Part shown: piece by piece, positions 1 through 64,000 of the stretch
Layout: each line of letters opens with the position of its first letter
Position numbering within the stretch: the stretch's first letter is position 1
Source: Candidatus Falkowbacteria bacterium
GTDB taxonomy: Bacteria > Patescibacteriota > Patescibacteriia > Patescibacteriales > UBA12465
Assembly: GCA_012800315.1 (NCBI GenBank)
Contig: JAAZJO010000010.1
Location: forward strand, 45,942 to 109,941
Reading direction: 5' to 3'
DNA length: 64,000 nucleotides
Notes under the pieces: generated by a model
What the model saw: the letters and a program-made list of their open reading frames with translations, nothing else
What the model was told of the DNA's origin: nothing
Databases searched by the model: none
Made by a program: the position numbers and the translations under genes

Positions 1-69
1 AATTGTTAAGAGATGAAATTTCATAGTTAGTTTATTGAGTCTATTTTATTTAATTTCTATAAATTATTA

Positions 70-107
70 TAACAAAAAAGCGCTGTTTTTACACGGCGCT
101 TTTTTGC
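70..107. terminator. Palindromic hairpin (aaaagcgc / gcgctttt stem, 12-nt loop) with T-runs on both strands, downstream of khpA
   Basis: Stem aaaagcgc...gcgctttt is read directly from the sequence. The plus strand is followed by tttttt and the minus-strand reading also ends in a T-run. It sits just 3' of the minus-strand khpA stop at 126. Confidence 0.45.
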
Positions 108-125
108 ATATTCAATTTCGTTCTT

Positions 126-452
126 TTAGATTTTTAAATCATCGATTGCAGATGTGTCGATATCTTCACGTTCATCGCGATGTTCGCTGTGACGACGATT
201 ACCGCCTTCTGGATCGTAGATTTTTAAGTTGACACGAGAATTGTTTTTAGCACCAACAATCTTTAATAGAGTGCGGATTGCTTGTGCTGTTTGGCCTTTA
301 CGACCAATAACATAGCCCATGTCAGCTGGATTGATTTTAAGAGTCAATAAGACCCCTCTTTCATCAATCGTTCTGTCAACGACTACATCGTTTGGATTAC
401 CAACGATTTGTTTTACAACAGTTTCTAAAAACTGCTTGTCTTGTTCTACCAT
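126..452 (-). CDS. khpA: KH-domain RNA-binding protein (KhpA/YlqC family)
   Basis: 108 aa with the KH motif VIGRKGQTAQAIRTLL. It lies directly downstream of rpsP, which is the canonical rpsP-khpA arrangement. Confidence 0.7.
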   Translation of the reverse strand: MVEQDKQFLETVVKQIVGNPNDVVVDRTIDERGVLLTLKINPADMGYVIGRKGQTAQAIRTLLKIVGAKNNSRVNLKIYDPEGGNRRHSEHRDEREDIDTSAIDDLKI

Positions 453-540
453 ACGTTTGTTTTAATTTATTAAATAACTGCTAGTTAGCAGATCTATACT
501 ATTAATTATACCATAAATTACCGATTTGTCAACTCGGTTA

Positions 541-1053
541 TTAGGCGTTTTCTGGGGTATTCTCAGCCACCTTTTCTTCTTCAGTCTTTACAGTTTCTTC
601 AGCTGTTTTTTCTTCTTCAGTCTTTACAACCTCCTCTGCCGCTTTTTCTTCTTTCACTTCAGTTTTAGGTGCTTCCTCTGGCATCTTTTCTTCTTTAACA
701 TCAGCTGCTTCAGCTGCTTCAGTTGCTGCGGCTGAACCCTTTTTCTCGGCCTTAGCCTTAGCTTGATTTAAGCGTTTTTCACTTACTTTTCCCGGTTTGG
801 AAGCGACTACCTTTTTACCAGCAATAACCTTTTTTTCAACTAAAAGATTATTAACAGAAGCAGTCATTTGTGCTCCTTTAGAAAGCCAATAGTTAATTCG
901 CTCATTTTTAGCAACTAGTTCTTTAGAATAAGGATTATATGATCCTAAAATTTCTAAAACATTGCCATACGGATCACGGCTTTTTTCCGAAATAATTAAG
1001 CGGAATACTTTTTTGTTTGTTTTACCAGTTTTGGATAATTTAATTACTAACAT
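541..1053 (-). CDS. rpsP: 30S ribosomal protein S16 with a long K/E/A-rich C-terminal extension
   Basis: N-terminus MLVIKLSKTGKTNKKVFRLIISEKSRDPYGNVLEILGSYNP is a classic S16 sequence. The ORF is 170 aa against about 85 for typical S16. The tail carries repeated VKTEEEK units. Confidence 0.85.
   Translation of the reverse strand: MLVIKLSKTGKTNKKVFRLIISEKSRDPYGNVLEILGSYNPYSKELVAKNERINYWLSKGAQMTASVNNLLVEKKVIAGKKVVASKPGKVSEKRLNQAKAKAEKKGSAAATEAAEAADVKEEKMPEEAPKTEVKEEKAAEEVVKTEEEKTAEETVKTEEEKVAENTPENA
574..646. repeat. Tandem direct repeat inside the rpsP tail-coding region (exact 19-nt copy ttcttcttcagtctttaca at 574-592 and 610-628, 36-nt period)
   Basis: Exact repeated 19-mer read from the sequence. 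On the minus strand it encodes repeated VKTEEEK/TAEE units. Confidence 0.6.
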
Positions 1054-1146
1054 AATTTTGTTTTTCAGTATTATTTTATATTGGAAAATAATAGCTTAAT
1101 ATTAGTTAAAAGTCAATAATGATGGTATAAGGGGTTAAAAATAAGA

Positions 1147-3426
1147 TTAACGGCTGTTAAAGCGGTTTGGACGAGATGGTCTGCGACCATTTCCACCAAA
1201 ACTAGGACGATGATTACTAAAACCGTTGCCACTTGATTTACCTTTTTCGCTCTGCCATAAAGCTTGGTTTTCTGGCAAACCTTTCATTGTTAAATTAATG
1301 CGTCCTTGATCATCTATTTCTTTAATTTTAACAGTAATTTCATCACCAATAGAGACAAAATCGCTTGGTTTATCAATCCTATAAGGAGCTAGTTCACTGA
1401 CATGAACCATGCCGTCTTGATTGGAGTTGAGAGCGACAAAGGCGCCAAAATCTAAGAGACGAACAACCTTTCCCTTAATTACTTCACCAACTTCAAAAAC
1501 ATGAACAATTTCCTTTACTTGTCTAACAGCTTCAGCAACTTTATCAGCCTCTGTACCACAAACCATCACTAAACCGTCATCATCTATATTAATGCTAACA
1601 CCGGTTTCATCAATAATGCGATTAATTACTTTACCGCCTGGCCCAATAATCATACCAATTTTTTCTGGATCAACATTAAAGCTGGTAATCCGTGGAGCAT
1701 AAGGAGATAATTCGGCGCGTGGGGCTGGAATAGCTTCTTTTAAGACAGCTAAAATTTCATTTAAAGCGGCGCGGCCTTGAGTTAGGGTTTGGCGAATAAT
1801 TGCTTCATCAAGTCCGATGGTTTTAGTATCAAGTTGAATAGCCGTTAAACCAGTATCAGTTCCAGTAATTTTAAAGTCCATGCCACCATCACCATCTTCT
1901 AAGTCTTGAATATCGGTAATCACCTGCCACTTACTCATATCACGATTAGAGGCTAGACCCATGGCAATACCAGCCACATGTTTTTTAATAGGTACGCCAG
2001 CATCCATTAAAGATAAAGTAGAAGCACAAGTTGAACCCATGGAAGAAGATCCATTTGAGCCTAAAGTTTCAGAAACAACCCGAATGGTATAAGGGAATTC
2101 TTCTTTAGTGGGGATAACGGGCAGTAAAGCTTTTTCAGCTAAGGCACCATGGCCAATTTCTCGGCGACCAGTGCCCCGTAGTGGCGAAGCTTCACCAACA
2201 CAATAAGGTGGGAAATTATAATGGTGCATGTAACGTTTTTTGCTGCGTCCTTCAATACTTTCTAAAGATTGTTCAAGGCTAGGAGCGCCTAAAGTAACTA
2301 CTGACATGACTTGTGTCTCTCCGCGTGAGAATAAAGCTGAGCCATGAACACGTGGCAATAGGGAGGTGTCTGCTAATAAAGGACGAATTTGAGTTAATGA
2401 GCGACCGTCAACTCGCTTTTTTTCCTCTAAAATTGAATGCGTAATTTCTTCGTCAACCATTTTTTCTACCAAAGTTTTGCTAACATAATCACGATCATTT
2501 CTAGCAATACCAGCCTCAAATAAATATTGATCTAATTGATTTTTTATTTCTACTAAAGCGGCTTTACGCTCTGCTTTAGTGTAATAAATTTTATCAAATA
2601 AAATATTTTTGATATTTTTCTTTAACCAGTCTTCGCCCTGTGCTAATAATTTCTTTTTTGCTTCTTCTTGAGCTAATTCATCAGCAGTTTTTAGAGTTTT
2701 TTTCTCTGTTTTTGTTTTTGGAGTAATGTTCGCTTTTAATTCATTAAATAAATCAATAGCTCCCTTCATTGCTTTCATGCCGGCGACAATAGCATCACCA
2801 ACAATTTTTTCAGGCACTTCATTGGCGCCCGCTTCAATCATAATTAAACGATTATCCGTGCCAGCAATAATTAAATCTAAATCACTTTCTGCTTGCTGTT
2901 CGTAGGTTGGGTTAAAAACAAATTCATTATTAATTAAACCAACTCTCACACCACCAATTGGACCAGCCCAATTAATGCCGGAGATAGATAAGGCGGCGGA
3001 AGCAGCCAATAAAGAAACAACGTCGTAATCATTTTCTTGATCAACGGCTAAAACAGAAATAATTACTTGAACATCACGTCTATCTTCTTGATCAAATAAG
3101 GGACGAATAGCCCGGTCAATCATTCGTCCAGTTAAAACAGATTGATCGGTTGGCCGTCCTTCACGCTTAATCCACTGAGAACCTTTAATCATGCCAGCGG
3201 CATAAAGTTTTTCTTCAAAATCAACCATCAAAGGAAAAAAATCAATTCCTTCGCGTTCAGTTTTTGCTTGGACAACATTAGCCATGACAACGGTTTCGCC
3301 ATATTGGACTAAAACCGAAGCATCAGCTTGTAAAGCTAAGCGGCCAGTTTTAACGCTGAGTTCACGACCCAGCCACTGTGTCTTAAACACTTTTTCGTTT
3401 AACATTTTTTTATTGAGTCTGGCCAT
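1147..3426 (-). CDS. pnp: Polynucleotide phosphorylase (PNPase) with an RGG/GNG-like C-terminal tail
   Basis: 759 aa. The ORF has PNPase length and N-terminus, with an RNase PH-like FDQEDRRDVQVIISVLAVDQEND motif. The C-terminal tail is SSGNGFSNHRPSFGGNGRRPSRPNRFNSR. Confidence 0.93.
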   Translation of the reverse strand: MARLNKKMLNEKVFKTQWLGRELSVKTGRLALQADASVLVQYGETVVMANVVQAKTEREGIDFFPLMVDFEEKLYAAGMIKGSQWIKREGRPTDQSVLTGRMIDRAIRPLFDQEDRRDVQVIISVLAVDQENDYDVVSLLAASAALSISGINWAGPIGGVRVGLINNEFVFNPTYEQQAESDLDLIIAGTDNRLIMIEAGANEVPEKIVGDAIVAGMKAMKGAIDLFNELKANITPKTKTEKKTLKTADELAQEEAKKKLLAQGEDWLKKNIKNILFDKIYYTKAERKAALVEIKNQLDQYLFEAGIARNDRDYVSKTLVEKMVDEEITHSILEEKKRVDGRSLTQIRPLLADTSLLPRVHGSALFSRGETQVMSVVTLGAPSLEQSLESIEGRSKKRYMHHYNFPPYCVGEASPLRGTGRREIGHGALAEKALLPVIPTKEEFPYTIRVVSETLGSNGSSSMGSTCASTLSLMDAGVPIKKHVAGIAMGLASNRDMSKWQVITDIQDLEDGDGGMDFKITGTDTGLTAIQLDTKTIGLDEAIIRQTLTQGRAALNEILAVLKEAIPAPRAELSPYAPRITSFNVDPEKIGMIIGPGGKVINRIIDETGVSINIDDDGLVMVCGTEADKVAEAVRQVKEIVHVFEVGEVIKGKVVRLLDFGAFVALNSNQDGMVHVSELAPYRIDKPSDFVSIGDEITVKIKEIDDQGRINLTMKGLPENQALWQSEKGKSSGNGFSNHRPSFGGNGRRPSRPNRFNSR

Positions 3427-3495
3427 TAAATTAAAGAACTGTATCTAAATACAGTGCTATCTATTTAATGGTCAGACTGTTATTAAATTTATTAA

Positions 3496-4032
3496 TTATT
3501 TTCTCTTTTTTAAATTATTTGAGCGACTGTTGCGATTATAAATAAGAAATTTTTTATCGCTTCCTAAATCAGTAAAGTCATCAGCTTCTTCAACTAGGCG
3601 CGAAGAACAGGTTTTTCGGAAAGCCATAATTTCTACTAAACAGCCTTTGTTATTTTGTAGGTAGGAGACTAGTGGTAAATAATCACCATCACCAGAAACT
3701 AGGACAATGACGTCTAGTTTATCGCCTAGTTTAATGGCATCAAGAGTAATGCCAACATCCCAATCACCTTTTTTAGCACCGCCGGCAAAAACTTGTAGAT
3801 CTTTCATTTTTACTTCAAAGCCTTGTTGTTCTAGGGCTTCAATGAAGGGCGCTTCTTCTTGATTTTCGGTCCGTATAGCATAAGCAGTGGCCCGGATAAG
3901 CTTCCGGCCGGCCACTGCTTTAGCTAAAATCTCTTTAAAGTTTACTTTTTGCTTATACAAATTCTTGGCTGAATGATACATATTAGAAACATCCACCAAA
4001 ATTCCTACGCGTTGTTCACTGTGTTTAATCAT
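3496..4032 (-). CDS. NYN-domain (LabA-like, DUF88) putative ribonuclease
   Basis: 178 aa with the NYN signature VGILVDVSNMYH ... DVIVLVSGDGDY. It is inserted between rpsO and pnp with a 1-nt gap after the rpsO stop. Confidence 0.6.
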   Translation of the reverse strand: MIKHSEQRVGILVDVSNMYHSAKNLYKQKVNFKEILAKAVAGRKLIRATAYAIRTENQEEAPFIEALEQQGFEVKMKDLQVFAGGAKKGDWDVGITLDAIKLGDKLDVIVLVSGDGDYLPLVSYLQNNKGCLVEIMAFRKTCSSRLVEEADDFTDLGSDKKFLIYNRNSRSNNLKKRK

Positions 4033-4033
4033 T

Positions 4034-4414
4034 TTATTTTTCGTCTTCTAAATTTTCTTCTAATTCTTCATCGCTTTCAGTTTCTTCAGCGACCTCTTTC
4101 TTTTCTTTCTTTTTTTCTTCTTCCTCTTCTTCCTCAATTAATTTTTTAGCGATTTTTAATTTTAATTTTTCTGCTAAATTTTTAAAGGCTTCAGCATCTT
4201 CTTTTTGCAAATATTTTAATAATTTACGTCTTTCGCCAACTTTTTTTAATAAACCGCGACGAGAAGAGAAGTCGTGCTTATGTTTTTGTAGGTGCTCAGT
4301 TAATTCCTTGATCTCTTCAGTTAAAATAGCAATTTGAACTTGAGAAGAGCCAGTATCGGTTTCATGAACACGAAATTTTTTGATAATTTTTTCTTTTGCT
4401 TTTTTGTCTAACAT
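4034..4414 (-). CDS. rpsO: 30S ribosomal protein S15 with an acidic poly-E C-terminal extension
   Basis: [56 protein letters not shown] matches S15. The tail is [33 protein letters not shown]. Confidence 0.85.
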
Positions 4415-4495
4415 AACTTTTCGCTTTATCCGAGAAGTGGGCTAAGCTGTCCCTCATCCCAGAAAGAGCATCATTAAATATATTAAATAAGACGC

Positions 4496-4756
4496 TTATT
4501 GCAAAGCGTTAATTTTTTTCATTAATCTTGATTTTTTGCGAGAAGCAGTGTTTTTCTTAATCACGCCTTTTTTGGCTGCCTTATCAATCGCTTTAATAGT
4601 TTTAGGATAGTCTTGCTTAACTGCTTGATCACTATTATTGATTTGCTTTAAGTTGTTTTTTACTAAACTTTTCAGTTTATTAGATACCTTTTTATTAGCG
4701 GCATTTCTTTTTACGGCTTTTCGCAATTCTTTTTCCGCCGATTTCTTATTTGGCAT
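4496..4756 (-). CDS. rpsT: 30S ribosomal protein S20
   Basis: 86 aa, basic, with MPNKKSAEKELRKAVKRNAANKKVSNKLKS and KKGVIKKNTASRKKSRL matching the S20 pattern. Confidence 0.8.
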   Translation of the reverse strand: MPNKKSAEKELRKAVKRNAANKKVSNKLKSLVKNNLKQINNSDQAVKQDYPKTIKAIDKAAKKGVIKKNTASRKKSRLMKKINALQ

Positions 4757-4897
4757 ACTGAATTTTCTAAATATTAATTAATTAAAAGTAATCAAATACT
4801 AACACGATAATAAATAAAAATCAAGAGTGGGGTGACTAAGAGGGAATGATTGCTTTATTGCAAAAATACAGTCTTTATGGACTGTATTTTTTTTGAG

Positions 4898-4971
4898 TGG
4901 TCGGGGCGCTGGGAATTGAACCCAGTCAACATGCTCCCAAAGCATGCGTACTACCGGTATACGACGCCCCG
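4898..4971 (-). tRNA. tRNA-Pro (anticodon TGG), CCA encoded
   Basis: The reverse complement begins cggggcgtcgtataccggtagtacgcatgctttgggagcatg with an anticodon loop ttTGGga. It ends with the T-arm ggttcaattcc, a 7-bp acceptor stem and CCA. Confidence 0.8.
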
Positions 4972-4973
4972 TT

Positions 4974-5048
4974 TGGTGCCTCGGGTCAGAATTGAACTGA
5001 CGACACAAGGATTTTCAGTCCTTTGCTCTACCACTGAGCTACCGAGGC
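4974..5048 (-). tRNA. tRNA-Phe (anticodon GAA)
   Basis: The reverse complement begins gcctcggtagctcagtggtagagc with an anticodon loop ctGAAaa and the T-arm gttcaattctgac. Confidence 0.8.
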
Positions 5049-5090
5049 CCAAGAATCATAATAGATTTATGGGTTTTTTGATAAAAACTG

Positions 5091-5163
5091 TTGCGGGAGT
5101 TGGACTCGAACCAACGACCTCTAGGTTATGGGCCTAGCGAGCTGCCAACTGCTCTATCCCGCG
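5091..5163 (-). tRNA. Initiator tRNA-fMet (anticodon CAT), no encoded CCA
   Basis: The reverse complement is cgcgggatagagcagttggcagctcgctaggcccataacctagaggtcgttggttcgagtccaactcccgcaa. It shows a C1:A72 mismatch and a CGCGGG start like bacterial initiator tRNA. The anticodon loop is ccCATaa. Confidence 0.65.
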
Positions 5164-5191
5164 ATACATTTTCTAATTTAATTTATTAGAG

Positions 5192-5265
5192 TGGGCAATG
5201 GAGGAGTTGAACCTCCGACCTCAACATTATCAGTGTTGCGCTCTAACCAACTGAGCTAATTGCCC
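5192..5265 (-). tRNA. tRNA-Ile (anticodon GAT), no encoded CCA
   Basis: The reverse complement is gggcaattagctcagttggttagagcgcaacactgataatgttgaggtcggaggttcaactcctccattgccca with the anticodon loop ctGATaa. Confidence 0.75.
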
Positions 5266-5325
5266 GTTAATTTTACGAATAAGAATATAACAAATAATAA
5301 ATAAAAAAGCAAGGATTGCCTTTAT

Positions 5326-6294
5326 TTATAATTCAGAAATTAAGAGCGCTAATTCAGTTTTAGTTTGACTAAGACCACGTTTATTAGAAAAATCAAGCCA
5401 GACTAATCGGTTTAAATAGTTTTTAAGGCTTTCGCTAGAGAAATTTTTAGCTTGAACAAGACCTTTTTTAATAATAAAGGGATGGAGACGTAACTGAGAG
5501 GAAATTTCGGCTGGACTTAGCTTATTATTTAAGCAGCTGCGAATTTGTAATAAAATTTTAAATTGGCGAATTAGCATGGCAATTAAATATTCATCACTTA
5601 GACCCGCCGCATATTGCTCCTTTAGAAGTCGTAAAGCAACGGCTTTATTTTTAGCACTTAAAGCATCAGTTAAAGCAAAAATATCTTCACTCACGGCTCC
5701 AACACATAGGTCTTTAACATCATTTTCGGCAATAATTTTAGTTGGACTATAAAAACATAATTTCTTTATTTCACTAGCGAGCAACCAAGGATCGCCGCCA
5801 GTTAAATTAATTAAGGTTGAGGCGGCACTGGCGCTAACTTCTTTTTGATAAGCAGCAGCTTCTTTTTTAATAAAGTTAAGTAGTTGTAGATTAGTGAGTG
5901 GCTTAAATTCTTGGACGAATTTTTGTTTAGTTAAAAAACTAAATAATTTTTTTGCATCAGCTTTTAATGGTGTGTTTTTAGTGTTTAATTCTTCATCAAT
6001 AAAAATAATGATATTACTTTCATCGTTAACAAATTTTTTTAAATAATCAGCTAATTCAAGAAATATTTTTGTTTTTTTATTTTTAAAAATATTATCAATA
6101 ATAACTAATCTTTTTTTAACAAATAAAGAGCCAGTATTAATTTTTTCATTAATTTCTTTTAGCGTGGCTTCTTGTCCATTAATAAATCCTAAACTATCAC
6201 CGTTGGGATCGGTGTCTTTGAGATATTTATTTTTCATTTCTCGGAGCAGGCGATGACTGCGAAAAGTATCGGCTCCATATAAAAAGATAATCAT
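5326..6294 (-). CDS. holA: DNA polymerase III delta subunit
   Basis: 322 aa. The N-terminus MIIFLYGADTFRSHRLL is a typical HolA start. The protein is helical with a clamp-loader delta-like architecture. Confidence 0.65.
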   Translation of the reverse strand: MIIFLYGADTFRSHRLLREMKNKYLKDTDPNGDSLGFINGQEATLKEINEKINTGSLFVKKRLVIIDNIFKNKKTKIFLELADYLKKFVNDESNIIIFIDEELNTKNTPLKADAKKLFSFLTKQKFVQEFKPLTNLQLLNFIKKEAAAYQKEVSASAASTLINLTGGDPWLLASEIKKLCFYSPTKIIAENDVKDLCVGAVSEDIFALTDALSAKNKAVALRLLKEQYAAGLSDEYLIAMLIRQFKILLQIRSCLNNKLSPAEISSQLRLHPFIIKKGLVQAKNFSSESLKNYLNRLVWLDFSNKRGLSQTKTELALLISEL

Positions 6295-6327
6295 AAATTG
6301 AGTGTTTAGCGTGCACAGTTTTTAATT

Positions 6328-7167
6328 TTATTTTTGAGCTTCAATTCTAACCTGTTTTAGAGTGTTTATTTTTTCTGCTAAAAATCTTTCAGCTAGATCT
6401 TTAAATAATTTTGGATTATCAGTGGTGTAGTATTTTCTAACTGGTTTTTTCACTGGCTTTAAACCGAGTTCTGGATGTCTGTTAAGGTAATCTTTCAATG
6501 ATTTAGCGACTAATGCTCCTGGATTGGGAATAAAAACTTTTTTGCCCATAATTTTCACAATTTCTTGATAAAGAAAAGGGAAGTGGGTGCAGCCAAGAAT
6601 GACGGTGTCAACTCGTTGTTTTTTTAGGGGACGCAAATATTCAGCTAGAATCATTTTTGTTTCTGGTCTGTTTAACCAATTTTCTTCAATTAAGGGTACT
6701 AGTAGTGGTGCGCTTTGGGAAATAACTTTAAGACTAGGTTTAATTTTTTTTAATTCAATTTCATAAGCATTGGAGGTAATTGTAGCCTTAGTTCCAAGCA
6801 CGCCAATTCTTTTACTATTTTTATTATTAGCAATTTCTTCAGCGATTGGCCTAATTACGCCTAAGAGACGACGGTGCGGATAGTATTTTGGTAAATAATC
6901 TGTTTGTAAACGGCGCAATGCTTGAGCGGTGGCAGTATTGCAAGCAATAATAATCAGATTGCAACCAGCTTTAAACAGAAAGTCTACAGCTTCACGTGTA
7001 TATTGATAAATAGTTTCTGGAGATTTAGAACCATAGGGCAGGCGAGCATTATCACCGAGATAATAATAATGATAATTAGGTAATTCTTTTAAAAAATATT
7101 TCAAAATAGATAAGCCACCTAGACCAGAGTCAAAGACGCCAATAATATTTTTTTTATTGTCTAACAT
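6328..7167 (-). CDS. murI: Glutamate racemase
   Basis: Carries IGVFDSGLGGLSIL, YYYLGDNARLPYG, IIIACNTATA and ILGCTHFPF motifs. I placed the start at the internal Met MLDNKKNIIGVF (7167) because the longer ORF (to 7251) overlaps murD. Confidence 0.85.
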   Translation of the reverse strand: MLDNKKNIIGVFDSGLGGLSILKYFLKELPNYHYYYLGDNARLPYGSKSPETIYQYTREAVDFLFKAGCNLIIIACNTATAQALRRLQTDYLPKYYPHRRLLGVIRPIAEEIANNKNSKRIGVLGTKATITSNAYEIELKKIKPSLKVISQSAPLLVPLIEENWLNRPETKMILAEYLRPLKKQRVDTVILGCTHFPFLYQEIVKIMGKKVFIPNPGALVAKSLKDYLNRHPELGLKPVKKPVRKYYTTDNPKLFKDLAERFLAEKINTLKQVRIEAQK

Positions 7168-8422
7168 ATTGCTTAAATAGATTGCCGCGTTCTTTATAAT
7201 TTTTAAATATTCCAAAGCTGGCGCAAGCTGTAGATAATAAAACAATGTCACCCGCGGCTGCTTTTTGTTTAGCTATTTTAACAGCCTCTTTCATATCAGC
7301 CACTTCTTTAATTTTTTCTGGAGGAAAATTTATAGCCTTTAATTCTTTTTTTATTTTAGTGGTTCCTTGGCCCGGCAATAAAATTAAAAATTTAACTTTC
7401 GTTTTTATTTTTTTAGCTAAATTTTTAAAACTAGCTCCTTTATCGGCACCACCAGCAATTTGAATGATTGGGGCGGAAAAAGAATCTAAATCAAGACAAG
7501 TACTTTCGGGAGTAGTGGAAAAACTATTATCAAAATATTTAACTTGTTTTATTTCAGTCACTAATTCTAAGCGATGCTCTAGGTTTTTAAAATTAGCAAT
7601 AGTCTTTTTAGCACTCGCTTCTTTTATTTTGAGAACTCTAGCAACAGCTAAAGCGGCAGCAATATTTTTTTTATTATAATCACCAACCAATCTTGAAGCT
7701 GTGTCGCTAGCGGTAAAGAAAATTAATTTGCCGGTTAATTTTTCGCGGCTTAATTTATTTTTTAAAGATTCATTAGCAATTAAATAGCGGTTGCCCGGTT
7801 TTTTAGCGATATTAAGTTTAGCTTGCCAATATTTATTGAAAGAGTGGTGATAATTAGGATTATGTAAGTCAGCTGGCGCTAAATGTTCTTTGTATAAATT
7901 AGTTATCACAGCAATTTTGGGAGCCGAGGCTAAATCTTCAAGTTGAAAACTAGATAGCTCTAAAACAACATAATCAGTTGGCTTAATTTTGTTTAAGAAA
8001 CTTAAAGGGGAGAGGCCAATATTACCACCTAACCAAACTTTTTTCTTAGCATTTTTTAAGATCTGATAAATTAAAGTAGCAGTTGTCCCTTTGCCCTTAG
8101 TGCCAGTGACGCCAATAATATTTTTTGTTGGACAGAGTTTTAAAAAAAGACTTAAGGGATTAATAATTTCAGTTTTTCCTTTTTTTCTGGCTTCAGTAAT
8201 GCCCGGACAAAATAAGGGCCAGCCGGGGGAGCGGAAAAGAATATCAAATTTATATAAATTTTTATTAAAGCCTTGAGGATCTTGGTGGGCGTCTTTAACT
8301 GTAATGGTGGCGTTAATTTTTTGTTCTTTTAATAATTTTAAGACAGCTTGATTATCAAGCCCTAGTCCTAGTAAAGCGATTTTTTTGCCATTTAATTTTT
8401 GTAGATAAGTAAATTTTGGCAT
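7154..8422 (-). CDS. murD: UDP-N-acetylmuramoylalanine--D-glutamate ligase
   Basis: 422 aa with the Mur ligase P-loop IIGVTGTKGKGTT and a MurD-like N-terminal Rossmann GKKIALLGLGLDN. It sits directly upstream of murI. Confidence 0.88.
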   Translation of the reverse strand: MPKFTYLQKLNGKKIALLGLGLDNQAVLKLLKEQKINATITVKDAHQDPQGFNKNLYKFDILFRSPGWPLFCPGITEARKKGKTEIINPLSLFLKLCPTKNIIGVTGTKGKGTTATLIYQILKNAKKKVWLGGNIGLSPLSFLNKIKPTDYVVLELSSFQLEDLASAPKIAVITNLYKEHLAPADLHNPNYHHSFNKYWQAKLNIAKKPGNRYLIANESLKNKLSREKLTGKLIFFTASDTASRLVGDYNKKNIAAALAVARVLKIKEASAKKTIANFKNLEHRLELVTEIKQVKYFDNSFSTTPESTCLDLDSFSAPIIQIAGGADKGASFKNLAKKIKTKVKFLILLPGQGTTKIKKELKAINFPPEKIKEVADMKEAVKIAKQKAAAGDIVLLSTACASFGIFKNYKERGNLFKQYVRQ

Positions 8423-8445
8423 CTTAATTAAATAGTTTAATAATA

Positions 8446-11199
8446 TTATTTTAAGTCACCCCAATTATGGCCACGATTTTCTTCAACCACTATCGGTACT
8501 TGTAATTTTATTACCCCCTCCATGATAGCTTTAATTTTAGGCGCATAGAAATCAAGTTTATCTTTTTTAATTTCAAAAATCAATTCATCATGAATTTGTA
8601 ATAACATTTTAATTTCCTCTTCATGTCCATCAATTAGTTGGTTAATTTTTACCATGGCTAATTTAATTAAGTCAGCTGCTGTTCCTTGAATTGGGGTGTT
8701 CATAGCCATCCGCTCAGCCCCTCTTCTGATCATTGGAATATTAGAATTGATTTCTGGTAAATGACGTTTGCGACCAAATAAAGTAATTGTATATTCTTTT
8801 TCCTGAGCTTCTTTAATAGATTTATCAAGCATTTTTTTGACATTGGAAAAAATGGTGAAATATTTTTTGATAAATTCTTTGGCGCGAGCATAAGAAATAC
8901 CAGCTGATTGACTTAAGCCGTGAGGACCTTGTCCGTATAATATGCCGAAATTAATCGCTTTGGCTTCACGGCGCATTTTTTTAGTTACTTCAGACAGGGC
9001 AACGTCGTTAATTTCCGCGGCGGTAGCGGCATGAATATCTTCGCCATTTCGGAAAGTGGCAATCATTTTTTTATCACTAGAGAGATGAGCGGCTAAGCGT
9101 AATTCAATTTGCGAATAATCAAAACTAACAAACTCGTAGCCGGGAGCGGCCACAAAAGCTTCTCTAATTTTACGTCCCTCATCGGTGCGTGTTGGAATAT
9201 TTTGTAGATTCGGATCAGTAGAAGATAAGCGTCCAGTAGCGGTGATGGTTTGATTAAAATTAGTATGTAGGCGTCCAGTTTTGGGGTTGACTAAAGAGGG
9301 TAAGGCTTTAAGGTAGGTGGTTTGTAATTTATTAAGTTCACGATAATCACGTAGCAAGGGGATAATGGGGTGTAAATCATTTAATTTTTCTAATTCTTCT
9401 TCGGCAGTTGAAAAACCAGTTTTAGTTTTTTTGATGTTATTGGTGGGGATGGCTAATTTCTCAAATAAAATTACTTTTAATTGTTTAGTGGAATTTATAT
9501 TAAATTTTTCGGCCGCTAATTTATAAATTTCTTTTTCTAAGTGGCTAATTTTAAGACTAACTTCTTTATTTAAAGCGGTTAGCGGCTTAGTGTCTAATTT
9601 TATTCCGTTATTTTCCATGCTTCCTAAAATTGGCACTAAAGGCATTTCTATTTCAGTAAATAATTTTTTTAATCCAGCTGTGTCTAATTTTTTCTCTAAG
9701 ATTTTTACTAGACGATTAGTAAAATCAGCGTCTTCACAGGAGTAAAGACTAAGTTTTTCCGGATCAAAAGATTGAAAATCAAAAGCGAGCTGCGTCGCTT
9801 GTCCGGCGGCTAAATCTTTTTTATTTATTTTTTCAAAACCAAGTTCGGTAAAAGCAAGAGAATCTAGACTGTGTTGACGATTGCCCGGGTTGAGTAAATA
9901 GGAAGCAATCATGGTGTCAAAAGCTAGTCCAGTTAATTTAATATTTTGATTTTTTAGAACGCGCCAATCAAATTTTAAATTATGACCATATTTTTTTATT
10001 TTTTTGTCTTCTAAAACTGGCTTTAATTTTTTTAAACGATGCTCATTAGCGATGACAAAATACGCTTCGCCAGCTTGCCAGGAAAAACTTAAGCCAATTA
10101 AGTTAGAAGTAAGCGGATCAAGACCAGAGGTTTCCGTGTCAATTGTTATTGTTTTTTGTTTTTTTAAGGCATTGAAAAAGGTGGTGAATTTTTTATCATC
10201 ATTAATTAATTGATAATTAAATTCTTTAGTATTGCGGGCAAATTTTTCTTCCCCACTAGTCATTTGAGTTTGATCATTGCTAGCAGCTTGTTCTTTATTT
10301 AAGGTTTCTCGCAACTCTTTTACTTTGCCAAGTAAAGAATTAAATTCTAATTCACTGAATAATTGGAAAACATTTTTTAAATCAAAATGAGAGTAACTGA
10401 TTTTAGCTAAAGAAAAATCTAACGGGACATTAAGATTAATGGTCGCCAGCTCTTGGCTGAAATAAGCGTCTTCTTTATGTTCTTTGAGTAATCCTAAAAT
10501 ACGCGGTTTTATTTTTGGTGAATTTTTTTCAACTGCCCGATAGAGATTGTCTAAAGTTTTAAATTCAACTAATAAATCGCTGGCAGTTTTTTCGCCAATT
10601 CCCTTAACGCCCGGTATATTATCACTAGCATCACCTCGCAGAGCTTTATAATCAATAATTTGATTAGGATTTAAATTAAAACGCGCCTTTACTTCAGCTG
10701 GTCCATACAAAACACTATCCGATAATCCGCGACTCATAGTATAAACCTTAGTTTGCTCATTAATTAATTGCAAAGTATCTAAGTCGCCAGTGATAATAAT
10801 TTTTTCTAGATTTTTTTCTTTTTTTGTTTTTTCACAAATTGTTCCAATTAAATCATCTGCTTCAAAACCACTAAGTTCAAAAATTGGAATATTAAAAGCA
10901 GTGGCCACTTGTTTAACTAAGGGGATTTGTTCGTATAATTCGTCTGGCGCCTTAACTCGCTTGGCCTTGTAGTCAGCGTAAGCCTCATGGCGGAAGGTTT
11001 TTTCTTTTTTATCTAAAGTTAAAACAACATATTCCGGATGAAACTCATTTAAGGCTTTTAATAAAAAAGAAGTAAAACCATAAACAGCATTAACCAAAAC
11101 CCCTTTTTTAGTGCGCAAAGTTGCCGGTAGAGCATGAAAACTGCGATGAATGAGCGCATTGCCGTCAATAATAACTAGTTTTGCTTTTGTTTTAGACAT
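8446..11199 (-). CDS. polA: DNA polymerase I (5'-3' exonuclease, 3'-5' exonuclease-like and polymerase domains)
   Basis: 917 aa. The 5'-nuclease N-terminus is KLVIIDGNALIHRSFHA. Polymerase motifs are RRxAKAINFGILYGQG and LLQIHDELIFE. Confidence 0.95.
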   Translation of the reverse strand: MSKTKAKLVIIDGNALIHRSFHALPATLRTKKGVLVNAVYGFTSFLLKALNEFHPEYVVLTLDKKEKTFRHEAYADYKAKRVKAPDELYEQIPLVKQVATAFNIPIFELSGFEADDLIGTICEKTKKEKNLEKIIITGDLDTLQLINEQTKVYTMSRGLSDSVLYGPAEVKARFNLNPNQIIDYKALRGDASDNIPGVKGIGEKTASDLLVEFKTLDNLYRAVEKNSPKIKPRILGLLKEHKEDAYFSQELATINLNVPLDFSLAKISYSHFDLKNVFQLFSELEFNSLLGKVKELRETLNKEQAASNDQTQMTSGEEKFARNTKEFNYQLINDDKKFTTFFNALKKQKTITIDTETSGLDPLTSNLIGLSFSWQAGEAYFVIANEHRLKKLKPVLEDKKIKKYGHNLKFDWRVLKNQNIKLTGLAFDTMIASYLLNPGNRQHSLDSLAFTELGFEKINKKDLAAGQATQLAFDFQSFDPEKLSLYSCEDADFTNRLVKILEKKLDTAGLKKLFTEIEMPLVPILGSMENNGIKLDTKPLTALNKEVSLKISHLEKEIYKLAAEKFNINSTKQLKVILFEKLAIPTNNIKKTKTGFSTAEEELEKLNDLHPIIPLLRDYRELNKLQTTYLKALPSLVNPKTGRLHTNFNQTITATGRLSSTDPNLQNIPTRTDEGRKIREAFVAAPGYEFVSFDYSQIELRLAAHLSSDKKMIATFRNGEDIHAATAAEINDVALSEVTKKMRREAKAINFGILYGQGPHGLSQSAGISYARAKEFIKKYFTIFSNVKKMLDKSIKEAQEKEYTITLFGRKRHLPEINSNIPMIRRGAERMAMNTPIQGTAADLIKLAMVKINQLIDGHEEEIKMLLQIHDELIFEIKKDKLDFYAPKIKAIMEGVIKLQVPIVVEENRGHNWGDLK

Positions 11200-11431
11200 A
11201 TTTTAATTTTACCATTAAAAAGACCGGCTGGGTAGTAATTTTAAAAAAACTCCGTAAAATAGAGATTTTTATTAGGTGGATATTAAAAAGCGGGTTTCTA
11301 GTTGTTTGAACGAAAGCCTGAAGGAAATTAAATATAGAGCGAAGTTTTTGGCTAGGCATTTTGTTTAATTTTGCCTTGATTTTATGTAATTTTTGTGATA
11401 CATTGCTGCTATAAAAATAAGTCAAGATTTT

Positions 11432-13771
11432 ATGAATTTTGAAAAAAATATAATTGAAGATCTGACAAAAACTCAAAAAGAATCTTTTTCTGAAAAAAAA
11501 GAAAAGTTAGACTCAGTTAAGGATGTTTTACAAGAAAAATTTGAGCAAGAAAATTTGCCGAAAGATTTAGTTTTGGAGATGATAAATATCAGAAAAGAGA
11601 TAAAAGATAAGATAGAAGAAGAAAATTTTGTTGATAGTTTAGATGAGTCGGTTGATAACCGCATTAAATTATTAATGGCTGAAATTTATAATCCGGAGCT
11701 TAAGGAGGAGGCAGGGGAAATAGAAGAAATTATTGAGAATAAAGAGGGTCGTGTAGAAATTATTTTTAAGGATGGTAAAAAAGAAGTGCTTGGCAACAAT
11801 GAAACAGAGTTATTAAGCTCCCTTCGTTTATATTTTGATTCATATCGCTTAGCTCATAATGCTAGCAAATTTAGAGCTAATATTAATGAGATCAAATCTG
11901 GGATTATTAAAGACAGTCAAGATAGAAAATTGAATTTCTATTCTGAAAAAGAAAAAAAAGAGGAAGTATTGTCTGGTTTACAGGAAAAATATGAGAAAGC
12001 GGGTTTTTCAGAAAAAGAACTTAAGGAATTAATTAAATTTTGTGATTTAAAAGATTTAGATGATTTACCGATTCATGAAATAAAAATAATGAGTAAAATT
12101 CAGGACATATTTTCTCGTTTCATGAAAGGCGACAAAGCAAAATATATTGGGCTTTCGGCGGCTTTAATGATTCCGGCGTTTATTCAAGGTTATGCTCCAA
12201 TGTTGTTTGCTGATGCTTTTAAAAATAATACTACCGACATTAATCAAATAATTTTATTTTCTTTAGCTTCGGTCGGTGGAGCTGGTTTATCAGCATTGAT
12301 TCAAAAGCAATATAAAGATTTTGTAAATAAAAATTATCAAAAGGACGGTGGTGTTAGTGAGTTTACTGCTAAAAATTTAACCGAAATGCCACCTAATGAA
12401 ACTAAAAAGTTTGGTTTAGAGACAGTAAAGCATAGAGCCAGTGAAGGGCGAAATAGTTATGAGAATGTTTTAAATACTTTTAGCTTTAATATTTTACCAG
12501 CTGTCACTACCTTAACGACCAGCGCTGCTATGCTTTATGGGAAAAGCCCAATATTAGCTGCTGGCACAGCTCTAGCTTCGGGCTTAACTATCACTTTAGA
12601 TAAATATTTCCAGAAAGCAGGTAGGTTTTGGGAAAAAGAAAGGAGCGCAGAGAGAACCTCAGAGCAAATGGCTAAAAAACTAAACGAACAGCTGAATGCT
12701 CACATGGAAGTAATTTTGGCCGGCGAAAAGGAAAAGTTTTTTAATGAAATTAGGGAATTTATTGAAAAAGAGAAAATTGCTCAAAGTGAAAAAGGTTTTT
12801 TTAAAGTTTTAGAGGAAGCTTATTTTAGATTTGCCAATTCTATAAATTTAACGCTTCTTGGTGTGACTAGTTTATTAGCCGGGGGAGCGCCAGATAAAAT
12901 GATTGCAGCTGTTCTTTATTCAGGAAACTTTAATCGTGGAATACAAGACTTATTAAGTGCTAAAAGAAGTTTATTAAGATCTTTGCGGAATATAATGCAA
13001 ATGGAGTTAATGTTTAATGGTTATGCTAAGGAAGAGGAGGAAAAAGAAAAAGATCGTATAGGCATTAGCTCAATAAAAAATAATGATATTAACTTAAAAG
13101 ATGTAAATGTTGAATTAGACAATAAAAAAATATTAGATAATGTTAATCTAAATATCCCATCAGGCTCCATGGTTTATTTACAAGGGGCCAGTGGGGCCGG
13201 TAAGACAACTTTAATGAAAATAATTTCTGGTTATTATCAGCCCAGTTCTGGTGAAGTGAAATTTGGTGATGTACCTGTTGAAAATATTAAAAAAACTGGC
13301 GAAGAATCTATTTATAATAAAATTGCCTATTTATCGCAATTTCCTTATTTATTTGATGATAGTTTAAGAAATAATTTGAAATTTGGTTTAAAAACAGAAA
13401 TCAAAGATGAGCAAATCATGGAAACTTTAAATGAAGTAGGGTTAAGTAAAAGATTTAATAATTTAGATGAAAAAATATTTGGTGGCTCTGGTGATGCTGG
13501 TAAAACTTCGGGCGGTGAAACTTCGCGAATTGGCTTAGCTCGTGTTTTATTAAAAATAAGAAGTAGTGATTCAAAATTAGTATTTTTAGATGAACCCACT
13601 GCGTCTGTTGATCAAGATACAAAACAAGATATTGCCGAAATAATTAATAATGAAAAAGCTAAAAGACCAGAAACAACCTTTATTGTTATTAGCCATGATG
13701 AAAAGTTTGTTGAAATGTTAGATTGTAGTATTAGAGTAGAGATGGAAAGGGGAAAAATTATAGAAAAATAA
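11432..13771 (+). CDS. Fused ABC transporter (permease-like TM region plus ATPase) with an unusual ~230-aa K/E-rich N-terminal extension
   Basis: Walker A is GASGAGKTT. An ABC-signature-like TSGGETSRIGLAR follows an insertion GGSGDAGK. Walker B is LVFLDEPTASVD. There are several hydrophobic helices between residues 235 and 500. Confidence 0.7.
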   Translation: MNFEKNIIEDLTKTQKESFSEKKEKLDSVKDVLQEKFEQENLPKDLVLEMINIRKEIKDKIEEENFVDSLDESVDNRIKLLMAEIYNPELKEEAGEIEEIIENKEGRVEIIFKDGKKEVLGNNETELLSSLRLYFDSYRLAHNASKFRANINEIKSGIIKDSQDRKLNFYSEKEKKEEVLSGLQEKYEKAGFSEKELKELIKFCDLKDLDDLPIHEIKIMSKIQDIFSRFMKGDKAKYIGLSAALMIPAFIQGYAPMLFADAFKNNTTDINQIILFSLASVGGAGLSALIQKQYKDFVNKNYQKDGGVSEFTAKNLTEMPPNETKKFGLETVKHRASEGRNSYENVLNTFSFNILPAVTTLTTSAAMLYGKSPILAAGTALASGLTITLDKYFQKAGRFWEKERSAERTSEQMAKKLNEQLNAHMEVILAGEKEKFFNEIREFIEKEKIAQSEKGFFKVLEEAYFRFANSINLTLLGVTSLLAGGAPDKMIAAVLYSGNFNRGIQDLLSAKRSLLRSLRNIMQMELMFNGYAKEEEEKEKDRIGISSIKNNDINLKDVNVELDNKKILDNVNLNIPSGSMVYLQGASGAGKTTLMKIISGYYQPSSGEVKFGDVPVENIKKTGEESIYNKIAYLSQFPYLFDDSLRNNLKFGLKTEIKDEQIMETLNEVGLSKRFNNLDEKIFGGSGDAGKTSGGETSRIGLARVLLKIRSSDSKLVFLDEPTASVDQDTKQDIAEIINNEKAKRPETTFIVISHDEKFVEMLDCSIRVEMERGKIIEK

Positions 13772-13782
13772 TTGAGTTAGAA

Positions 13783-13817
13783 ATAAAAAAAGAGACTTGG
13801 TTAATACCAAGTCTCGT
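13783..13817 (-). terminator. Rho-independent terminator downstream of tRNA-Ala (minus strand)
   Basis: Hairpin gagacttgg-ttaata-ccaagtctc. On the minus strand it is followed by ttttttt. Confidence 0.5.
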
Positions 13818-13821
13818 ATAG

Positions 13822-13894
13822 TGGACCCTACAGGACTCGAACCTGCCACCCCCTGCTTGCAAAGCAGGTGCTCTACCAGATGAGCTAAGGGCCC
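13822..13894 (-). tRNA. tRNA-Ala (anticodon TGC) with a G3:U70 identity pair
   Basis: The reverse complement is gggcccttagctcatctggtagagcacctgctttgcaagcagggggtggcaggttcgagtcctgtagggtcca. The anticodon loop is ttTGCaa and there is a G3:T70 wobble in the acceptor stem. Confidence 0.85.
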
Positions 13895-13981
13895 AAGGAA
13901 GTCATCATAATGATGACTTTTTGATTATAGACGGAATTTTAAAATTTGTGAAGAGGCGACAGCTAATTGGAGGATTTTATT

Positions 13982-14242
13982 CTAATAATTAGGTGTCCCT
14001 GTCTTAATTAATGGGCTAAGTACCCAACCAAAAAATTCTGGTCCGCTACCAGTCATTACGACGATGCCGATAAAAATAATTAATAAGCCAATTAGCTTAT
14101 AACCAAGACGTGTTCCACCTTCGGCTCCTAATTTTTTTTCAAACCAGGCAATTCGCCCAAAATTACTCACTAGCCATTCTGTTTTGATAACCATACCCGT
14201 CCCAGCAGCAATAGCGATTATTCCTAAAATAATTTTCCCCAT
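13982..14242 (-). CDS. Small hypothetical membrane protein (two predicted TM helices)
   Basis: 86 aa, hydrophobic N- and C-terminal segments (GIIAIAAGTGMVI, LIGLLIIFIGIVVMTG). No recognisable family. Confidence 0.35.
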   Translation of the reverse strand: MGKIILGIIAIAAGTGMVIKTEWLVSNFGRIAWFEKKLGAEGGTRLGYKLIGLLIIFIGIVVMTGSGPEFFGWVLSPLIKTGTPNY

Positions 14243-14256
14243 TTTATTTAATTAAT

Positions 14257-15318
14257 TTAATATTTTATATAATTTAAAGGATTATATCGGGTGCCATTAA
14301 TAACCACTTCAAAATGAAGGTGTGGTCCAGTTGATCGTCCAGTAGAACCCATTAACATAATCGTTTGTCCCTTTTCAACTTTATCACCAACTTTAACTAA
14401 TAATTTTGAAGCATGACCATAGCGCGTTCTAACACCATTGCCGTGATCAATTAAAATGGTATTACCATAGCCGCCATTGTATCCAGTTTGAGCAATAATA
14501 ACTGTACCACTATTGGCCGCATAAATTGGTGTGCCGACTTTATTGGCAATATCTAGACCATTATGAGCCCAAGAAAAGTATTGCGTAATACGATTGCCAA
14601 CAGTTGGCCAAACCATTGAAGAACTATTAGTTTTAGTGGTTGACGGGCTAATTAAATCTTTAATCACAGAAACGCCAGTGTAGTTTGTCGTTTTTTTATT
14701 AACAGTAGTGGTTTGTATTTTCTTTGCTCCTGGGAGAATAAGCTGTTGACCAACAGCCAGGGTTTCTCCTAGAGAATTACTGTCTGCAATTTTTTCTAAT
14801 TCAATATCATATTTTTGAGCTATTCTAGCTAAAGTATCTCCTTTTTTAACAGTATATAAAACTCCGCTACATGGCAAAATAGTTAATTTATCTCCAGGAC
14901 GAATCAGACTATAGGTAGATAAATTATTTGCCCATAAAATAGTATTAACGGTAATGCCGAAACGGCGAGAGATAGTAGAGACGGTATCGCCTGCTTGAAC
15001 AATATAATAAATTATTTCTTTACGCTCGCTTACTTCTTCATCGCCATTGATATTTTCTTCTAGTAAACCTGGCTTAAAGACTAAGTCATTTTCTTCATTA
15101 AAGAAAAAGGGTGAGCCATAATTTAAATCATCTTTACCATCCTCCACGTCTTCTTCTTCTTTGGCAATTACATCATAATCATTAAGATATTTGTTTTGAC
15201 TGGCAGCCAGTATGCTATTCGGAGTGGCAATTTCTTCAATTAATTCTTCTTGCTGAACAGTGCTAAAATCTTTTTTAATTAAATTAAACATAACGGACTT
15301 AGACAATTCCGTGCCCAT
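14257..15318 (-). CDS. LysM-domain M23 family metallopeptidase (peptidoglycan endopeptidase); the ORF stays open upstream to about 15666 without an ATG
   Basis: Two LysM repeats (YIVQAGDTVSTISRRFGI and YTVKKGDTLARIAQKYDI). The M23 core is HNGLDIA...GYGNTILIDHGNGVRTRYGHAS...GSTGRSTGPHLHFEV. The in-frame upstream extension encodes a TM helix IYIFIFCLVFIILF. Confidence 0.8.
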   Translation of the reverse strand: MGTELSKSVMFNLIKKDFSTVQQEELIEEIATPNSILAASQNKYLNDYDVIAKEEEDVEDGKDDLNYGSPFFFNEENDLVFKPGLLEENINGDEEVSERKEIIYYIVQAGDTVSTISRRFGITVNTILWANNLSTYSLIRPGDKLTILPCSGVLYTVKKGDTLARIAQKYDIELEKIADSNSLGETLAVGQQLILPGAKKIQTTTVNKKTTNYTGVSVIKDLISPSTTKTNSSSMVWPTVGNRITQYFSWAHNGLDIANKVGTPIYAANSGTVIIAQTGYNGGYGNTILIDHGNGVRTRYGHASKLLVKVGDKVEKGQTIMLMGSTGRSTGPHLHFEVVINGTRYNPLNYIKY

Positions 15319-15702
15319 TGCGCCCGCTCTTTTAGTATTAGTTAAACCAGAGAATAAAATAATAAAAACTAAACAGAAAATGAAAATATAAATTGGTTGT
15401 CGCCAGAGTATTTCTAGGGGGGATTTTTTGATTAAGCCAGTTTTTTTCCAGCGGAAAAGCTGAAAATATATTTTGACTAATATTTTATAAAAAAGTGATC
15501 CGAATAACCAACGAAAAAATCCGGCAATTAGTCGGAATAGGCCGGTGAGTATTTTTTTTAATAACAGAACGCCCTTAATTGCTAATAAGCCGCTTTCAAC
15601 GGCTATTTTTTTTAATTGTTTAGAGAAGGATTTACTAATATGATTATTGAAAAACTCATCCTCATACTATCATTTTTGAGCTTTTTTAGTCAATTTAGCA
15701 AT

Positions 15703-16614
15703 TTATTCCACAATTATAGCAAAAGCTTTTTTATGACCATAGGCCTGAGGCGCTTCTTGACAGTAGGAGGCAATATTTTTTTTAAAATAAGGAGGCTTTA
15801 TTTCTTGAATTTTACCAATTAGATAATAAGATAGAGCAAAAATTAGCCCAAAGCCGGCATTTTTTGGTAATTTTATTTCTAAACGATTTTTTTTAAGTCC
15901 AAAATATTTATTTTCTCCAAAACTGATAACTAATTCCTTAGCCGAATTATTAACAAATTTAGCGTGACGTGCTTCGCCAAAACTAAAGGCGCGCAAAGAT
16001 AAGTAAGGACCAAACAATTCATGTCGCTTTATTTCTAACATGGGTGCGATTGCCCCAAACTCATCTGGTAAAATAAAAGAATAGGCAGTATATTTTTTAA
16101 AATCTTTAGGCAATTTAAGAGTATTGATAAACTTTTTAATACCTAAAGCTTTTTCATTTTTGCCAGCTAAAATCATGCCTAAATAGGTAGAGACATTATA
16201 AGTATATGGTTCTGGTAGTTTTTGATAAACAATTGTTTGGTCGGCTAGCTGAGCAGCGGTAGATTGAGGGCTGCAAGTTAATAAAATAGTTTTTAGCCCA
16301 TTTTTTTTAGCTAATTTTATTTCCCAAATTGAATCTTTTTCACCAGAGGCAGAGATAATAACTGCTTGAGTGATAATTTTTTTTCTAATTAAGGGCTTAT
16401 AGTTAGTGATAATTTTTTTAAAATTACTTTCATTAGCAATAATAGCTGGTTTATCGGAAAAAATTATTTGGCCAGTGTTAAAAGCATTGCCACTACCAAC
16501 GACTAAGGGAAAGCCTAGATTTTTAAGGTTAAGTCGCGCTGGTTGGTTCTTTTCAAAAAAATCAAGAGCGGCTATGACAGTTTCGTTGAGGTTTGGTAAT
16601 TTATTAGGGGTCAT
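15703..16614 (-). CDS. Hypothetical protein, possibly SIS (sugar isomerase)-like fold
   Basis: 303 aa. Weak SIS-like motifs are LVVGSGNAFNTGQI and VIISASGEKDS...LKTILLTCSPQS. Assignment is tentative. Confidence 0.35.
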   Translation of the reverse strand: MTPNKLPNLNETVIAALDFFEKNQPARLNLKNLGFPLVVGSGNAFNTGQIIFSDKPAIIANESNFKKIITNYKPLIRKKIITQAVIISASGEKDSIWEIKLAKKNGLKTILLTCSPQSTAAQLADQTIVYQKLPEPYTYNVSTYLGMILAGKNEKALGIKKFINTLKLPKDFKKYTAYSFILPDEFGAIAPMLEIKRHELFGPYLSLRAFSFGEARHAKFVNNSAKELVISFGENKYFGLKKNRLEIKLPKNAGFGLIFALSYYLIGKIQEIKPPYFKKNIASYCQEAPQAYGHKKAFAIIVE

Positions 16615-16720
16615 ATTTTTAGTTATTTTACTTATTTTTAATTATAATTCATCTTGATTTTTATTTCAATTTACGGTAGGATGGCGATATAATCAAGATG
16701 ATAATTAATGAAGATAATTT

Positions 16721-17440
16721 ATGTCAGGACACTCAAAATGGGCGACAACTCATCGTCAAAAAGCGCTAGTTGATGCTAAGCGGGGCGCTATTTTTACCAA
16801 ATTGGCTAATCTGATAACGATTGCGGCTCGTAAGGGTGGTGATCCTAATTCCAACCCCTCTTTGCGCACAGCCATTGATCAGGCTCGTAATGTAAATATG
16901 CCGAAAGATAATATTGAAAGAGCTATTAAAAAAGGGACGGGCGAATTAAGCGGGGATATTGTTGAAGAACTTTATTATGAAGGTGTTTTGCCGGGCGGAG
17001 TACAAGTAGTGGTTAAGTGTTTAACTGATAATAAAAATAGGAGTGGTTCAACAGTGCGTCATTTATTTACTAAAAATGGCGGCGCCTTTGGTTCAGTTTT
17101 ATGGAATTTTTCGCAATTAGGTGTTATTCGTATCGCTAGTGAACAATTAGCTGAGAAAAAAATTCAGTCTGAGGATTTAGAGCTAGAATTAATTGATCAA
17201 AACATTGTTGATTTTAAAAAAGAAGAAGAGGGGATTGTTGTTTATACAGAAATAAAAGATTTACAAGCAGTGGAAGATTTTTTAGAAAGACGGGGTTTAA
17301 AAATTGAATCAGCCGAAATTGAGTACGTTGCTAAAGATAAAATTTCTATATCAGAGGAGGAGGGGCAAGTGATTGATAGGTTTCTGGAAGAGTTAGATGA
17401 CAACGAAGACGTTAGTGATTATTATACTAATTTACTTTAA
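16721..17440 (+). CDS. yebC: YebC/PmpR family DNA-binding transcriptional regulator
   Basis: Begins MSGHSKWATTHRQKALVDAKRGAIFTKL, the hallmark YebC N-terminus. It sits upstream of ruvC as in many bacteria. Confidence 0.9.
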   Translation: MSGHSKWATTHRQKALVDAKRGAIFTKLANLITIAARKGGDPNSNPSLRTAIDQARNVNMPKDNIERAIKKGTGELSGDIVEELYYEGVLPGGVQVVVKCLTDNKNRSGSTVRHLFTKNGGAFGSVLWNFSQLGVIRIASEQLAEKKIQSEDLELELIDQNIVDFKKEEEGIVVYTEIKDLQAVEDFLERRGLKIESAEIEYVAKDKISISEEEGQVIDRFLEELDDNEDVSDYYTNLL

Positions 17441-17443
17441 TTA

Positions 17444-17947
17444 TTGTTTGTTATGGCAATGGCCAAAATAATTTTAGGAGTTGATCCGGGAATTGCTGAT
17501 ACGGGCTATGGCATAATAAAAGCGGAGGGCAGTCGTTTGACTTGTCTATCTTATGGCTCAATCAAAACTGATAAAAAACTTAGTTTAGCTGATCGTTTAG
17601 AAACTCTGTATATTGAATTGGATAAAATAATAAAAAAATATAAACCGGACCTAGTCTCAATTGAAGAATTATTTTTTAATAAAAATGTTCGTACCGCTTT
17701 GATTGTCGGGCAAGCGCGAGGTGTTGCTCTTTTAACCTTTAAGAAAAATGGTTTAAAAATTGTTGAATACACTCCCTCTCAAGCGAAAGCAGCTGTTTCA
17801 GCTTATGGCCAGGCTTCTAAAATGCAGGTACAAAAAATGGTTAAATTAATTCTTAATTTAGATAAACTACCTCGGCCGGATGACGCTGCTGATGCCTTAG
17901 CGTTAGCTATTTGTGGTTTAAATTCTAATTTATGTCTAAAAAAGTAG
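17444..17947 (+). CDS. ruvC: Crossover junction endodeoxyribonuclease RuvC
   Basis: Catalytic-Asp N-terminus IILGVDPGIADTGYGII. Also has EELFFNKN and AADALALAIC motifs. Confidence 0.85.
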   Translation: MFVMAMAKIILGVDPGIADTGYGIIKAEGSRLTCLSYGSIKTDKKLSLADRLETLYIELDKIIKKYKPDLVSIEELFFNKNVRTALIVGQARGVALLTFKKNGLKIVEYTPSQAKAAVSAYGQASKMQVQKMVKLILNLDKLPRPDDAADALALAICGLNSNLCLKK

Positions 17948-19404
17948 TGCCTAAAAAATTAAAAATTGTTCATGTTTCCTCAGAAGTTGCCCCCTTTTCT
18001 AAGACTGGGGGTTTAGGTGATGTTGCTCGTAGTTTGCCGAAGGCGTTGAAACGTTTAGGGCATGATGTTATTTTAATTACGCCGCTTTATGGACAAGTAA
18101 TTGATAAAAAGGAACATAAGTTGAAATTAATTTTTGAGGATGTTGATTTGCGTTTAAATTCCCAAGAAAAAGTTAAAGTTAATTATTGGAAAGGGTATTT
18201 AATGGAAGACTTGCCGGTTTATTTTGTGGAAAATAAACATTTTTTTTCTAAACATAAAAATATTTATGGCTCAACTAAAGAAAATGCTCGCTTTTTAGTT
18301 TTTGATATTGCGGCTTTAAAATTATTATCACTTTTAAAGTTGCCAGTAGATATTATTCATTGCCATGATTGGCAAACGGGGCTGATTCCTTATTATTTAA
18401 AAACTGATTTTCGTTACTCTAAAACTTTAAAAAAGACAAAAACAGTTTTTACTATTCATAATTTAATTTTCCAGTTAGGGCATAATTGGTGGGAGATTCC
18501 GCCAGAGAGAAAAGATTATGGACGGGGTCGCATTCCGCATACTTATGATCCGCGCTTAGAAGATATAAACTTTGCTAAACGGGCAATTCGTTCGGCTGAT
18601 ATTATTAATACAGTTAGTGAAAAATATCGCGAGGAAATAATGACTAAAAAATTTGGTCAAGATTTACAGCGGATATTAAGAAATCGGGAAGATCGTTTAT
18701 TTGGTATTATTAATGGGATTGATCATAATACTTATAATCCAGAAAAAGATAAAGAATTACACCGACGCTATTCATCTAAGAAAATAACTCTCAAAGATGA
18801 TAATAAAAAATATTTACAGAAGAAAATTGGCTTGCCGGTTGATAAAAATATTCCAATTTTATGCACGACCTCGCGAGTAACTTTCCAAAAAGGATTTAAT
18901 CTGATTTTAAAAGTCATTAATTTGTTTTTAAAACTAGATATTCAGTTAGTTTTTATGGGCGATGGTAACAAGGAATATATTCGGCAGATAAAAAAGTTAC
19001 AGAAAAAATATAGTGATAAATTAGTTTGGCTGCCCTTTGATCAAAAAATGGAAAGTTTATTATATGCTGCTTCTGATGTCTTTTTATTACCGTCTAATCA
19101 TGAGCCTTGTGGTATTAATCAATTAATCGCGATGCGCTATGGTTGTATTCCAGTAGTGCGTGAAGTGGGCGGTCTTTATGATACGGTAGATGATTTTAAT
19201 CCAGCAACTGGTAAAGGCAATGGCTTTACTTTTCAAGCTGAGAATGAAATTTTATTTTATGCGGCTGTTATTCGTGCTTTAGAGAATTATAAACATAAAC
19301 GAGTCTGGGCTAACTTGGTTAAGCGAGCAATGAAGCAATCAACTAGTTGGGAGATTCCAGCGAAGAAATATGTTGAATTATATAGAAAAGCCTTAAGAGA
19401 ATAA
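17932..19404 (+). CDS. glgA: Glycogen/starch synthase (GT5, ADP-glucose type)
   Basis: KIVHVSSEVAPFSKTGGLGDVARSLPKAL is the GlgA N-terminal signature. The ORF is 490 aa. Confidence 0.85.
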   Translation: MSKKVVPKKLKIVHVSSEVAPFSKTGGLGDVARSLPKALKRLGHDVILITPLYGQVIDKKEHKLKLIFEDVDLRLNSQEKVKVNYWKGYLMEDLPVYFVENKHFFSKHKNIYGSTKENARFLVFDIAALKLLSLLKLPVDIIHCHDWQTGLIPYYLKTDFRYSKTLKKTKTVFTIHNLIFQLGHNWWEIPPERKDYGRGRIPHTYDPRLEDINFAKRAIRSADIINTVSEKYREEIMTKKFGQDLQRILRNREDRLFGIINGIDHNTYNPEKDKELHRRYSSKKITLKDDNKKYLQKKIGLPVDKNIPILCTTSRVTFQKGFNLILKVINLFLKLDIQLVFMGDGNKEYIRQIKKLQKKYSDKLVWLPFDQKMESLLYAASDVFLLPSNHEPCGINQLIAMRYGCIPVVREVGGLYDTVDDFNPATGKGNGFTFQAENEILFYAAVIRALENYKHKRVWANLVKRAMKQSTSWEIPAKKYVELYRKALRE

Positions 19405-19434
19405 AAACTTAAAAAGCTTATTATTAATTAAAAT

Positions 19435-20622
19435 ATGATTTGGTTAAATTTTTTACATTTTTATCAACCAGCTAATGTGGAGTTTTATAATATCCGTAAA
19501 GCACTAGATAAAAGTTATTGGCGTCTTTTGAGATTATTTGAAGAACACCCAAATTTAAGAATGACCATTAATATTAGTGGTTGCTTGCTGGAGCGTTTGG
19601 AGGAGGCCGGTGAAAAAGCTTTTCTTGAGCGGTTACAATTTTTAGTTAAAAAGAAAAGAATTGAAGTAACTGGTTCAGCTGGTTATCATGGATTTTTGCC
19701 GCTTTTGCCAGAGAAAGAAGTGGTACACCAGATTAAAGCTAATGAAAAAATTTTAAAAAGAGTGTTTGGTAAAAATTTTAAACCGAGTGGATTTTTTTTG
19801 CCGGAAATGGCTTATTCACCAGCCGTAGCGAAAATAGTTAAGCGTCTAGGCTATCAATGGCTTATTCTTGATGAAATTGCTTTTAGCGGTGGAAGCAATC
19901 AGCGCCCAGATAATAAATGTCCTTATGTTGATGAGGCTAGTGGTTTAAGAGTTATTTTTCGGGAGCGCGATAAATCAAATGCCTATCCGCCAGATAAATT
20001 GTTTTCTCTTTTAAAAGAAAAGAGGGTAGAGAAGAATCAGGTAGTGATTACTGCTACTGACGCTGAGCTTTATGGTTTGCGTCATGAAGATCCAACTGGG
20101 GAAATGGAGAAAATTGTCCAGGTTGAGGAGTTAAAAATGATGACTATTTCTGCTTGGTTAAAAAAGATTAGTATAAAAAAACCAGTTAAAATAAAAGTTT
20201 GGGCGTCTTCTTGGGAATCAAGTCCGGCTGAGATTAAGGCTGGACAGCCCTATATTCTTTGGCAAAATAAAAAAAATAAAATTCAAACCAATCTTTGGAA
20301 ATTAGCAGAATTAGCTCTGTCGCTTGGCGAACAATACAAAAAAGATAAAAATTATTATTGGTATCGCTGGCACTTAGATCGTGGTTTAGCGAGTTGTGTT
20401 TTTTGGTGGGCTAGCGCTCATGATTTTTCTAAAGTTTTTGGACCGTATGCTTGGAGTCCGGATTATATTGAACGGGGTTTAGGTGATTTAGTTAGAAGTG
20501 TTCGCTCTCTCAACAATCCAAAAACTAAAAAGCAAAAACTAGCCGCTGAAAATTATTATTTAAAGATTAGTAAATTAGTTTGGGAAAGCCATTGGAAAAA
20601 ATATTGGCGAAAAATTATATGA
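19435..20622 (+). CDS. Glycoside hydrolase family 57 protein (alpha-glucan acting)
   Basis: The N-terminus MIWLNFLHFYQPANV carries the GH57 HQP motif. It lies in a glycogen gene context. Confidence 0.6.
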   Translation: MIWLNFLHFYQPANVEFYNIRKALDKSYWRLLRLFEEHPNLRMTINISGCLLERLEEAGEKAFLERLQFLVKKKRIEVTGSAGYHGFLPLLPEKEVVHQIKANEKILKRVFGKNFKPSGFFLPEMAYSPAVAKIVKRLGYQWLILDEIAFSGGSNQRPDNKCPYVDEASGLRVIFRERDKSNAYPPDKLFSLLKEKRVEKNQVVITATDAELYGLRHEDPTGEMEKIVQVEELKMMTISAWLKKISIKKPVKIKVWASSWESSPAEIKAGQPYILWQNKKNKIQTNLWKLAELALSLGEQYKKDKNYYWYRWHLDRGLASCVFWWASAHDFSKVFGPYAWSPDYIERGLGDLVRSVRSLNNPKTKKQKLAAENYYLKISKLVWESHWKKYWRKII

Positions 20623-21656
20623 ACAAAATTTTATCGTTATTTGATGAAGTGGCCGTGCTTGCTTATTTGAAAAAAAAATTGTTGCCACTTTTTCCTGAAT
20701 TTAACGATATCAAAAAAGTTAAAATTAAGCCGTATAAAGAAATGATTTGGGAGACAACCTATCATGTAGTGATTGGCTTTCAAGTTTATTTTTTGACGCC
20801 AGAGGATAAAGAGGAAAGAACTCTGATTATTTGTTCTGCTCATAGTGATGAGCCGCGAGAAAATGTTTATTTGGCTTTAAAATATTTGTGGGCAAAGGGA
20901 CTTAATCAAAAGGGCATTGATTTACCGCGCCCTCTTTTTTATTCAAAAAGATTTAATGGTACTTTTTATTTAGCCTTGGAGGGAGAAAATCTTCTTTACT
21001 ATATTAAGAATAAAGACATTGCTGTGGTGGAACAACTAGTTGTTTCCTCAGCCAAACTTTTTGCCCAGCTTCATTCTTTTGCAGTTGAGGAGGAAGTGAA
21101 TTTTAATCCAAGTAATGCTCGCATTAAGACGATAATTCCGGGAGTGGAAAATATTTATCAAGGCATGACTGCTCGTTATGGCAATAAATATACAGCTGAC
21201 TTAAAAAAGATTTATGATTATTTTATTGCTCAGGAGGAAAAATTTTTTGCTTCGGGTGCGCCGTTAAAATTAATTCATGGCGATGCTCATCCAGAAAATA
21301 TTATTAAAACAGCTGAGAATAGAATTGGACTGATTGATTTTACTGATTTATGTTTTGCTGATTTTGCTCGTGATCTAGGAACCTTTTTGCAGCAGTTAGA
21401 ATATAAGATCATGACTAAAATTGATGATCGGGAGTTAGCAGATAGATTAAAAAAATTATTTTTGGATAATTATTTGCTCGCCACTGGGACAACGCTTGAT
21501 GATAACTTAAAAAATCGGATAAATACTTATTATAATTGGACAGCTATTCGCACCGCTACTTATTGGTTTTTAAAATTTGAACCTGATGAAAATAAGGGTG
21601 TACATTTATTAGAAGTGGTTAAAAATAATTTAAAATTATTACATGATGAAAAATAA
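20619..21656 (+). CDS. Phosphotransferase-family kinase (APH/Mak-like fold), possible maltokinase-type
   Basis: Brenner motif LIHGDAHPENII and DFTD. The ATG at 20619 overlaps the GH57 TGA as ATGA. The ORF track starts it earlier at 20580. Confidence 0.5.
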   Translation: MNKILSLFDEVAVLAYLKKKLLPLFPEFNDIKKVKIKPYKEMIWETTYHVVIGFQVYFLTPEDKEERTLIICSAHSDEPRENVYLALKYLWAKGLNQKGIDLPRPLFYSKRFNGTFYLALEGENLLYYIKNKDIAVVEQLVVSSAKLFAQLHSFAVEEEVNFNPSNARIKTIIPGVENIYQGMTARYGNKYTADLKKIYDYFIAQEEKFFASGAPLKLIHGDAHPENIIKTAENRIGLIDFTDLCFADFARDLGTFLQQLEYKIMTKIDDRELADRLKKLFLDNYLLATGTTLDDNLKNRINTYYNWTAIRTATYWFLKFEPDENKGVHLLEVVKNNLKLLHDEK

Positions 21657-22752
21657 ATCGCTAAAACAGCTGAAAATTGCTCATCTTCATGTTTGGGATA
21701 AGAAAAACAAAGGTGATTGGGCGATTGTTTTAGCTGTTCAGGAATTGTTAAAAGCTAATTTTCCGGGTTGTCAGATTATTGATTTCCCTGTATCTCTTTT
21801 AAAAGAAGGGAGGCTGGCTGAGGCTCAGAAAATTAATCAAGCTGATTTTGTTATTATTGGCGGTGGTGGAATATTTTATTCATATTTTCTTCCTTATAAC
21901 CAAGAATTTATTAAAGCGATTGTTAAGCCGATAATTATTTTTGGTGCTGGTTATATTAAAGAAGTTGATGCTCCTGAGATAAAAAAAGAGGCGGCGCTGA
22001 GCGTAGCTTTTTTAGCACGTCAGGCAAAGCTGGTTGGTTTAAGAGATAATAATACTAAAAAGTTTTTAATTAAAAATGGAGTGCCTGCCAATAAAATACA
22101 AGTAATTGGTGATCCAGCAGCCTTATTAAAAGAAAAAAAATTAACAGCCACTCAATTGCGGGCTTTAAAATTAAATCAGTCGCCAAGCAATTTAGTGAAA
22201 AAGAAATCGCCGTTTAGAATTGGCTTAAATTTAAATTATGCTGGCTGGTTAGGTTTTGGTAAATGGCGCGAGGATATTCTTAAAGCTTATCGTGAAGTAG
22301 CTGAATATTTTCAGCAAGAATATGGTGGTCAAAATGGTTTAGGAGTGGAAATATATTATTTAAAGCATCATCCCGGGGAAGACCATATTTATCCTGAGCT
22401 TAAGATAAAAAATTTACGAGTAGTGGATTTAAAGCCGGCTGAGCAAAAAGAGCTTTACGGACACTTAGATTTAATTATTGGGATGATGTTACATGTTGGT
22501 GTAATGGCTTTTGGTGCCGGGACACCAGAAATCAGCGTGGCTTATGATCTAAGAAATCATAGTTTTGCTGAATATATCGGATACCCAGAATTGGTGGTTG
22601 ATTTAGAAGCTTTAAAAACTGGAGAGTTATTAAAAAGAGTAAAAATGGTCTGGAAAAAGAGGGAAAAATACCAGCAAGCGTTTATTCGCTTAAAGAAAAA
22701 AATTGCTACTAAGCAAAGTTTGTTTTTAAAGAAAGTAAAAACAATAATTTAG
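21643..22752 (+). CDS. Polysaccharide pyruvyl transferase family protein
   Basis: Carries HLHVWDKKNKGDWAI and FVIIGGGGIF motifs typical of PF04230 pyruvyl transferases. Confidence 0.55.
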   Translation: MMKNKSLKQLKIAHLHVWDKKNKGDWAIVLAVQELLKANFPGCQIIDFPVSLLKEGRLAEAQKINQADFVIIGGGGIFYSYFLPYNQEFIKAIVKPIIIFGAGYIKEVDAPEIKKEAALSVAFLARQAKLVGLRDNNTKKFLIKNGVPANKIQVIGDPAALLKEKKLTATQLRALKLNQSPSNLVKKKSPFRIGLNLNYAGWLGFGKWREDILKAYREVAEYFQQEYGGQNGLGVEIYYLKHHPGEDHIYPELKIKNLRVVDLKPAEQKELYGHLDLIIGMMLHVGVMAFGAGTPEISVAYDLRNHSFAEYIGYPELVVDLEALKTGELLKRVKMVWKKREKYQQAFIRLKKKIATKQSLFLKKVKTII

Positions 22753-22866
22753 AAGTTTTTATTAATAATAAGGTTAATTAGATTTTTTACTTAATTCTGT
22801 TATAATCTAAATATTGGAGCTTGGTTTGACTCCTGAGTTAATTTTGTCTAATTTTGTGTTTAAAGT

Positions 22867-25470
22867 ATGGGTGGAAAAAAGAAAAACAGTAATCCTTTGG
22901 ATTATTTAAACTTACCAGAAATAAATCTTGATGAAAAAGCTAAGAGAAGCATTTTAGTAGTTCTTTTGGTTGTTTTTGGTTTGATTAGTTTGCTTGGGCT
23001 TTTTAATCTTTCTGGGCATTTTGGAGAATTTATTGCTAAATGGCTCACTCTTATTTTTGGTTTTGGAAAATATCTTGTGCCATTAATTTTTATTTATTGG
23101 GCAGTAATTATTTCTAGAAAAGAAAAAAAATCTCTACAGTTTACTGATTACTTAGGTTTAGGACTTCTTTTTATTTCCTACCAAACGCTTTTTCATTTTT
23201 TCTTAGATGTCAATGTGTGGGAGAGCAAAGTAGAGGCTGGTGTTGGTGGTGGTTATGTTGGTCTATATTTAAGTAAACTATTTTATTATGTTTTCGGTTT
23301 TTGGGGCGGACTTTTAGTTCTTTTTGCTCTTTTACTTATTTCTCTTGTTTTAGTTTTTAATACCTCATTATCACGGCTGGTTGGCGAGGAAAGTATTTTT
23401 GCTAAGATCATTAGACCCTTTGCTTTATTTTTCAAAAACTTATTTTCACGCTCAGTTTCTGAGGAAGAAAGTGATGGCCAGCAATTTATTCAAGAGGCAC
23501 GAGAAGAGGTTTTAAGTTCTTGGCAGAAGAAAGGAGTTCAGAGTGAAGAAGAAGAGGAAGAGGAGGAAGAAGAAGAGGAGGAAGAAGAAGTTTCGGCGGC
23601 TAAAATATTAGCACAAAAAAATAAGCCAAAGGTTCAGGAAAAAATTGTTTGGCCGAAGCGAAGAATTAAAATTGATTTACCGTTAGAGTTATTAAATAAT
23701 AAATTTAGTAAGGCAATTGGTGGTGATACAGAAGCTAATGCTGCTAAGATTCATAAGACTTTAGAAAAGTTTGGTATTGAGGTGGAAATGGGCGAAACTA
23801 AAGTTGGTCCAACTGTTACACAATACACTTTTCGTCCAGCCGAAGGAGTTAAGCTTTCTCGCATCACGACTTTAAATAATGATTTATCACTTTCTTTAGC
23901 CGCTCATCCGATCAGAATTGAGGCTCCAATTCCTGGAAAATCTTTGGTAGGTATTGAGGTGCCTAATCGCGCTAAGGCAATTGTTGGTTTACGAGAAATT
24001 TTAGAAGATCAGGCTTTTAAAGATCGTAAAAATAATCTTTTCGTTGCTTTAGGCAAAGATGTTTCTGGTACTGCTTGGCTTTATGATTTAACACGCATGC
24101 CCCATCTTTTAGTAGCTGGTGCAACTAATTCCGGAAAATCTGTTTGTTTAAACGCTATTATTGTTAGCTTATTATACCAAAACAACCCTGATGATTTACG
24201 CTTTATTATGGTTGATCCGAAGCGAGTTGAATTGCCGACATATAATGGCATTCCTCATTTATTAACGCCGGTGATTACTGATGTTAATAAAACAATTAAC
24301 GCTTTAAAGTGGTGCTTGAATGAAATGGAGAGGCGCTATGATATTTTAAATAAAGCTGGTAAGCGCAATATCCAATCTTATAACCAAACAGCTGAGGAAA
24401 AATTGCCATATATTGTTTTCATTATTGATGAATTAGCTGATTTTATGATGACCGCTGGCAAAGATATGGAGGCGGCGATTATTCGTTTAGCTCAAATGTC
24501 TAGAGCCATTGGCATCCATTTAATTTTAGCGACTCAACGTCCGAGTGTGGATGTGATTACTGGTTTAATTAAAGCCAACATCCCAACGCGTATTGCTTTT
24601 TCTGTAGCTTCATTAGTTGATTCAAAAACAATTTTAGATGCGTCTGGCGCTGAAAAATTATTGGGACAAGGAGATATGTTATTTATGACAGCTGAGTTTG
24701 CTAAGCCGAAAAGAATTCAGGGTGCTTATTTAAGTGATGAAGAAATAACTAATGTAGTTAATTATATTAAAGAGAAGAGTGGTCCGGCTGAATATTTAGA
24801 AGGAGTAACTGATCGTCAAAAAGTGGCTGGCAATGCAGGCGTTGGTCTAGATGGAAATTATGGTGATGAAGATGAGTTATTTGAAGCCGCTAAAGAAATT
24901 ATTGTTAAGGCAGGAAAGGCTTCAACTTCAATGCTGCAACGTCGTTTATCAATTGGTTATGGTCGCGCAGCTAAGATTTTAGATATGCTTGAAGAGAGTG
25001 GGGTTATTGGTCCGCCCAACGGTTCTAAACCACGTGAAGTTTTGATTAGCCAAGCAGAATATGAAGCCATGGGTGAAGAAACAATTAGCGGCGTTCCTCT
25101 TCATAATCGGGCAACAGCTCAACGTCCAGATAGTTATTTAGCTGGCGATGAAGGTAATGATGGCACTTTAGTTTTTACTAGTGATCTTACTCACACTGAA
25201 GAAGATAGTGATTCTAATGATGAGGAAGAAGAGGAAGAGGAAGAAGAAGAGGAAGATTTTGCAGTTAATGCTGAAGATGAGACAGAGGAAGCGAGTGAAG
25301 AGGAGCAAGATGAATCTGAGGCAGAAGAAGACTCTGAAGAAACAGAGGATTCTGAAGCACAAGCAGAATCAGTTCAATCAGAAAAGCCAGCTGGACAGGA
25401 GAAAAAAGAACAAACACCGACCGGTAGTCAGCTTTTTGAAGAAGATGATGAGATGTTTTTCTCTAGATAA
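22867..25470 (+). CDS. ftsK: DNA translocase FtsK/SpoIIIE with poly-Glu linker and acidic C-terminal tail
   Basis: N-terminal TM helices are present. The P-loop is LVAGATNSGKSVCLNAII. The gamma-domain wHTH is STSMLQRRLSIGYGRAAKILDMLEESGVIGP. It contains E10+ tracts. Confidence 0.9.
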   Translation: MGGKKKNSNPLDYLNLPEINLDEKAKRSILVVLLVVFGLISLLGLFNLSGHFGEFIAKWLTLIFGFGKYLVPLIFIYWAVIISRKEKKSLQFTDYLGLGLLFISYQTLFHFFLDVNVWESKVEAGVGGGYVGLYLSKLFYYVFGFWGGLLVLFALLLISLVLVFNTSLSRLVGEESIFAKIIRPFALFFKNLFSRSVSEEESDGQQFIQEAREEVLSSWQKKGVQSEEEEEEEEEEEEEEEVSAAKILAQKNKPKVQEKIVWPKRRIKIDLPLELLNNKFSKAIGGDTEANAAKIHKTLEKFGIEVEMGETKVGPTVTQYTFRPAEGVKLSRITTLNNDLSLSLAAHPIRIEAPIPGKSLVGIEVPNRAKAIVGLREILEDQAFKDRKNNLFVALGKDVSGTAWLYDLTRMPHLLVAGATNSGKSVCLNAIIVSLLYQNNPDDLRFIMVDPKRVELPTYNGIPHLLTPVITDVNKTINALKWCLNEMERRYDILNKAGKRNIQSYNQTAEEKLPYIVFIIDELADFMMTAGKDMEAAIIRLAQMSRAIGIHLILATQRPSVDVITGLIKANIPTRIAFSVASLVDSKTILDASGAEKLLGQGDMLFMTAEFAKPKRIQGAYLSDEEITNVVNYIKEKSGPAEYLEGVTDRQKVAGNAGVGLDGNYGDEDELFEAAKEIIVKAGKASTSMLQRRLSIGYGRAAKILDMLEESGVIGPPNGSKPREVLISQAEYEAMGEETISGVPLHNRATAQRPDSYLAGDEGNDGTLVFTSDLTHTEEDSDSNDEEEEEEEEEEEDFAVNAEDETEEASEEEQDESEAEEDSEETEDSEAQAESVQSEKPAGQEKKEQTPTGSQLFEEDDEMFFSR
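23545..23590 (+). repeat. GAA/GAG trinucleotide tract (poly-Glu codons) inside ftsK
   Basis: gaagaagaagaggaagaggaggaagaagaagaggaggaagaagaag is read directly from the sequence. Confidence 0.7.
25223..25256 (+). repeat. Second GAA/GAG trinucleotide tract inside the ftsK 3' region
   Basis: gaggaagaagaggaagaggaagaagaagaggaagat is read directly from the sequence. Confidence 0.7.
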
Positions 25471-25606
25471 TTATTATTAAATTAGTAATCGTTGTTTTTG
25501 GCTGTAACATTTAAGGTTTTATTCGTATTATTATATAGAGTTGGGAATTAAGTCGTGAAAGCGATTTACTCCCTAATACGGCTGAATAAAAAAAGAAAAA
25601 TTAAAC

Positions 25607-25645
25607 AAAACCACCCTACGGAATCAGGGTGGTTTGTTGTTTTTA
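25607..25645 (+). terminator. Rho-independent terminator after ftsK
   Basis: Hairpin ccaccct-acggaatc-agggtgg followed by tttgttgtttttatttc. Confidence 0.6.
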
Positions 25646-25675
25646 TTTCTTTATAATTTTGGTATAATAGGCTAT

Positions 25676-27118
25676 ATGTTAGAAAAAATAAAAAAACTTA
25701 TTCCGCGCAATCTTTTTAAAGTGCTTCAGCCACCCTATCATTTTTTAATGGCCTTATTGGCGGCCCTTGTTTATCACTTTCCGAGTAAAAAAATGATTGT
25801 AATTGGAGTAACTGGGACGGCCGGTAAAACTTCAACTGTTTATTTAATTGCGAAAACTTTAGCGGCGGCTGGTTATAAAACTGGTTTTACTTCTACCGCC
25901 GTTTTTTCTGATGGTGACAAAGAATGGTTGAATGATAAAAAAATGACTATGCCAGGACGTTTTTTTATTCAAAGAACTTTACATCAAATGTGGAAGAATG
26001 GGTGTCGTTATGCAATTATTGAAACTACTTCCGAAGGCATTAAACAATTTCGCCACCGCTTTATTAATTATGATATTTTAGTGTTTACAAATTTATATCC
26101 AGAACATATTGAGTCTCATGGTAGTTTTGAAAAATATAAAGAAGCTAAAGGAATTTTATTTGCTCATCTAAAGCGCTGCTCCACTAAGTATGTTAATGAG
26201 CAGAAAGTAGTTGTGCGTCCAGCTAATAATTTTAAAAAACTAGATTTTACCAGAGTCTTTAAGACGATTATTGTTAATGGTGATGATGAACATAGTGAAT
26301 ATTTTTTAAATTTTGGGAGCGAGGAAAAAATAATTTACTCTTTTCAGCCAGAAACTAATTTTAAATTAATTTTTGAAAACTTATCTGAAGAAGCTAAGGT
26401 TAAGGACTTTAAAGTTATTTATGGTTCTGAAGTTTCTTCAAGTGCTCACGGGATATCATTAAAAATTGAAAATGAGCCAGTTAATTTAAAATTATTAGGA
26501 GAGTTTAATGCGATTAATGCTTTAGCTGCTTATGCGGTCGGGCAAAGTCAAAGACTTAATAGTCGGGATATTATTGCTGGTTTAGAAAGTGTTAGTTCTT
26601 TAGCTGGAAAATTAGAATTGATAGATGAGGGGCAAAACTTTACGGCGATTGTTGATTATTCTTTTGAGCCGCAGGCGATGGAGAAGCTTTATAAAACAAT
26701 TGCTCTGATTCCTCATAGACGCCTTATCCAGGTGCTTGGCTCAGCTGGCGGTGGTCGTGATCGGGCTCGTCGTCCAATTTTAGGTAAAATAGCTGCTGAA
26801 AATGTGGATATAGCCATTATTACCGATGAAGATCCTTATGATGAGGATCCTTTAGAAATTATTAATCAAGTTGCTGCTGGGGCTGAGAATTTTCCGGGCA
26901 GTAAGATGATTTTAGATAAAAATTTATTTAAAATTCTAGATAGACGTGAGGCTATAAAAAAAGCGCTAGAATTAGCCGAAGAAGGGGATTTAGTCTTATT
27001 TACTGGCAAAGGAGCAGAACAATATATTTGTGTTGCTGCTGGCCAAAAAATTCCTTGGGACGAACGACAGGTAGTACGTGAGGTAATTGTGGAGAAAATG
27101 TGTATTGACAAGGAATAA
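25676..27118 (+). CDS. Mur ligase family protein, MurE-like (UDP-MurNAc-L-Ala-D-Glu : diamino acid ligase)
   Basis: P-loop IVIGVTGTAGKTST, central Mur ligase domain, and C-terminal GSAGGGRDRARRP. The usual DNPR is replaced by TDEDPYDEDP. I moved the start to MLEKIKK (25676) because the upstream part of the ORF overlaps the ftsK terminator. Confidence 0.55.
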   Translation: MLEKIKKLIPRNLFKVLQPPYHFLMALLAALVYHFPSKKMIVIGVTGTAGKTSTVYLIAKTLAAAGYKTGFTSTAVFSDGDKEWLNDKKMTMPGRFFIQRTLHQMWKNGCRYAIIETTSEGIKQFRHRFINYDILVFTNLYPEHIESHGSFEKYKEAKGILFAHLKRCSTKYVNEQKVVVRPANNFKKLDFTRVFKTIIVNGDDEHSEYFLNFGSEEKIIYSFQPETNFKLIFENLSEEAKVKDFKVIYGSEVSSSAHGISLKIENEPVNLKLLGEFNAINALAAYAVGQSQRLNSRDIIAGLESVSSLAGKLELIDEGQNFTAIVDYSFEPQAMEKLYKTIALIPHRRLIQVLGSAGGGRDRARRPILGKIAAENVDIAIITDEDPYDEDPLEIINQVAAGAENFPGSKMILDKNLFKILDRREAIKKALELAEEGDLVLFTGKGAEQYICVAAGQKIPWDERQVVREVIVEKMCIDKE

Positions 27119-27133
27119 AACTTATTATATTAT
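27105..27133 (+). promoter_or_regulatory. Sigma-70-like promoter candidate (TTGACA-17-TATTAT) upstream of rpoB
   Basis: Exact TTGACA at 27105-27110, a 17-nt spacer, then TATTAT at 27128-27133. It lies about 185 nt upstream of the rpoB ATG. AT-rich context lowers specificity. Confidence 0.3.
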
Positions 27134-27317
27134 AAAGATATTAACACTTTTTTAACTAAAAAAAAGTGATTTATCAAAAAAATAGTTAATTAAATAAACG
27201 TTAAACTCAAGCCAGTTGGGGTTGGGGTTTTTTTGTTAAGTAAATTTCTGTCCTTCTTTATTTTTTCATCTATTATTAGATAAATATATTCATAAATATT
27301 TTATAAATATACGTTTT

Positions 27318-30300
27318 ATGTCTACGCGAAAATCATTTTCAGAACTTCGAGAAGCCATGCCCCTGCCAGACTTAATCGAAATTCAAAAAAATTCTTATAA
27401 TTGGTTTTTAAAAGAAGGACTGGCTGAGCTGTTTGATGAAATAAATCCCGTGACCGATTTTATCGGACGTGATTTAGAATTATATTTTGAAGACTACTAT
27501 TTAGACGAGCCAAGATTTTCTGAATTAGAAAGTCGTGAAAAAAATATTACTTATGAAGCGCCTTTACGCGTTAAGACGAGATTATTAAATAAAAAAACTA
27601 AGAAAGCTATCAGTCAAGAAGTTTTTCTCGGTGATTTTCCGTTAATGACCGAACAGGGAACTTTTATTATTAATGGTATTGAGAGGGTGGTTGTTTCTCA
27701 GTTAATTCGTTCAGCTGGGGTAATGTTTACAGCAGAATTTATTAAGGGCAAAAAATGTTACGGGGCAAAAATTATTCCTAATCGCGGCGCTTGGTTAGAG
27801 ATTGAATCTGATTCTAATAAGGTGTTATGGGTACGCATTGATCGCAAGAGAAAAGTAGCAGTTACTTCTTTGTTGCGCGCTTTTGGTTATGAAAAGGATG
27901 AGGAATTAATAAAATTATTTGCTGATGTTGATGTAGTAAAGAATAAAGATGAGCAGACTTTTATAGAGGCAACTATTGAAAAAGATGCGGCTAAAAATGA
28001 GGCAGAGGGACTACAAGAAGTTTATCGTCGTATTCGTCCGGGAGATTTAGCTTCTGTAGAAAATGCTCGCCAATTAATTCACTCAATGTTTTTTCGTTTT
28101 GATCGTTATGATTTTGGTCGGGTAGGGCGCTATAAATTAAATCGTCGTTTTAATTTAAATTTACCAGCTAATAAGAAAGAGAATCGTATTTTACGTAAAG
28201 AGGATTTAGTTTTGATTATTAAGGAAGTTATTCGTTTAAATATTACTAAGGAGCCAGAAGATGATATTGATCATCTAGGCAATCGTCGTGTGCGAGCGAT
28301 TGGTGGCTTAATTCAAAATCGTTATCGTGTAGGTTTAGCTAGAATGGAGCGAATTATTAAAGATCGCATGTCAACTTCTGATATTGCTTCTCTTACGCCT
28401 TCAAAATTAGTTAATGCTCGTCCAGTTATTGGAGTTGTCCGTGAGTTTTTTATGTCTTCTCAGTTATCTCAGTTCATGGATCAAACTAATCCTTTAGCTG
28501 AACTGGAACATAAGCGTCGTTTATCAGCGATGGGCCCAGGCGGCTTAACTCGTGAACGTGCTGGCTTTGATGTACGTGATGTGCATTCAACTCATTATGG
28601 TCGCATTTGTCCGATTGCTACTCCAGAAGGTCCGAATATTGGTTTGGTTGGTCACTTAGCTTCTTATGCTCGGTTAAATAGTTATGGCTTTTTAGAAATA
28701 CCATATCGCAAAGTAGTTAAAGATAAAAAAGGTAGTCGGGTTACTGATGAAATTGTTTATCTTGATGCTTTTGAAGAAGAAAAGTATATCACCGTTGACG
28801 CAACTATCCCGCTTGATAAAGATGGCTATTTTATTCCTCATAAATTTGAAGTGAGAAAATTTGGTGAGCCAGACGTAGAAGAGACTAATAAGATTGATTT
28901 TATGGGAGTGGCGGCTAATCAAATTATTTCTATTGCTACTTCTTTAATTCCGTTCATGGAACATAATGATGGACAAAGATCTTTGATGGGTACGAATATG
29001 CAACGGCAGGCAGTGCCGTTAGTTAAGCCGGAAGCGCCGATTGTTGGTACAGGAATTGAAGCTAAGGCAGCACGTGATTCTGGACATGTTGTGCTAGCTA
29101 AAGAAGATGGAGTGGTAGTTAAAGTTGATGCTAGTGTTATTGAAATTCAAAATAAAAAAGGGGAGATTAATCGTTATACTTTAAATAAATTTGTACGCTC
29201 TAATTCCTCAACCTGTATTAATCAGCATCCGATTGTTGATTTAGGACAAAAAGTGAAGAAAGGCGAAGTATTATCAGATGGTCCAGCGATTGATCAAGGA
29301 GAGCTATCTTTAGGCCGCAACGTTTTAGTCGCTTTTATGACTTGGGAGGGATATAACTATGAAGATGCAGTTATTATTTCTGAGCGTTTAGTTAGAGAAG
29401 ATATTTATTCCTCAATTCATATTGAAAACTATACAATTGATGTTCGTGATACTAAACTTGGTCCAGAAGTGATTACTAATGATATCCCAAATATCAGTGA
29501 GGAGAAATTAAAAAATCTTGATGAAGATGGAGTTATTCGTATTGGCACCGAAGTTTCTAGTGGCGATATTTTAGTTGGTAAAATCACCCCTAAAGGGGAA
29601 ACAACTTTGTCAGCAGAAGAAAAATTATTGCGAGCTATTTTTGGCGAAAAAGCTAAAGATGTTCGTGATTCTTCTTTATATCTTGAACATGGTGAACATG
29701 GCAAAGTGGTTGATGTAAAAATATTTTCTCGTGAAGAAGGTGATAAATTATCAGCCGGTGTTTTAAAGTCTATTCAAGTATCGGTTGCTAATATGAGAAA
29801 GATTCAGGTTGGTGATAAGATGTCTGGCCGTCATGGTAATAAGGGAGTTATTTCTCAAGTTGTGCCGATTGAAGACATGCCTTATATGGCTGACGGAACG
29901 CCAATTGATGTAATTTTATCTCCTTTAGGAATTATTTCTCGTATGAACTTGGGGCAATTATTAGAAACTCACATGGGTTTTGCTGCTCAGAAACTAGGTT
30001 ATCGGGTAGTAACTCCGGTTTTAAATGGAATTACTGAAGAGCAAATTAAAAATGAATTAATTAAGGCGGGCTTACCGGTGGATGGCAAAGTTGTTTTGTA
30101 TGATGGTAAAACGGGCAATCCTTATGATAATAAAATTACCGTTGGTTATAAGTATGTTTTAAAGCTTAACCACATGGTTGAAGATAAGATCCATCAACGC
30201 TCAATCGGTCCTTACTCTTTAATTACACAGCAACCTTTGGGCGGCAAGGCGCAATTTGGTGGACAGAGATTTGGAGAAATGGAAGTTTGGGCATTGGAAG

Positions 30301-30620
30301 GTTATGGTGCGGCCCATACTTTACAAGAAATGTTAACCATTAAATCTGATGATGTTCCGGGACGAAGTAAGGCCTATGAGTCTATTATTAAAGGAGAGGA
30401 AATTGAAAAACTAAATGTACCTGAATCTTTTAACGTTTTAATTCGCGAACTTAAGGGTTTAGGCTTGGATGTTGAACTGTTAGGAGGTGAAGGTGAGCAA
30501 CCAGCCTCTGAAGTAGTTACTGAAATAGACGAAGAAGCTAAGGAAGATGAGAAGTTCGCTTATGATAAACCAGAAATCATTGCTTCTTTATCAGAAGAAG
30601 GTGAAGTAAAAGAAGAATAA
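27318..30620 (+). CDS. rpoB: DNA-directed RNA polymerase subunit beta
   Basis: 1100 aa. Conserved rpoB blocks include [31 protein letters not shown] and NMQRQAVPL. Confidence 0.97.
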
Positions 30621-30644
30621 TTATTAATTAGTGATTATTAATAT

Positions 30645-33600
30645 ATGTTAAATCCAATAAAAACTAGCGATTTTGACGCTATTCGTTTAAAACTTGCTTC
30701 GCCAGAAAAAATTTTGGAGTGGTCCCATGGTGAAGTGACTCGTCCAGAAACAATCAATTATCGCACTCAAAAACCTGAAAAAGATGGTCTTTTCTGTGAA
30801 AAGATTTTTGGTCCGACTAAGGACTGGGAATGTTCTTGCGGAAAATATAAAAAGATTCGTTATAAAGGAATTGTTTGTGATAAATGCGGAGTTGAAGTTA
30901 CTCGCAGCATCGTTCGCCGTGAACGTTTGGGTCATATTACACTGCAAGTTCCAGCTACTCATATTTGGTTTTTGAGAGGCTTATCATCTAAAATTGGTTT
31001 GCTTTTGAATTTAGGTATTCAATCTTTGGAAAAAGTTATTTATTATGCCAGCTTTATTGTTACTGATGTTGATGAAACTTTAAAAGAAGCAACTATTGAG
31101 CAGATTAAGGCAGAGTATAAGTCTAAACTTAAAAGTATTGAAAATGATTATAATAATCAGCTAAAGAAGATTAAAGAAATTGCTGGCAAAGAGGCAGAGA
31201 GTGAAATTAAAGAAGCGACTAAAACTAAAAATGATAGAATTGCTAGATTGGATGAAGATTTTAGTGTTACGCAAAAAGAATTAAAAGAATTAAAGCCATT
31301 ATTAATTTTATCAGAACAACAATATCAGAGCCTAAGCCTAAAGTTTGGTCATATTTTTGAAGCTTCTATTGGGGCCGAAGCGATTCGTAAATTATTAGAA
31401 AAAATTGATTTAGAAGCCAGCATTGCTCGGCTAGAAGAGGAACTAGTTAAGGCGGTTGATTCAAAAAAAGAGAAATTAGTTAAACGTTTAAAATTATTAA
31501 AGAGTTTTCGCAATAATAATATTCGTCCAGAGTGGATGATCTTAACTGTTTTGCCGGTTGTTCCACCAGATTTACGTCCCATGGTTGCCTTAGATGGTGG
31601 TCGTTTTGCTGCTTCTGATTTAAATGATTTATATCGTCGGGTTATTAATCGTAATAATCGTTTAAAGCAATTAATTGATTTAAATGCGCCGGAAGTTATT
31701 TGTCGCAATGAAAAAAGAATGTTACAGGAAGCAGTTGATGCTTTAATTGATAATTCAGCTCGTCACACTAAGACGGTTACAGCCTCAACTGGACAAAAGA
31801 GACAGTTGAAATCTTTAGCGGATACTTTAAAGGGGAAGCAAGGACGCTTTCGTCAAAACTTATTAGGTAAACGCGTTGATTATTCTGGTCGTTCAGTGAT
31901 CGTGATTAATCCAAAGTTAAATCTTGATCAATGTGGTTTACCAAAAGTGATGGCTTTAGAATTGTTTAAGCCGTTTATTATTGCTCAGCTTATTAAAAGA
32001 GAAATTGTTCATAATGTCCGCAGCGCTTCTCGTTATATTGAAGCAGGACATGATGAAGTTTTTGATATTTTGGAAGAAATTGTGAAGAATGCTTATGTTT
32101 TATTAAACCGTGCTCCAACTTTGCATCGTTTAGGTATTCAAGCTTTTCGCCCGGTTTTGATTGAAGGTAAGGCTATCCAAATTCATCCACTTGTTTGTAC
32201 TGCCTTTAACGCCGACTTTGATGGTGACCAGATGGCTGTTCATGTTCCATTAACTAAAGAGGCTCGCCAAGAAGCAGAAACCTTAATGCTTTCTTCTCAT
32301 AATTTACTAAAACCAGCGACAGGTGATCCGATTGTTGCGCCCGCGCAAGATATTGTTTGGGGGACTTATTATATTACTTTAACAGAGAGTGATTATGAGG
32401 AGAAGAAGGCAGAGGATATGAAGTATTTTTGGAATGAAGATGAAGCAGTCTTGGCTTATGAAAATAATTTTATTAGTCTTCATGAGGCTATTAATGTTAA
32501 ATATGATGGAAGCATGCTAAAAACCACAGTTGGTCGTTTAATTTTTAACTCTTTATTACCAGAAAAATTAAAATATATTAATGAGGTTGTGGGTAAGAGT
32601 AAATTAAAAGACTTAATTCGTGATTGTTTGCGTATTTATGGGGAAGAAGAAACAGTTAAATTTATTGATAGTTTAAAGAATCGCGCTTTTGCTTTTATTA
32701 CTAAATCAGGCTTATCTTGGGGCTTTGGTGATTTACCTAGTTTATCAGAAAAAGACGAGTTGATTGAATTATCTAATAAAAAAGTTGAACTCATTCAAGA
32801 GCAATATGAAGAAGGGCTTTTAACTGAGTCAGAGCGTTATGCGAAAGTGATTGAAGAGTGGACTAAAACCAAAGATAAGATTGCTGATATTTGTAAGAAG
32901 GGCTTAAAAGATGTTTTGCCAGTTTATTCCATGATTGATTCTGGCGCTCGCGGATCATGGGCACAACCAGTTCAGATTTTGGGTATGAAAGGTTTAGTAA
33001 CTTCGCCTTCTGGAGCGATTATTGAATTGCCAGTTAAGGGAAACTTTAAACAAGGATTTGGTGTTTTAGAGTACTTCTTTTCCACCCACGCTACGCGCAA
33101 AGGTTTGTCTGATACGGCTTTAAGAACGGCTAATGCTGGTTATTTAACTCGTCGTTTAGTAGATGTTGCTCAGGATGTTATTATTTCCGAAGATGATTGT
33201 GGTGATACTGTGGGCATGAATTTGAATCGGGCTGAAATAGAAGCGAACGGGGAAGATTTTTTTCGTCGTTTAGTTGGACGTTATTTAGCTAAAGATGTTA
33301 AGGACGCTAAAGGCAAAGTTATTTTGTCGGCGGGCGAGATTTTAAATGAAGAAAATATTAAACTTTTGAAAGAAAAAGATGTTCAAGATGTTTGTATTCG
33401 TTCGGTTTTGAGTTGCAAGTTAAGCAAGGGTATTTGCACTAAATGTTATGGTTGGGATTTAGCTTATAATAAACCGGTGAAGATGGGAGCAACGGTGGGC
33501 GTAGTGGCTGCTCAATCTATTGGTGAACCAGGTACCCAGTTAACGATGAGAACTTTTCATAGTGGAGGAGTTGCTGGACAAGATGATATTACCCAAGGTT

Positions 33601-34577
33601 TGCCACGAGTTGAAGAAATTTTTGAAGCTCGTTCTCCAAAGAAAAAAGCCTTGATTTCTGATGTGGCTGGTCGCATTAAGATTGAATTTGCTCAGAAAAC
33701 TATTACTGATAAGGATGGCAAAGAAATTTTAGTTAATAATCCGCAAGCAAAAATTTTAAGTATTTTCTATAAAGGTAAGGATTATGATAAATATTATTTT
33801 TCTGAAAAGATTAATGAAATAAAATTAGCTACTGGAGCAACGGCTAAAGACAAGAAAAAATTAGAAGTTAAAGTTTTAGTTAAAGCGGGTGAAATGGTTT
33901 CTAAAAATTCAGAATTATTTAGCGTGGGCGGCGAGGTTGTGCGTTCAAAATCAGCTGGTAAAGTAACAGTAACTGATAAATATATTAGTGTGGCTAAGGA
34001 GGTTGAGAAAGTTAAAGAGTTTTCTATCCTTAAAGGCACGATGTTAATGGTGCAAGATGGGGATTTAGTTGAACGGGGTACTCAATTAACTGAGGGTAGT
34101 CTTGATCTTCGCGAATTATATAAATTAAAGGGACGCTTAGCTACGCAGCAGTATATTATTAAAGAAATTCAATATGTTTATAGTTCTCAGGGACAACCAC
34201 TTAATGATAAGCATGTTGAAATTATTGCTCGTCAAATGTTTTCTCGCTATTTAATTAAAGATGCTGGCGATACTCATTTATTACCAGGTGAAACAGTAGA
34301 AGAAGAGGTCTTAGAGCAGGCTAATAAGAACGCTAAGAAGCCAGCGGAGGCAGAAAGATTATTATTAGGAATCACAAAAGCTTCCTTGACTACTGATAGC
34401 TTCTTATCATCAGCTTCTTTTCAGGAAACCTCTCGTGTTTTGATTGAGGCGGCGGTTAATGGCAAGATTGACTATCTTGAAGGCTTAAAGGAAAATGTTA
34501 TTATTGGTTGCTTGATTCCAGCCGGCACTGGTTATAAAGGAAGAAAAAAGAGGGCTGATTATAGTCAACAAAATTAA
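30645..34577 (+). CDS. rpoC: DNA-directed RNA polymerase subunit beta prime
   Basis: 1310 aa. Zn finger CSCGKYKKIRYKGIVCDKCG, catalytic NADFDGD, and RFRQNLLGKRVDYSGRSVIV. Confidence 0.97.
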   Translation: MLNPIKTSDFDAIRLKLASPEKILEWSHGEVTRPETINYRTQKPEKDGLFCEKIFGPTKDWECSCGKYKKIRYKGIVCDKCGVEVTRSIVRRERLGHITLQVPATHIWFLRGLSSKIGLLLNLGIQSLEKVIYYASFIVTDVDETLKEATIEQIKAEYKSKLKSIENDYNNQLKKIKEIAGKEAESEIKEATKTKNDRIARLDEDFSVTQKELKELKPLLILSEQQYQSLSLKFGHIFEASIGAEAIRKLLEKIDLEASIARLEEELVKAVDSKKEKLVKRLKLLKSFRNNNIRPEWMILTVLPVVPPDLRPMVALDGGRFAASDLNDLYRRVINRNNRLKQLIDLNAPEVICRNEKRMLQEAVDALIDNSARHTKTVTASTGQKRQLKSLADTLKGKQGRFRQNLLGKRVDYSGRSVIVINPKLNLDQCGLPKVMALELFKPFIIAQLIKREIVHNVRSASRYIEAGHDEVFDILEEIVKNAYVLLNRAPTLHRLGIQAFRPVLIEGKAIQIHPLVCTAFNADFDGDQMAVHVPLTKEARQEAETLMLSSHNLLKPATGDPIVAPAQDIVWGTYYITLTESDYEEKKAEDMKYFWNEDEAVLAYENNFISLHEAINVKYDGSMLKTTVGRLIFNSLLPEKLKYINEVVGKSKLKDLIRDCLRIYGEEETVKFIDSLKNRAFAFITKSGLSWGFGDLPSLSEKDELIELSNKKVELIQEQYEEGLLTESERYAKVIEEWTKTKDKIADICKKGLKDVLPVYSMIDSGARGSWAQPVQILGMKGLVTSPSGAIIELPVKGNFKQGFGVLEYFFSTHATRKGLSDTALRTANAGYLTRRLVDVAQDVIISEDDCGDTVGMNLNRAEIEANGEDFFRRLVGRYLAKDVKDAKGKVILSAGEILNEENIKLLKEKDVQDVCIRSVLSCKLSKGICTKCYGWDLAYNKPVKMGATVGVVAAQSIGEPGTQLTMRTFHSGGVAGQDDITQGLPRVEEIFEARSPKKKALISDVAGRIKIEFAQKTITDKDGKEILVNNPQAKILSIFYKGKDYDKYYFSEKINEIKLATGATAKDKKKLEVKVLVKAGEMVSKNSELFSVGGEVVRSKSAGKVTVTDKYISVAKEVEKVKEFSILKGTMLMVQDGDLVERGTQLTEGSLDLRELYKLKGRLATQQYIIKEIQYVYSSQGQPLNDKHVEIIARQMFSRYLIKDAGDTHLLPGETVEEEVLEQANKNAKKPAEAERLLLGITKASLTTDSFLSSASFQETSRVLIEAAVNGKIDYLEGLKENVIIGCLIPAGTGYKGRKKRADYSQQN

Positions 34578-34622
34578 AGAAAAGCGAGTAAAAAGAAGTT
34601 AAACTTAGTTAAATAAAAATAA

Positions 34623-34652
34623 AAAAGAAGCTGATTATTCAGCTTCTTTTTT
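34623..34652 (+). terminator. Rho-independent terminator after rpoC
   Basis: Hairpin aagaagctg-attatt-cagcttctt followed by ttttgg. Confidence 0.6.
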
Positions 34653-34694
34653 GGTTGTCAGAAAGCGAAAAATAACGTAAAATAAGAGTAGATT

Positions 34695-36176
34695 ATGATT
34701 AAACCGTTTTGGACAAAATGGTCGTTTTTATTCAAGCTCCGTTTTATTTTTGGGGTTATTTTATTGATTTTTTTATTGCTTTTTCTTTATTTAAAAATAG
34801 TCCCTTTTGGCCAGATTAGTTATAGTCGTGATTATAGTTCTGCTTGGCGTTCGAGCAAGGGTTTTATTTCTGGCTTTACGCCGGCAGAAAGAGTTGATTT
34901 AGAAACTAGTGAAGTGCCGGCTATTATCGGCGATCCAGTTTATTTTTCTGTTTTTACACCCCGAACTTTTGATCAAGCTAAGATGACGATTGTTTATCGT
35001 GATAATTTAACTATTGATTTGCCAATTATTGAGGCTGGTGTTTTGGTAGATAATATTGTCTGGCGTTATGATTTAAAACCAGTTGATAATAAAGCGCTTG
35101 ATTATTTAATGTTGCGTTGGGATAAATTGGAAGAGAATGGGCTTTTATTTTTACAGAAAGAAAAGAATTATTCTAGTTTGGCTGATTGGGAAAAGGACTT
35201 AGCGAAAGGAAAAATAAAAGATTGTTCTAATGTTTCAACTAATTGCTTAGCTGTTTATAATTATACTCCACCCTATAAATATCAGATTGCCAATTATCAA
35301 CCGCTTTTGCCATTAACTATTGACCAACCTTTGCGCGGGGCGCATCAATTTTATCTTTATTTAAAAGATGAGCCTTTGCATTTAGATTTTTCTTTTATTG
35401 ATCAAAATTTAGATTTAAAACCAGCACCAATTAAGATAATTTTATCATCTGAAAACGGAATAATAGACACGCAAATAATTGATGATCCTAATCTTAATCC
35501 AGGCAGTGGGCAGATGGAAGAGAAAAAAGTGACGATTGATAAACGTAATTTGTCAGCGGGTATTTATAAGGTTGAGGTTAAGATTACCGATGACATGATT
35601 ATTAAAAAGATAAGTAGTTCAATTGGTCGTCTATCCTTTATTCATAAAATTTGGCCGGTTTCTGGACAAGGTAATTTGAAAGTTTATACTGATTCTAATT
35701 ATTTACAGGTTAAAGCTTTAAGTCCAGCTAGTTTGCAGACGATTAGTTTTGGGGGAAATAAATTTTCTTTAACAGAAGCTTATCGGCAATTTGATTTTTA
35801 TTCTGAGGACGGTGGCTTGATTAAAGAAATAAAAATTGCTCAAGATGATTTAATTTTGGAAAATAATGGAGTTTTTGCTTTGTCGCCGAATGCACTTATT
35901 AATCCTTCTTTAATGAAAGTAGACCGATTTTTTTCTGTGAAGATGCCAGTTAAATATATTGTAGCTGAATATCAAAAACCAAAAGAGGTGAATGGTTTTA
36001 AAGTGGCTACTGTTGAATTTGATTTGAAAAATGCTTATAGAGAGAAGGGAAAATATAACTTTATGATTGCGGTACCTGGCTTAAAAGCGGATGATAAATT
36101 AAATGATAATTTAGAGATTTATAAAATTAATATAGAATTTGAAGGCAGAACACTATGGCAAAAAATTTGGCAATAA
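34695..36176 (+). CDS. Hypothetical N-terminally membrane-anchored protein
   Basis: 493 aa. The N-terminal TM helix is ILLIFLLLFLYLKIV. The rest is soluble with no motifs I recognise. Confidence 0.3.
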   Translation: MIKPFWTKWSFLFKLRFIFGVILLIFLLLFLYLKIVPFGQISYSRDYSSAWRSSKGFISGFTPAERVDLETSEVPAIIGDPVYFSVFTPRTFDQAKMTIVYRDNLTIDLPIIEAGVLVDNIVWRYDLKPVDNKALDYLMLRWDKLEENGLLFLQKEKNYSSLADWEKDLAKGKIKDCSNVSTNCLAVYNYTPPYKYQIANYQPLLPLTIDQPLRGAHQFYLYLKDEPLHLDFSFIDQNLDLKPAPIKIILSSENGIIDTQIIDDPNLNPGSGQMEEKKVTIDKRNLSAGIYKVEVKITDDMIIKKISSSIGRLSFIHKIWPVSGQGNLKVYTDSNYLQVKALSPASLQTISFGGNKFSLTEAYRQFDFYSEDGGLIKEIKIAQDDLILENNGVFALSPNALINPSLMKVDRFFSVKMPVKYIVAEYQKPKEVNGFKVATVEFDLKNAYREKGKYNFMIAVPGLKADDKLNDNLEIYKINIEFEGRTLWQKIWQ

Positions 36177-36332
36177 TTAGTCGGGAAGTATTTTATTTTT
36201 TTACAGCTCTAATCGTTTTATCAATTGGCCTAGAGATTATTTGGCCAAACATAATTTTAGCTTATGTAAATCTTAATTATATCATTGTTCTGTGGCTAAT
36301 TAGTGGTTTAATTAGTTTAATCAATAAGTAAT

Positions 36333-38318
36333 ATGTCTTTAAATAATTTTTTTAATCCAGCAGCTGTGGCAGTGGTCGGAGCCTCTAACCAGAAAACAAA
36401 AATTGGGCGCCAGATTCTTGATAATTTAATTAAGGGCGGCTTTAAAGGAAAGATCTTTCCGATTAATTTAAAAGAAAAACAAATCGCTGGTCTAAAGGTT
36501 TATGCTAGCTTAGAAAACCTGCCTTTAAAAGAATGGCCGACTCTTTTAGTAGTTATTGCTATTCCTATGCCTTTTGTTTTAGCCGAGATAAAAAAATGCG
36601 TTAACTTAGGAATTAAAAATATTATTATCATTACAGCTGGTTTCAAAGAAGTTGGCGGAGAAGGTGAAATAGCTGAAGCGGAAATTGCTAAGTTAGCTGC
36701 TAAGCACCAATTAAATATTCTTGGTCCGAATTGTTTAGGATTAATTAATACTTGGGGTAAGTTGAATGCCAGCTTTAGTTCGGCAGATACAAGCACCGGC
36801 AATATTGCTTTTTTATCTCAGTCAGGCGCAATTGGCTCAGCTGCGCTTGATTGGTTAAAAGTTAAAGATTTTAATTTTGCTTATTTTATTAGTTTAGGCA
36901 ATAAGGTGGCTATTGATGAAAATCAAGTGATTGAATATCTAGCCTCTGATTCACGAATTGATTTAATTGTTGTTTATTTGGAAGAAATTAAAGATGGTCA
37001 GAAGTTTATGAATTTAGTTTCTCGTTTAATTAAGTATAAGCCGGTAGCTATTTTAAAAGCCGGTCAAAGTATAGCTGGTGGACAACTAGCCTTGTCACAT
37101 ACTGGCTCTTTAGCTGGTTCTAGTGCGGTGATTAAGGCGGGTGTTAAAAGAGCGGGGGCTATTTGGTTAGAAAATTTAGGAGAATTATTTAATTTATTAC
37201 TTATTTTTCAAAAGAAAAATTGCTGTGATAATCAGAGTCAGGAGCTGTCTTTAATTACTAATGCGGGTGGTTTAGCAGTTTTAACGGTTGATGAAATTGA
37301 GCGACAAAATATTTCTTTTGGTTATAGTTGGGATTTACTAGGTGATGCTAATGGAGAAAAATATGAAGCAGGATTAAAAAAAGCGCTAGCGGATAAAAAA
37401 GTTCATAATCTTTTAGTTTTATTAACACCGCAAACTTCAACTGAGCCACTTAAAACAGCAGAAGCAGTGATTAAAATAGCTAAAAAATATCCAACTAAAT
37501 TAGTGATGACTAGCTTTGTTGGTGGCCAAGCAGTAGCTGAGGCGCGTGATCTTTTAGAAAAAAATAGCATCCCAACTTTTGAATATCCAGAAGAGGCAGT
37601 GCGCAGTTTTAAAAAATTAGTTGATTATAAAAAAAGTGCTAAGACTATTAAGTCATACAAATTGCTAAAAACAACAATGAAAAAACCAATTACTGAAACT
37701 GATTATTTAAAATCAATGGCTCTTTTGCGTGAATATGATATTCCGACAATTAAAACGGTTAAATATGAGGCAACTCAGGTAAAATCATATCAGTATCCAG
37801 TGGTTTTAAAAATTGTGGGACCTGATTTTTTACATAAAACTGATAAGCAGGCAGTGGTCACTAACATTAAAGATGAGCAGACTCTAAAAAAGATGGCAGC
37901 TCTTTTAGAGAAACGGCATAAAAAGATCTTAGCTAATAAACAAAATTATTTAATTGTTCAAAAACAGGCGGATCATTTTCAAGAAATAATTATGGGCTTT
38001 AAGCGTGATGCCTCTTTTGGACCGGTGATGATGATCGGTTTGGGTGGTATTTATGCTGAAGTTTTTAAGGAAGTAAAATTGGCGATGAGTGATTTAGATT
38101 TACAGACTGCTTTAGAAAAAATTGCTGAACTAAAAATCTACCCAATTTTAAATGGGGCGCGCGGGCAAAAGAAATACGATCTTAAGAGTTTAGCTGAAGC
38201 CTTTGTTAATTTATCTCGCTTAGCTAACGAGCATCCGGAAATTAAGGAATTTGATCTTAATCCTTTATTTGTTTTTGAAAAGGGGGTGTTGGCAGCTGAT
38301 GTTAGAATTATTATTTGA
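36333..38318 (+). CDS. Acetyl-CoA synthetase (ADP-forming, fused alpha-beta; NDP-forming acyl-CoA synthetase family)
   Basis: CoA-binding N-terminus AVAVVGASNQKTKIGRQILDNL, a succinyl-CoA-synthetase-like flavodoxin domain, and a C-terminal ATP-grasp. The ORF is 661 aa. Confidence 0.8.
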   Translation: MSLNNFFNPAAVAVVGASNQKTKIGRQILDNLIKGGFKGKIFPINLKEKQIAGLKVYASLENLPLKEWPTLLVVIAIPMPFVLAEIKKCVNLGIKNIIIITAGFKEVGGEGEIAEAEIAKLAAKHQLNILGPNCLGLINTWGKLNASFSSADTSTGNIAFLSQSGAIGSAALDWLKVKDFNFAYFISLGNKVAIDENQVIEYLASDSRIDLIVVYLEEIKDGQKFMNLVSRLIKYKPVAILKAGQSIAGGQLALSHTGSLAGSSAVIKAGVKRAGAIWLENLGELFNLLLIFQKKNCCDNQSQELSLITNAGGLAVLTVDEIERQNISFGYSWDLLGDANGEKYEAGLKKALADKKVHNLLVLLTPQTSTEPLKTAEAVIKIAKKYPTKLVMTSFVGGQAVAEARDLLEKNSIPTFEYPEEAVRSFKKLVDYKKSAKTIKSYKLLKTTMKKPITETDYLKSMALLREYDIPTIKTVKYEATQVKSYQYPVVLKIVGPDFLHKTDKQAVVTNIKDEQTLKKMAALLEKRHKKILANKQNYLIVQKQADHFQEIIMGFKRDASFGPVMMIGLGGIYAEVFKEVKLAMSDLDLQTALEKIAELKIYPILNGARGQKKYDLKSLAEAFVNLSRLANEHPEIKEFDLNPLFVFEKGVLAADVRIII

Positions 38319-39049
38319 GAATAGTTTTTTGTATTATGTATAAAGATAAGAAAATTATTGTTGTTTTACCAGCTTATAATGCAGCTTCAACCCTAGAGAT
38401 GACTGTTCATGAGATTCCTGATTTAGTTGATGAGATAATCTTGGTTGATGATAAAAGTGATGATGCGACTGTGGCAGTGGCTAAGCGCTTGGGTTTGTTT
38501 GTTTTTCAGCGAGCAGAAAATGGTGGTTATGGCGCTAATCAAAAAAATTGTTATCGCTTGGCGCTTGATCATGGGGCTGATATTGTGGTGATGCTTCACC
38601 CCGATTATCAATATGATCCGAAATTGATTAATTTTTTTGTTAAATTTATTGGTGATAATTTTTTTGATGTGATGCTGGGAACTAGAATTCGCAGCCGACG
38701 AGAGGCTTTAGCTGGCGGCATGCCTCTATATAAATATTTTGCTAATCGTGCTTTAACTATTTTTGAGAATTTTGTTTCTGGTTACAACTTATCAGAGTGG
38801 CACACTGGAATGCGTGCTTATAGCAGGGAAGTTTTGGAAAATATTGATTGGCAATCAAATTCTGATGACTTTGTTTTTGACACGGAAATGCTTTTTAAAA
38901 TTGTGGCCAAAAAATATCGTATTGGTGAAACACCAGTGCCAGTTCGTTATTTTAAGGAAGCTTCCTCAATAAATTTTTGGCAAAGTTTAAAATACGGCTT
39001 AGCGACAGTTGGTGTTGGTTTAAGATATTTTTTTAGGGTATTTAAATAA
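38315..39049 (+). CDS. GT2 family polyprenyl-phosphate sugar synthase-like glycosyltransferase (DPM1/GtrB-like)
   Basis: Carries KIIVVLPAYNAASTLEMTV and LVDDKSDDAT (DxD-type motif). The ATGA overlap with the upstream gene stop is an alternative start; the likely true start is the internal MYKDKK. Confidence 0.8.
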   Translation: MRIVFCIMYKDKKIIVVLPAYNAASTLEMTVHEIPDLVDEIILVDDKSDDATVAVAKRLGLFVFQRAENGGYGANQKNCYRLALDHGADIVVMLHPDYQYDPKLINFFVKFIGDNFFDVMLGTRIRSRREALAGGMPLYKYFANRALTIFENFVSGYNLSEWHTGMRAYSREVLENIDWQSNSDDFVFDTEMLFKIVAKKYRIGETPVPVRYFKEASSINFWQSLKYGLATVGVGLRYFFRVFK

Positions 39050-39086
39050 GCTTGATAGTTTAAAGTAGGTTTAATAAATTAGAAAA

Positions 39087-40664
39087 ATGGCCTCGTTTAA
39101 AAAACAGCTTAATAATTGGTTTGCACTTCGGTCTTGGCGACCGTATTTTTTAATTTTTGTTATCGGTTTTCTGCTTTATGGACAGACTCTATTTTTTGAT
39201 TTTACTTATTTTGATGACAATGAATTAATTTTAAATAAAATAGCGGTTCTCAAAGATTTTAAAAATGTGGGAGAAATATTTTCTAACGATGTTTTTTTCT
39301 CAATTAATAAATTTTATTATCGTCCTTTATTAAATCTATCATTCATGTTTGATGCTCAGCTAGGTGGTGAGTTGCCGTTTTTTTATCATTTGAGCAATAT
39401 TTTTTTTCATCTTTTGGCAGCCATGTTAGTTTTTTGTTTATTGAAAAAGATTAGTCAAAAAACAAAATTATCCTTCTTTTTTTCTCTGGTTTTTTTAGTC
39501 CATCCAGTTTTAACGCAGGCCGTTGCCTGGGTAGCGGGAAGAAATGATTCTCTTTTAACAATTTTTGTTTTAGCCGCTTTTATTTTTTTCTTAAACTTTT
39601 CGGCTGATCATAAATTAAGGCAATATCTGGCTTATCTTTTTTGTTTTTTACTTGCTCTTTTTACTAAAGAGACGGCAATTTTTTTGCCAATTTTGCTTAT
39701 CTTTTATTTTTTGTTTATTGATAAAAAAAGTCTTGATCGGTCTGAAAAATGCTTGCTAATTTTGGGTTCTGCCGTCGGAGCAGTGATTTGGTTTTTAGCT
39801 CGGTCATTGGCCCTGGGTCAGGGAAGCATTAATTATTTAACGGCTATTTTGGGGGTTTTAAAAAATTTGCCAGCCCTTTTTTTTAATGTTGGTAAAATAA
39901 TATTGCCCATTAATTTATCAGTTTTGCCTATTTTAGAAGATTCTAGTTTAGTCTGCGGGATAATAGTTTCTCTTTTATTATTTATCGCTTGGTTTTTTTC
40001 TAAAAAGAAAAGACTCAATTATTCTTTATTTGGCTTAATTTGGTTTTTATTATTTCTTTTTCCCTCATTTATTCGCTTGAATGACTTGCCTGATTTTTTA
40101 GAACATCGTTTATATTTACCAATTATTGGTTTTTTTATTATTTTAATGGAAATAGATTGGATTAAAAATTTGGATTTTACAAAAAAGAAAATAAAGATAA
40201 TGGCGGTAATAATTTTATTAATTTTTTCTGTTTTGACTTTGCGGCATAGTAAAAATTTTTATAATCGGTTAACTTTTTGGCATTCAGCGGCTGAAAGTTC
40301 TGTCCACTCTCCTTTAGCTCAACGTAATTTAGGAGCGATGTATTATCTTGATGGGCGGCTTGATTTAGCGATTGAATATTATAATAAAGCCTTGGCACTT
40401 AATCCGGAAGAGGCAATGGTTCATAATAATCTGGGTTTGATTTATTTAGAGCAAAAGCTGTATAAGCAAGCTGAGGAAGAGTTTAAAAAGGAATTAAGTT
40501 TTTATCCTAATTATGATAAAGCCTTATTTAATCTTGGTTCAGTTTATTATCAGACTGGTCGTCAAAAGGAAGGCAGAGAGTTGTGGCAGCGAGCGTTAGA
40601 GGTTAATCCTTATTACTATGAAGCTTATGCTGCCTTGCTTAATTCTCAAAACCGGTTAAGATAG
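39087..40664 (+). CDS. GT-C fold membrane glycosyltransferase with C-terminal TPR repeats (TMTC/PMT-like architecture)
   Basis: About 10 TM helices. A first-loop acidic motif DFTYFDDNE resembles GT-C. C-terminal TPR units are NLGAMYYLDGRLDLAIEYYNKALALNP ... NLGSVYYQTGRQKEG. Confidence 0.55.
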   Translation: MASFKKQLNNWFALRSWRPYFLIFVIGFLLYGQTLFFDFTYFDDNELILNKIAVLKDFKNVGEIFSNDVFFSINKFYYRPLLNLSFMFDAQLGGELPFFYHLSNIFFHLLAAMLVFCLLKKISQKTKLSFFFSLVFLVHPVLTQAVAWVAGRNDSLLTIFVLAAFIFFLNFSADHKLRQYLAYLFCFLLALFTKETAIFLPILLIFYFLFIDKKSLDRSEKCLLILGSAVGAVIWFLARSLALGQGSINYLTAILGVLKNLPALFFNVGKIILPINLSVLPILEDSSLVCGIIVSLLLFIAWFFSKKKRLNYSLFGLIWFLLFLFPSFIRLNDLPDFLEHRLYLPIIGFFIILMEIDWIKNLDFTKKKIKIMAVIILLIFSVLTLRHSKNFYNRLTFWHSAAESSVHSPLAQRNLGAMYYLDGRLDLAIEYYNKALALNPEEAMVHNNLGLIYLEQKLYKQAEEEFKKELSFYPNYDKALFNLGSVYYQTGRQKEGRELWQRALEVNPYYYEAYAALLNSQNRLR

Positions 40665-40668
40665 TATT

Positions 40669-42315
40669 ATGTTAAAAAAATTTTTTAATCAGCAAATTAA
40701 TAGCATCACAGTAGCAGCGGCCCTAGTCGCTTTGTCTTCGCTTTTTTCGCGGCTCTTAGGAGTTATTCGTGATCGTATTTTAGCGGGGCAATTTGGGGCC
40801 GGTACTGATTTAGATATTTATTATGCGGCTTTTCGTGTACCTGATTTAATTTATAATCTTATTGTTTTGGGTGCTTTATCAGCTGGTTTTGTGCCGATAT
40901 TTACTTCTTTAATTAAAGATTTTTTACATGATAAAGATAAAGATTCTGATCCCGTAGAAAAAAACCAGGAGGCTTGGAGTCTAGCTAATAATATTTTAAA
41001 TATTATTTTTATTGCTTTAGTGGGCTTATCAGTTTTGGGAATTATTTTTGCTCCAGCTTTAACTCGTTGCTTAACTCCAGGATTTAGTGCAGAAAGTCAG
41101 GCGATGACTACTTCTTTAACGCGTATCATGTTTCTTTCTCCAATATTTTTAGGTATCTCTGGTGTTTTAGGTGGTATTTTACAGTCATTTAAAAGATTTT
41201 TGGTTTATTCAATTGCTCCTATTTTTTATAACTTAGGTATTATTATTGGTGCTTTATATTTTGCGCCTCGTTGGGGTCTTGTTGGCTTGGCTTGGGGTGT
41301 GGCTTTGGGCGCCTTTTTACACATGGCTGTTCAAATTCCAGCAGTTTATAATTTAGGTTTTCGTTATAAATTGAAAATTGCTTGGTCTGATTTTTATACC
41401 AAAAAGATTTTTAAGATGATGGTTCCGCGTACGATGAGTTTAGCAATTTCTCAAATAAACTTAATTGTGATCACCGTAATTGCCACTGGCTTATCAAGTG
41501 GATCTTTGGCGGTTTTTAACTTAGCTAATAATTTACAATCTTTTCCGATTGGTATTTTTGGAATTTCTTTTGCAATTGCTGCTTTTCCTAGTTTAGCAGC
41601 CACTGCTTTTGATAAAGAAAAATTGACGGCTAATTTTTCACAAACTTTTCGTCAGATTTTATTTTTCATTGTCCCAGCAACGGTTTTAATAATTGCTTTG
41701 CGTGCTCAAATTATTCGGGTCATTCTTGGAACCGGTAATTTTGATTGGCAAGATACGATTATGACAATGAATACGCTTGGTTTTTTTGCTTTAAGTTTAT
41801 TTGCTCAAGCAACAATTCCTTTATTAGTGCGCGTTTTTTATGCTCGCCAAAATTCAGCCACCCCTTTTTATCTTGGTTTAGTAACGGTTTTAGTTAATAT
41901 CGGCTTATCTTTTCTCTTTTCAAAAACGCTTGGCGTGGCTGGTTTAGCCTTAGCTTTCTCTATCGCTAATATTTTGAATTTTGTGCTACTTTGGATTTGG
42001 TTGTATTTTTCGGTGGGCACTTTAGATCTTGGCAAGATTATAATTTCTGTGTTAAAATTTACTGTCAGCGCGATTGGCGCTGGTTTAGTCACCCAGATTA
42101 TGAAGGTGGTTATTTGGCCATTTATTGATATGACCACTTTTGTCGGCGTCTTTACCCAATTAGTCGTTTGTGGATTATCTGGAACTTTGGTTTATCTATT
42201 GCTTTGCTTATTACTTAAGAGTGAAGAATTATTTAGATTTATTGCTTCTTTACAGAATCGTTGGCCACTTAAGAAAATTAAGTTGGGCGACCAGGGGGAA
42301 GCAAGAGGAGTTTAA
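40669..42315 (+). CDS. murJ: Lipid II flippase MurJ (MviN family)
   Basis: VAAALVALSSLFSRLLGVIRDRILAGQFGAGTDLDIYYAAFRVPDLIYNL matches the MurJ N-terminus. About 14 TM segments. Confidence 0.85.
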   Translation: MLKKFFNQQINSITVAAALVALSSLFSRLLGVIRDRILAGQFGAGTDLDIYYAAFRVPDLIYNLIVLGALSAGFVPIFTSLIKDFLHDKDKDSDPVEKNQEAWSLANNILNIIFIALVGLSVLGIIFAPALTRCLTPGFSAESQAMTTSLTRIMFLSPIFLGISGVLGGILQSFKRFLVYSIAPIFYNLGIIIGALYFAPRWGLVGLAWGVALGAFLHMAVQIPAVYNLGFRYKLKIAWSDFYTKKIFKMMVPRTMSLAISQINLIVITVIATGLSSGSLAVFNLANNLQSFPIGIFGISFAIAAFPSLAATAFDKEKLTANFSQTFRQILFFIVPATVLIIALRAQIIRVILGTGNFDWQDTIMTMNTLGFFALSLFAQATIPLLVRVFYARQNSATPFYLGLVTVLVNIGLSFLFSKTLGVAGLALAFSIANILNFVLLWIWLYFSVGTLDLGKIIISVLKFTVSAIGAGLVTQIMKVVIWPFIDMTTFVGVFTQLVVCGLSGTLVYLLLCLLLKSEELFRFIASLQNRWPLKKIKLGDQGEARGV

Positions 42316-42332
42316 TATTTTATAATTTTTAT

Positions 42333-44165
42333 TTGAGATTAATGAAAGAAGATATTAATAAAATTAGAAATTTTTGTATTATTGCTCATATTGATCATGG
42401 AAAATCAACTTTGGCTGATCGTATGTTAGAAATTACTAGCACAGTTGAAGAGCGTAGAATGAAGGAGCAGGTTTTGGATGGCATGGATATTGAAAGAGAG
42501 CGGGGAATTACAATTAAATTACAGCCAGTGACCATGGAATATAATGGCCATAAGTTAAATTTAATTGATACTCCGGGTCATGTAGACTTTTCTTATGAAG
42601 TTTCTCGTTCTTTAGCAGCTGTAGAAACGGCAATTTTATTAATTGATTGTACTCAGGGAATTCAAGCGCAAACCTTAGCTAATTTATATTTAGCTATTGA
42701 GCAAGATTTAACAATTATTCCGGTAGTTAATAAAATTGATTTGCCAGCAGCCGATGTAGCGAAAACTAAAAGAGAAATTGTTAAATTATTAGGTTGCCAA
42801 GAGGCGGAAATATTAGCTTGTTCTGGAAAAACAGGAGAAGGTGTAGCTGAGGTTTTAGCTGAAGTGATTAAAAAAGGTTTGCCGCCTAAGGAAAAAGAGC
42901 TTAGTCTCACTGATTATCCGCGAGCTTTAATTTTTGATTCAAAGTATGACACTTATCGCGGGGTGGTTGCCTACGTTAGAGTTTTTAATGGCACTATTAG
43001 AAAGGGTGATAAAATTCGTCTTTTATCAATGGGCGCGGAAAGTGAGGTTTTGGATTGTGGTATTTTTAAACCAGACTATCATTCTTTAGAGGCTCTTAGT
43101 GCTGGAGAAATTGGTTATATTATTACCGGCTTTAAAACGGTTGGTGATTGTCGGGTGGGTGATACTTTAACAGCTAATAAAGGAGTAAACAATTTTTCTC
43201 AGATTGAACCTTTGCCTGGTTATAAAGAAGTTAAACCAATGGTTTTTGCTGGTATTTTTCCACGTGAAGGCAGTGATTTTAAAGAATTGCGCGAGGCCAT
43301 GGATAAATTAAAATTGAATGACGCAGCTTTATCTTATGAGCCGGAAAGATCAGATGCGCTTGGTTTTGGTTTTCGTTGTGGCTTTCTTGGACTTCTTCAT
43401 CTGGAGGTTTTTCAAGAAAGATTGCGTCGTGAATATAATCTTGATTTAATTGTGACCGTGCCAAGCGTTGCTTATAAAGTTTTTAAAAATAATGGTGAAG
43501 AAATTATTGTACGCACACCACAAAAATTGCCCGAGCCGACACATATTAAACATATTGAAGAGCCTTGGGTAAATTTGGATATTATTACTCCGAAAAATTA
43601 TCTGGGTAATATTATTAAATTAGCCCAAGAAAAGAGAGGGGTTTATAAAAATACTGAATATATTTCGGCGGAAAGTGATGAGCCACGTGTAATTTTACAT
43701 TATGAAATTCCAATGTCAGCGATTTTAACTGATTTTTATGATAAAATAAAAAGTGCTTCGGCTGGCTATGCTTCAATTAATTATGAGTTTCTTGATTATC
43801 GCCAAGCAGATGTGGTTAGAATGGATGTTTTAGTAGCTGAAGAGCCAATTGAGGCCTTGGCAACGATTGTCTATCGTGATCAAGCGATGAGTGAGGGGCG
43901 GGAAGTGGTTAATATTTTAAAAGACACTTTGCCACGCCAGATGTTTGTGATTAAAATTCAGGCGGCGGTTCATGGAAAAATTATTGCGGCGGAAAAATTA
44001 TCAGCGTTGCGCAAAGATGTGACAGCTAAATTATATGGTGGAGATGTTTCTCGTAAACGTAAGTTATTAGAAAAGCAGAAAAAAGGTAAACAGAAAATGA
44101 TGGCTGCTGGTAAAGGCAGTGTTGATATCCCGCCAGATGCTTTTGTTAAAATATTAAAGAGATAA
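42333..44165 (+). CDS. lepA: Elongation factor 4 (LepA)
   Basis: IRNFCIIAHIDHGKSTLADRMLE is the G-domain motif. LepA-specific C-terminal domain. The ORF is 610 aa. Confidence 0.95.
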   Translation: MRLMKEDINKIRNFCIIAHIDHGKSTLADRMLEITSTVEERRMKEQVLDGMDIERERGITIKLQPVTMEYNGHKLNLIDTPGHVDFSYEVSRSLAAVETAILLIDCTQGIQAQTLANLYLAIEQDLTIIPVVNKIDLPAADVAKTKREIVKLLGCQEAEILACSGKTGEGVAEVLAEVIKKGLPPKEKELSLTDYPRALIFDSKYDTYRGVVAYVRVFNGTIRKGDKIRLLSMGAESEVLDCGIFKPDYHSLEALSAGEIGYIITGFKTVGDCRVGDTLTANKGVNNFSQIEPLPGYKEVKPMVFAGIFPREGSDFKELREAMDKLKLNDAALSYEPERSDALGFGFRCGFLGLLHLEVFQERLRREYNLDLIVTVPSVAYKVFKNNGEEIIVRTPQKLPEPTHIKHIEEPWVNLDIITPKNYLGNIIKLAQEKRGVYKNTEYISAESDEPRVILHYEIPMSAILTDFYDKIKSASAGYASINYEFLDYRQADVVRMDVLVAEEPIEALATIVYRDQAMSEGREVVNILKDTLPRQMFVIKIQAAVHGKIIAAEKLSALRKDVTAKLYGGDVSRKRKLLEKQKKGKQKMMAAGKGSVDIPPDAFVKILKR

Positions 44166-44303
44166 ATAAATCTAAAATACTTATATGAGAAGACAAAAAA
44201 CAATCAAGATTTTTTGGATAATAATTTCAATGATTATTATTTTTTCAATGTTGGCTTGGTCTGTAGGTACGATATTTTTCTAATAAATTTTTGATATATC
44301 GCC

Positions 44304-46127
44304 ATGAAAGAATGGCAAATTTTTCCTAAAGCGGCGGCGGATTTTTTCCGCAATTACCCGGATATTAATCCGGTAGTTTTGCAATTACTTTTTAATCGCG
44401 GTCTTAAAGAGAAAATTGATATTAAGTCTTTTTTAAATTGCGAACTTGCTGCTGATAAAACTTTAGCGATTGGTGAGAATCAGGAATATGTTTTTTATGA
44501 TCCATTTTTGTTTAGAGATATGGCGGCAGCGGTTGATTTAATTATTGCGCATATTAAAAAGGGTAGCCCGATAGTAATTTATGGAGATTATGATGCGGAT
44601 GGAGTTACTGCTTCGGTTATTCTTTTAGAAACTTTAAAAATTTTACATGCTCAGGTGGAAGTTTATTTACCAGATAGAGTGGCTGAAGGATATGGTTTAA
44701 ATAAGGCGGCGATTAATCAACTAGCTGCTCAGGGAGTAAAATTATTAATTACAGTTGATAATGGTATTCGTAATTTTGCTGAAGTAGCCTATGCTAAAAG
44801 TAAGGGCTTAGAAGTAATTATTACCGATCATCATGTTTTACCGGAAAATAGAAAGGAGATACCAGATTGTCTCTATATTGATCCGGCTGATCAAGAAGAT
44901 AATTATCCTTGGCCGTATTTAGCGGGCGTTGGTGTTTCTTTTAAATTGATTAGCGCTTTATTAGCCAAGGCTAATTTACCGGATAAACAGAAGCAGTTAA
45001 TTATGGAAAAAAGTCTTGATTTAGTGGCGGTGGGCACAGTTGCTGATATGGTTAGTCTTTTGGGAGAGAATAGATTATTAGTGAAGAGTGGTTTAAAAAT
45101 ATTAAATCAAAATAGGCGTCTAGGTTTAAATGAGTTAATTAAGGTTTCTAAAATAAATAATGGTCGGCCATTGGAAGCGTGGAATATTGGTTGGCAAATC
45201 GGACCGCGCCTTAATGCTGCTAGTCGTTTAAGTCATGCTAATACCGCCTTTGAGTTATTGACTACAACTGATGCGGCGGAAGCCAAAGAGTTGGCTGCTG
45301 AGTTAAATCAACGCAACATTAATCGTCAGCGCATTACCGAAGAAATAATTTCTCAAGTAGAAGTACAAATTGATAAAGATAATTTACCTAATTTAATTGT
45401 TGGTGTGGCTGGTGAAAATCAAATTTGGAATGAAGGAGTGATTGGTTTAGTAGCTGGGAAAATAGCCGAAAAATATTATCGGCCAACTTTAATTATCACT
45501 CGTTTAATTGAAGAGGCGGAATTTGATGCTGATACGAAAAAATTAGTTCCGAAAAAAGTTTCTTTCAAAGGCTCTGGTCGTTCAGTGGATGAATTTAATT
45601 TAATAGAGGCAATTGAAGATTGTGCTCCCAACCTTGATAAATTTGGCGGACATCCGATGGCTTGTGGTTTTTCAATAAATTCGGAAGTAGCTTTAGATAA
45701 ATTTATTTCTCAAATTCAAGAGATTGCTGAACAAAAAATTACTCAAACTGCCTTAGTTCCTAAATTAAAAATTGAAATGGAATTAGATTTTTCAGCTATT
45801 AATCTTGATTTAGCTGAGGCAGTTAATTCTTTAGCCCCTCATGGGCAAAATAATCCGCAACCCCGTTTTGTTAGTTATCATTTAAGAATTGATGATATTG
45901 TGACGATGGGTTTTGACAATCAACATATTAAAATGCGTCTTTCTAAAGTTGATCCTAGCTCTGGCACAACTTCTTCTTTTTGGGCTTTGGCTTTTGGCGG
46001 GGCAGCTAACTATAAAGAATGTGTTATTGGTGATTATATTGATTTAGTTTATTATTTAGAAATAAATGATTTTAATGGTCGGCGTGAACCGCAATTAAAA
46101 ATTATTGATTTAAAAAAATATGAGTAA
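44304..46127 (+). CDS. recJ: Single-stranded-DNA-specific exonuclease RecJ
   Basis: DHH motifs IVIYGDYDADGVTA and ITDHH. Also has DHHA1 and a C-terminal OB-like domain. Confidence 0.85.
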   Translation: MKEWQIFPKAAADFFRNYPDINPVVLQLLFNRGLKEKIDIKSFLNCELAADKTLAIGENQEYVFYDPFLFRDMAAAVDLIIAHIKKGSPIVIYGDYDADGVTASVILLETLKILHAQVEVYLPDRVAEGYGLNKAAINQLAAQGVKLLITVDNGIRNFAEVAYAKSKGLEVIITDHHVLPENRKEIPDCLYIDPADQEDNYPWPYLAGVGVSFKLISALLAKANLPDKQKQLIMEKSLDLVAVGTVADMVSLLGENRLLVKSGLKILNQNRRLGLNELIKVSKINNGRPLEAWNIGWQIGPRLNAASRLSHANTAFELLTTTDAAEAKELAAELNQRNINRQRITEEIISQVEVQIDKDNLPNLIVGVAGENQIWNEGVIGLVAGKIAEKYYRPTLIITRLIEEAEFDADTKKLVPKKVSFKGSGRSVDEFNLIEAIEDCAPNLDKFGGHPMACGFSINSEVALDKFISQIQEIAEQKITQTALVPKLKIEMELDFSAINLDLAEAVNSLAPHGQNNPQPRFVSYHLRIDDIVTMGFDNQHIKMRLSKVDPSSGTTSSFWALAFGGAANYKECVIGDYIDLVYYLEINDFNGRREPQLKIIDLKKYE

Positions 46128-46527
46128 GTTTATTATTTTTACTGACGGAGGAGCGCGGGGCAATCCAGGACCAGCTGGGATTGGCGCGGTTATTTATAAT
46201 GAGGACAAAGTTTTAGTAGCAGAGATTTCTGAATATTTAGGCGAGACTACTAATAATCAAGCTGAATATAAAGCTTTGATTGCTGCTTTAAAAAAAGTAA
46301 TCACTTTAGGAGCAATTGAAGTGGAGTGCTATCTTGATAGTGAGTTAGTGGTTAAACAATTAAATCGGGAATATAAAATAAAGAACAAAGAGCTGGCGCC
46401 TTTGTTCTTAGAGATACATAATTTAAGTTTAAATTTTAAAAAGATTTCTTTTATCCATATTCCGCGTGAGCGGAATAAGGAGGCAGATAAATTAGCTAAT
46501 GAGGCAATGGACAGAGGCGCTAAATAA
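46120..46527 (+). CDS. rnhA: Ribonuclease HI
   Basis: IIFTDGGARGNPGPAGIGAVI and TNNQAEYKALIAAL are RNase H catalytic motifs. It overlaps the recJ stop by 8 nt. Confidence 0.8.
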   Translation: MSKFIIFTDGGARGNPGPAGIGAVIYNEDKVLVAEISEYLGETTNNQAEYKALIAALKKVITLGAIEVECYLDSELVVKQLNREYKIKNKELAPLFLEIHNLSLNFKKISFIHIPRERNKEADKLANEAMDRGAK

Positions 46528-46538
46528 GCGCCTTTTTA
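46515..46538. terminator. Bidirectional terminator between convergent rnhA and the minus-strand por-pilin operon
   Basis: Hairpin aggcgc-taaataa-gcgcct followed by ttttt on plus and an A/T run on minus. Confidence 0.45.
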
Positions 46539-46540
46539 TA

Positions 46541-47734
46541 TTATGAATTTGGACAAGGATTATTCATCGGTTCATTATATTGATAATGCCACCATTCTCC
46601 ACAATATCTAACCCAGCCGGCCGCCTGCATTATTTCTTTTAATTTTTCTACATCAGCATCAGAATATTCAGCATTAGCTTTTCCGCCAATGTGATTACAA
46701 GATTCCGTGCCTTTAATACAAAGATCAATTGCTTTACCACTGCGGTGACCACCGCAACTTCCCGGTTTAGCTACCCATTTTTGGGCTTCTAGTTCGTTGC
46801 CGTATGTTCTTAGGGCGGCTTCCCATAATTCTTGTTGGTGTTGAGCTGTTCTAAAGGCGCTAACGACATGTAGATTAACACCTCGTTTTTGAGCTTCGGA
46901 GATAGCTAAAGAGAGACCATCAATTCCTTCAGGGGCGAGAAAAGGTGAGGTAGCGCTCGTTGAAACTAAATCAGAGATAGGTTGAATTTCTTTATCTTTA
47001 GCACAGGTACCGACAGCATTTTCAGTACTATCACTACCATTTTTTATAGGGGTGATAACTATTTTTTGAACTGAGGAAACATTAACTCCTTTTAGATTAA
47101 CTAAATCAGGATTGACGATTGTTAAAATTGTGTAGGAAACTAGCAGAATGATTAAGCCACTAATACTACCGATTATTAATTCCTTCGCTTTAGTAATTTT
47201 TGAGGCATCGCCAGCTGAAATTAGCCAGAGCAAACCACCAGCCATTAGCATGATGGCGGCGAGAATACCGACAATGCCCAGAGCATAATTATATAAACCA
47301 GCAATATATTGCCCAATCCAAGGAATATTACATTTTTCACCCACGGGACAAGTTACAGGAGCTAATTTATTTAGCCCAGGTATTTGCACCTGAAAATCAG
47401 GGATAGTAAAGCGGGCAGCTACTGGTTCTTGTACTGGTTCTTGGGTTTCACAACAACAGACAGCCTCATCTAATCCTTTAGTTTTTGGTTTTGGCGTGGC
47501 GGAGCAGAAGTCATCGCTAAATTGAGTCATTTGCTTCTCTTCACATGTCCCAGATTTAATTATTACTTTACTTATTATGGTGTTTTGCTGATAAGAAGTT
47601 GTCATTGCTTTATTTATCACTGACCAAGTACAATTTCCGCCAGCGCTGACTGGATTTGTGGTAGATAAAAAGAGGCTCAAAAAAAGAAGAGGAAATAAAA
47701 TCAAGAGTATAGATTTTTTTATCTTTAAATTCAT
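46541..47734 (-). CDS. Secreted Cys-rich protein with T4SS-pilin-like two-helix hairpin fused to C-terminal M15 (VanY-like D-Ala-D-Ala carboxypeptidase) domain
   Basis: Signal peptide and CCCE motif. Hairpin is GIVGILAAIMLMAGGLLWLISAGDASKITKAKELIIGSISGLIILLVSYTILTIVNP. M15 motifs are VVSAFRTAQHQ, HRSGKAIDL and EWWHY. The ATG overlaps the porB stop as ATGA. Confidence 0.6.
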   Translation of the reverse strand: MNLKIKKSILLILFPLLFLSLFLSTTNPVSAGGNCTWSVINKAMTTSYQQNTIISKVIIKSGTCEEKQMTQFSDDFCSATPKPKTKGLDEAVCCCETQEPVQEPVAARFTIPDFQVQIPGLNKLAPVTCPVGEKCNIPWIGQYIAGLYNYALGIVGILAAIMLMAGGLLWLISAGDASKITKAKELIIGSISGLIILLVSYTILTIVNPDLVNLKGVNVSSVQKIVITPIKNGSDSTENAVGTCAKDKEIQPISDLVSTSATSPFLAPEGIDGLSLAISEAQKRGVNLHVVSAFRTAQHQQELWEAALRTYGNELEAQKWVAKPGSCGGHRSGKAIDLCIKGTESCNHIGGKANAEYSDADVEKLKEIMQAAGWVRYCGEWWHYQYNEPMNNPCPNS

Positions 47735-48603
47735 ATTTTATATTTTTTTATATTTTCGGCGGCTAATTTTTGGATAATAGAAATATCAGCTTCTTTTAGA
47801 TGTTTAAAACGTCCTTGTTTTTTTAAATATTCTTCAACTGCTTTAGCTTGGAAATTAGAATTAATACTGGAAGCACTTAATTGTCCATTAATATATTCTA
47901 ATAACGGATAAAGACCAGTTTGGACGGCTAATTTGCCCAGCATTGCTGCTTCGTTATTATTTATTTTCCAACCGGGAATGCAGGGGCAGAGTATTTGTAG
48001 ATAACTTGGGCCATCTGTTTCTAAAGCCTTTTTTACTTTATTAGTAATATCATCTGGAAAGCCGGCAGAGGATTGAGCAACATATTTTAAATTATGTGCT
48101 AGAGCAATAGCTAGCATATCTTTTTTTCTTTGAGTTGAGCCGCTGGAGACGGTGCCTGAGGGGGAAGTAGAGGTACTGGCGCCGTAGGGAGTAGCACCCG
48201 AGGCCTGTATACCAGTATTTGAATAAGCTTCGGTATCATAACAGATATATAAAACATTTTCTCCGCGCTCCCAGAGACCACTAATTAAGCCAAAGCCAAT
48301 ATCAAAAGTGCCACCGTCGCCCCCTTGAACAACTACTTTAGTTTTTTTATCGCCTTTTTTATTTAGAGCGGCCTTAATGCCTGAAGCTACAGCGGCAGCA
48401 TTTTCAAACAAAGAATGAATCCAGGGTAAACCCCAAGCACTTTGCGGATAAGCAGTTGTGGTTACTTCTAAGCAACCAGTGGCGTTAGCGATAATAACAT
48501 TTTTATGTAAGCCGCGCATTACTGCTTGTGCAGCTGATAATTGACCGCAGCCAGCGCAACCGTTGTGGCCAGGGGAGAGAAATTTAGTATTTTTATTATT
48601 CAT
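47731..48603 (-). CDS. porB: 2-oxoacid (pyruvate):ferredoxin oxidoreductase beta subunit (TPP-binding)
   Basis: Cys cluster GHNGCAGCGQL. TPP-binding motif QGGDGGTFDIGFG. I took the start at the internal Met MNNKNTKF (48603) since the longer ORF overlaps the upstream gene. Confidence 0.85.
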   Translation of the reverse strand: MNNKNTKFLSPGHNGCAGCGQLSAAQAVMRGLHKNVIIANATGCLEVTTTAYPQSAWGLPWIHSLFENAAAVASGIKAALNKKGDKKTKVVVQGGDGGTFDIGFGLISGLWERGENVLYICYDTEAYSNTGIQASGATPYGASTSTSPSGTVSSGSTQRKKDMLAIALAHNLKYVAQSSAGFPDDITNKVKKALETDGPSYLQILCPCIPGWKINNNEAAMLGKLAVQTGLYPLLEYINGQLSASSINSNFQAKAVEEYLKKQGRFKHLKEADISIIQKLAAENIKKYKI

Positions 48604-49621
48604 AATCACAAACGTTATCTGTAAAAGCTTTACGTCGACAATTCCCATGATTTTGGTTTGAACCACAGGTTGGGTGTTGTTCTGTAGAAGCGCATTTATA
48701 ATCATCTTCTTTGGGGTCTCCACAGGCTGCTCCAGGCGGTAGACAAGGTTGACAAGATCCATTTTGACAATATCCAAAAGCAGTTAATGGAACTGTTGTT
48801 TGTCCAGAGGTTGATAATTTTGTGTAAGTACAAGCCTCTTTATCTTTTTTTCCTTCACAACCACCAGAAAATAAATCTGATGAATTTGGAATATACGGTG
48901 CGGTAGTAGTATTTGTTTTTTCGCATTTATATTGGTCTGCAGACGAGACTCTAATATACCCTAAATCTAATGATCCACAAGGATAATTTGAGTTAATAGT
49001 GACTCCTGAGGCCTCTAAGTCTTTGGCCCATTTGCAATCACTTAATTCTCCGGTTCCTAAGTTTGATTTGCAACAACAATCATCATAGTGATTATTTACT
49101 TCTTTAGCTACTAATTTATTTACAGCGATAGGTTGTAAATTAACCAGTTTAGGATTAATAGTGTTTAATATTGTCCAGGAGATAAGTAAAATAATTAAAC
49201 CAACGATGCTGCCAGAAATTAAATTTTTTGCTTTAGAAATTTTACCTGAATCACCACCAGAAGTTAACCAGATAAGACCAGCACCCATTAATATAATAGT
49301 GGCTAAAATTCCGACAATAGCTAGTCCATAATTATAAAAAGATCCAATATATCTTGGTAATAAATCAGTATAGATTTTTCCATCTTTTAACGAGTCAACT
49401 GGAATCGGAGTTCCTTTTTGAAATTCAGAGTCAGGAATAGTAACCTGCGGCGTAAAGTTTAGGGTATCTTCCAGATCTACTTTGGCGGCCATAGCTGATA
49501 GAGGAACTGATAAAATAAATATTGCGCCTATAACTTGTAGCCCCAAAAATAGTCTGATTAAAATTTTATTAAGATTAGATTTAGGTTTAAACATATTATT
49601 TGCGTAACTATATTTTACCAA
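48596..49621 (-). CDS. Secreted T4SS-pilin-like hairpin protein with Cys-rich C-terminal domain, inserted between porA and porB
   Basis: Signal peptide LIRLFLGLQVIGAIFILSVPLSAMA. Hairpin GLAIVGILATIILMGAGLIWLTSGGDSGKISKAKNLISGSIVGLIILLISWTILNTINP is a paralog of the one in 46541-47734. CCCK motif is followed by about 25 Cys in 170 aa. Confidence 0.5.
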   Translation of the reverse strand: MVKYSYANNMFKPKSNLNKILIRLFLGLQVIGAIFILSVPLSAMAAKVDLEDTLNFTPQVTIPDSEFQKGTPIPVDSLKDGKIYTDLLPRYIGSFYNYGLAIVGILATIILMGAGLIWLTSGGDSGKISKAKNLISGSIVGLIILLISWTILNTINPKLVNLQPIAVNKLVAKEVNNHYDDCCCKSNLGTGELSDCKWAKDLEASGVTINSNYPCGSLDLGYIRVSSADQYKCEKTNTTTAPYIPNSSDLFSGGCEGKKDKEACTYTKLSTSGQTTVPLTAFGYCQNGSCQPCLPPGAACGDPKEDDYKCASTEQHPTCGSNQNHGNCRRKAFTDNVCDYE

Positions 49622-50759
49622 TAAATTTTATTTTTTGACCATTCTTTTTTTTCACATCAGTTACTATTTCTCTAATCATTTTTTGCGTGATATCACGTCC
49701 GCCTAAGCCAACAATATAATTTTTAATATTTAATTGATTATTTGGTAAAGAAGCTTGGATGTCAGAAAACAAGGGACCGGCTTGCCCTAAACTAATTGCT
49801 TTTTCAATGACAGCAATATTTTTGGCCGTTAATAAAATTTGGCTAACTTCTTTTGCAGGAAATGGGCGATAAGTTTTTATTTTCAAAAGGCCAGTTCTCT
49901 GATCATTTTTTAGAGTTTCGCGAATGGTACCAATAACTGAGCCCATAGCTACTAAAATAGTTTCTGGTTTTTTAGGACCAGAGTATTCAACTAAGCCGCT
50001 ATCTTTATTTTTTCTCCCTAAGAGATGCATTAAATCTTTATATTCTTTTTTAATGATAGTTAAACTAGCTGTTAAATCATGGTGTAAGTTTTCCCGGGTT
50101 TCAAAATAATCAGCAGGGGTAGCAAAAATACCAAAAGTCATTGGTTTTTTTGGATTTAAAAACTGATCCGCTTTAGGGGCGTAGTTTGGGAGAAATTTTT
50201 TTATTATTTTTGAGGAAGGGATAATAACCGGCTCAAAAGCATGAGTTAAAATAAAACCATCAACATTAACCATCACTGGCAGGCGTAATTGCTCAGCAAT
50301 TTTGTAAGCTAAAATGTGAAGATCAACAGCTTCTTGATTAGAATCAGCAAAGAAATGAATCCAGCCAGCATCACGAATAGTCATAACATCGCTATGATCA
50401 TTCCAAATATTTATAGGAGCAGAAATAGCGCGATTAGCGCAAGTCATAACTACGGGCAATCTTAGGCCAGCGATGTTAAAAATAACCTCAGTCATTAATA
50501 GCAAACCTTGTGAACTAGTAGCGCTATAACTACGCACACCGGTAGCGCTAGCGCCTAAAATAATTGAGGCAGCCGCAAATTCGCTTTCTGCTCTTAGATA
50601 TTCATAATCAGCCTCGCCATCCGCTTTTAGTTTGGCTAGTTTTTCAACAATGTGAGTTTGGGGGGTGATTGGGTAAGCGGAAATGACTGCTGGTTTAATA
50701 TTTTTAATCACAGCCGCAATAGCTTGAGAACCTTCTAAGAGTTGTTTTTTATTTTCCAT
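49608..50759 (-). CDS. porA: 2-oxoacid (pyruvate):ferredoxin oxidoreductase alpha subunit
   Basis: 383 aa. GSQAIAAVIKNIKPAVISAYPITPQT is the PorA N-terminus. Transketolase-like Pyr domain. Confidence 0.85.
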   Translation of the reverse strand: MENKKQLLEGSQAIAAVIKNIKPAVISAYPITPQTHIVEKLAKLKADGEADYEYLRAESEFAAASIILGASATGVRSYSATSSQGLLLMTEVIFNIAGLRLPVVMTCANRAISAPINIWNDHSDVMTIRDAGWIHFFADSNQEAVDLHILAYKIAEQLRLPVMVNVDGFILTHAFEPVIIPSSKIIKKFLPNYAPKADQFLNPKKPMTFGIFATPADYFETRENLHHDLTASLTIIKKEYKDLMHLLGRKNKDSGLVEYSGPKKPETILVAMGSVIGTIRETLKNDQRTGLLKIKTYRPFPAKEVSQILLTAKNIAVIEKAISLGQAGPLFSDIQASLPNNQLNIKNYIVGLGGRDITQKMIREIVTDVKKKNGQKIKFIGKI

Positions 50760-50764
50760 ATTAC

Positions 50765-51040
50765 TTAAAAATCATTTTCCATTTTTATAGCTTTAACTGG
50801 GCATTCGTGTGCACATAGACCACAGCCTTTGCAATAGTCATAATTTATTTTTGCTTTTATTTTTTCCGTTTTAATCTGTTTTTTCATTTCAATACAGCCT
50901 TCTGGACAAAGCTTGGCACATAATGAGCAGCCGACACAGGTATTTAAATTAATTACTGGCTTGACTGTTCGCCAAGAGCCAGTTTTATTAGCTAGGCTAG
51001 AGTTTGCTTGAGCGGAAAGATTAGTGATTGGCGCTTTCAT
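50765..51040 (-). CDS. porD: 2-oxoacid:ferredoxin oxidoreductase delta subunit (2x[4Fe-4S] ferredoxin)
   Basis: Two CxxCxxCxxxCP motifs: CVGCSLCAKLCPEGC and CKGCGLCAHECPVKA. Confidence 0.85.
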   Translation of the reverse strand: MKAPITNLSAQANSSLANKTGSWRTVKPVINLNTCVGCSLCAKLCPEGCIEMKKQIKTEKIKAKINYDYCKGCGLCAHECPVKAIKMENDF

Positions 51041-51581
51041 AATTTTTAGTGATGGCTAAAATATTTTTTTTAATTATTTCTTGTCCCTTTTCTTTAAATT
51101 TTTCAGTAATGGCTTTTTTTAATGATTCTAAGCTAACTAGACCGGTATATTTAGCAAAGGCGCCAAGAATAGTGGTATTAACTATATTTTTCCCGAATAT
51201 TTCCATGGCAATTTCGGTGGCGGCGGTGAAATAAAGATATTTAAATTTTTTCTTTAATTCCGGCCATTTATTTTCTGGAGCATTAATAATTATAATTGTT
51301 TCTGGAGTGCGGCCAGCAAAAACATCAACACTTTCTAATAGTGTAGCATCTTGAATAATTAAAATGCTCGGCTGATAAATTTGTTCACGAGTTGTGATTG
51401 CTTGATGACTGAGGCGGACGAATGATTGGATTGGAGCACCAGTTCTTTCTACACCAAAATTAGGAAAGGCCTGGGCTTCATAGCCTTCGTAAAAAGCAGC
51501 TAGGGCGATAAGCTCAGTGGCTGTAACCACTCCTTGCCCACCGCGTCCATGAATTCTTATTTGTTCCAGTTTATTTTTCAT
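51021..51581 (-). CDS. porG: 2-oxoacid:ferredoxin oxidoreductase gamma subunit
   Basis: IRIHGRGGQGVVTATELIALAAFYEGYEAQAFPNFGVERTGAP is the gamma-subunit signature. Confidence 0.85.
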   Translation of the reverse strand: MKNKLEQIRIHGRGGQGVVTATELIALAAFYEGYEAQAFPNFGVERTGAPIQSFVRLSHQAITTREQIYQPSILIIQDATLLESVDVFAGRTPETIIIINAPENKWPELKKKFKYLYFTAATEIAMEIFGKNIVNTTILGAFAKYTGLVSLESLKKAITEKFKEKGQEIIKKNILAITKNYESANH

Positions 51582-51588
51582 TTTTAGT

Positions 51589-52365
51589 TTAGTTATTTTC
51601 GGTGGTTGTGCTTAGTGATAGTTGCTGTAAAATACCGTCAAACAATTCTCTAAACTTTTCAGTTGGATAATAACCGGTAAGAGGATAATTATTAACAAAC
51701 CAAGTTGGTGTGCCTTGTATTTGGAGAGCTTGACCATCATCATAGTCTTTTTTAATTTCGCTGATATAGGTTCGGTTGTTAAAACAAGCTTCAAATTTCG
51801 CCATATCTAAAACATTGAGAGAGTTAGCCCAAGAAATAATATCAGCTTTTATGGTCGTAGGCTCTTTTAAATAATCTTGATTAAGGAATAGAGAATCAAA
51901 AGCTTCCCAATACTGCCCTTGTTCACCAGCACAACGAGCAGCTAAAGAGAGATCTATTGAAGTGTCATGGATTGGATAATCGCGAACAACGTATCTGACG
52001 GTTTGCTTATATTCTTCAGTTAATTTTCTCATTTCTTCAGAGGCTTGTTTGCAGAAAGGGCAGGCGAAATCATTAAATTCAACGATAGTGATTTTAGGAT
52101 CAGGGGATCCGGTAGCATAGGGACTTCCTCCGTTAATTAAATTTAAATAGATTTGACCTTGATTTTCTAGAGCGTTTAAAGATTCTCCAGCTTGGATACG
52201 CTTTACTTCCTTAATAACATAGATAGTTGAGGCGATGATGGCAGCTAAAACTAAACTTAGGATAAGTAAAAGAATTATCCCCCACCATTTTTTATACCAA
52301 GGGACAAAAAGTTGGCTGTGTCGCGCCTTCATTTCAACATATTTTATTCTGTCGTCTAAATTCAT
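51589..52365 (-). CDS. Membrane-anchored DsbA-like thioredoxin-fold thiol:disulfide oxidoreductase
   Basis: N-terminal TM helix WWGIILLLILSLVLAAIIASTIYVI. Active site is FNDFACPFCKQ (CPFC). It sits 7 nt upstream of porG on the same strand. Confidence 0.65.
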   Translation of the reverse strand: MNLDDRIKYVEMKARHSQLFVPWYKKWWGIILLLILSLVLAAIIASTIYVIKEVKRIQAGESLNALENQGQIYLNLINGGSPYATGSPDPKITIVEFNDFACPFCKQASEEMRKLTEEYKQTVRYVVRDYPIHDTSIDLSLAARCAGEQGQYWEAFDSLFLNQDYLKEPTTIKADIISWANSLNVLDMAKFEACFNNRTYISEIKKDYDDGQALQIQGTPTWFVNNYPLTGYYPTEKFRELFDGILQQLSLSTTTENN

Positions 52366-52417
52366 ATAAATTGAAAAATAAGCTCGTTTAAAGTATAATT
52401 TTATTATAACATAATTT

Positions 52418-53185
52418 ATGAAATTAATCTCTTGGAATGTTAATGGAATTCGGGCGGCGGCTAAGCATGGCTTGGCTCTTTTTTTGCAGGCGGAAAAACC
52501 AGATATTCTTTGTGTTCAAGAAGTAAAAATATCTGATTCCGCTCGTCTTGAGACGAAGCTTGATTTTTCAAATTATACAGAGTATTGGCACAGTGCTAAG
52601 AGACCGGGTTATAGCGGTACAGCTATTTTTGTGAAAGCAGGCTTTCCGGGTGTTTTGCAGGTCAAAAATGGTATTGGGATTGCTAAATTTGATGAAGAGG
52701 GGCGAGTACAGACTTTAGAATTAAAAAAATATTATCTAGTTAATGTTTATTTTCCAAATTCTAATGCTGAATTAACGCGCTTGCCGTATAAATTAGAGTT
52801 TAATAAGGCTTTATTAAAATATCTTAAAAAATTAGAGAAAAATAAACCAGTAATTGTGGCTGGAGATTATAATGTTGCTCATGAACCGATTGATTTAGCT
52901 CGCCCCAAAGAGAACGAAGGAAAGGCTGGCTTTACTTCTGAGGAAAGAGCCTGGTTTTCCTCCTTTTTACAAGCTGGTTTTATTGATACTTTTCGTTATC
53001 TGAACGGTGATCGGGTGCAATATTCTTGGTGGAGTTTTAGAACAGCGGCCAGAACCCGAAATATTGGTTGGCGGATTGATTATTTTTGTGTTTCAAAAAA
53101 ATTGAAGAAAAACTTGAAAAAAGCTTATATTTTAGATAAAATTAAAGGCTCAGATCATGCTCCAGTTGGTCTGGAAATAGACTAA
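52418..53185 (+). CDS. xth: Exodeoxyribonuclease III (AP endonuclease)
   Basis: MKLISWNVNGIRAA, DILCVQE and GDYNVAHEPIDL are EEP-family motifs. C-terminal SDHAPV. Confidence 0.85.
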   Translation: MKLISWNVNGIRAAAKHGLALFLQAEKPDILCVQEVKISDSARLETKLDFSNYTEYWHSAKRPGYSGTAIFVKAGFPGVLQVKNGIGIAKFDEEGRVQTLELKKYYLVNVYFPNSNAELTRLPYKLEFNKALLKYLKKLEKNKPVIVAGDYNVAHEPIDLARPKENEGKAGFTSEERAWFSSFLQAGFIDTFRYLNGDRVQYSWWSFRTAARTRNIGWRIDYFCVSKKLKKNLKKAYILDKIKGSDHAPVGLEID

Positions 53186-53212
53186 TTAAAATATATTTTA
53201 ATCCTTTTATAT

Positions 53213-55639
53213 ATGTATAATCACCAAGAAATTGAGAAAAAATGGCAAGAAATTTGGGCTCGCGAGAGGGTTTATCAGACTAAAACAGATCAAAGTAAGC
53301 CAAAATATTATATTTTGGATATGTTTCCTTATCCCTCTGGCGCTGGCCTGCATGTCGGCCATCCGAAAGGCTATATTGCTACTGATATTTTAGCGCGTTT
53401 AAAAATGATGCAGGGTTTTAATGTTTTACATCCCATGGGTTTTGACGCTTTTGGTTTGCCAGCAGAAAATTATGCAATTAAAAATAAACTTCATCCTAAA
53501 ATAGCTACTGATGAAAATATTGCGACTTATAAAAGACAGTTATCAATTTTAGGGTTTTCTTATGATTGGGACAGGGAAGTTAGTACTATAGATCCAGAGT
53601 ACTATAAATGGACGCAATGGATTTTTTTACAAATGTATAAACGTGGTTTAGCTTTTGAATCCAATGAACCGATTAATTGGTGTCCGTCTTGTAAAACAGG
53701 TTTGGCTAATGAAGATTTAGAAGATGGAAAATGCGAGCGTTGTTCTACTCCTGTAATTCAAAAGCCGTTAAGACAGTGGGTTTTACGGATTACTGATTAT
53801 GCCGATCGTTTACTTGATGATTTAGATAAGTTGCCAGGCTGGGAGGATTCAATTAAGGAAATGCAAAGAAACTGGATTGGGCGCAGCGAGGGGGCGGAGG
53901 TTGATTTTAAAATTAAGGATAGTGAGCAAAAAATAAAAGTATTTACCACTCGGATTGATACGATTTTTGGCTGTACCTATATAGTAGTTGCTCCAGAAAA
54001 CAGTTTAGTGACGGAGTTAAAAGAGAAAATTGAGAATTGGAGTGAAGTAGCGCTTTATATTGAAGAATGTCAGAGTAAAACTGATTTACAACGCACAGAT
54101 TTAAATAAAGAAAAAACTGGAGTTTGCTTGAAAGGAGTTAAGGCGATTAATCCTTTTAATCAGGAAGAGGTTGATATTTTTATTGCTGATTATGTTTTAA
54201 ATTCTTATGGTACTGGTGCGGTTATGGCTGTACCAGCTCATGATGAACGTGATTTTGCTTTTGCTAAAAAATTTGGCACCAGAATAAAAGCAGTTATTTT
54301 TCCAGATGAACAGTCAGAGTATGAGGGGAAGGGCGCTTATATAGCAGATGGTTTGTTACGTAATTCAGGAGAGTTTACTGGCTTAAGTTCGCCAGTCGCT
54401 CGTCAAGAAATGATTGCTTATTTAGAGAAAAATAATTTAGGGGCAAAGAAGGTTAATTTCAAAATTAAGGATTGGGTTTTTTCTCGTCAACGATATTGGG
54501 GCGAACCAATTCCATTAATTCATTGTCCGCAATGCGGTGTTGTACCGGTTCCTGAAGAAGAATTGCCATTACTTTTACCAGAGGTGAAGAGTTATGAACC
54601 AACAGATACGGGCGAATCACCATTAGCTCTTATTAGTGATTGGGTTCAGACAACCTGTCCACAGTGTGGTGGTCCAGCAAAGCGAGAAACAAATACTATG
54701 CCACAATGGGCTGGCTCTTGTTGGTATTATTTGCGCTACATTGATCCTCATAATGATCAGGCATTAGTAGATAAGGGTTTAGAAAAATATTGGTCACCAG
54801 TTGATTTTTATGTTGGTGGGGCAGAACACGCTACTCGTCATTTAATTTATGCGCGTTTTTGGCATAAATTTTTATTTGACATTGGAGTAGTTAATTATGA
54901 AGAACCATTCACTAAGCTCCAGCATGTGGGTTTAATTATGGGAGAAGACGGACGAAAAATGAGTAAGCGTTGGGGGAATGTGATTAATCCTGATGAAATT
55001 GTTAGTCAATATGGAGCGGACGCTTTGCGTGTTTATGAAATGTTTATGGGACCTTTTGATCAGGCTTGTAATTGGAACACTAATGGTCTAATTGGAGTGA
55101 GAAAGTTTTTAGAGAAAGTTTATAATTTAGGTGAGTTAGATAATTTTCAAGAAGTAAAAGAAGTTAAGTCCTTGCTCCATAAAACTATTAAGAAAGTTAG
55201 TGCGGATATTGAGAGTTTTTGTTTTAACACAGCTGTTTCTGCTTTAATGATTTTAGTTAATGAAATTGTGGAAGTGAAAAATAAAATTTCTGCTTTACCC
55301 TTAACTAAAGAAGACTTTTTTAAATTATTGCAGATATTATCTCCTTTTGCACCACATATCAGTGAAGAATTAGCTGAATCGCTAGGCTATACGGGCAGTA
55401 TTTTTGCTAGCACTTGGCCACAATATGATGAAAATTTAATTAAGGATGAAAAAATTAATTTGGTTATTCAGGTTAATGGGAAATTAAGAGCCACTTTATT
55501 AGCGTCGGCTGAAATTACGGAGGAGGCTGCTTTAGAATTAGCTCGTCAAGAAAAATTGGTTAGCAAATGGTTAACTGATAAAGAAATCGTTAAAGTAATT
55601 TTTGTGCCGGGGAAATTATTAAATATTGTTGTTAAGTAA
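53213..55639 (+). CDS. leuS: Leucine--tRNA ligase
   Basis: HIGH motif PYPSGAGLHVGHPKGY, KMSKS motif KMSKRWGN, and CP1 editing domain. The ORF is 808 aa. Confidence 0.95.
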   Translation: MYNHQEIEKKWQEIWARERVYQTKTDQSKPKYYILDMFPYPSGAGLHVGHPKGYIATDILARLKMMQGFNVLHPMGFDAFGLPAENYAIKNKLHPKIATDENIATYKRQLSILGFSYDWDREVSTIDPEYYKWTQWIFLQMYKRGLAFESNEPINWCPSCKTGLANEDLEDGKCERCSTPVIQKPLRQWVLRITDYADRLLDDLDKLPGWEDSIKEMQRNWIGRSEGAEVDFKIKDSEQKIKVFTTRIDTIFGCTYIVVAPENSLVTELKEKIENWSEVALYIEECQSKTDLQRTDLNKEKTGVCLKGVKAINPFNQEEVDIFIADYVLNSYGTGAVMAVPAHDERDFAFAKKFGTRIKAVIFPDEQSEYEGKGAYIADGLLRNSGEFTGLSSPVARQEMIAYLEKNNLGAKKVNFKIKDWVFSRQRYWGEPIPLIHCPQCGVVPVPEEELPLLLPEVKSYEPTDTGESPLALISDWVQTTCPQCGGPAKRETNTMPQWAGSCWYYLRYIDPHNDQALVDKGLEKYWSPVDFYVGGAEHATRHLIYARFWHKFLFDIGVVNYEEPFTKLQHVGLIMGEDGRKMSKRWGNVINPDEIVSQYGADALRVYEMFMGPFDQACNWNTNGLIGVRKFLEKVYNLGELDNFQEVKEVKSLLHKTIKKVSADIESFCFNTAVSALMILVNEIVEVKNKISALPLTKEDFFKLLQILSPFAPHISEELAESLGYTGSIFASTWPQYDENLIKDEKINLVIQVNGKLRATLLASAEITEEAALELARQEKLVSKWLTDKEIVKVIFVPGKLLNIVVK

Positions 55640-55656
55640 TATCATTATTAAATAAA

Positions 55657-56526
55657 ATGTCTGATTTATTGCCCGAAATTAGAGAAATTTGTCGTTTATG
55701 CGATATTAAACCAGCTCGGAGCAAGGGGCAGAATTTTTTAGTTAATGAACGTATTTATGATGATATTGTGGCTGCTGCGGAAATTAAAGCAGACGATATT
55801 ATTTTAGAAGTTGGTCCGGGCTTAGGTTTTTTAACTTTAAAATTGGCTAAGCAAGCGGAACGAGTTATCGCGGTTGAGCTTGATGATAAATTAGCTGATT
55901 ATTTACAAACCGGTATTGCAGCTAAGGATATTAAAAATATTGAAATTGTTAATGAAGATATTTTACGTTTTAATCTTGGTCATTATTTAAAGTCTTCAGA
56001 AGAATATAAAATAGTTGCTAATTTGCCCTATAATATTACTTCTATTTTTTTGCGAATCTTTCTTTCCTCGCCTCAGCCACCCCAATCATTAATTTTGATG
56101 CTACAAAAAGAAGTGGCAGAGAGAATTGTCGCTACTCCGCCAAAAATGAATCTTTTAGCTTTGGCGGTTCAATATTATGCCGAAGCAAAGATCGTGCGCG
56201 AGGTAAAGGCGGGCAATTTTTGGCCGGAGCCAAAAGTGGATAGCGCTGTTATAAAAATAGAGGTTAAAAAGCATGCGCCAGCTCACTCACAAACTCTCAA
56301 AAATCAACTAATTAAAGATAAACAATTTTTTCGCTTAGCTAAAATTGCTTTTAGCGCTAAAAGAAAAATGTTAAAAAATAATTTAGCTAGCGGATTAAAA
56401 ATTGATCAAAAAATAATTACTGAGTTACTTATTAAAAATAAATTTAATCCTCAGCTACGAGCGGAAGATTTAAGCCTAGAAGATTGGCGAAAACTATTTG
56501 CGACCTTTAGTGAATTTATGGTATAA
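55657..56526 (+). CDS. rsmA: 16S rRNA (adenine1518/1519-N6)-dimethyltransferase
   Basis: GQNFLVNERI and ILEVGPGLGFLT SAM-binding motifs. NLPYNITS. Confidence 0.9.
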   Translation: MSDLLPEIREICRLCDIKPARSKGQNFLVNERIYDDIVAAAEIKADDIILEVGPGLGFLTLKLAKQAERVIAVELDDKLADYLQTGIAAKDIKNIEIVNEDILRFNLGHYLKSSEEYKIVANLPYNITSIFLRIFLSSPQPPQSLILMLQKEVAERIVATPPKMNLLALAVQYYAEAKIVREVKAGNFWPEPKVDSAVIKIEVKKHAPAHSQTLKNQLIKDKQFFRLAKIAFSAKRKMLKNNLASGLKIDQKIITELLIKNKFNPQLRAEDLSLEDWRKLFATFSEFMV

Positions 56527-56561
56527 TCAAATTAAATTAAAGCTAAGATTATCTTATTTTT

Positions 56562-57158
56562 ATGGCTTCAGCTAGAAATCCTTTAGAGAGAAGAAAAAAT
56601 AAGCAAATTGCCGCTAATTCGCCTCGTAATAAAAAAATAGTGGTGTTATTTTTTAGTTTTTTTGCTATTTTAATACTTATTTTTTCCGGTTGGAGATTTT
56701 ATAAGTTTTTAAATGAACCTTTTAGAGTTGAGGGAGAGGGAAGAAATGAGGTAGATATTAATGCTTATTTAGATCCTCTTGATTCGGATAGTGATGGTTT
56801 GTCTGATTATGATGAAATTAATATTTATCATACTTCTCCGTATTTACCCGATTCGGATAGTGATGGTATTTCTGACTATGATGAAATTATGGCTGGTACT
56901 GATCCGAATTGTCCGACTGGTAAAGTTTGTAATACAGCTGAGACGGTTATTACTCCTAAAGATAATTTAGGCACTGATAATAATATTAATGAAGAAAATA
57001 ATCTTTTAACTAGTGGTGAAGTTACTCCAGATTTTTTAAGACAGATATTAATTCAAAGTGGTTCTGATCCAGAAATAGTGGAGCAAATTAGTGATGAAGA
57101 CTTAATGGCCGCTTATCAAGAAGCAGTTAATAGTCAAGTTGAAGTGATTAGTGAATAA
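56562..57158 (+). CDS. Small type-II membrane protein with two thrombospondin-type-3-like Ca-binding repeats
   Basis: TM helix IVVLFFSFFAILILIFSGW. Two DxDxDGxxDxDE loops: DSDSDGLSDYDE and DSDSDGISDYDE. Confidence 0.4.
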   Translation: MASARNPLERRKNKQIAANSPRNKKIVVLFFSFFAILILIFSGWRFYKFLNEPFRVEGEGRNEVDINAYLDPLDSDSDGLSDYDEINIYHTSPYLPDSDSDGISDYDEIMAGTDPNCPTGKVCNTAETVITPKDNLGTDNNINEENNLLTSGEVTPDFLRQILIQSGSDPEIVEQISDEDLMAAYQEAVNSQVEVISE

Positions 57159-57181
57159 GAATATAGATAGTTTATATAAAA

Positions 57182-60100
57182 ATGAAATTTTCTATTAATC
57201 CAATAAAGAAGAATATTAGGAAAACAAGTAAAAAGACTTTAGTTTTTTCACTTGTCTTAGTAATGTTTTTTTCTTTGTTATTAATGCCATTAAAGACTGT
57301 CCAGGCGCAATTAGTGGTGGCGGAGCCAGTGGTAGAGGCACAAACTGGCATTAAAATAGCCATGGATAAAGCGGAGTCAGCTTATAATAAAGCCAAGGCA
57401 ACTTTAAGTAAATTACTTTTAAAAGCGGGAGCCACCTCTTTTCAGCAAGTTGTAAGAGCAGCTTTAAATAAAATAGCTTATGATACGGCAACCTATTTAG
57501 GTTCTGGAGACAGGGGGCAAAAACCTTTATTTATCACTGAGGATTTAGGTTCTTATTTAGCTAATGTTGGTGATGCAGCCGCTGGTCAATTTATTGAATC
57601 TTTTGTTACTAGATTAAGTGTAGGGATTAGTGCTGAGTGCCAAAAGACATATCAGGCTTGCGAGGAAAATTGTCAAAATTATTATGAAATTGGTTCAAAT
57701 GAGGGAATAACTTGTATTAAGGAGTGCAGAGAGAAAGCCTATTTATGTGGTCGGGGTGAGGTAGGTGTTGGCACGAGTAGTAAAAGCGGTTTGAGTGGTG
57801 CGGGAGCTGCTTCAGCAACCCATCTAGGCGCTTTAAATATATGCCAACCATCTTCTTTAGAAGCGAAAGTTAAGATTGGTTTAGGTTTAGTTGAGTATCA
57901 AAGCCCAATGATGAATGCTAATTGTACCGCTTCTAAAATGATTAGTAATTGGGATGATGCCGCAACTAAAATGGCTGATTGGAAAGATCCAAATTTCCTA
58001 GACAACATTAAAGGTATATTTAATCCCACTTCTCACGATTTAGGAATATACATGACTGCTAGAAGTGATTTAGCTTCAGCTAAAGCAGGCGCTAGTACTT
58101 TATCTTTAAATGATTTTTTAGTTAATAAAGGTTGGTTAAGTAAAAGAAATGCGGCTGGTGAAATGGTTGGTACTCCTGGTGATGCTGAAAGAAAAGCACA
58201 AACAACTGAGGCAGCCGCTAAAGAGTCTTTACTACGTACTACCGGCGATATTGTGGTTGACGCGGCCAATGTTTTTGTTAATCAATTAGCGATTACCAAG
58301 TTTAATGATTTAATGTCTAATTTAGGCAAGAAGGTCACTGATGATTCTAGCGGTAGCAGCCGACGACTTTCAGGAGATTTAACTAATCCTGAATCTGATT
58401 CAACTACTTCTTATAGCGCGACTGGATTAAAAGAGTCTTTGTATTCAATTATTGAGCCAGATTTTGGGGTTAAAGCAGATTATGATATTTTAGCTAGTTT
58501 AACAGTTTGTTTTGATAAAAAAAATCCCGGTCCAACCGAGTGTGTTATTGATAGTAAGTTTAGTCAAGCTATTAGTGAAAATAAAACAGTGATTGAAGCA
58601 GTTAGAGAGGGTTATATAAACAGTGATTGGCAGTTAACAGAAAAAACGATAGAAGGCGCTTATTCTTTACGCAATGTTTCTATTTTGAGAAAATATCGCA
58701 TTTTACCAATTGGTTGGGAGGAAGCGATTAAACGAGCTTATGCTGACTCAGCTAAGGTTAAGAGAATTACGGTGATGGATATGATTTCTTGTTTTGATGA
58801 GTCTGATGAATATCAAAAGTTTAGTTCTAACTTTAATGTGGCTGATCAAGAGTGGTGTCGTGGCTTAGTTGATCCTAACTGGGTTTTGAAAGCACCACTT
58901 AATTATTGTAGCAAGCAAGGATCGGGAGCACATATTATTAGCAAAATAGTGTCTCCTTCTTATGGCGTTAAAGGTGCGGCTGATTATGTAGCTAGTGTTT
59001 TTAGTGTTAGTCGTGATGAGGAATATTGTGCTGATGAAAAAACTTGTATTAAGGAAAAGGCTGATGGTAGTTGTGAAGCCTATGGATATTGTAATGAGGA
59101 AAAGAGAACTTGGAATTTTTCAGCTGATAGTTGTGATCCGATTTATAATACTTGTCAAAATTTCACTAATGCGGCCACCGGTCAAAATGTTTCTTATTTA
59201 AAAAATACTTTAGATTACGCTAATTGTGATACAAATAGCGTTGGTTGTCGTCAATATTCTCTTAGTGGTTCTTACGATGTAGCTACTGGTGTTGTTTCTT
59301 GGGGCAAGAATAAAACAATTTATTTTAATAATAATTTAGAAATTTGTGATAAAAATAGTGAAGGTTGCACAGAGTTGATTAGAGTTAAGCCGACTTGGGG
59401 AGTTAATTTAATAATGAATTCAAACTTTAAAGATGACACCATCAACAGGCCACCAAAAAATTGGTACTTTGATTTTAATTCTTCCTTAAATACTTTTCAG
59501 GTTGTTAATTTAGCCGAAGAGCCAATTGGTGGAGTTGGTCGGGCCTTAAAAATCTCTGGTGAAAGAAAAGGCAGTTCTCCTGAACATATTTCAGTTAAAG
59601 TTGTTTCCAATGCCCAAAAATCTCTTTTGCCTGATAATTTTCAATTAATTCCTAACCAGGCCTACACTCTCAGTGTTGATGTTTATATTCCTGAGGGAAC
59701 AGCGGGAACAGCTAGAATTTATTTGGGCGAATTATCAGATGGTTTTGTGGCCTCAACCTCTAAGACTGGAGCTTGGCAGCACCTATCAGTGACCCGAACG
59801 GCTGCCGCTAATTATACTGAGCCGGTCTTCTATATTGAGAATCAAAATTTCGGCACTAAGAATGTAATGTATCTTAGAAATCCTAAATTTGAAGTTAGTA
59901 ATTACGAAACTAACTTTAATGCTTATGGCAGTGCTTATAAAGTTTATGAAAAATTAATTCCGCCATATTTAGAAAGTGTTTGTTATAATAATATTTCTAG
60001 TGCCACTAAAGACTATACCTTAAAAACTAACGCTCCGGCTGTTTGTTATGATTTCGCTCGTCGCTGTAATCGTGATGAAGTTGGTTGCGAGAAGTTTGTG

Positions 60101-63100
60101 GGGGTAAAAAATGGCATCACTGTTTCTGCCCAAGTAACCGCCTCTGATTATTGCTGGGGAGATTGCTTAGATTATGATGTTTATGTTTCTAAAGGAAGTT
60201 ATTTTAATTCTCCAGAAGCAGAAAATATTATTCCTACTAAAGCCACTGCTTGTCGGGCTGAAGTGGTTGGTTGTAATGAATTTACTAACCTTGATGCTTT
60301 AAATGTTGGTGGAGAGAATAAAGAATATTATTCTGCCATGAAGCGATGCGTTAAACCGTCGCAGGGGACTTGTGGTACTTTTTATAGTTGGGAGGGCACA
60401 AAGAATGGTTATCAGTTAAGATCTTATGTTTTAGAAAGAGAAATAAATAAGAATCAACCAAAGTTAACTTTTGGAGAAGTAAATGATTCGGCTACTTGTG
60501 ATCAAAATATTTATCATAAGAAAGTTGGCGAAGTAGGCTATAACCCAGATTGTTTAGAGTTTATTAATTCGGCTGGCGATGTTTTTTATGCTTTGCTTTC
60601 AGCGACAATAACTTGTTCCGAGGATTGTCATACCTATCGGATGACTGAAAAAAATATTGATAGAAGCATTACTTCAAGAGATGCTTGTGTTGAATCGGGT
60701 GAAAATGGCAGCACTTATTGGGACGCTGTGGCTGGTGCCTGCTATTCCTGTTTAAATGGTGGTCAATGGGATAATGCAACTAAATCTTGTTTGTATCAAG
60801 CTATTCCTGGAGAGGGCAAGATCTGTACGGCTGCCGAAAGTGGTTGTCGTGAATATAATGGTAATAGTGGTAATAATGTGAAACTGCTTACTTCGTTTGA
60901 TTTTGAAAACGGAAGCCAGGGTTGGCTATCAGCTAACGGCACTCTTAACACTGTAGCCGTGGCTAATGAAAAGGACGGTCATTCAATTTATTATGAAAAT
61001 AGTAAAAATTATTTTGTTAGGACTAAGGTTAGTCAGTTAGTTAAAGAAGGGAAGTCTTATGCGATTCGCTTTATTGCTAAGGCTGATGAGACCACTAATT
61101 TAAATATTTTCTTTACCGATAATGCGGATAATAATCCACAGAGAGCTAGTTTTTCTGCCGGCAAAATAACTCTAAAAGGTGGTGGCGAGTGGCACATCTA
61201 CCAAGCTAATTTAGCTAATTTAGACCATGCTATTTCTGAAAATGAAACCTTGACAATCATGGCTGATAATAATTTTTATTTTGATGACTTTGCTTTAACA
61301 GAAATAACTAATCGTCATTATTTAGTAAAGAATTCTAGCGTTGTACCGGATATTTGTTTTTATGATATTAATAGTGTTTATCGGGGAGCGGAATATAATT
61401 TAGGTTGTACTCAATATAAAGATCGTGATAATTTAACTCATAATTTGCGCAAGTTTTCTAAGCTTTGCTCAAGTTCAGCTGTGGGTTGTGAACAAATGAT
61501 CGCGACTCAAAATTATTCTTCATACGCTAGTGGAATTTGGGGTGATACTAATAATAATGGAGTTTGTGATGTAAATGAAAAAGACTGTGTTCAAGTCGGT
61601 GGCGATGAAATTATTTATACAATTTTTGATTCTAGCAAACAATGTAATTCAGCTGATTTAGGTTGTAGTCGTTTAGGACAGGGAATAGCCGCTGGCTCTG
61701 ATTGGTCAGATGTCTTTAGAAAAAATAATCCAAATCTATACGCTAGCGCTTTGTGTGGTCCAGCTCAAGTTGGTTGTGAGAAATGGATAGCTACCGATGG
61801 CTCGGAAAGTTATTTTAAGAATCCAGGAAATGAGGTTTGTCAATATCGTAGTAGTCATGATTTAAATAATCCAGTAAAAGCTTGGTATAAAATTCCAGTT
61901 AAGCGTTGTGATTCTAATGGAAATGGTGTTATAGACACTGAAACAGAAAAGGCGGGAGCAGTTTGCTCAACCGATAGTATGTGTTCAGCTGGTTCTTGTA
62001 TTATTGATAATAATGATTATCCTTGTGATTATTCATATTTTAAAACTTTTGGTATCGGTGGTGCGGGCAATCAAGTTCCAGTACCAAGCAAGCAAGTTGC
62101 TTTGTGTCAAGCAACTGCTTCTGGCTGTACAGAATATATTGACCCAGTAAGTAGTTTTTCACCAGAACTTTTAGATAATCCGAATGATAATATTCAGCAA
62201 GTTGCCTTAAGCCCAAATAAATTATATATCCTCTCTGTTGACAAGGGGGATAAGGATAATCAAAGTGATACGATTCTGAAATTTGAGGCTATTATTAAAC
62301 CTTTATTAGCAGATAATAATTTAGGGATTTCTACGACGACTATTACAATAGATAAAAATACTAGTGACCGGATTATGTTTGCTTCTTTAGCTAATTCCTC
62401 AGTTACTATTTCTGGCGGCGAGGTAGGGAAAAAGATTGAGTTAAAAGAGGCAATTATTAATTATCAACTCAAAAATAGTATAGATGTAACTAGTTGCAAC
62501 GGAGTGGTTAATCCAGGGGTTGGCTGTATTCTTTTTAATGAAAGAACGGTAGCTGGCGCAACCGGTTTAGCAGCGAATAAGTTTGATGCTGTTAATAGTG
62601 TTAGTGGACAAGCGCCACAGCTTTGTGATTCAGATTCAGATAATTGCACCGCTAATCAGCTAGTTAAAGTAAAATTAGACAGAGTTTGCTCTAAGTGGCT
62701 TGATTGTGTAGCTTATTTTAATGATCCTAATACCAATGAACGAGTCTGTTTAGCTTTAGGACAATGTACTCGGCTTGATGATAAGAATGAATGTGCTAAT
62801 TTTGAGGATGTTCCAAGTGGCAATACCTCTTTTGCTTCAGCGAGAAATAAAGATAAGACTGGTTATTATCTACTTAATAATTATCATTTAAGCGAGATGA
62901 AAGAAGTTGGTCTTAAAGTGCCTGGTGCTAATTATGATTTTGAAAATGGAGTGGCTCCCCTATGTTCTCAAACAACTGGCGAAGCTTGTTCTTTGGAAAC
63001 TTTGAATAGTTTAATTATTAGCGAGCCAGAAAAAGCGCCAACTGATTATCCTGCTCAGGGCACTGGCTATCTAAGAGTGCCCCCTTCTACAATTATTTCA

Positions 63101-64000
63101 CTGGGAGGAGAAAAAAGTTTAACTGTCCAGGGAGGCCAAACTTATTTCCTTAACTTCTTACTTAATACCCGGGGATCTATTGGTGCTCAGGTTGAAATTA
63201 CTTCTGATAATAAAAAGGTTAATGTTAAAAAAGATTTCGTTTCTAATAATGGCTGGACTCGTCAAATCATGCCTTTTAATGTTCCGGGTGAAGCAACGAA
63301 AATAAAAATAGATTTACAGGTAAAAAACATTTCAGGGGCAGAAGCTTCTAGATCTACGGCAGTTTATTTTGATGATATAAATATTGAACCGGTTTTAGAA
63401 GTTGGGAGCAAGGATGGCTATAAGCAATATGTTGCTCGCGAATGTCGTTTATATCCAAATAATGAAAGTTTAACTTGTGTTAATAAGAATGAAAATGTTT
63501 TATCTGATGGTTGGGAGGGTTATTGTCTAGAACATGATCCTGATAATCCATCGGTTTGTTTACTTTGGTATCCGGTTGATAAAATAAATGCGGCGGAATT
63601 ATCAAAAAATAATAGTGGTTATCAAGGAACCTTCCCGCTTAATTATTGCACTGAAGTTAATGGTAATTTTGAATTAGTGAAATATCTTAAAGCGGCTCAA
63701 GTTTCTTTTACTTCCGGTACAGCCTCAGGTTATGCTAGCAATATTAAAGGAGGGGACCATTTTTGTACAACGGATAATGATGGCTGTAATGGCGATGGCG
63801 ATCCTAATTATAAGACGATTATTGCTTATGGACGATATTCTAATGATCATTCGTATGTGAAAAAGCTTTGTGTTCCTAAGGAAGAAAAATTAATTCTAAA
63901 AACTAACTCAGCCGTTGTGTCTGATTTAGGTAAATGTACTGAGGATGGAGTTCTTTATTATGAGGGTTGGGCTATGATTGGTGATGGTTTAAAAACTAAA
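57182..64000 (+). CDS. Giant secreted Cys-rich surface protein (partial, at least 2273 aa, continues past window end) with three CBM4/9-like jelly-roll modules
   Basis: I translated it by eye from the ATG at 57182 and met no stop through 64000. Signal peptide is LVFSLVLVMFFSLLLMPLKTVQA. It is not in the ORF track, consistent with having no stop in the window. CBM-like modules sit at about 59415-59895, 60885-61305 and 62939-63390 (ending YFDDFALTEI and YFDDINIEP). A C-x5-6-GC-x-E motif recurs nine times or more. Confidence 0.6.
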   Translation, partial: MKFSINPIKKNIRKTSKKTLVFSLVLVMFFSLLLMPLKTVQAQLVVAEPVVEAQTGIKIAMDKAESAYNKAKATLSKLLLKAGATSFQQVVRAALNKIAYDTATYLGSGDRGQKPLFITEDLGSYLANVGDAAAGQFIESFVTRLSVGISAECQKTYQACEENCQNYYEIGSNEGITCIKECREKAYLCGRGEVGVGTSSKSGLSGAGAASATHLGALNICQPSSLEAKVKIGLGLVEYQSPMMNANCTASKMISNWDDAATKMADWKDPNFLDNIKGIFNPTSHDLGIYMTARSDLASAKAGASTLSLNDFLVNKGWLSKRNAAGEMVGTPGDAERKAQTTEAAAKESLLRTTGDIVVDAANVFVNQLAITKFNDLMSNLGKKVTDDSSGSSRRLSGDLTNPESDSTTSYSATGLKESLYSIIEPDFGVKADYDILASLTVCFDKKNPGPTECVIDSKFSQAISENKTVIEAVREGYINSDWQLTEKTIEGAYSLRNVSILRKYRILPIGWEEAIKRAYADSAKVKRITVMDMISCFDESDEYQKFSSNFNVADQEWCRGLVDPNWVLKAPLNYCSKQGSGAHIISKIVSPSYGVKGAADYVASVFSVSRDEEYCADEKTCIKEKADGSCEAYGYCNEEKRTWNFSADSCDPIYNTCQNFTNAATGQNVSYLKNTLDYANCDTNSVGCRQYSLSGSYDVATGVVSWGKNKTIYFNNNLEICDKNSEGCTELIRVKPTWGVNLIMNSNFKDDTINRPPKNWYFDFNSSLNTFQVVNLAEEPIGGVGRALKISGERKGSSPEHISVKVVSNAQKSLLPDNFQLIPNQAYTLSVDVYIPEGTAGTARIYLGELSDGFVASTSKTGAWQHLSVTRTAAANYTEPVFYIENQNFGTKNVMYLRNPKFEVSNYETNFNAYGSAYKVYEKLIPPYLESVCYNNISSATKDYTLKTNAPAVCYDFARRCNRDEVGCEKFVGVKNGITVSAQVTASDYCWGDCLDYDVYVSKGSYFNSPEAENIIPTKATACRAEVVGCNEFTNLDALNVGGENKEYYSAMKRCVKPSQGTCGTFYSWEGTKNGYQLRSYVLEREINKNQPKLTFGEVNDSATCDQNIYHKKVGEVGYNPDCLEFINSAGDVFYALLSATITCSEDCHTYRMTEKNIDRSITSRDACVESGENGSTYWDAVAGACYSCLNGGQWDNATKSCLYQAIPGEGKICTAAESGCREYNGNSGNNVKLLTSFDFENGSQGWLSANGTLNTVAVANEKDGHSIYYENSKNYFVRTKVSQLVKEGKSYAIRFIAKADETTNLNIFFTDNADNNPQRASFSAGKITLKGGGEWHIYQANLANLDHAISENETLTIMADNNFYFDDFALTEITNRHYLVKNSSVVPDICFYDINSVYRGAEYNLGCTQYKDRDNLTHNLRKFSKLCSSSAVGCEQMIATQNYSSYASGIWGDTNNNGVCDVNEKDCVQVGGDEIIYTIFDSSKQCNSADLGCSRLGQGIAAGSDWSDVFRKNNPNLYASALCGPAQVGCEKWIATDGSESYFKNPGNEVCQYRSSHDLNNPVKAWYKIPVKRCDSNGNGVIDTETEKAGAVCSTDSMCSAGSCIIDNNDYPCDYSYFKTFGIGGAGNQVPVPSKQVALCQATASGCTEYIDPVSSFSPELLDNPNDNIQQVALSPNKLYILSVDKGDKDNQSDTILKFEAIIKPLLADNNLGISTTTITIDKNTSDRIMFASLANSSVTISGGEVGKKIELKEAIINYQLKNSIDVTSCNGVVNPGVGCILFNERTVAGATGLAANKFDAVNSVSGQAPQLCDSDSDNCTANQLVKVKLDRVCSKWLDCVAYFNDPNTNERVCLALGQCTRLDDKNECANFEDVPSGNTSFASARNKDKTGYYLLNNYHLSEMKEVGLKVPGANYDFENGVAPLCSQTTGEACSLETLNSLIISEPEKAPTDYPAQGTGYLRVPPSTIISLGGEKSLTVQGGQTYFLNFLLNTRGSIGAQVEITSDNKKVNVKKDFVSNNGWTRQIMPFNVPGEATKIKIDLQVKNISGAEASRSTAVYFDDINIEPVLEVGSKDGYKQYVARECRLYPNNESLTCVNKNENVLSDGWEGYCLEHDPDNPSVCLLWYPVDKINAAELSKNNSGYQGTFPLNYCTEVNGNFELVKYLKAAQVSFTSGTASGYASNIKGGDHFCTTDNDGCNGDGDPNYKTIIAYGRYSNDHSYVKKLCVPKEEKLILKTNSAVVSDLGKCTEDGVLYYEGWAMIGDGLKTK

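Follow-up and report, generated by a model that had tools for sequence, protein, structure and literature searches.

The window, a 64-kb stretch of Candidatus Falkowbacteria DNA, holds seven co-directional minus-strand genes at positions 46541 to 52365. In the ORF map and the sequence, neighboring genes overlap or lie at most 13 nt apart. In the operon sense, the order is a dsbA-like gene, porG, porD, porA, a PF18895 gene in the slot between porA and porB (the slot gene), porB, and a post-porB gene combining PF18895 with an M15 peptidase. From the upstream end, the features are as follows:

52366..52417, no strand: divergent intergenic region of 52 nt between dsbA and an exonuclease III-like gene (ORF map)
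51589..52365, minus strand: gene for a DsbA/MdbA/BdbD-like thiol-disulfide oxidoreductase, 258 aa (Pfam Thioredoxin_4, 92 bits; DSBA, 64 bits)
51021..51581, minus strand: porG, gamma subunit, 186 aa (Pfam POR, 139 bits), after a 7-nt gap from dsbA
50765..51040, minus strand: porD, delta subunit, 91 aa (two Pfam Fer4 domains), overlapping porG by 20 nt
49608..50759, minus strand: porA, alpha subunit, 383 aa (Pfam POR_N, 240 bits; PFOR_II, 83 bits), after a 5-nt gap from porD
48596..49594, minus strand: slot gene, 332 aa (PF18895, 30.9 bits; cut-off, 26.6), after a 13-nt gap from porA
47731..48603, minus strand: porB, beta subunit (TPP, [4Fe-4S]), 290 aa (Pfam TPP_enzyme_C, 73 bits), overlapping the end of the slot gene by 8 nt
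46541..47734, minus strand: post-porB gene, 397 aa (VanY, 47.1 bits; Peptidase_M15, 31.5 bits; PF18895, 29.3 bits), with an ATGA overlap with porB
46513..46535, no strand: GC-rich hairpin in the gap where the last operon gene and the RNase H gene converge (terminator scan)

The preliminary description of this DNA had listed the same seven packed genes, and every junction was exactly as it claimed, with each of its gene identities backed by Pfam. The start codons of the window genes were matched by an independent gene call on the identical public contig (L101). The true start of the slot gene is the ATG at 49594 (332 aa) and not that of a TTG-initiated ORF of 341 aa; porB starts at the ATG at 48603. 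Tight packing by itself is ordinary for bacteria, and the evidence against chance is the conservation of the arrangement.

The four por products have the same domains as those of canonical porGDAB/porCDAB operons of anaerobic bacteria and archaea (POR, a delta subunit with two [4Fe-4S] clusters, POR_N plus PFOR_II, and TPP_enzyme_C), and they share the G-D-A-B order and the cofactor motifs. PorG and PorD exceeded the cut-offs of their NCBIfam models (TIGR02175 PorC_KorC, 192 bits against 81; TIGR02179 PorD_KorD, 100 bits against 60). The top NCBIfam matches of PorA (PorA_Arch, 443 bits; equivalog cut-off, 550) and PorB (PRK11865 [PorB], 358 bits; cut-off, 405) stayed under theirs. PorD has two CxxCxxCxxxCP motifs (CVGCSLCAKLCP and CKGCGLCAHECP), and PorB contains a GDG motif and Cys residues in the pattern CAGC...C...C. 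The nearest non-patescibacterial relatives of porA, at 45 to 53% identity, belong to Omnitrophota, Planctomycetota, Zixibacteria, and Methanomicrobia. Unlike in canonical por operons, the dsbA-like gene here comes first, a gene for a secreted membrane protein splits porA from porB, and a second such gene follows porB.

The DsbA-like protein has an N-terminal transmembrane (TM) anchor (about residues 28 to 51). Its active site reads CPFC and its cis-Pro loop GTPT, and it contains two additional Cys. Its closest solved structures are DsbA (4pwp/4pwo), 7unn, and BdbD (3eu3). MdbA of Actinomyces and Corynebacterium and BdbD of Bacillus are membrane-anchored Gram-positive disulfide oxidoreductases that fold pilins and the ComGC pseudopilin. 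The window protein has the N-terminal anchor, CxxC, cis-Pro loop, and extra Cys pair in common with them, and its gene is likewise co-located with genes for Cys-rich surface proteins. It differs from MdbA and BdbD in that no DsbB/VKOR/BdbC-type partner was seen within the window and in that its substrates are putative. CxxC and GTP[TSA] are kept in relatives, although CxxS replaces CxxC in three lineages that retain Cys-rich hairpin proteins. Since dsbA also remains with por in both lineages that have no hairpin genes, the pairing of enzyme and substrates is not strict.

The slot protein begins with a signal peptide, likely cleaved after AMA, followed by a conserved FTPQVxIP motif and a two-TM hairpin (helices 78 to 111 and 116 to 146) with the conserved loop SGGDSGKISKAK. 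Its C terminus is a Cys-rich, fast-evolving ectodomain of 170 aa (16 Cys; CCC at 173 to 175). PF18895 was present in every one of 33 homologues, with 70% identity in the hairpin versus 23% in the C-terminal domain, for which there were just 8 matches in 1.84 billion representatives. Few parts of the hairpin are as well conserved as its short cytoplasmic loop (SGGDxxKIxxAK). The post-porB paralogue and a por-unlinked protein (locus L010) retain the same motif, so the loop is a feature of the family and is not specific to POR.

In the post-porB protein (14 Cys), a signal peptide is followed by a Cys-rich beta domain (residues 35 to 100; CCC at 93 to 95), a PF18895 two-TM hairpin (139 to 172 and 177 to 207), and an extracytoplasmic zinc peptidase of the VanY/LdcB type (M15B; about 250 to 390). 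The CPFC enzyme and the CCC proteins with more than 25 Cys had been described correctly: CPFC is present, both hairpin proteins contain CCC, and their Cys add up to 30. The peptidase domain was modeled by AF2 at a pLDDT above 90 (protein mean, 83) and matched LdcB 4mph in Foldseek (E = 8e-8). H330, D337, E380, and H383 (H-x6-D...ExxH) are invariant across 37 post-porB homologues, and the fold and the invariant Zn/catalytic residues are common to LdcB/VanY carboxypeptidases. Like VirB1-type wall hydrolases, this peptidase is encoded next to a pilin-like gene. In contrast to both groups, it shares a polypeptide with a Cys-rich domain and a hairpin anchor of the PF18895 family, and other catalytic domains (NlpC/P60, amidase, 3D, or lysozyme-like) replace it at orthologous positions elsewhere. 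Between lineages, the N-terminal domain and hairpin are retained and the catalytic domain is swapped (VanY/M15, NlpC-P60/Amidase_5, Amidase_2, 3D, glucosaminidase-like, and SLT-like).

We compared 23 GTDB species-level patescibacterial por loci with 57 non-patescibacterial por loci. In patescibacteria, dsbA preceded porG at all 21 loci whose upstream sequence was available. A PF18895 gene followed porA at 20 of the 22 with downstream sequence; the two loci lacking it come from sister lineages, which makes a single loss likely. Outside the group, porA and porB were contiguous at 57 of 57 loci, none of which had a dsbA head, an insert between porA and porB, a post-porB envelope gene, or a PF18895 gene. 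The expectation that porGDAB is contiguous in other clusters, and that an envelope gene would be unusual in the porA-porB interval, was therefore borne out. The insert is conserved among these patescibacterial loci, and no repeats or mobile-element scars were found flanking the insertion. Working outward from the hairpin proteins, we found the full seven-gene layout at another 8 places in genomes or metagenomes. Within one Patescibacteria lineage, Falkowbacteria and their relatives, more than 20 species have inherited this odd layout.

The porA stop overlaps the start of the hairpin gene (ATGA or 8 nt) in at least 11 lineages, and most others have the two at most 15 nt apart. In deeper lineages, the spacing is 34 to 460 nt, which leaves room for separate control. 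The slot and post-porB hairpins formed two separate clades, each mirroring the porA tree; the two genes represent two ancient lines of paralogues, and each has been passed down at its own position. The flanks are conserved over the same species span (KsgA-LeuRS-ExoIII on one side and RNaseH-RecJ-LepA on the other), and part of the conservation may therefore reflect general synteny and not selection on the arrangement. The unit can be split, as L027 shows: at this locus, dsbA-porG-porD has the opposite orientation to porA and the hairpin gene. Two loci have dsbA and por without hairpin genes (L028 and L031), and L010 has dsbA and a PF18895 gene without por, inside a type IV secretion system (T4SS)-like cluster (PrgI/TraC/VirB4-like). 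The por, dsbA, and hairpin modules are thus separable.

The operon promoter presumably lies within or next to the intergenic region at 52366..52417, and the divergent ExoIII/dsbA junction is also present in relatives. Promoter-like hexamers do occur within the AT-rich cluster (e.g., TGGTCA-18-TAAAAT, ending 18 nt upstream of the slot gene ATG), at chance level (24 found versus 19.8 ± 4.4 expected from shuffles). The terminator scan of the minus strand returned nothing terminator-like at any internal junction. The hairpin at 46513..46535 had been taken for a bidirectional terminator. It is canonical for the plus-strand RNase H gene (9 pairs and then TTATATTATG), the only strand on which the scan lists it; on the operon strand, TCTGTCC and not a T-run comes after the stem.

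We favor, with moderate confidence, an ancient, vertically inherited composite operon in which the genes for a cytoplasmic POR are interspersed with three that encode extracytoplasmic proteins and the link between them is at the level of expression. A single transcript would start upstream of dsbA, and, judging from the junctions, ribosomes would move from gene to gene via overlapping or near-abutting stop and start codons. PorG, PorD, PorA, and PorB would assemble into a normal cytoplasmic pyruvate/2-oxoacid:ferredoxin oxidoreductase. Together with the ADP-forming acetyl-CoA synthetase, whose gene lies 8 kb from the cluster, this enzyme is predicted from its domains and motifs to yield acetyl-CoA, reduced ferredoxin, and ATP. 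The other three products would be exported or membrane inserted, with a single TM helix anchoring the DsbA-like enzyme and its CPFC domain facing outward. On hydropathy and models, both PF18895 proteins would lose the signal peptide and place the two-helix hairpin in the membrane with both ends outside. The slot protein would thereby display its 16-Cys domain, and the post-porB protein would display its Cys-rich beta domain and a peptidase of LdcB/VanY fold that may trim peptidoglycan stem peptides. Both hairpin proteins and other nearby Cys-rich surface proteins probably owe their disulfides to the DsbA-like enzyme. Given the conserved hairpin, the divergent ectodomain, and the swapping among peptidoglycan-hydrolase domains, the PF18895 hairpin is best read as a module that anchors ectodomains in the membrane, regardless of any additional polymerization as a pilin.

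The chief alternative takes the PF18895 proteins and the DsbA-like enzyme as parts of a T4SS-like apparatus encoded elsewhere in the genome (VirB2-like pilin, VirB1-like hydrolase, and folding catalyst), with the por operon ensuring constitutive making of high-copy components. It overlaps with our preferred reading on expression and, unlike it, asserts a true pilin and a T4SS role. VirB2/TraA-type pilins are small, at about 70 to 120 aa when mature; the hairpin proteins (332 and 397 aa) are 3 to 4 times that size and have large ectodomains at both ends. The one line pointing to a putative pilin identity is the Pfam family PF18895, whose threshold both proteins pass, as had been proposed along with the M15 and DSBA/thioredoxin assignments, which are also supported. 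In the literature, PF18895 is treated as VirB2-like, many patescibacterial pilin genes are not beside virB4 (nearby in 1,135 of 1,948 assemblies), and wall hydrolases may stand in for VirB1 (10.1101/2025.01.22.634366). The proteins here share with those pilins the signal peptide, the two-TM hairpin, and strong variation among paralogues. A distant homologue (P0030) adjoins a DsbA-like gene in the L010 cluster, with its PrgI/TraC-like/VirB4-type ATPase genes. Both hairpin proteins also matched the NCBIfam model "Mbov_0395 pilin-like conjugal transfer protein," weakly (23 and 21 bits) and under its cut-off of 40. Against a pilin function, the Pfam search gave no PF04956 (TrbC/VirB2) hit, hhalign against a VirB2/TrbC alignment gave a probability of 4.8%, homology to VirB2 could not be demonstrated, and no solved pilin was recovered by sequence or fold search. 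AF2 modeled the slot protein hairpin at a pLDDT of about 80 to 85 (C-terminal domain, below 50), and the fold-search matches were nonspecific. The genes here also differ from T4SS-like pilin genes in lying inside a metabolic operon, in a window that contains no T4SS gene, and in encoding Cys-rich or enzymatic ectodomains. We regard this alternative as unlikely, though the strongest of the three considered.

Still less probable is a frozen accident without co-expression, that is, a neutral relic of strong small-genome synteny in which the envelope genes have their own internal promoters. The conserved flanking order, the larger spacers of deeper lineages, the L027 inversion, and the promoter-like matches are in its favor, but those matches do not exceed shuffles, the internal junctions have no terminator-like minus-strand site, and the stop-start overlaps at porA/slot, slot/porB, and porB/post-porB cannot accommodate a promoter or terminator in most lineages, the window included. 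We give very little credence to a physical or biochemical coupling, in which the slot protein would tether POR via its cytoplasmic loop or link pyruvate oxidation to extracytoplasmic thiol redox in organisms without quinones: the slot gene does lie between two subunit genes and in many lineages appears to be coupled to porA in translation, the loop is highly conserved, and dsbA is linked to por wherever checkable, including lineages without hairpin genes, but the loop motif is shared with por-unlinked L010, two lineages have POR but lack hairpin genes altogether, the contiguous homologous PORs at 57 other loci need no such subunit, and passing electrons from DsbA-type thiols on to ferredoxin would, by standard redox potentials, be strongly uphill.

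The functional tie to fermentative metabolism that had been suggested thus reduces to co-location and probable co-translation of separable modules. In the composite-operon reading, a disulfide catalyst and exported surface proteins, rich in disulfides and anchored by hairpins, would be made together with POR, often with translational coupling. Hitchhiking alone does not explain the position of the slot gene between porA and porB. If the expression-level reading holds, these bacteria would have surface proteins that ride on a core catabolic operon.

Seven minus-strand genes at 46541-52365 interleave a four-subunit pyruvate/2-oxoacid:ferredoxin oxidoreductase (POR) with three predicted envelope proteins. 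Two over-extended ORFs with TTG starts were moved to ATG; the ATG starts match the alignment of homologues and an independent gene call on the identical public contig (L101). Below, the slot gene is the one between porA and porB, the post-porB gene is the last one, and their products are the hairpin proteins.

Genes of the operon and tRNA genes of the window
51589-52365, minus: dsbA-like; Pfam Thioredoxin_4 92 bits, DSBA 64 bits
51021-51581, minus: porG (gamma); Pfam POR 139 bits
50765-51040, minus: porD (delta); Fer4 families, two CxxCxxCxxxCP motifs
49608-50759, minus: porA (alpha); POR_N 240 bits, PFOR_II 83 bits
48596-49594, minus: slot gene, 332 aa, Cys-rich; PF18895 (T4SS_pilin) 30.9 bits (cut-off 26.6)
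47731-48603, minus: porB (beta); TPP_enzyme_C 73 bits
46541-47734, minus: post-porB fusion, 397 aa; VanY 47.1 bits, Peptidase_M15, PF18895 29.3 bits (cut-off 26.6)
4898-5265, minus: tRNA cluster Pro-Phe-Met-Ile
13821-13894, minus: single tRNA-Ala

Each of the seven gene identities proposed in the preliminary description is supported by Pfam, and the packing is as it stated. From the dsbA-like gene onwards, neighbours lie 7 nt apart, overlap by 20 nt, lie 5 nt and then 13 nt apart, overlap by 8 nt, and finally share an ATGA. Its one inaccurate detail about the sequence is the "bidirectional terminator" at the end of the operon. Only when read on the plus strand does the hairpin at 46513-46535 precede a T-run, and it is therefore a canonical terminator of the convergent RNase H gene, not of the operon. 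Promoter-like sites within the cluster occurred at chance frequency (24 observed versus 19.8 expected), and scans for promoters and terminators were uninformative in DNA this rich in AT. Beyond the tRNAs, no Rfam family reached threshold in the window.

The POR subunits carry intact motifs. The porB product has GGDGG, CAGC, ATGC, and LCPC, which comprise the GDG motif and the cysteine ligands for the proximal [4Fe-4S] cluster, and PorB of relatives consistently has five cysteines. Matches to the NCBIfam models TIGR02175 (gamma) and TIGR02179 (delta) exceeded their cut-offs. For all four products the nearest NCBIfam models were pyruvate synthase PorA/B/C/D, followed by ketoisovalerate models; since the equivalog scores fell below the cut-offs, pyruvate is the likely, not proven, substrate. 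Eight kilobases from the por genes and outside the operon, an ADP-forming acetyl-CoA synthetase-type ORF (36333-38318, plus strand; CoA_binding, Succ_CoA_lig, and ATP-grasp_5) would encode the ATP-yielding partner of POR. Between this gene and a large ORF (30645-34577) lies a 493-aa ORF (34695-36176, plus strand) that had no Pfam match at E<=1e-5.

The por genes lack their usual contiguous form, as the 332-aa secreted-protein gene parts porA from porB. To place this layout, we used a porA alignment to search a single genome from each GTDB species and retained the 80 best loci, whose ORFs were labelled by phmmer with the window proteins and by an HMM built from slot homologues. Twenty-three of these 80 were patescibacterial (porA identity, 49-73%), with record titles naming Falkowbacteria, Parcubacteria, Patescibacteria, and, for several loci sharing the flanks, "uncultured Gammaproteobacteria." A dsbA gene lay immediately 5' of porG at all 21 patescibacterial loci with upstream sequence, and a PF18895 gene followed porA at 20 of the 22 with downstream sequence. 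At the remaining two, L028 and L031, the order is dsbA-porGDAB and then uvrA, so that dsbA is kept beside por where the hairpin genes are gone. The expectation that porGDAB is contiguous elsewhere was borne out at the other 57 loci (Omnitrophota, Planctomycetota, Zixibacteria, Methanomicrobia, and further groups), every one contiguous and without a dsbA or PF18895 gene. The order dsbA-porG-porD-porA-PF18895-porB-PF18895 was also found on the contigs encoding six close slot homologues (P0006, P0007, P0012, P0013, P0022, and P0026), and three VanY-fusion homologues (36-52% identity) are encoded directly after porB in the same seven-gene layout. Altogether, synteny at more than 30 loci rules out a one-off insertion. 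A mobile-element origin was likewise rejected: a repeat search over 46300-52600 gave only short AT-rich chance matches, the GC content is like that of the surroundings, and the slot gene in the window is bordered by no repeats or other insertion scars.

The genes stay orthologous by position. In a neighbour-joining tree of porA (no support values), the patescibacterial sequences formed one group, with L028 and L031 as sisters nested within it, and the simplest reading is therefore that the hairpin genes were lost once, secondarily. A hairpin-module tree built in the same way (again without support values) separated slot and post-porB copies into two clades, each mirroring the porA tree, so the two genes are paralogues of long standing, each passed on at its own position; tandem duplications of recent date were seen in a few cases (L012, L002, and L005). 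The porA stop overlaps the slot start (ATGA or 8 nt) in at least 11 lineages; in most of the non-overlapping lineages the two genes are within 15 nt, and in a few deep lineages they are 34-460 nt apart. The genes flanking the operon are conserved among relatives too, so general synteny contributes to the conservation of the operon.

Some loci had peculiarities of their own. At L027 (CAYYLI010000025.1), ExoIII-dsbA-porG-porD runs opposite to porA and the hairpin gene, which would leave the por genes on two strands; this is either a genuine inversion or a misassembly of the 9.6-kb contig. In the most divergent member, L061 (DAONSQ010000027.1; porA 49% identical), porA directly follows porG with no space for porD, and the upstream dsbA and the hairpin gene after porA are kept. 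Several GTDB representative genomes (L011-L013, L017-L019, L022, and L027) are titled "uncultured Gammaproteobacteria bacterium"; they have Falkowbacteria-like gene order and 60-73% PorA identity to Falkowbacteria records, and the titles are probably placeholders or wrong labels in this clade.

The slot and post-porB proteins are paralogues with 48% identity across a 130-aa module. Each starts with a plausible Sec signal peptide (judged by eye), and hydropathy fits a signal peptide upstream of two TM helices that form a hairpin around a short loop. In the module, a short extracellular motif (FTPQVxIP or FTIPDFQVxIP) precedes the helices TM1 and TM2, which are joined by a conserved loop (SGGDxxKIxxAK). 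Given the signal peptide and the paired helices, both termini of the mature proteins should be extracellular. AlphaFold2 (AF2) models, suggested earlier as a check, placed the helices at residues 78-111 and 116-146 (slot) and 139-172 and 177-207 (post-porB) with pLDDT of 80-90. The proteins are indeed rich in cysteine, as had been claimed (more than 25 residues and CCC motifs), with 16 in the slot protein, 14 in the post-porB protein, and a CCC in each. These CCC motifs lie near the membrane hairpin (slot residues 173-175, window 49070-49078; post-porB residues 93-95, 47450-47458). CC is near-invariant in slot homologues and CCC in 37 VanY-fusion homologues; inter-subunit cross-links and metal binding are possible roles for these cysteines.

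Outside the membrane, the proteins vary. Among 32 slot homologues, identity was 70% in the hairpin and 23% in the C-terminal domain, where cysteines make up 41% of the identical positions. This Cys-rich domain (170 aa) was poorly modelled by AF2 (pLDDT <50) and is nearly an orphan: a search of 1.84 billion representative proteins gave eight matches at E<=1e-3, some of them Cys-rich repeats of giant proteins, and no functional clue. Most lineages have a single gene in the slot, L012 has two, and the version in L032 reaches 762 aa with 40 cysteines. The post-porB protein (AF2 mean pLDDT, 83) has a Cys-rich beta domain on the N-terminal side of the hairpin and a peptidase domain on its C-terminal side. 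The latter matches LdcB/VanY/VanXYc structures (4mph, E=4e-13 by sequence and 8e-8 by fold) and scores 47.1 bits with the VanY HMM against a threshold of 25. The zinc ligands (H-x6-D...H) and the catalytic Glu (H330, D337, E380, and H383) are invariant across 37 homologues, and the M15B peptidase is therefore probably active. In other lineages the N-terminal domain and hairpin are retained, and the catalytic domain changes.

Catalytic domain of the post-porB protein by lineage
VanY/M15: window, L091, L092, L102
NlpC-P60/Amidase_5: L002, L007
Weak glucosaminidase, SLT_3 or 3D matches: L001/L005, L002b, L013, L021
No domain recognised: remaining lineages

Among 164 database homologues, Amidase_2, Peptidase_C39_2, and M15_4 also occur on this scaffold. 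Every domain that could be recognised is a peptidoglycan hydrolase. Genes for Mur ligases, MurJ, glutamate racemase, and an M23/LysM peptidase also lie in the window, indicating that the organism makes peptidoglycan.

The first gene encodes a DsbA-like protein with a CPFC site, a GTPT cis-Pro loop, a second cysteine pair of the kind typical of exported DsbAs, and one N-terminal TM helix with greater positive charge on its N side. The closest solved structures are DsbA 4pwp/4pwo, 7unn, and BdbD 3eu3, which we take to be membrane-anchored oxidoreductases of monoderm bacteria. No DsbB, VKOR, or BdbC re-oxidising partner was found among the window ORFs scanned. In L007, L018, and L032 the CxxC site is replaced by CxxS (CPYS or CVYS), and the hairpin proteins of these lineages stay Cys-rich (14-40 Cys). 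Such active sites suggest an isomerase-like or mixed-disulfide role or dependence on a second oxidase. A giant secreted protein is encoded at 57182-64000 (plus strand) and continues beyond the right end of the window (at least 2,272 aa, a signal peptide, at least 81 Cys, no Pfam match); it is likely a further substrate of the DsbA-like enzyme. Its orthologues in relatives occupy the same place and have 2,723-2,929 aa, and a small TSP3-repeat protein (56562-57158) precedes it.

The hairpin proteins are possibly pilus subunits. Of the two pilin models proposed earlier as a check, PF18895 matched both proteins (30.9 and 29.3 bits against 26.6), which places them in the family, and PF04956 gave no match at E<=0.1. 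PF18895 is carried by all 33 slot-protein homologues. A 2025 preprint takes this family as a VirB2-like marker in Patescibacteria and reports pilin genes close to virB4 in 1,135 of 1,948 assemblies and a possible replacement of VirB1 by other hydrolases (10.1101/2025.01.22.634366). The NCBIfam model for a Mycoplasma-ICE "pilin-like conjugal transfer protein" also matched both, weakly (23 and 21 bits, below the cut-off of 40), and a distant homologue at L010 adjoins a DsbA-like gene among genes for PrgI, a TraC-like protein, and a VirB4-type ATPase. However, when the hairpin profile was compared by hhalign with an alignment of six plasmid VirB2/TrbC proteins, the probability was 4.8%, and the alignment of the helices in register is no evidence of homology to classical VirB2. 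Searches of solved structures by sequence (full and hairpin-only profiles) retrieved no pilin, nor did fold searches, which were non-specific; at 332 and 397 aa the proteins exceed classical pilins three- to fourfold in size, and the 64-kb window contains no T4SS gene (virB4, prgI, or others) and no third PF18895 gene. We therefore regard the hairpin as a module of the PF18895 family that is conserved as a membrane anchor.

The L010 cluster (ERZ27249449 k141_1565377, 1324-9698) comprises PrgI, TraC-like, and VirB4/TraG-type ATPase genes and three unannotated genes; next to these come a DsbA-like gene belonging to the cluster and a gene for a 565-aa PF18895 protein. Its contig (809 kb) is nearly equal in length to that encoding P0012, a slot homologue with the por-linked cluster (809,082 bp); the T4SS-like and por-linked loci probably occur in the same kind of genome.

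We propose that the seven genes are read as one transcript with translational coupling. An ordinary cytoplasmic POR would feed the ADP-forming acetyl-CoA synthetase-type enzyme. The three envelope proteins would be exported, and the Cys-rich ectodomains would receive disulfides from the DsbA-like enzyme, as probably would the giant secreted protein encoded nearby. The anchored M15 domain would trim stem peptides of peptidoglycan. The preliminary description tied the envelope genes to fermentative metabolism, and this tie may hold as shared expression. Beyond that the modules are separable, with dsbA and por lacking hairpin genes in L028 and L031 and dsbA and a hairpin gene lacking por in L010, and the link to POR is thus best explained by shared expression. 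We consider it very improbable that the slot protein is a true partner of POR, whether by its loop docking POR at the membrane or by coupled translation forcing assembly there. If it were, the arrangement would be a functional unit beyond a convenience of co-expression, and in quinone-less, host-dependent bacteria core energy metabolism would have a physical connection to a surface layer that depends on disulfides, a new kind of metabolism-envelope link. A cytoplasmic DsbA-like protein regulating POR, by analogy with the disulfide-regulated PFOR of Desulfovibrio, was set aside because the charge distribution, TM anchor, second cysteine pair, and closest relatives favour an exported domain. Co-expression, which is mechanistically not radical, is the most probable explanation.

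The components of this locus are all of known kinds. They make up a por operon with dsbA first, alpha and beta split by a secreted hairpin protein, and a hairpin-anchored wall hydrolase last. The arrangement is real, conserved, and somewhat surprising, and it is stable throughout one patescibacterial lineage. It was undescribed in the literature searched (Falkowbacteria POR, CPR DsbA, and patescibacterial pilins, disulfides, and metaproteomics), which does not in itself prove novelty. "Pilin-like" surface proteins are considered central to the attachment of Patescibacteria to other cells and to their life at the expense of those cells, and knowledge of when these proteins are produced is very sparse. 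Here, the genes for two such proteins and for a disulfide catalyst are fixed, in one whole lineage, within the operon of the main energy-yielding enzyme, a placement that predicts constitutive, abundant surface components. The PF18895 hairpin serves as an all-purpose membrane anchor on which various wall-hydrolase and Cys-rich domains replace one another, which calls for caution in naming every PF18895 match a pilus subunit. The conserved locus offers a defined target for metatranscriptomic, proteomic, and structural tests and thereby a handle on patescibacterial surface biology.

Follow-up and report, generated by a model that had tools for sequence, protein, structure and literature searches.

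A putative M15 peptidase tethered by a VirB2-like membrane hairpin, encoded behind porB in Candidatus Falkowbacteria, and its relatives with exchangeable hydrolase heads

The last gene of a dsbA-por operon in a Candidatus Falkowbacteria genome raises the question of what a protein that joins a pilin-like membrane hairpin to a peptidase domain may do, and whether its place behind porB is of any functional consequence. The original prediction for this gene was a fusion of a pilin-type hairpin with a VanY-like M15 peptidase, and the profile searches bear this out: in the window (the whole stretch of DNA that was analysed, 64,000 nucleotides; GCA_012800315.1 JAAZJO010000010.1:45942-109941), the encoded protein, hairpin2, matches T4SS_pilin (PF18895), VanY (PF02557) and Peptidase_M15 (PF01427), all above the gathering cut-offs. 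The motifs that had been quoted for it are all present in the open reading frame, namely CCCE at residues 93-96, the AGG..W..SAGD..K..KAK hairpin (AGGLLWLISAGDASKITKAKELIIG), SAFR at 292-295, HxxGxAxD (as HRSGKAID) at 330-337 and EWWH at 380-383. A protein search found a protein identical to hairpin2 (P0001) in public assemblies. The parts of the gene, with positions counted from the first letter of the window, are as follows.

46541..47734, minus strand: whole hairpin2 coding sequence, ATG start, 397 aa, predicted hairpin-anchored M15 peptidase (ORF list and Pfam)
47642..47734, minus strand: putative Sec-type signal peptide, residues 1-31 (MNLKIKK, hydrophobic core, NPVSA/GG), read from the sequence
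47423..47641, minus strand: N-terminal beta domain, residues 32-104, with 6 Cys (C35, C64, C77 and C93-C95, the 'CCC'), predicted extracytoplasmic
47321..47422, minus strand: conserved pre-hairpin motif, FxxPxxQIxIPG ... C129-x5-C135-IPW, residues 105-138
47114..47320, minus strand: T4SS_pilin (VirB2-like) two-helix membrane hairpin, residues 139-207, with a short Lys-rich loop
46958..47113, minus strand: linker, residues 208-259 (NP..L..LK; NGSDS; C244)
46565..46957, minus strand: predicted LAS-fold zinc peptidase, M15 (VanY/LdcB/VanX type), residues 260-390
46745-46747, minus strand: putative zinc ligand H330, read from the DNA (plus-strand letters gtg)
46724-46726, minus strand: putative zinc ligand D337, read from the DNA (plus-strand letters atc)
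46595-46597, minus strand: putative catalytic E380, read from the DNA (plus-strand letters ttc)
46586-46588, minus strand: putative zinc ligand H383, read from the DNA (plus-strand letters atg)

The AF2 model of hairpin2, made with 36 homologs, had a mean pLDDT of 82 and a compact M15 domain at residues 260-390 with values above 90. The strands of the N-terminal domain span residues 35-96 (pLDDT about 80-93), a helix at 6-22 lies within the signal peptide, and two long helices, at 139-172 and 177-207, are joined by the loop SAGDASKITKAK with its three Lys residues; the linker is modelled at low pLDDT at 220-240. The signal peptide is probably cleaved at VSA/GG, and the mature protein would be about 366 aa, with about 105 aa ahead of the hairpin and about 190 aa behind it. 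None of the 14 Cys residues lies in the hairpin, and each segment holds an even number of them (6 in the N-terminal domain, 2 in the pre-hairpin segment and 6 in the linker and peptidase), a distribution that fits an oxidised extracytoplasmic protein. Because the loop carries three Lys and the protein begins with a signal peptide, both globular domains are predicted to lie outside the membrane, with the loop in the cytoplasm. In the alignment of 36 homologs, C35, C64 and C93-95 were conserved at 90% or more; P112 in the pre-hairpin segment was invariant and C129, C135, P138 and W139 nearly so, while N208, P209, G233, S234, D235 and C244 of the linker were conserved among M15-headed homologs.

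The Pfam search of the C-terminal region returned both families to which it had been ascribed: VanY with an E value of 2.6e-12 (47.1 bits against a cut-off of 25, residues 278-386) and Peptidase_M15 with an E value of 2e-7 (31.5 bits against a cut-off of 27, best stretch 358-387). The H-x6-D and E-x2-H motifs of hairpin2 align with their counterparts in LdcB and VanXYc. The H/D/H zinc triad, on which the original prediction had been made to depend, is intact and invariant in the 36 full-length homologs, as are R295 (the putative substrate-binding Arg), Q300, E380 and W382. The profile score, the zinc and catalytic motifs and the predicted LAS fold together place the domain in the M15 family. 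When a search was performed with a family profile, the LdcB LD-carboxypeptidases came out on top (E values of 3.7e-13 to 1e-8), followed by VanXYc, Ply500, VanX and VanY, with both motifs aligned; LdcB was also the top Foldseek match, and the nearest folds were those of VanX, LdcB, VanXYc and VanY. Among the NCBIfam models the best match was DdpX (PRK10178, NF007557) with an E value of 1.3e-13, yet it scored 51.1 bits against a cut-off of 176, and the second VanX/DdpX model (NF033115) scored 22.3 bits against a cut-off of 320, so that the equivalog cut-offs for DdpX, VanX and VanXY were missed by a wide margin. The function of hairpin2 is assigned wholly by homology. The most likely activity is removal of the terminal D-Ala from peptidoglycan stem peptides, as a DD- or LD-carboxypeptidase, and endopeptidase activity is possible.

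In terms of known enzymes, hairpin2 is most similar to LdcB (MEROPS M15B; YodJ of B. subtilis, BaLdcB of B. anthracis and DacB of S. pneumoniae), with which it shares the LAS fold, the H-x6-D/E-x2-H zinc site, and the catalytic Glu and the Arg. LdcB is extracytoplasmic and membrane-associated and acts on stem peptides, as is predicted for hairpin2. However, the identity between them is only about 21-24%, the hairpin2 peptidase domain is shorter (about 130 aa) and contains 5 Cys, and the tether of LdcB is an N-terminal anchor or a lipid, whereas that of hairpin2 is an internal two-helix hairpin placed after a Cys-rich domain. Unlike VanY, VanXY and VanX (M15B/M15D), hairpin2 is not part of a van cluster and scores far under the NCBIfam equivalog cut-offs; VanX is in addition cytoplasmic, while hairpin2 is predicted to be exported. 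The VanY-type phage endolysins Ply500 and LysB4 are soluble L-Ala-D-Glu endopeptidases with cell-wall-binding domains, unlike hairpin2, and the similarity of hairpin2 to them is lower than to LdcB or VanX.

The hairpin itself matches T4SS_pilin at residues 139-206 with an E value of 9.4e-7 and a marginal score of 29.3 bits, only 2.7 bits above the cut-off of 26.6. It has the layout of that family, with a signal peptide, two transmembrane helices and a short basic loop; the mature protein is far longer than the roughly 70-120 aa of a mature pilin. Across homologs, identity was 70% in the hairpin, 54% in the M15 domain and 18% in the N-terminal domain, the least conserved part of the protein. 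The residue composition of transmembrane helices accounts for part of the high value in the hairpin; as a control from the same genomes, the transmembrane anchor of the DsbA-like protein encoded in the same operon had 46% identity, against 48% for its DsbA domain. The hairpin has Gly, Ala, Trp, Ser and Lys residues that are invariant, which suggests a specific packing of its helices with partners. As no head is as well conserved as the carrier hairpin, the latter may dock or oligomerise with partners such as the hairpin1 protein described below. We infer that it is a conserved carrier or oligomerisation module, rather than a polymerising pilin or a passive anchor.

The hairpin2 gene is the last of seven in the order dsbA-porG-porD-porA-hairpin1-porB-hairpin2, with spacings of -20 to +13 nt between all seven operon genes. 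The features upstream of it are as follows.

51589..52365, minus strand: first operon gene, membrane-anchored DsbA-like thiol:disulfide oxidoreductase (Thioredoxin_4 E 5e-26, DSBA E 2.5e-17)
51021-51581, minus strand: porG (ORF, tblastn synteny)
50765-51040, minus strand: porD (ORF, tblastn synteny)
49608-50759, minus strand: porA (ORF, tblastn synteny)
48596..49621, minus strand: hairpin1, start at ATG 49594 or TTG 49621 (T4SS_pilin PF18895, E 2.9e-7, 30.9 bits)
47731..48603, minus strand: porB, POR beta subunit, likely start at ATG 48603 (TPP_enzyme_C E 3.7e-20)
47731..47734, minus strand: ATGA (plus-strand tcat), 4-nt overlap of the hairpin2 start with the porB stop

The two observations on context in the original prediction, that the hairpin2 ATG overlaps the porB TGA and that the window holds another hairpin paralog, are both correct. 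The paralog, hairpin1, shares 48-53% identity with hairpin2 across the hairpin region. Its Cys-rich head carries no enzyme domain by Pfam, and was modelled from database homologs at a pLDDT below 50. The porB gene in turn overlaps the hairpin1 stop by 8 nt, and its homologs are 288-291 aa long. The orthologs of the por genes in three related loci (L001, L003 and L005) carry POR_N/PFOR_II, Fer4 and POR domains, and the sequence of the DsbA-like protein contains an N-terminal transmembrane segment and a CPFC motif. The 4-nt overlap suggests that translation of hairpin2 is coupled to that of porB. A scan for internal promoters found 24, against 20.9 expected from shuffled sequences, which is no better than chance, and Rfam matches in the window were to tRNAs only. 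A convergent rnhA gene lies 13 nt beyond the hairpin2 stop, and in all loci examined the operon is flanked by leuS on one side and by rnhA-recJ on the other. The window also encodes Mur ligases and MurJ, which indicates that the organism has wall synthesis of its own, and an ADP-forming acetyl-CoA synthetase.

The arrangement was compared across 79 loci from species-representative genomes, many of them titled Candidatus Falkowbacteria or Patescibacteria; the patterns used in the genome scan included EWWH, and VanY-type heads are therefore over-represented in the counts. The complete dsbA-porGDA-hairpin1-porB-hairpin2 order occurs in 49 species-level genomes, and a hairpin gene lies directly 3' of porB in 61. 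Of 63 loci, 34 retain the 4-nt overlap between porB and hairpin2, and, one outlier excepted, the two genes are never more than 21 nt apart. Identity of recJ to that of the window falls from 85% to 49% across the loci, a spread which implies that the arrangement is old. Before porB, the protein is always Cys-rich and non-enzymatic: 65 of 66 contain T4SS_pilin and none has a hydrolase domain; after porB, 59 of 65 proteins match T4SS_pilin.

The domain that follows the hairpin in the post-porB proteins is variable. Pfam identified VanY/M15 in 13 of the 65, NlpC/P60 in 9, 3D in 4, Amidase_5 in 2, and M15_4 and C39_2 in one each. Reclassification of these heads by motif and BLAST gave the following counts.

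VanY-type M15: 22-25
HxH-type zinc-peptidase-like head alone: 10
3D alone: 9
NlpC/P60: 9
3D with an HxH-type zinc-peptidase-like head: 7
Others: a few, including one M15_4 and one C39-like

When loci are ordered by recJ identity, the head is VanY-type at 85%, of the 3D/HxH cluster at 82%, VanY-type at 79-80% and again of the 3D/HxH cluster at 78%; this 32-locus cluster is itself a mixture of 3D heads, two HxH-type heads and double-headed proteins. Some genomes have two post-porB genes. Head shifts among such close relatives, together with the two-gene genomes, may reflect either replacement in situ or differential loss from a tandem array.

The por genes are dispensable to this arrangement. 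The dsbA-like gene adjoins hairpin genes in loci both with and without por genes, and the loci without them keep dsbA and 2-4 hairpin genes; the constant partners are thus dsbA and the hairpin genes. One such locus (L018) has three hairpin genes and no por genes within the same flanks as in the window, namely leuS, an exo/endo-phosphatase gene and dsbA on one side and rnhA, recJ and lepA on the other. Three others (L048, L055 and L073) have four hairpin genes behind dsbA, with NlpC/P60, 3D, M15 and amidase types among the heads that could be identified (NlpC/P60, 3D and M15_4 in the L048 array), and the head of a hairpin gene at a further locus (L080) is SLT. A functional complex between POR and the hairpin proteins was considered and rejected, as relatives without por genes but with identical flanks keep the hairpin genes. 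The link between them is probably one of co-transcription or co-translation only, with no shared function; the por genes may be passengers interleaved among the hairpin genes, or the reverse may hold.

The original prediction regarded the fusion as an uncommon architecture, and in this respect it needs to be corrected. The same full-length hairpin-M15 fusion, which it had proposed to look for in other Patescibacteria, was found there in at least 34 clusters at 90% identity, and hairpin proteins, also with other peptidoglycan-hydrolase heads, fill the slot behind porB in 61 species-level genomes; within the phylum the architecture is recurrent. Relatives whose similarity is confined to the N-terminal part and the hairpin carry NlpC/P60, Amidase_2, Peptidase_C39_2, 3D or M15_4. 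A search of 1.84 billion representative sequences with the hairpin module (116 aa) gave 22,153 matches at an E value of 0.001 or less and 3,749 at 1e-10 or less; the best 150 were mostly proteins of 300-600 aa, several with 2-6 hairpins per chain. No example of the hairpin-M15 fusion outside Patescibacteria was found in the searches of this analysis. By sequence, the hairpin-carried hydrolases are a large and unstudied family in the ultrasmall Patescibacteria.

PF18895 was the profile by which VirB2-like pilins of Patescibacteria were called (Quinonero-Coronel 2025, PMC12102498), and its matches are among the most abundant domains of freshwater-specific protein clusters (10.1101/2025.04.23.650224). 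In a cultured Saccharibacterium, the T4SS and the array of VirB2-like pilins are essential for epibiotic growth (Wang 2023, PMC10633639), and the peptidase and lysozyme homologs beside virB4 are also essential (PMC10633639; PMC12102498). In the searched text of PMC12102498 and PMC10633639 there is no mention of hydrolase fusions or of the por/dsbA context, and our literature search, which is not proof of absence, found no paper on hairpin-hydrolase fusions, their linkage to dsbA or their interleaving with por genes. Hairpin2 shares PF18895 with these 'pilin arrays' (PMC12102498), but it is 397 aa long, carries an enzyme and has a globular domain on either side of the hairpin, and no virB4 was detected among the window ORFs scanned. 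It also resembles the VirB1-type hydrolases (PrgK, TraG of pIP501 and CwlT), which are membrane-anchored and modular and whose modules (SLT/lysozyme, NlpC/P60/CHAP and metallopeptidase) cover the range of heads in the hairpin family (PMC12102498). Unlike these, hairpin2 has a VirB2-like hairpin as its anchor, one head per protein, an M15 head that is atypical for VirB1-type enzymes, and a place outside any T4SS locus; its dsbA-por operon is bounded by leuS and rnhA-recJ in every locus examined, and hairpin2 does not belong to the VirB1 type.

Taken together, these data make it probable that hairpin2 is a DsbA-dependent, membrane-tethered extracytoplasmic M15 peptidase that acts on peptidoglycan stem peptides and belongs to a modular hairpin family. 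The protein would be exported via Sec, with the 6-Cys beta domain and the M15 peptidase both outside the cytoplasmic membrane, the VirB2-like hairpin linking the two and its short Lys-rich loop facing the cytoplasm. The hairpin would dock or oligomerise with partners such as hairpin1, and the M15 head would trim stem peptides near the membrane surface. Within the family, a constant carrier of signal peptide, Cys-rich domain and hairpin would bear exchangeable peptidoglycan-hydrolase heads. The DsbA-like oxidoreductase probably catalyses the folding of hairpin2, with its 14 Cys, and of the Cys-rich head of hairpin1, as gene adjacency and Cys content suggest. A role in trimming alone fits poorly with the relatives in which lytic heads (3D and NlpC/P60) occupy the same slot, since these and a carboxypeptidase cannot replace each other in function. 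Whether the substrate is the organism's own wall or that of a host is a close question, on which we lean somewhat towards its own.

If the target were the host, the hairpin would direct the protein to the T4SS or cell-contact zone, and the heads (M15, NlpC/P60, 3D, SLT and amidase) would be warheads matched to host wall chemistry, with which the epibiont would breach the host sacculus or weaken it. The switching of heads between closely related genomes that share a constant carrier and junction with porB speaks for such a function, and the arrays with four hairpin genes bring together enzymes directed at glycan, stem-peptide and amide bonds; the essential T4SS, pilin array and virB4-adjacent peptidase and lysozyme homologs of the cultured Saccharibacterium (PMC10633639; PMC12102498) are also in its favour. 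However, the scan of ten large window ORFs revealed no T4SS domain. The locus lies among core genes that are inherited vertically (leuS, recJ, lepA and murJ), and the gene next to hairpin2 is the convergent rnhA rather than an immunity-like gene. A membrane-tethered head would moreover reach only a few nanometres. Modular shuffling of heads is also common among housekeeping autolysins, and we consider a host-directed function of hairpin2 unlikely. An extension of it, on which we place similarly low confidence, is that many of the 'VirB2 pilin arrays' of Patescibacteria are a DsbA-matured docking scaffold for exchangeable warheads that open host walls, rather than pilus subunits, with the warheads swapped by recombination in the hairpin-coding sequence. 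If this is true, the scaffold would dock at the T4SS or cell-contact zone and present M15, HxH-type, NlpC/P60, 3D/SLT and amidase warheads during epibiotic attachment.

The localisation given in the original prediction, to a surface appendage or a septal site, finds no support in these data. That hairpin2 is a true T4SS pilus subunit, whose hairpin polymerises into a surface filament with the peptidase along its length or at its tip, is very improbable. The PF18895 match above the cut-off would agree with it, as would a weak match (E value of 2.5e-4, below the cut-off) to an NCBIfam model for a pilin-like conjugal transfer protein, but the mass on both sides of the hairpin should be a poor fit to VirB2-type helical packing. 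The scan of ten large window ORFs detected neither virB4 nor virB6 nor virB3; hairpin2 sits among core genes, only core genes surround the hairpin operon in loci related to the window, and most of the proteins nearest to the hairpin are large and have several domains, in some cases with several hairpins per chain. The remaining reading seeks to explain the operon itself, with hairpin2 as a VanX/DdpX-like D-Ala-D-Ala dipeptidase or a D-Ala harvester tied to POR, in which D-Ala would be converted to pyruvate and pyruvate oxidised by POR. It would account for DdpX as the top NCBIfam match, for the translational link to porB and for the acetyl-CoA synthetase in the window. VanX and DdpX are cytoplasmic enzymes, whereas hairpin2 is predicted to be exported, and the DdpX score is far below its cut-off; relatives without por genes retain the hairpin genes, and no D-Ala is released by the 3D, NlpC/P60 and other heads that can take the place behind porB. 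The feeding of POR by D-Ala was rejected on this last ground, and the reading as a whole is the least credible of those considered. The membrane-tethered stem-peptide peptidase remains the preferred reading.

Membrane-tethered M15 carboxypeptidases and the VirB2-like 'pilins' of Patescibacteria are each known, and their combination is new in the literature searched. Because the hairpin carries a full range of peptidoglycan hydrolases, always adjoins a DsbA-like gene and occurs mostly in proteins of 300-600 aa, the PF18895 matches that are now counted as T4SS pili need to be reread. The dsbA-por-hairpin arrangement is a handy synteny marker for the clade, and its deep conservation, down to the 4-nt overlap, with genes for exported wall enzymes set among those for a cytoplasmic oxidoreductase, would be a clear instance of an operon architecture that outlives functional logic. 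The hairpin family offers clonable candidates for two processes, the remodelling of its own wall by an organism with a minimal genome and the breaching of host walls by ultrasmall epibionts.

The arrangement of dsbA followed by two to four hairpin genes is kept in relatives that lack the genes for pyruvate:ferredoxin oxidoreductase (POR). The por-less loci, numbered here among the 79 related loci from species-representative genomes, are the following:

L018, 4864-9289
L048, 3890-10257
L055
L073
L080
L016

The C-terminal heads that could be identified across these loci include NlpC/P60, 3D, M15, amidase and SLT types, and L048 encodes an additional fifth protein that carries a 3D domain and has no hairpin match in Pfam. 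The search with the hairpin module alone also returned proteins of 450-620 aa with three to six tandem copies of the module per chain (matches P0154, P0156, P0162, P0164 and P0248), which are multi-hairpin membrane proteins.

Two types of post-porB head that were not recognized by Pfam share H..G.C.D ... H.H motifs. The motif of the first type is W.VTEAYP...CHYNG.C.D...GHLHV and that of the second is SCHYGG...AVD...NHLHV; examples are found in L022, L023, L027, L030, L032, L036, L039, L041, L051 and L052. On the basis of these motifs, the heads look like HxH-type LAS zinc peptidases, and in some post-porB proteins such a head is placed second, behind a 3D domain. In the pre-porB slot, a Cys-rich head without a Pfam match is constant in hairpin1, the paralog without an enzyme domain (48596-49621, - strand), and in 65 orthologs. 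This head has a pLDDT below 50 in the AF2 model, and could be, for example, a putative binding module or a partner of hairpin2, the post-porB protein with the M15 head.

In L076 (1246-2571), the N-terminal part of the hairpin1 ortholog and its hairpin share one open frame with porB with no intervening stop, and TPP_enzyme_C was detected by Pfam inside this 'pre-porB' ORF; this may reflect an in-frame fusion of hairpin1 to porB, loss of the stop codon, or an error in the assembly. L074 (62-3776) is a rearranged operon variant, in which porB is preceded by two hairpin genes and followed by none, and porB is directly followed by rnhA. Full Patescibacteria synteny was found in many loci titled 'uncultured Gammaproteobacteria', 'Bacillota' or 'Bacteroidota' (L006, L010, L011, L019-L022, L047, L072 and others), which are probably mislabelled MAGs.

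Within the window, a terminator-like hairpin (46513-46535, + strand) overlaps the stop codon of rnhA and reaches into the 13 nt that separate the stops of the convergent genes rnhA and hairpin2, with a T-run on the + strand only. One frame (57182-64000, + strand) stays open for at least 2,270 aa and continues past the window end; it starts with a signal-peptide-like segment, and its predicted giant product appears to be secreted or surface-located. The window also encodes:

36333-38318, + strand, ADP-forming acetyl-CoA synthetase
40669-42315, + strand, MurJ
7154-8422, - strand, Mur ligase
25634-27118, + strand, Mur ligase

The ADP-forming acetyl-CoA synthetase fits a POR-based fermentation, and the presence of MurJ and two Mur ligases shows that the organism produces its own peptidoglycan.

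Follow-up and report, generated by a model that had tools for sequence, protein, structure and literature searches.

A VirB2-like pilin hairpin and a hypervariable, cysteine-rich ectodomain are joined in a protein encoded between porA and porB of a Candidatus Falkowbacteria genome

The gene that lies between porA and porB in the pyruvate:ferredoxin oxidoreductase (POR) operon of this Candidatus Falkowbacteria genome (48596..49594, minus strand) encodes a protein of 332 aa, composed of a signal peptide, a linker, a VirB2-like hairpin and a Cys-rich C-terminal ectodomain. The hairpin belongs to a family of type IV secretion system (T4SS) pilins, and the gene order around it, including its linkage to dsbA, recurs in related genomes. 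The ectodomain holds an even number of cysteines and is hypervariable between species. Positions refer to the window, which is the whole stretch of 64,000 nucleotides that was analysed. That the VirB2-like handle, oxidised by DsbA, presents a variable domain, serving in binding or as an effector, at the membrane or on a pilus is a proposal that we consider about evenly poised between right and wrong.

A reading made from the sequence alone had placed an ORF between porA and porB, and this ORF is present on the minus strand at 48596..49621. The ATG at 49594 is the likelier start, rather than the TTG at 49621. The TTG runs into the end of porA, whose TAG stop lies at 49608-49610, and the ATG, which begins 13 nt further on, is the start picked by gene callers on three public contigs. 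The claimed overlap of the stop with the start region of porB amounts to 8 nt (ATGAATAA, 48596..48603, minus strand), which contain the TAA of the target (48596-48598) and the ATG of porB (48601-48603). Overlaps of this kind are tied to translational coupling. The encoded protein is identical to NCBI NLZ74625.1, a 'hypothetical protein' of Candidatus Falkowbacteria bacterium. The one oddity that could favor a non-functional chance ORF or a decaying fragment at this position is that no obvious Shine-Dalgarno sequence can be read ahead of the ATG. Such an explanation is practically inconceivable. The exact protein turns up in 107 indexed blocks of a public collection, which speaks against both a chance ORF and a pseudogene; a variant with 96% identity keeps every Cys, genes at this position in ~20 genomes encode homologs of 277-420 aa, and the G+C content of the gene (34.6%) equals that of the window (34.8%). 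A pseudogenised fragment, which the sequence-only reading had allowed for, was rejected as refuted by these conservation data.

The operon begins with a dsbA-like gene (51589..52365), whose product is a thioredoxin with a transmembrane helix at its N-terminus and CPFC in the active site. It continues on the same minus strand with porG, encoding the POR gamma subunit (51021..51581), porD, encoding a 2x[4Fe-4S] ferredoxin-type subunit (50765..51040), porA, with POR_N and PFOR_II domains (49608..50759), the target gene, porB, encoding the TPP-binding subunit (47731..48603), and a second hairpin gene. The por genes were assigned with Pfam, and porB also with gene calls; the true start of porB is the ATG at 48603 and not the TTG that the ORF finder gave further upstream. 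Spacings between successive genes are 7, -20, 5, 13, -8 and -4 nt. A terminator-like G+C-rich hairpin (46513..46535), found by consensus scan only, lies between the end of the operon and a convergent RNase H gene. A promoter scan of the window was uninformative (29 sites, 23.8 +/- 5.4 expected).

The order dsbA-porG-porD-porA-[hairpin]-porB-[hairpin + peptidoglycan hydrolase] is conserved in ~20 species-level genomes, and the porA-porB position of the hairpin gene is also kept in a more distant locus, L038. Linkage of dsbA to hairpin genes is present in every locus that reaches far enough upstream, and dsbA adjoins hairpin genes in the por-less loci L025, L030, L032 and L036. In a neighbour-joining tree L025 sits among por-bearing relatives, and it has in all probability lost its por genes and retained the hairpin genes. 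The sequence-only reading had missed dsbA, the first gene of the operon, which is among the most informative features of the region.

The predicted signal peptide covers aa 1-36 (49487..49594, minus strand), and contains no lipobox. Its basic residues are K3, K5, K10 and R14, its hydrophobic core spans aa 15-32, and a putative signal peptidase I site, SAMA|AK, comes next. The peptide was recognised from the sequence, the hydropathy profile and an AlphaFold helix at aa 8-29, and its probable cleavage site was read by eye rather than with a dedicated predictor. In the linker, a motif predicted to be extracellular (FTPQVTIPDSEF, aa 47-58, 49421..49456, minus strand) lies outside the Pfam model discussed below; in homologs of the locus its F47, P49 and Q50 are found in at least 90% of 31 aligned sequences and P54 in all of them. 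A two-helix hydrophobic hairpin follows at aa 77-150 (49145..49366, minus strand) and contains the string quoted in the sequence-only reading, AGLIWLTSGGDSGKISKAKNLISGSIVGLIILLISWTILNTINP. Its two hydrophobic helices are joined by TSGGDSGKISKAK, with a short basic loop, WLTSGGDSGKISKAK, predicted to be cytoplasmic. Hydropathy peaks near aa 20, 100 and 135, the latter two marking the centres of the hairpin segments (~100 and ~135), and the corresponding AlphaFold helices span 78-111 and 116-146. Modelled alone, the handle module forms two long helices with a pLDDT of 83.5.

The resemblance to T4SS pilins that had been noticed by eye is borne out by profile searches. The Pfam family T4SS_pilin (PF18895) matches aa 81-146 (332-aa numbering) over model positions 7-71 of 71, with a score of 30.9-31.0 bits as compared to a gathering score of 26.6; the paralog in the window scores 29.3 bits. 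The gathering score is exceeded in 30/31 homologs from the porA-porB position, and in 25/30 proteins from the post-porB slot or from por-less arrays. With hhalign, the hairpin profile (A5) matched a profile (A9) of ten small PF18895/PF04956 pilins at 98.9% and E 2.5e-17 over 82 columns. Five of these ten come from an array in another Patescibacteria genome (L039), where the pilin genes lie beside VirB4-like (P-loop_TraG), TraC-like and PrgI genes. The loop motif TSxGDxGKxxxxK is common to the target hairpin and the small pilins of A9, and an alignment of the handle over 23 sequences, in-window paralog included, has 17 invariant positions. This conservation of hairpin and loop exceeds what would be expected of a passive anchor. 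An NCBIfam scan gave nothing above threshold, the Mycoplasma ICE pilin-like model NF045849 reaching 23 bits (cutoff 40), and the hairpin profile found only chance transmembrane matches among PDB sequences. Judged from the profile matches, the handle is homologous to VirB2/TrbC-like pilins of the Patescibacteria T4SS. Since two membrane helices are joined by a cytoplasmic loop, both mature ends would face outward with the loop inside. The description of the protein as secreted needs qualification: export stands, but the protein would be held by its hairpin, both ends outside, rather than released.

The C-terminal ectodomain (aa 151-332, 182 aa; 48599..49144, minus strand) matches the earlier description of a domain dense in Cys with no obvious homology. 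It has 16 Cys, an even number, all of them beyond helix 2 at aa 173-329 and none before aa 173. Cysteine makes up 9% of this part as compared to 1.2% in the ORFs of the window. The CCCK motif picked out from the sequence is present at aa 173-176; its juxtamembrane CCC (aa 173-175, 49070..49078, minus strand) is encoded by TGT TGT TGC, and the majority of homologs carry CC at the corresponding site, which lies 15-24 aa past the NPxL motif. Even Cys counts were found in the C-terminal ectodomains of 32/32 parsable database homologs (14-32 Cys) and of 23/23 complete genes between porA and porB in related loci. Even counts, the position of every Cys on the predicted outer side and the presence of dsbA in the operon suggest that the ectodomain is held by about eight disulfide bonds.

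No family could be assigned to this part of the protein. Pfam has no family for the Cys-rich part of the target and gave no match for the tail in 31/31 homologs; no toxin family in Pfam matched the target or its homologs. Neither CxxC cluster-binding patterns nor, apart from the juxtamembrane CC, a cleavage or demarcation motif is conserved among the homologs. A phmmer search of the tail against 1.84 billion representative proteins returned three credible relatives, the other four hits being repeat-protein noise, and a tail profile of five sequences retrieved only P0040 from 5.8 billion clusters. The full-length AlphaFold model, built on a 13-sequence alignment, has a mean pLDDT of 59, falling to 37-47 at aa 150-240, and a Foldseek search of the PDB with this model (best E 0.77) gave no recognisable binding fold in the tail.

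Comparison of close relatives separates the tail sharply from its surroundings. In three close pairs, identities of PorA, PorB, handle and tail were 97, 92, 83 and 24%, then 93, 90, 76 and 19%, and then 90, 93, 66 and 22%. Shuffled tails give a background identity of 19.2 +/- 2.6, so that the real tails of these pairs (19-24%) are at background where the handles are still 66-83% identical, a stronger constraint than a passive anchor would be expected to show. At the DNA level, identity drops from ~80% to random inside one 60-nt window at codon ~186. These boundaries rest on two pairs: between L004 and L006 identity is back to ~87% from 12 nt into porB, and between L011 and L013 it recovers by ~60 nt into porB. 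The target handle is closest to those of P0002-P0004 (67-69%), whose tails are unrelated to the target's, and the target tail is closest to those of P0035, P0036 and L031 (33-45%), whose handles are ~50% identical. The target is thus a mosaic, and its tail a cassette that has been replaced or diversified between species while its surroundings were conserved. Within the target's own species the tail is nearly invariant, which points to diversification between species and not to ongoing phase variation. Searches of the window with the tail by blastn and tblastn, for silent cassettes or template repeats, found chance matches only, and Pfam scans of the window found no reverse transcriptase; a diversity-generating retroelement target was rejected because no template repeat, reverse transcriptase or silent copy lies nearby. 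The hypervariability of the Cys-rich domain had gone unnoticed in the sequence-only reading and is counted among the most informative features.

A search for paralogs, as had been suggested, found one in the window and homologs in ~30 related genomes. The paralog (46541..47734, minus strand), whose start shares 4 nt with the stop of porB, has a signal peptide, an N-terminal ectodomain with 8 Cys, including a CCC at aa 93-95, a PF18895 hairpin and a VanY/M15 zinc peptidase. In relatives, hairpin proteins from the post-porB slot or from por-less arrays carry VanY, Peptidase_M15, NlpC/P60, 3D, M15_4, C39-like or Amidase_5 domains. This hairpin-VanY protein behind porB, another of the most informative features, was overlooked in the first reading of the sequence. 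Downstream of the hairpin genes of L038 lie two small ORFs.

The suggested co-occurrence with virB4, virB6 and virD4 was not found within the 74 kb examined. Pfam searches of ORFs of at least 90 aa through 42.3 kb, together with L001 gene calls from 42 kb to the window end, revealed no VirB4, VirB6, VirD4 or PrgI genes in the 64-kb window or in the 10 kb past its left edge; the stretch searched, 10 kb leftward included, holds housekeeping genes only. With no VirB4, VirB6 or VirD4 nearby, a T4SS-pilin function is inferred from homology only. The protein is also long for its family: at least 120 members listed for the hairpin profile measure 81-215 aa, a range that becomes 81-225 aa with the array pilins included, and the target, at 332 aa, is about twice the typical size. 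PF18895 pilins are widespread in the phylum Patescibacteria according to PMC12102498 (Quinonero-Coronel et al. 2025), and those Falkowbacteria (class ABY1) genomes that were read from its genome table carry a 'Yes' in the final column, taken here to mean VirB4 present. VirB2-like pilin arrays are essential in one cultivated Patescibacterium (PMC10633639; Wang et al. 2023), and in Patescibacteria from digesters, genes for proteins with a T4SS-pilin domain count among the unknown genes with the highest expression (PMC10936435). A literature search found no paper on cysteine-rich pilin proteins in Patescibacteria.

In the mechanism proposed here, the target would be a Sec-exported surface protein of two modules. 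Module 1 (aa 37-150) would be the conserved handle, comprising the extracellular linker with FTPQVxIP, two membrane helices and the basic cytoplasmic loop, and module 2 (aa 151-332) an extracellular domain with about eight disulfide bonds, presumably made by the membrane-anchored DsbA from the operon head. The handle would retain the ectodomain on the cell membrane; should it polymerise, as is supposed for its small relatives, the ectodomain would come to lie on the exterior of a T4SS-type pilus. Module 2 may be a partner or host recognition (adhesin) domain that contacts another cell; it is read as the contacting part because it is swapped or diversified between species while its surroundings are conserved. 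The target would act alongside the post-porB sister, which carries a peptidoglycan hydrolase on the same handle, and the position in the por operon would impose obligatory co-expression with central fermentation genes, without pointing to a biochemical role in POR. What the data show directly are the reality of the gene, its domain layout, the homology of the handle, the even number of Cys, the linkage to dsbA, the synteny and the hypervariable cassette; the topology, disulfide formation by this DsbA, incorporation into a pilus and the binding function are inferred. Several observations weigh against parts of this proposal. The lack of VirB4, VirB6, VirD4 and PrgI in the window and 10 kb to its left, and a 20-kDa domain per subunit that might impede filament packing, tell against display on a pilus. 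The poorly modelled tail, with no recognisable binding fold, tells against a binding domain, and near invariance within the species places the diversification between species rather than in ongoing phase variation.

The same lack of T4SS genes in 74 kb would suit a plain anchor, whereby the hairpin only tethers exported housekeeping proteins, namely autolysins acting on the cell's own wall and the Cys-rich protein, with no pilus. This explanation is unlikely but by no means far-fetched, as the partner proteins of this locus are common enzymes of the cell wall (VanY, NlpC/P60, 3D and M15), murein synthesis genes lie close by in the window and stand-alone pilins are far shorter than these proteins. 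However, the 17 invariant positions place hairpin and loop far beyond the conservation expected of an anchor, the loop motif matches that of small pilins encoded beside VirB4-like genes, and a housekeeping role leaves unexplained why the tail is replaced between genomes that are nearly identical. That replacement, with a conserved N-terminal part, a sharply bounded and unrelated C-terminal part and mosaic combinations, is also what recalls a polymorphic effector, in which the handle would deliver a variable toxin or inhibitor domain to a host in the fashion of CdiA or Rhs, possibly releasing it. Many small domains rich in disulfides act as toxins or inhibitors, and the two small ORFs behind the hairpin genes of L038 would fit this possibility. 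It is nevertheless distinctly improbable: porB comes next with an 8-nt overlap in place of any immunity-like gene, Pfam toxin families are not matched, no cleavage or demarcation motif besides the juxtamembrane CC is conserved, and a disulfide-knotted domain would be ill-suited to entering a target cytoplasm. A role as a POR accessory subunit, tethering the enzyme to the membrane or carrying electrons via its cysteines, draws on the position between porA and porB, which is conserved in ~20 genomes and in distant L038, and on starts and stops arranged for translational coupling. Such a role is very unlikely indeed, because all Cys are predicted to lie outside, the cytoplasmic loop has only ~12 aa, no CxxC cluster-binding pattern is conserved across homologs, the Cys-rich part is hypervariable where POR subunits are 60-97% identical, and L025 has hairpin genes without por genes. 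It was rejected on the variable tail, the outside cysteines and the retention of hairpin genes where por was lost.

Among known systems, the VirB2-like pilin arrays of Patescibacteria share with the target the hairpin family, the layout of a signal peptide and two helices, and the loop motif. The five array pilins examined from L039, encoded beside VirB4-like and PrgI genes, stop a few residues past helix 2, whereas the target has a 182-aa disulfide-rich ectodomain and the FTPQVxIP linker motif, and its gene is located in a dsbA-por operon, with no T4SS gene in the 74 kb examined. Pilins of the F-pilus and T-pilus are helical hairpins with termini outside and the loop inside, and the predicted topology of the target hairpin is like that of F TraA, Agrobacterium VirB2 and the Aeropyrum pernix conjugation pilin 8dfu. 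However, the hairpin profile has no detectable sequence similarity to solved conjugative pilins in the PDB, the structural match to them is not clearly distinct from that to generic hairpins, and TraA, VirB2 and 8dfu, unlike the target, are without a large appended domain.

Monoderm T4SSs have membrane-anchored VirB1-like hydrolases, for example PrgK and TcpG, in which a membrane anchor and a peptidoglycan hydrolase are joined, as they are in the post-porB sister. The sister differs in that its anchor is a pilin hairpin rather than a single N-terminal helix, its slot holds VanY, M15, NlpC/P60 or 3D hydrolases rather than SLT/CHAP, and its gene is located outside any T4SS cluster. Its fusion of anchor and hydrolase fits the replacement of VirB1 by other hydrolases in Patescibacteria suggested in PMC12102498. 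With CdiA-CT, Rhs and variable pilus adhesins, the target shares a conserved part, a sharply bounded variable end and mosaics between lineages. Unlike CdiA-CT and Rhs it is without an immunity gene or a known toxin domain, its variable part would be a disulfide-knotted extracellular domain, and the window holds no silent cassettes or template repeats.

Experimental work on how ultrasmall Patescibacteria recognise and breach their partners is, to our knowledge, limited to Saccharibacteria. The locus is a concrete candidate for partner recognition in a lineage that is uncultured but turns up repeatedly among public metagenome assemblies, those JGI metagenomes with the source contig among them, and the candidate set comprises a pilin-type handle with a species-specific disulfide-rich domain, a wall-cutting sister and the oxidase needed to fold both. 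A broader proposal is tentative and, taken whole, rather improbable: in Falkowbacteria-like Patescibacteria the pilin hairpin may be a universal handle by which exchangeable, disulfide-knotted recognition cassettes and peptidoglycan hydrolases are loaded on a T4SS-derived pilus that reaches the host; the porA-porB cassette would then determine host range and be exchanged through recombination at the handle, and the dsbA-por wiring would tie attachment to the main energy pathway. A sharply bounded variable cassette between conserved por genes is a handy marker with which strains and host ranges could be typed in metagenomes, and a modular display system may lie behind annotations such as 'hypothetical' or 'pilin'. 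If the handle polymerises, these proteins would be, as far as we know, the first VirB2-type pilins with large natural cargo domains.

The ORF between porA and porB is listed at 48596..49621(-), with a TTG start that overlaps the end of porA. An ATG at 49594, 13 nt past the porA stop and chosen by gene callers on three public contigs, gives a 332-aa protein (48596..49594(-)) known as NCBI NLZ74625.1, 'hypothetical protein', Candidatus Falkowbacteria bacterium. This is a real gene and not a pseudogenised fragment: the identical protein is present in 107 blocks of a public collection, and a 96%-identical variant retains all Cys residues. Within the species, the tail is stable. G+C content is the same as that of the window. 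As described from sequence alone, the stop codon overlaps the porB start, by 8 nt (ATGAATAA), and the protein begins with a Sec-like signal peptide whose basic start is followed by a hydrophobic stretch (aa 15-32) and a likely cleavage site, SAMA/AK. Hydropathy places two further hydrophobic segments near aa 100 and aa 135, and the hairpin string of the sequence-only reading matches exactly inside them. The CCCK motif was found at aa 173-176. The Cys-dense C-terminal domain was also recovered, as all 16 Cys lie within aa 173-329 and make up 9% of the tail (aa 151-332), compared to 1.2% in the window's ORFs.

The proposed likeness of the hairpin to pilins was upheld. Pfam matched PF18895 (T4SS_pilin) to aa 81-146 at ~31 bits (gathering score 26.6), and a hairpin-module profile search returned 170 proteins. 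Among the 120 matches listed, lengths were 81-215 aa, most contained PF18895 and several also contained PF04956 (TrbC/VirB2). One match, P0135, is encoded at locus L039, where six small pilin genes form an array adjoining VirB4-like (P-loop_TraG), TraC-like and PrgI genes. Using hhalign, the hairpin profile aligned with ten small pilins, five from this array and five other PF18895/PF04956 double hits, over 82 columns (98.9% probability, E 2.5e-17). Both groups have a TSxGDxGKxxxxK motif in the cytoplasmic loop, and AlphaFold models of the module from 23 sequences gave two long helices (pLDDT 83.5). Together, the domain match, profile alignment, common motif and two-helix model show that the hairpin is homologous to T4SS pilins; a role as filament subunit is putative. 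The L039 cluster (1965..13566) is a Patescibacteria T4SS cluster with a VirB4-like ATPase, and its six tandem pilins are 96-225 aa long; a seventh pilin gene lies 1.4 kb beyond them.

The tail, described earlier as lacking obvious homology, matched no Pfam family, whether taken from the target or from 31 homologs. Of the hits in a phmmer search of 1.84 billion representatives, three are credible relatives (P0035, P0036 and P0040, the last a fragment); the remainder are repeat-protein noise. A fourth relative is the syntenic gene in locus L031, and these sequences have the Cys scaffold in common. The Cys count after helix 2 is even in 32/32 parsable database homologs (14-32 Cys) and in 23/23 complete porA-porB genes of related loci; the chance of 32/32 under random parity is ~2^-32, for sequences that are related and thus not fully independent. 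This evenness argues that all tail Cys are likely paired. In nearly every one of these homologs, two adjacent Cys (three in the target, CCC) stand 15-24 residues past NPxL, where helix 2 ends.

The minus-strand operon is headed by dsbA (51589..52365(-)), encoding a membrane-anchored DsbA-like thioredoxin with a transmembrane helix and CPFC. It is followed by porG after 7 nt, porD (20-nt overlap), porA after 5 nt and the target after 13 nt. Beyond porB, and overlapping it by 4 nt, is a second hairpin gene (46541..47734(-)), the product of which runs from a signal peptide through an 8-Cys N-ectodomain (CCC at aa 93-95) and the PF18895 hairpin to a VanY/M15 peptidase at its C-terminus. A consensus scan placed a terminator-like hairpin 3' of this gene (46513-46535). 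This second gene is a paralog of the target, and homologs exist in related genomes. Another cell-wall hydrolase, which combines an M23 peptidase domain with a pair of LysM domains, is encoded at 14257..15318(-); LysM and M23 are named as extra domains of VirB1-like proteins in the Patescibacteria T4SS paper (PMC12102498).

A scan of GTDB species representatives gave 30 loci, titled Falkowbacteria or Patescibacteria. Records L007, L010, L016, L017, L019, L022, L025, L026, L029 and L031-L033 are titled 'uncultured Gammaproteobacteria bacterium' despite a Falkowbacteria-type locus, probably a labelling artefact of co-assembly MAG submissions. About 20 of the 30 loci keep the order dsbA-porG-porD-porA-[hairpin]-porB-[hairpin]-RNase H-recJ-lepA, and their PorA is 53-85% identical to that encoded in the window; contig ends truncate four more loci. 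The porA-porB interval contains two hairpin genes in L008 and L017, and hairpin genes also occur there in the more distant genome L038, which has different flanks. In L025, L030, L032 and L036, por genes are absent and dsbA is directly followed by 2-4 hairpin genes. When Exo III, RNase H and RecJ were combined in a neighbour-joining tree, L025 fell among por-bearing relatives, which indicates that por was lost there and the hairpin genes retained. The domains fused to the hairpin in relatives, in the post-porB slot or in por-less arrays, are of the VanY, Peptidase_M15, NlpC/P60, 3D, M15_4, C39-like or Amidase_5 type. Within the window and the 10 kb past its left edge, the suggested co-occurrence with virB4, virB6 and virD4 was not seen, as no T4SS machinery gene lies there. 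At least some Falkowbacteria genomes have 'Yes' in the last column of the PMC12102498 genome table, taken as VirB4 present.

The tail varies far more than its surroundings. Identities for PorA, PorB, handle (aa 37-150) and tail were 97%, 92%, 83% and 24% in L004/L006 and 93%, 90%, 76% and 19% in L011/L013, compared to a shuffled-tail baseline of 19.2 +/- 2.6%. They were 90%, 93%, 66% and 22% in L017/L023, where L017's second hairpin gene is compared with L023's single one and the two are not strict orthologs; by DNA alignment, the latter corresponds to L017's first. Between L004 and L006, DNA identity of ~80% gives way to random matching and indels inside a single 60-nt window at codon ~186 and is back at ~87% from 12 nt inside porB. 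L011 and L013 show a like pattern, with recovery by ~60 nt inside porB. The target handle is nearest P0002-P0004 (67-69%), whose tails are unrelated to the target's; its tail is nearest P0035, P0036 and L031, although their handles match the target's at just ~50% identity. Judged by these relatives, the target is a mosaic of handle and tail. In L038 (GCA_964560005.1, 10001..12310), two adjacent hairpin genes with an identical ~80-aa stretch across the hairpin and different ectodomains look like gene conversion or recent duplication; two small ORFs (71 and 69 aa) lie in the same interval. No silent cassettes or template repeats were found in the window. In the position-2 genes of L011 (7822..9195) and L013 (7779..9017), PorA being 93% identical, both ectodomains are at random DNA identity and the hairpin at 57-68%, so cassette replacement is not limited to the porA-porB gene.

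Elsewhere in the window, a 493-aa ORF without a Pfam match lies downstream of rpoC (34695..36176(+)). A giant ORF, 57182..64000(+), continues beyond the window to 2678 aa on the source contig and probably encodes a large surface protein. The ORF 5' of it (56562..57158(+)) encodes 198 aa that include a bacterial TSP3 repeat. An ADP-forming acetyl-CoA synthetase-type protein (36333..38318(+); CoA_binding, Succ_CoA_lig, ATP-grasp_5) together with POR would yield acetate and ATP from pyruvate.

We favour, with about as much belief as doubt, an exported, handle-held, disulfide-knotted surface domain serving as an adhesin or recognition module, for which we infer topology, disulfide formation, pilus incorporation and binding. 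Sec would export the protein, the signal peptide would be cleaved and the hairpin would insert with both termini outside. DsbA may then oxidise the tail into a knotted domain, which the handle would anchor in the membrane or, if it assembles like its small relatives, on the exterior of a T4SS-type pilus, where the tail could touch another cell. The sister protein would be a wall hydrolase borne on the same handle type. The handle, cytoplasmic loop included, is strongly conserved, which points to specific contacts, either with an assembly machine or between handle copies. That the handle is a plain membrane anchor of housekeeping exoproteins is possible but rather unlikely. A polymorphic effector would fit the architecture, but neither an immunity gene nor a toxin domain is present, and we consider it improbable. 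An accessory subunit of POR is very improbable, since por-less relatives keep hairpin genes, which argues against a biochemical link to POR; placement in the por operon is most simply constitutive co-expression. That the target is no gene at all is scarcely credible.

The hairpin family and its tie to the Patescibacteria T4SS are already known (PMC10633639, PMC12857230 and PMC12102498), and NCBI already names some homologs 'pilin'. A literature search, with term searches within PMC12102498, found no description of a long form ending in a disulfide-rich, cassette-like ectodomain, of pilin-hairpin-hydrolase fusions, of the dsbA linkage or of hairpin genes set among por genes in a conserved order. 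A cultivated Patescibacterium needs its VirB2-like pilin arrays for epibiotic growth (PMC10633639), and in digester Patescibacteria, T4SS-pilin-domain proteins rank with the unknown genes of highest expression (PMC10936435). The fusions of pilin hairpins to cell-wall hydrolases merit separate treatment. For the surface domain favoured here, species-level cassette replacement is a pattern associated with surface proteins that face a changing partner.
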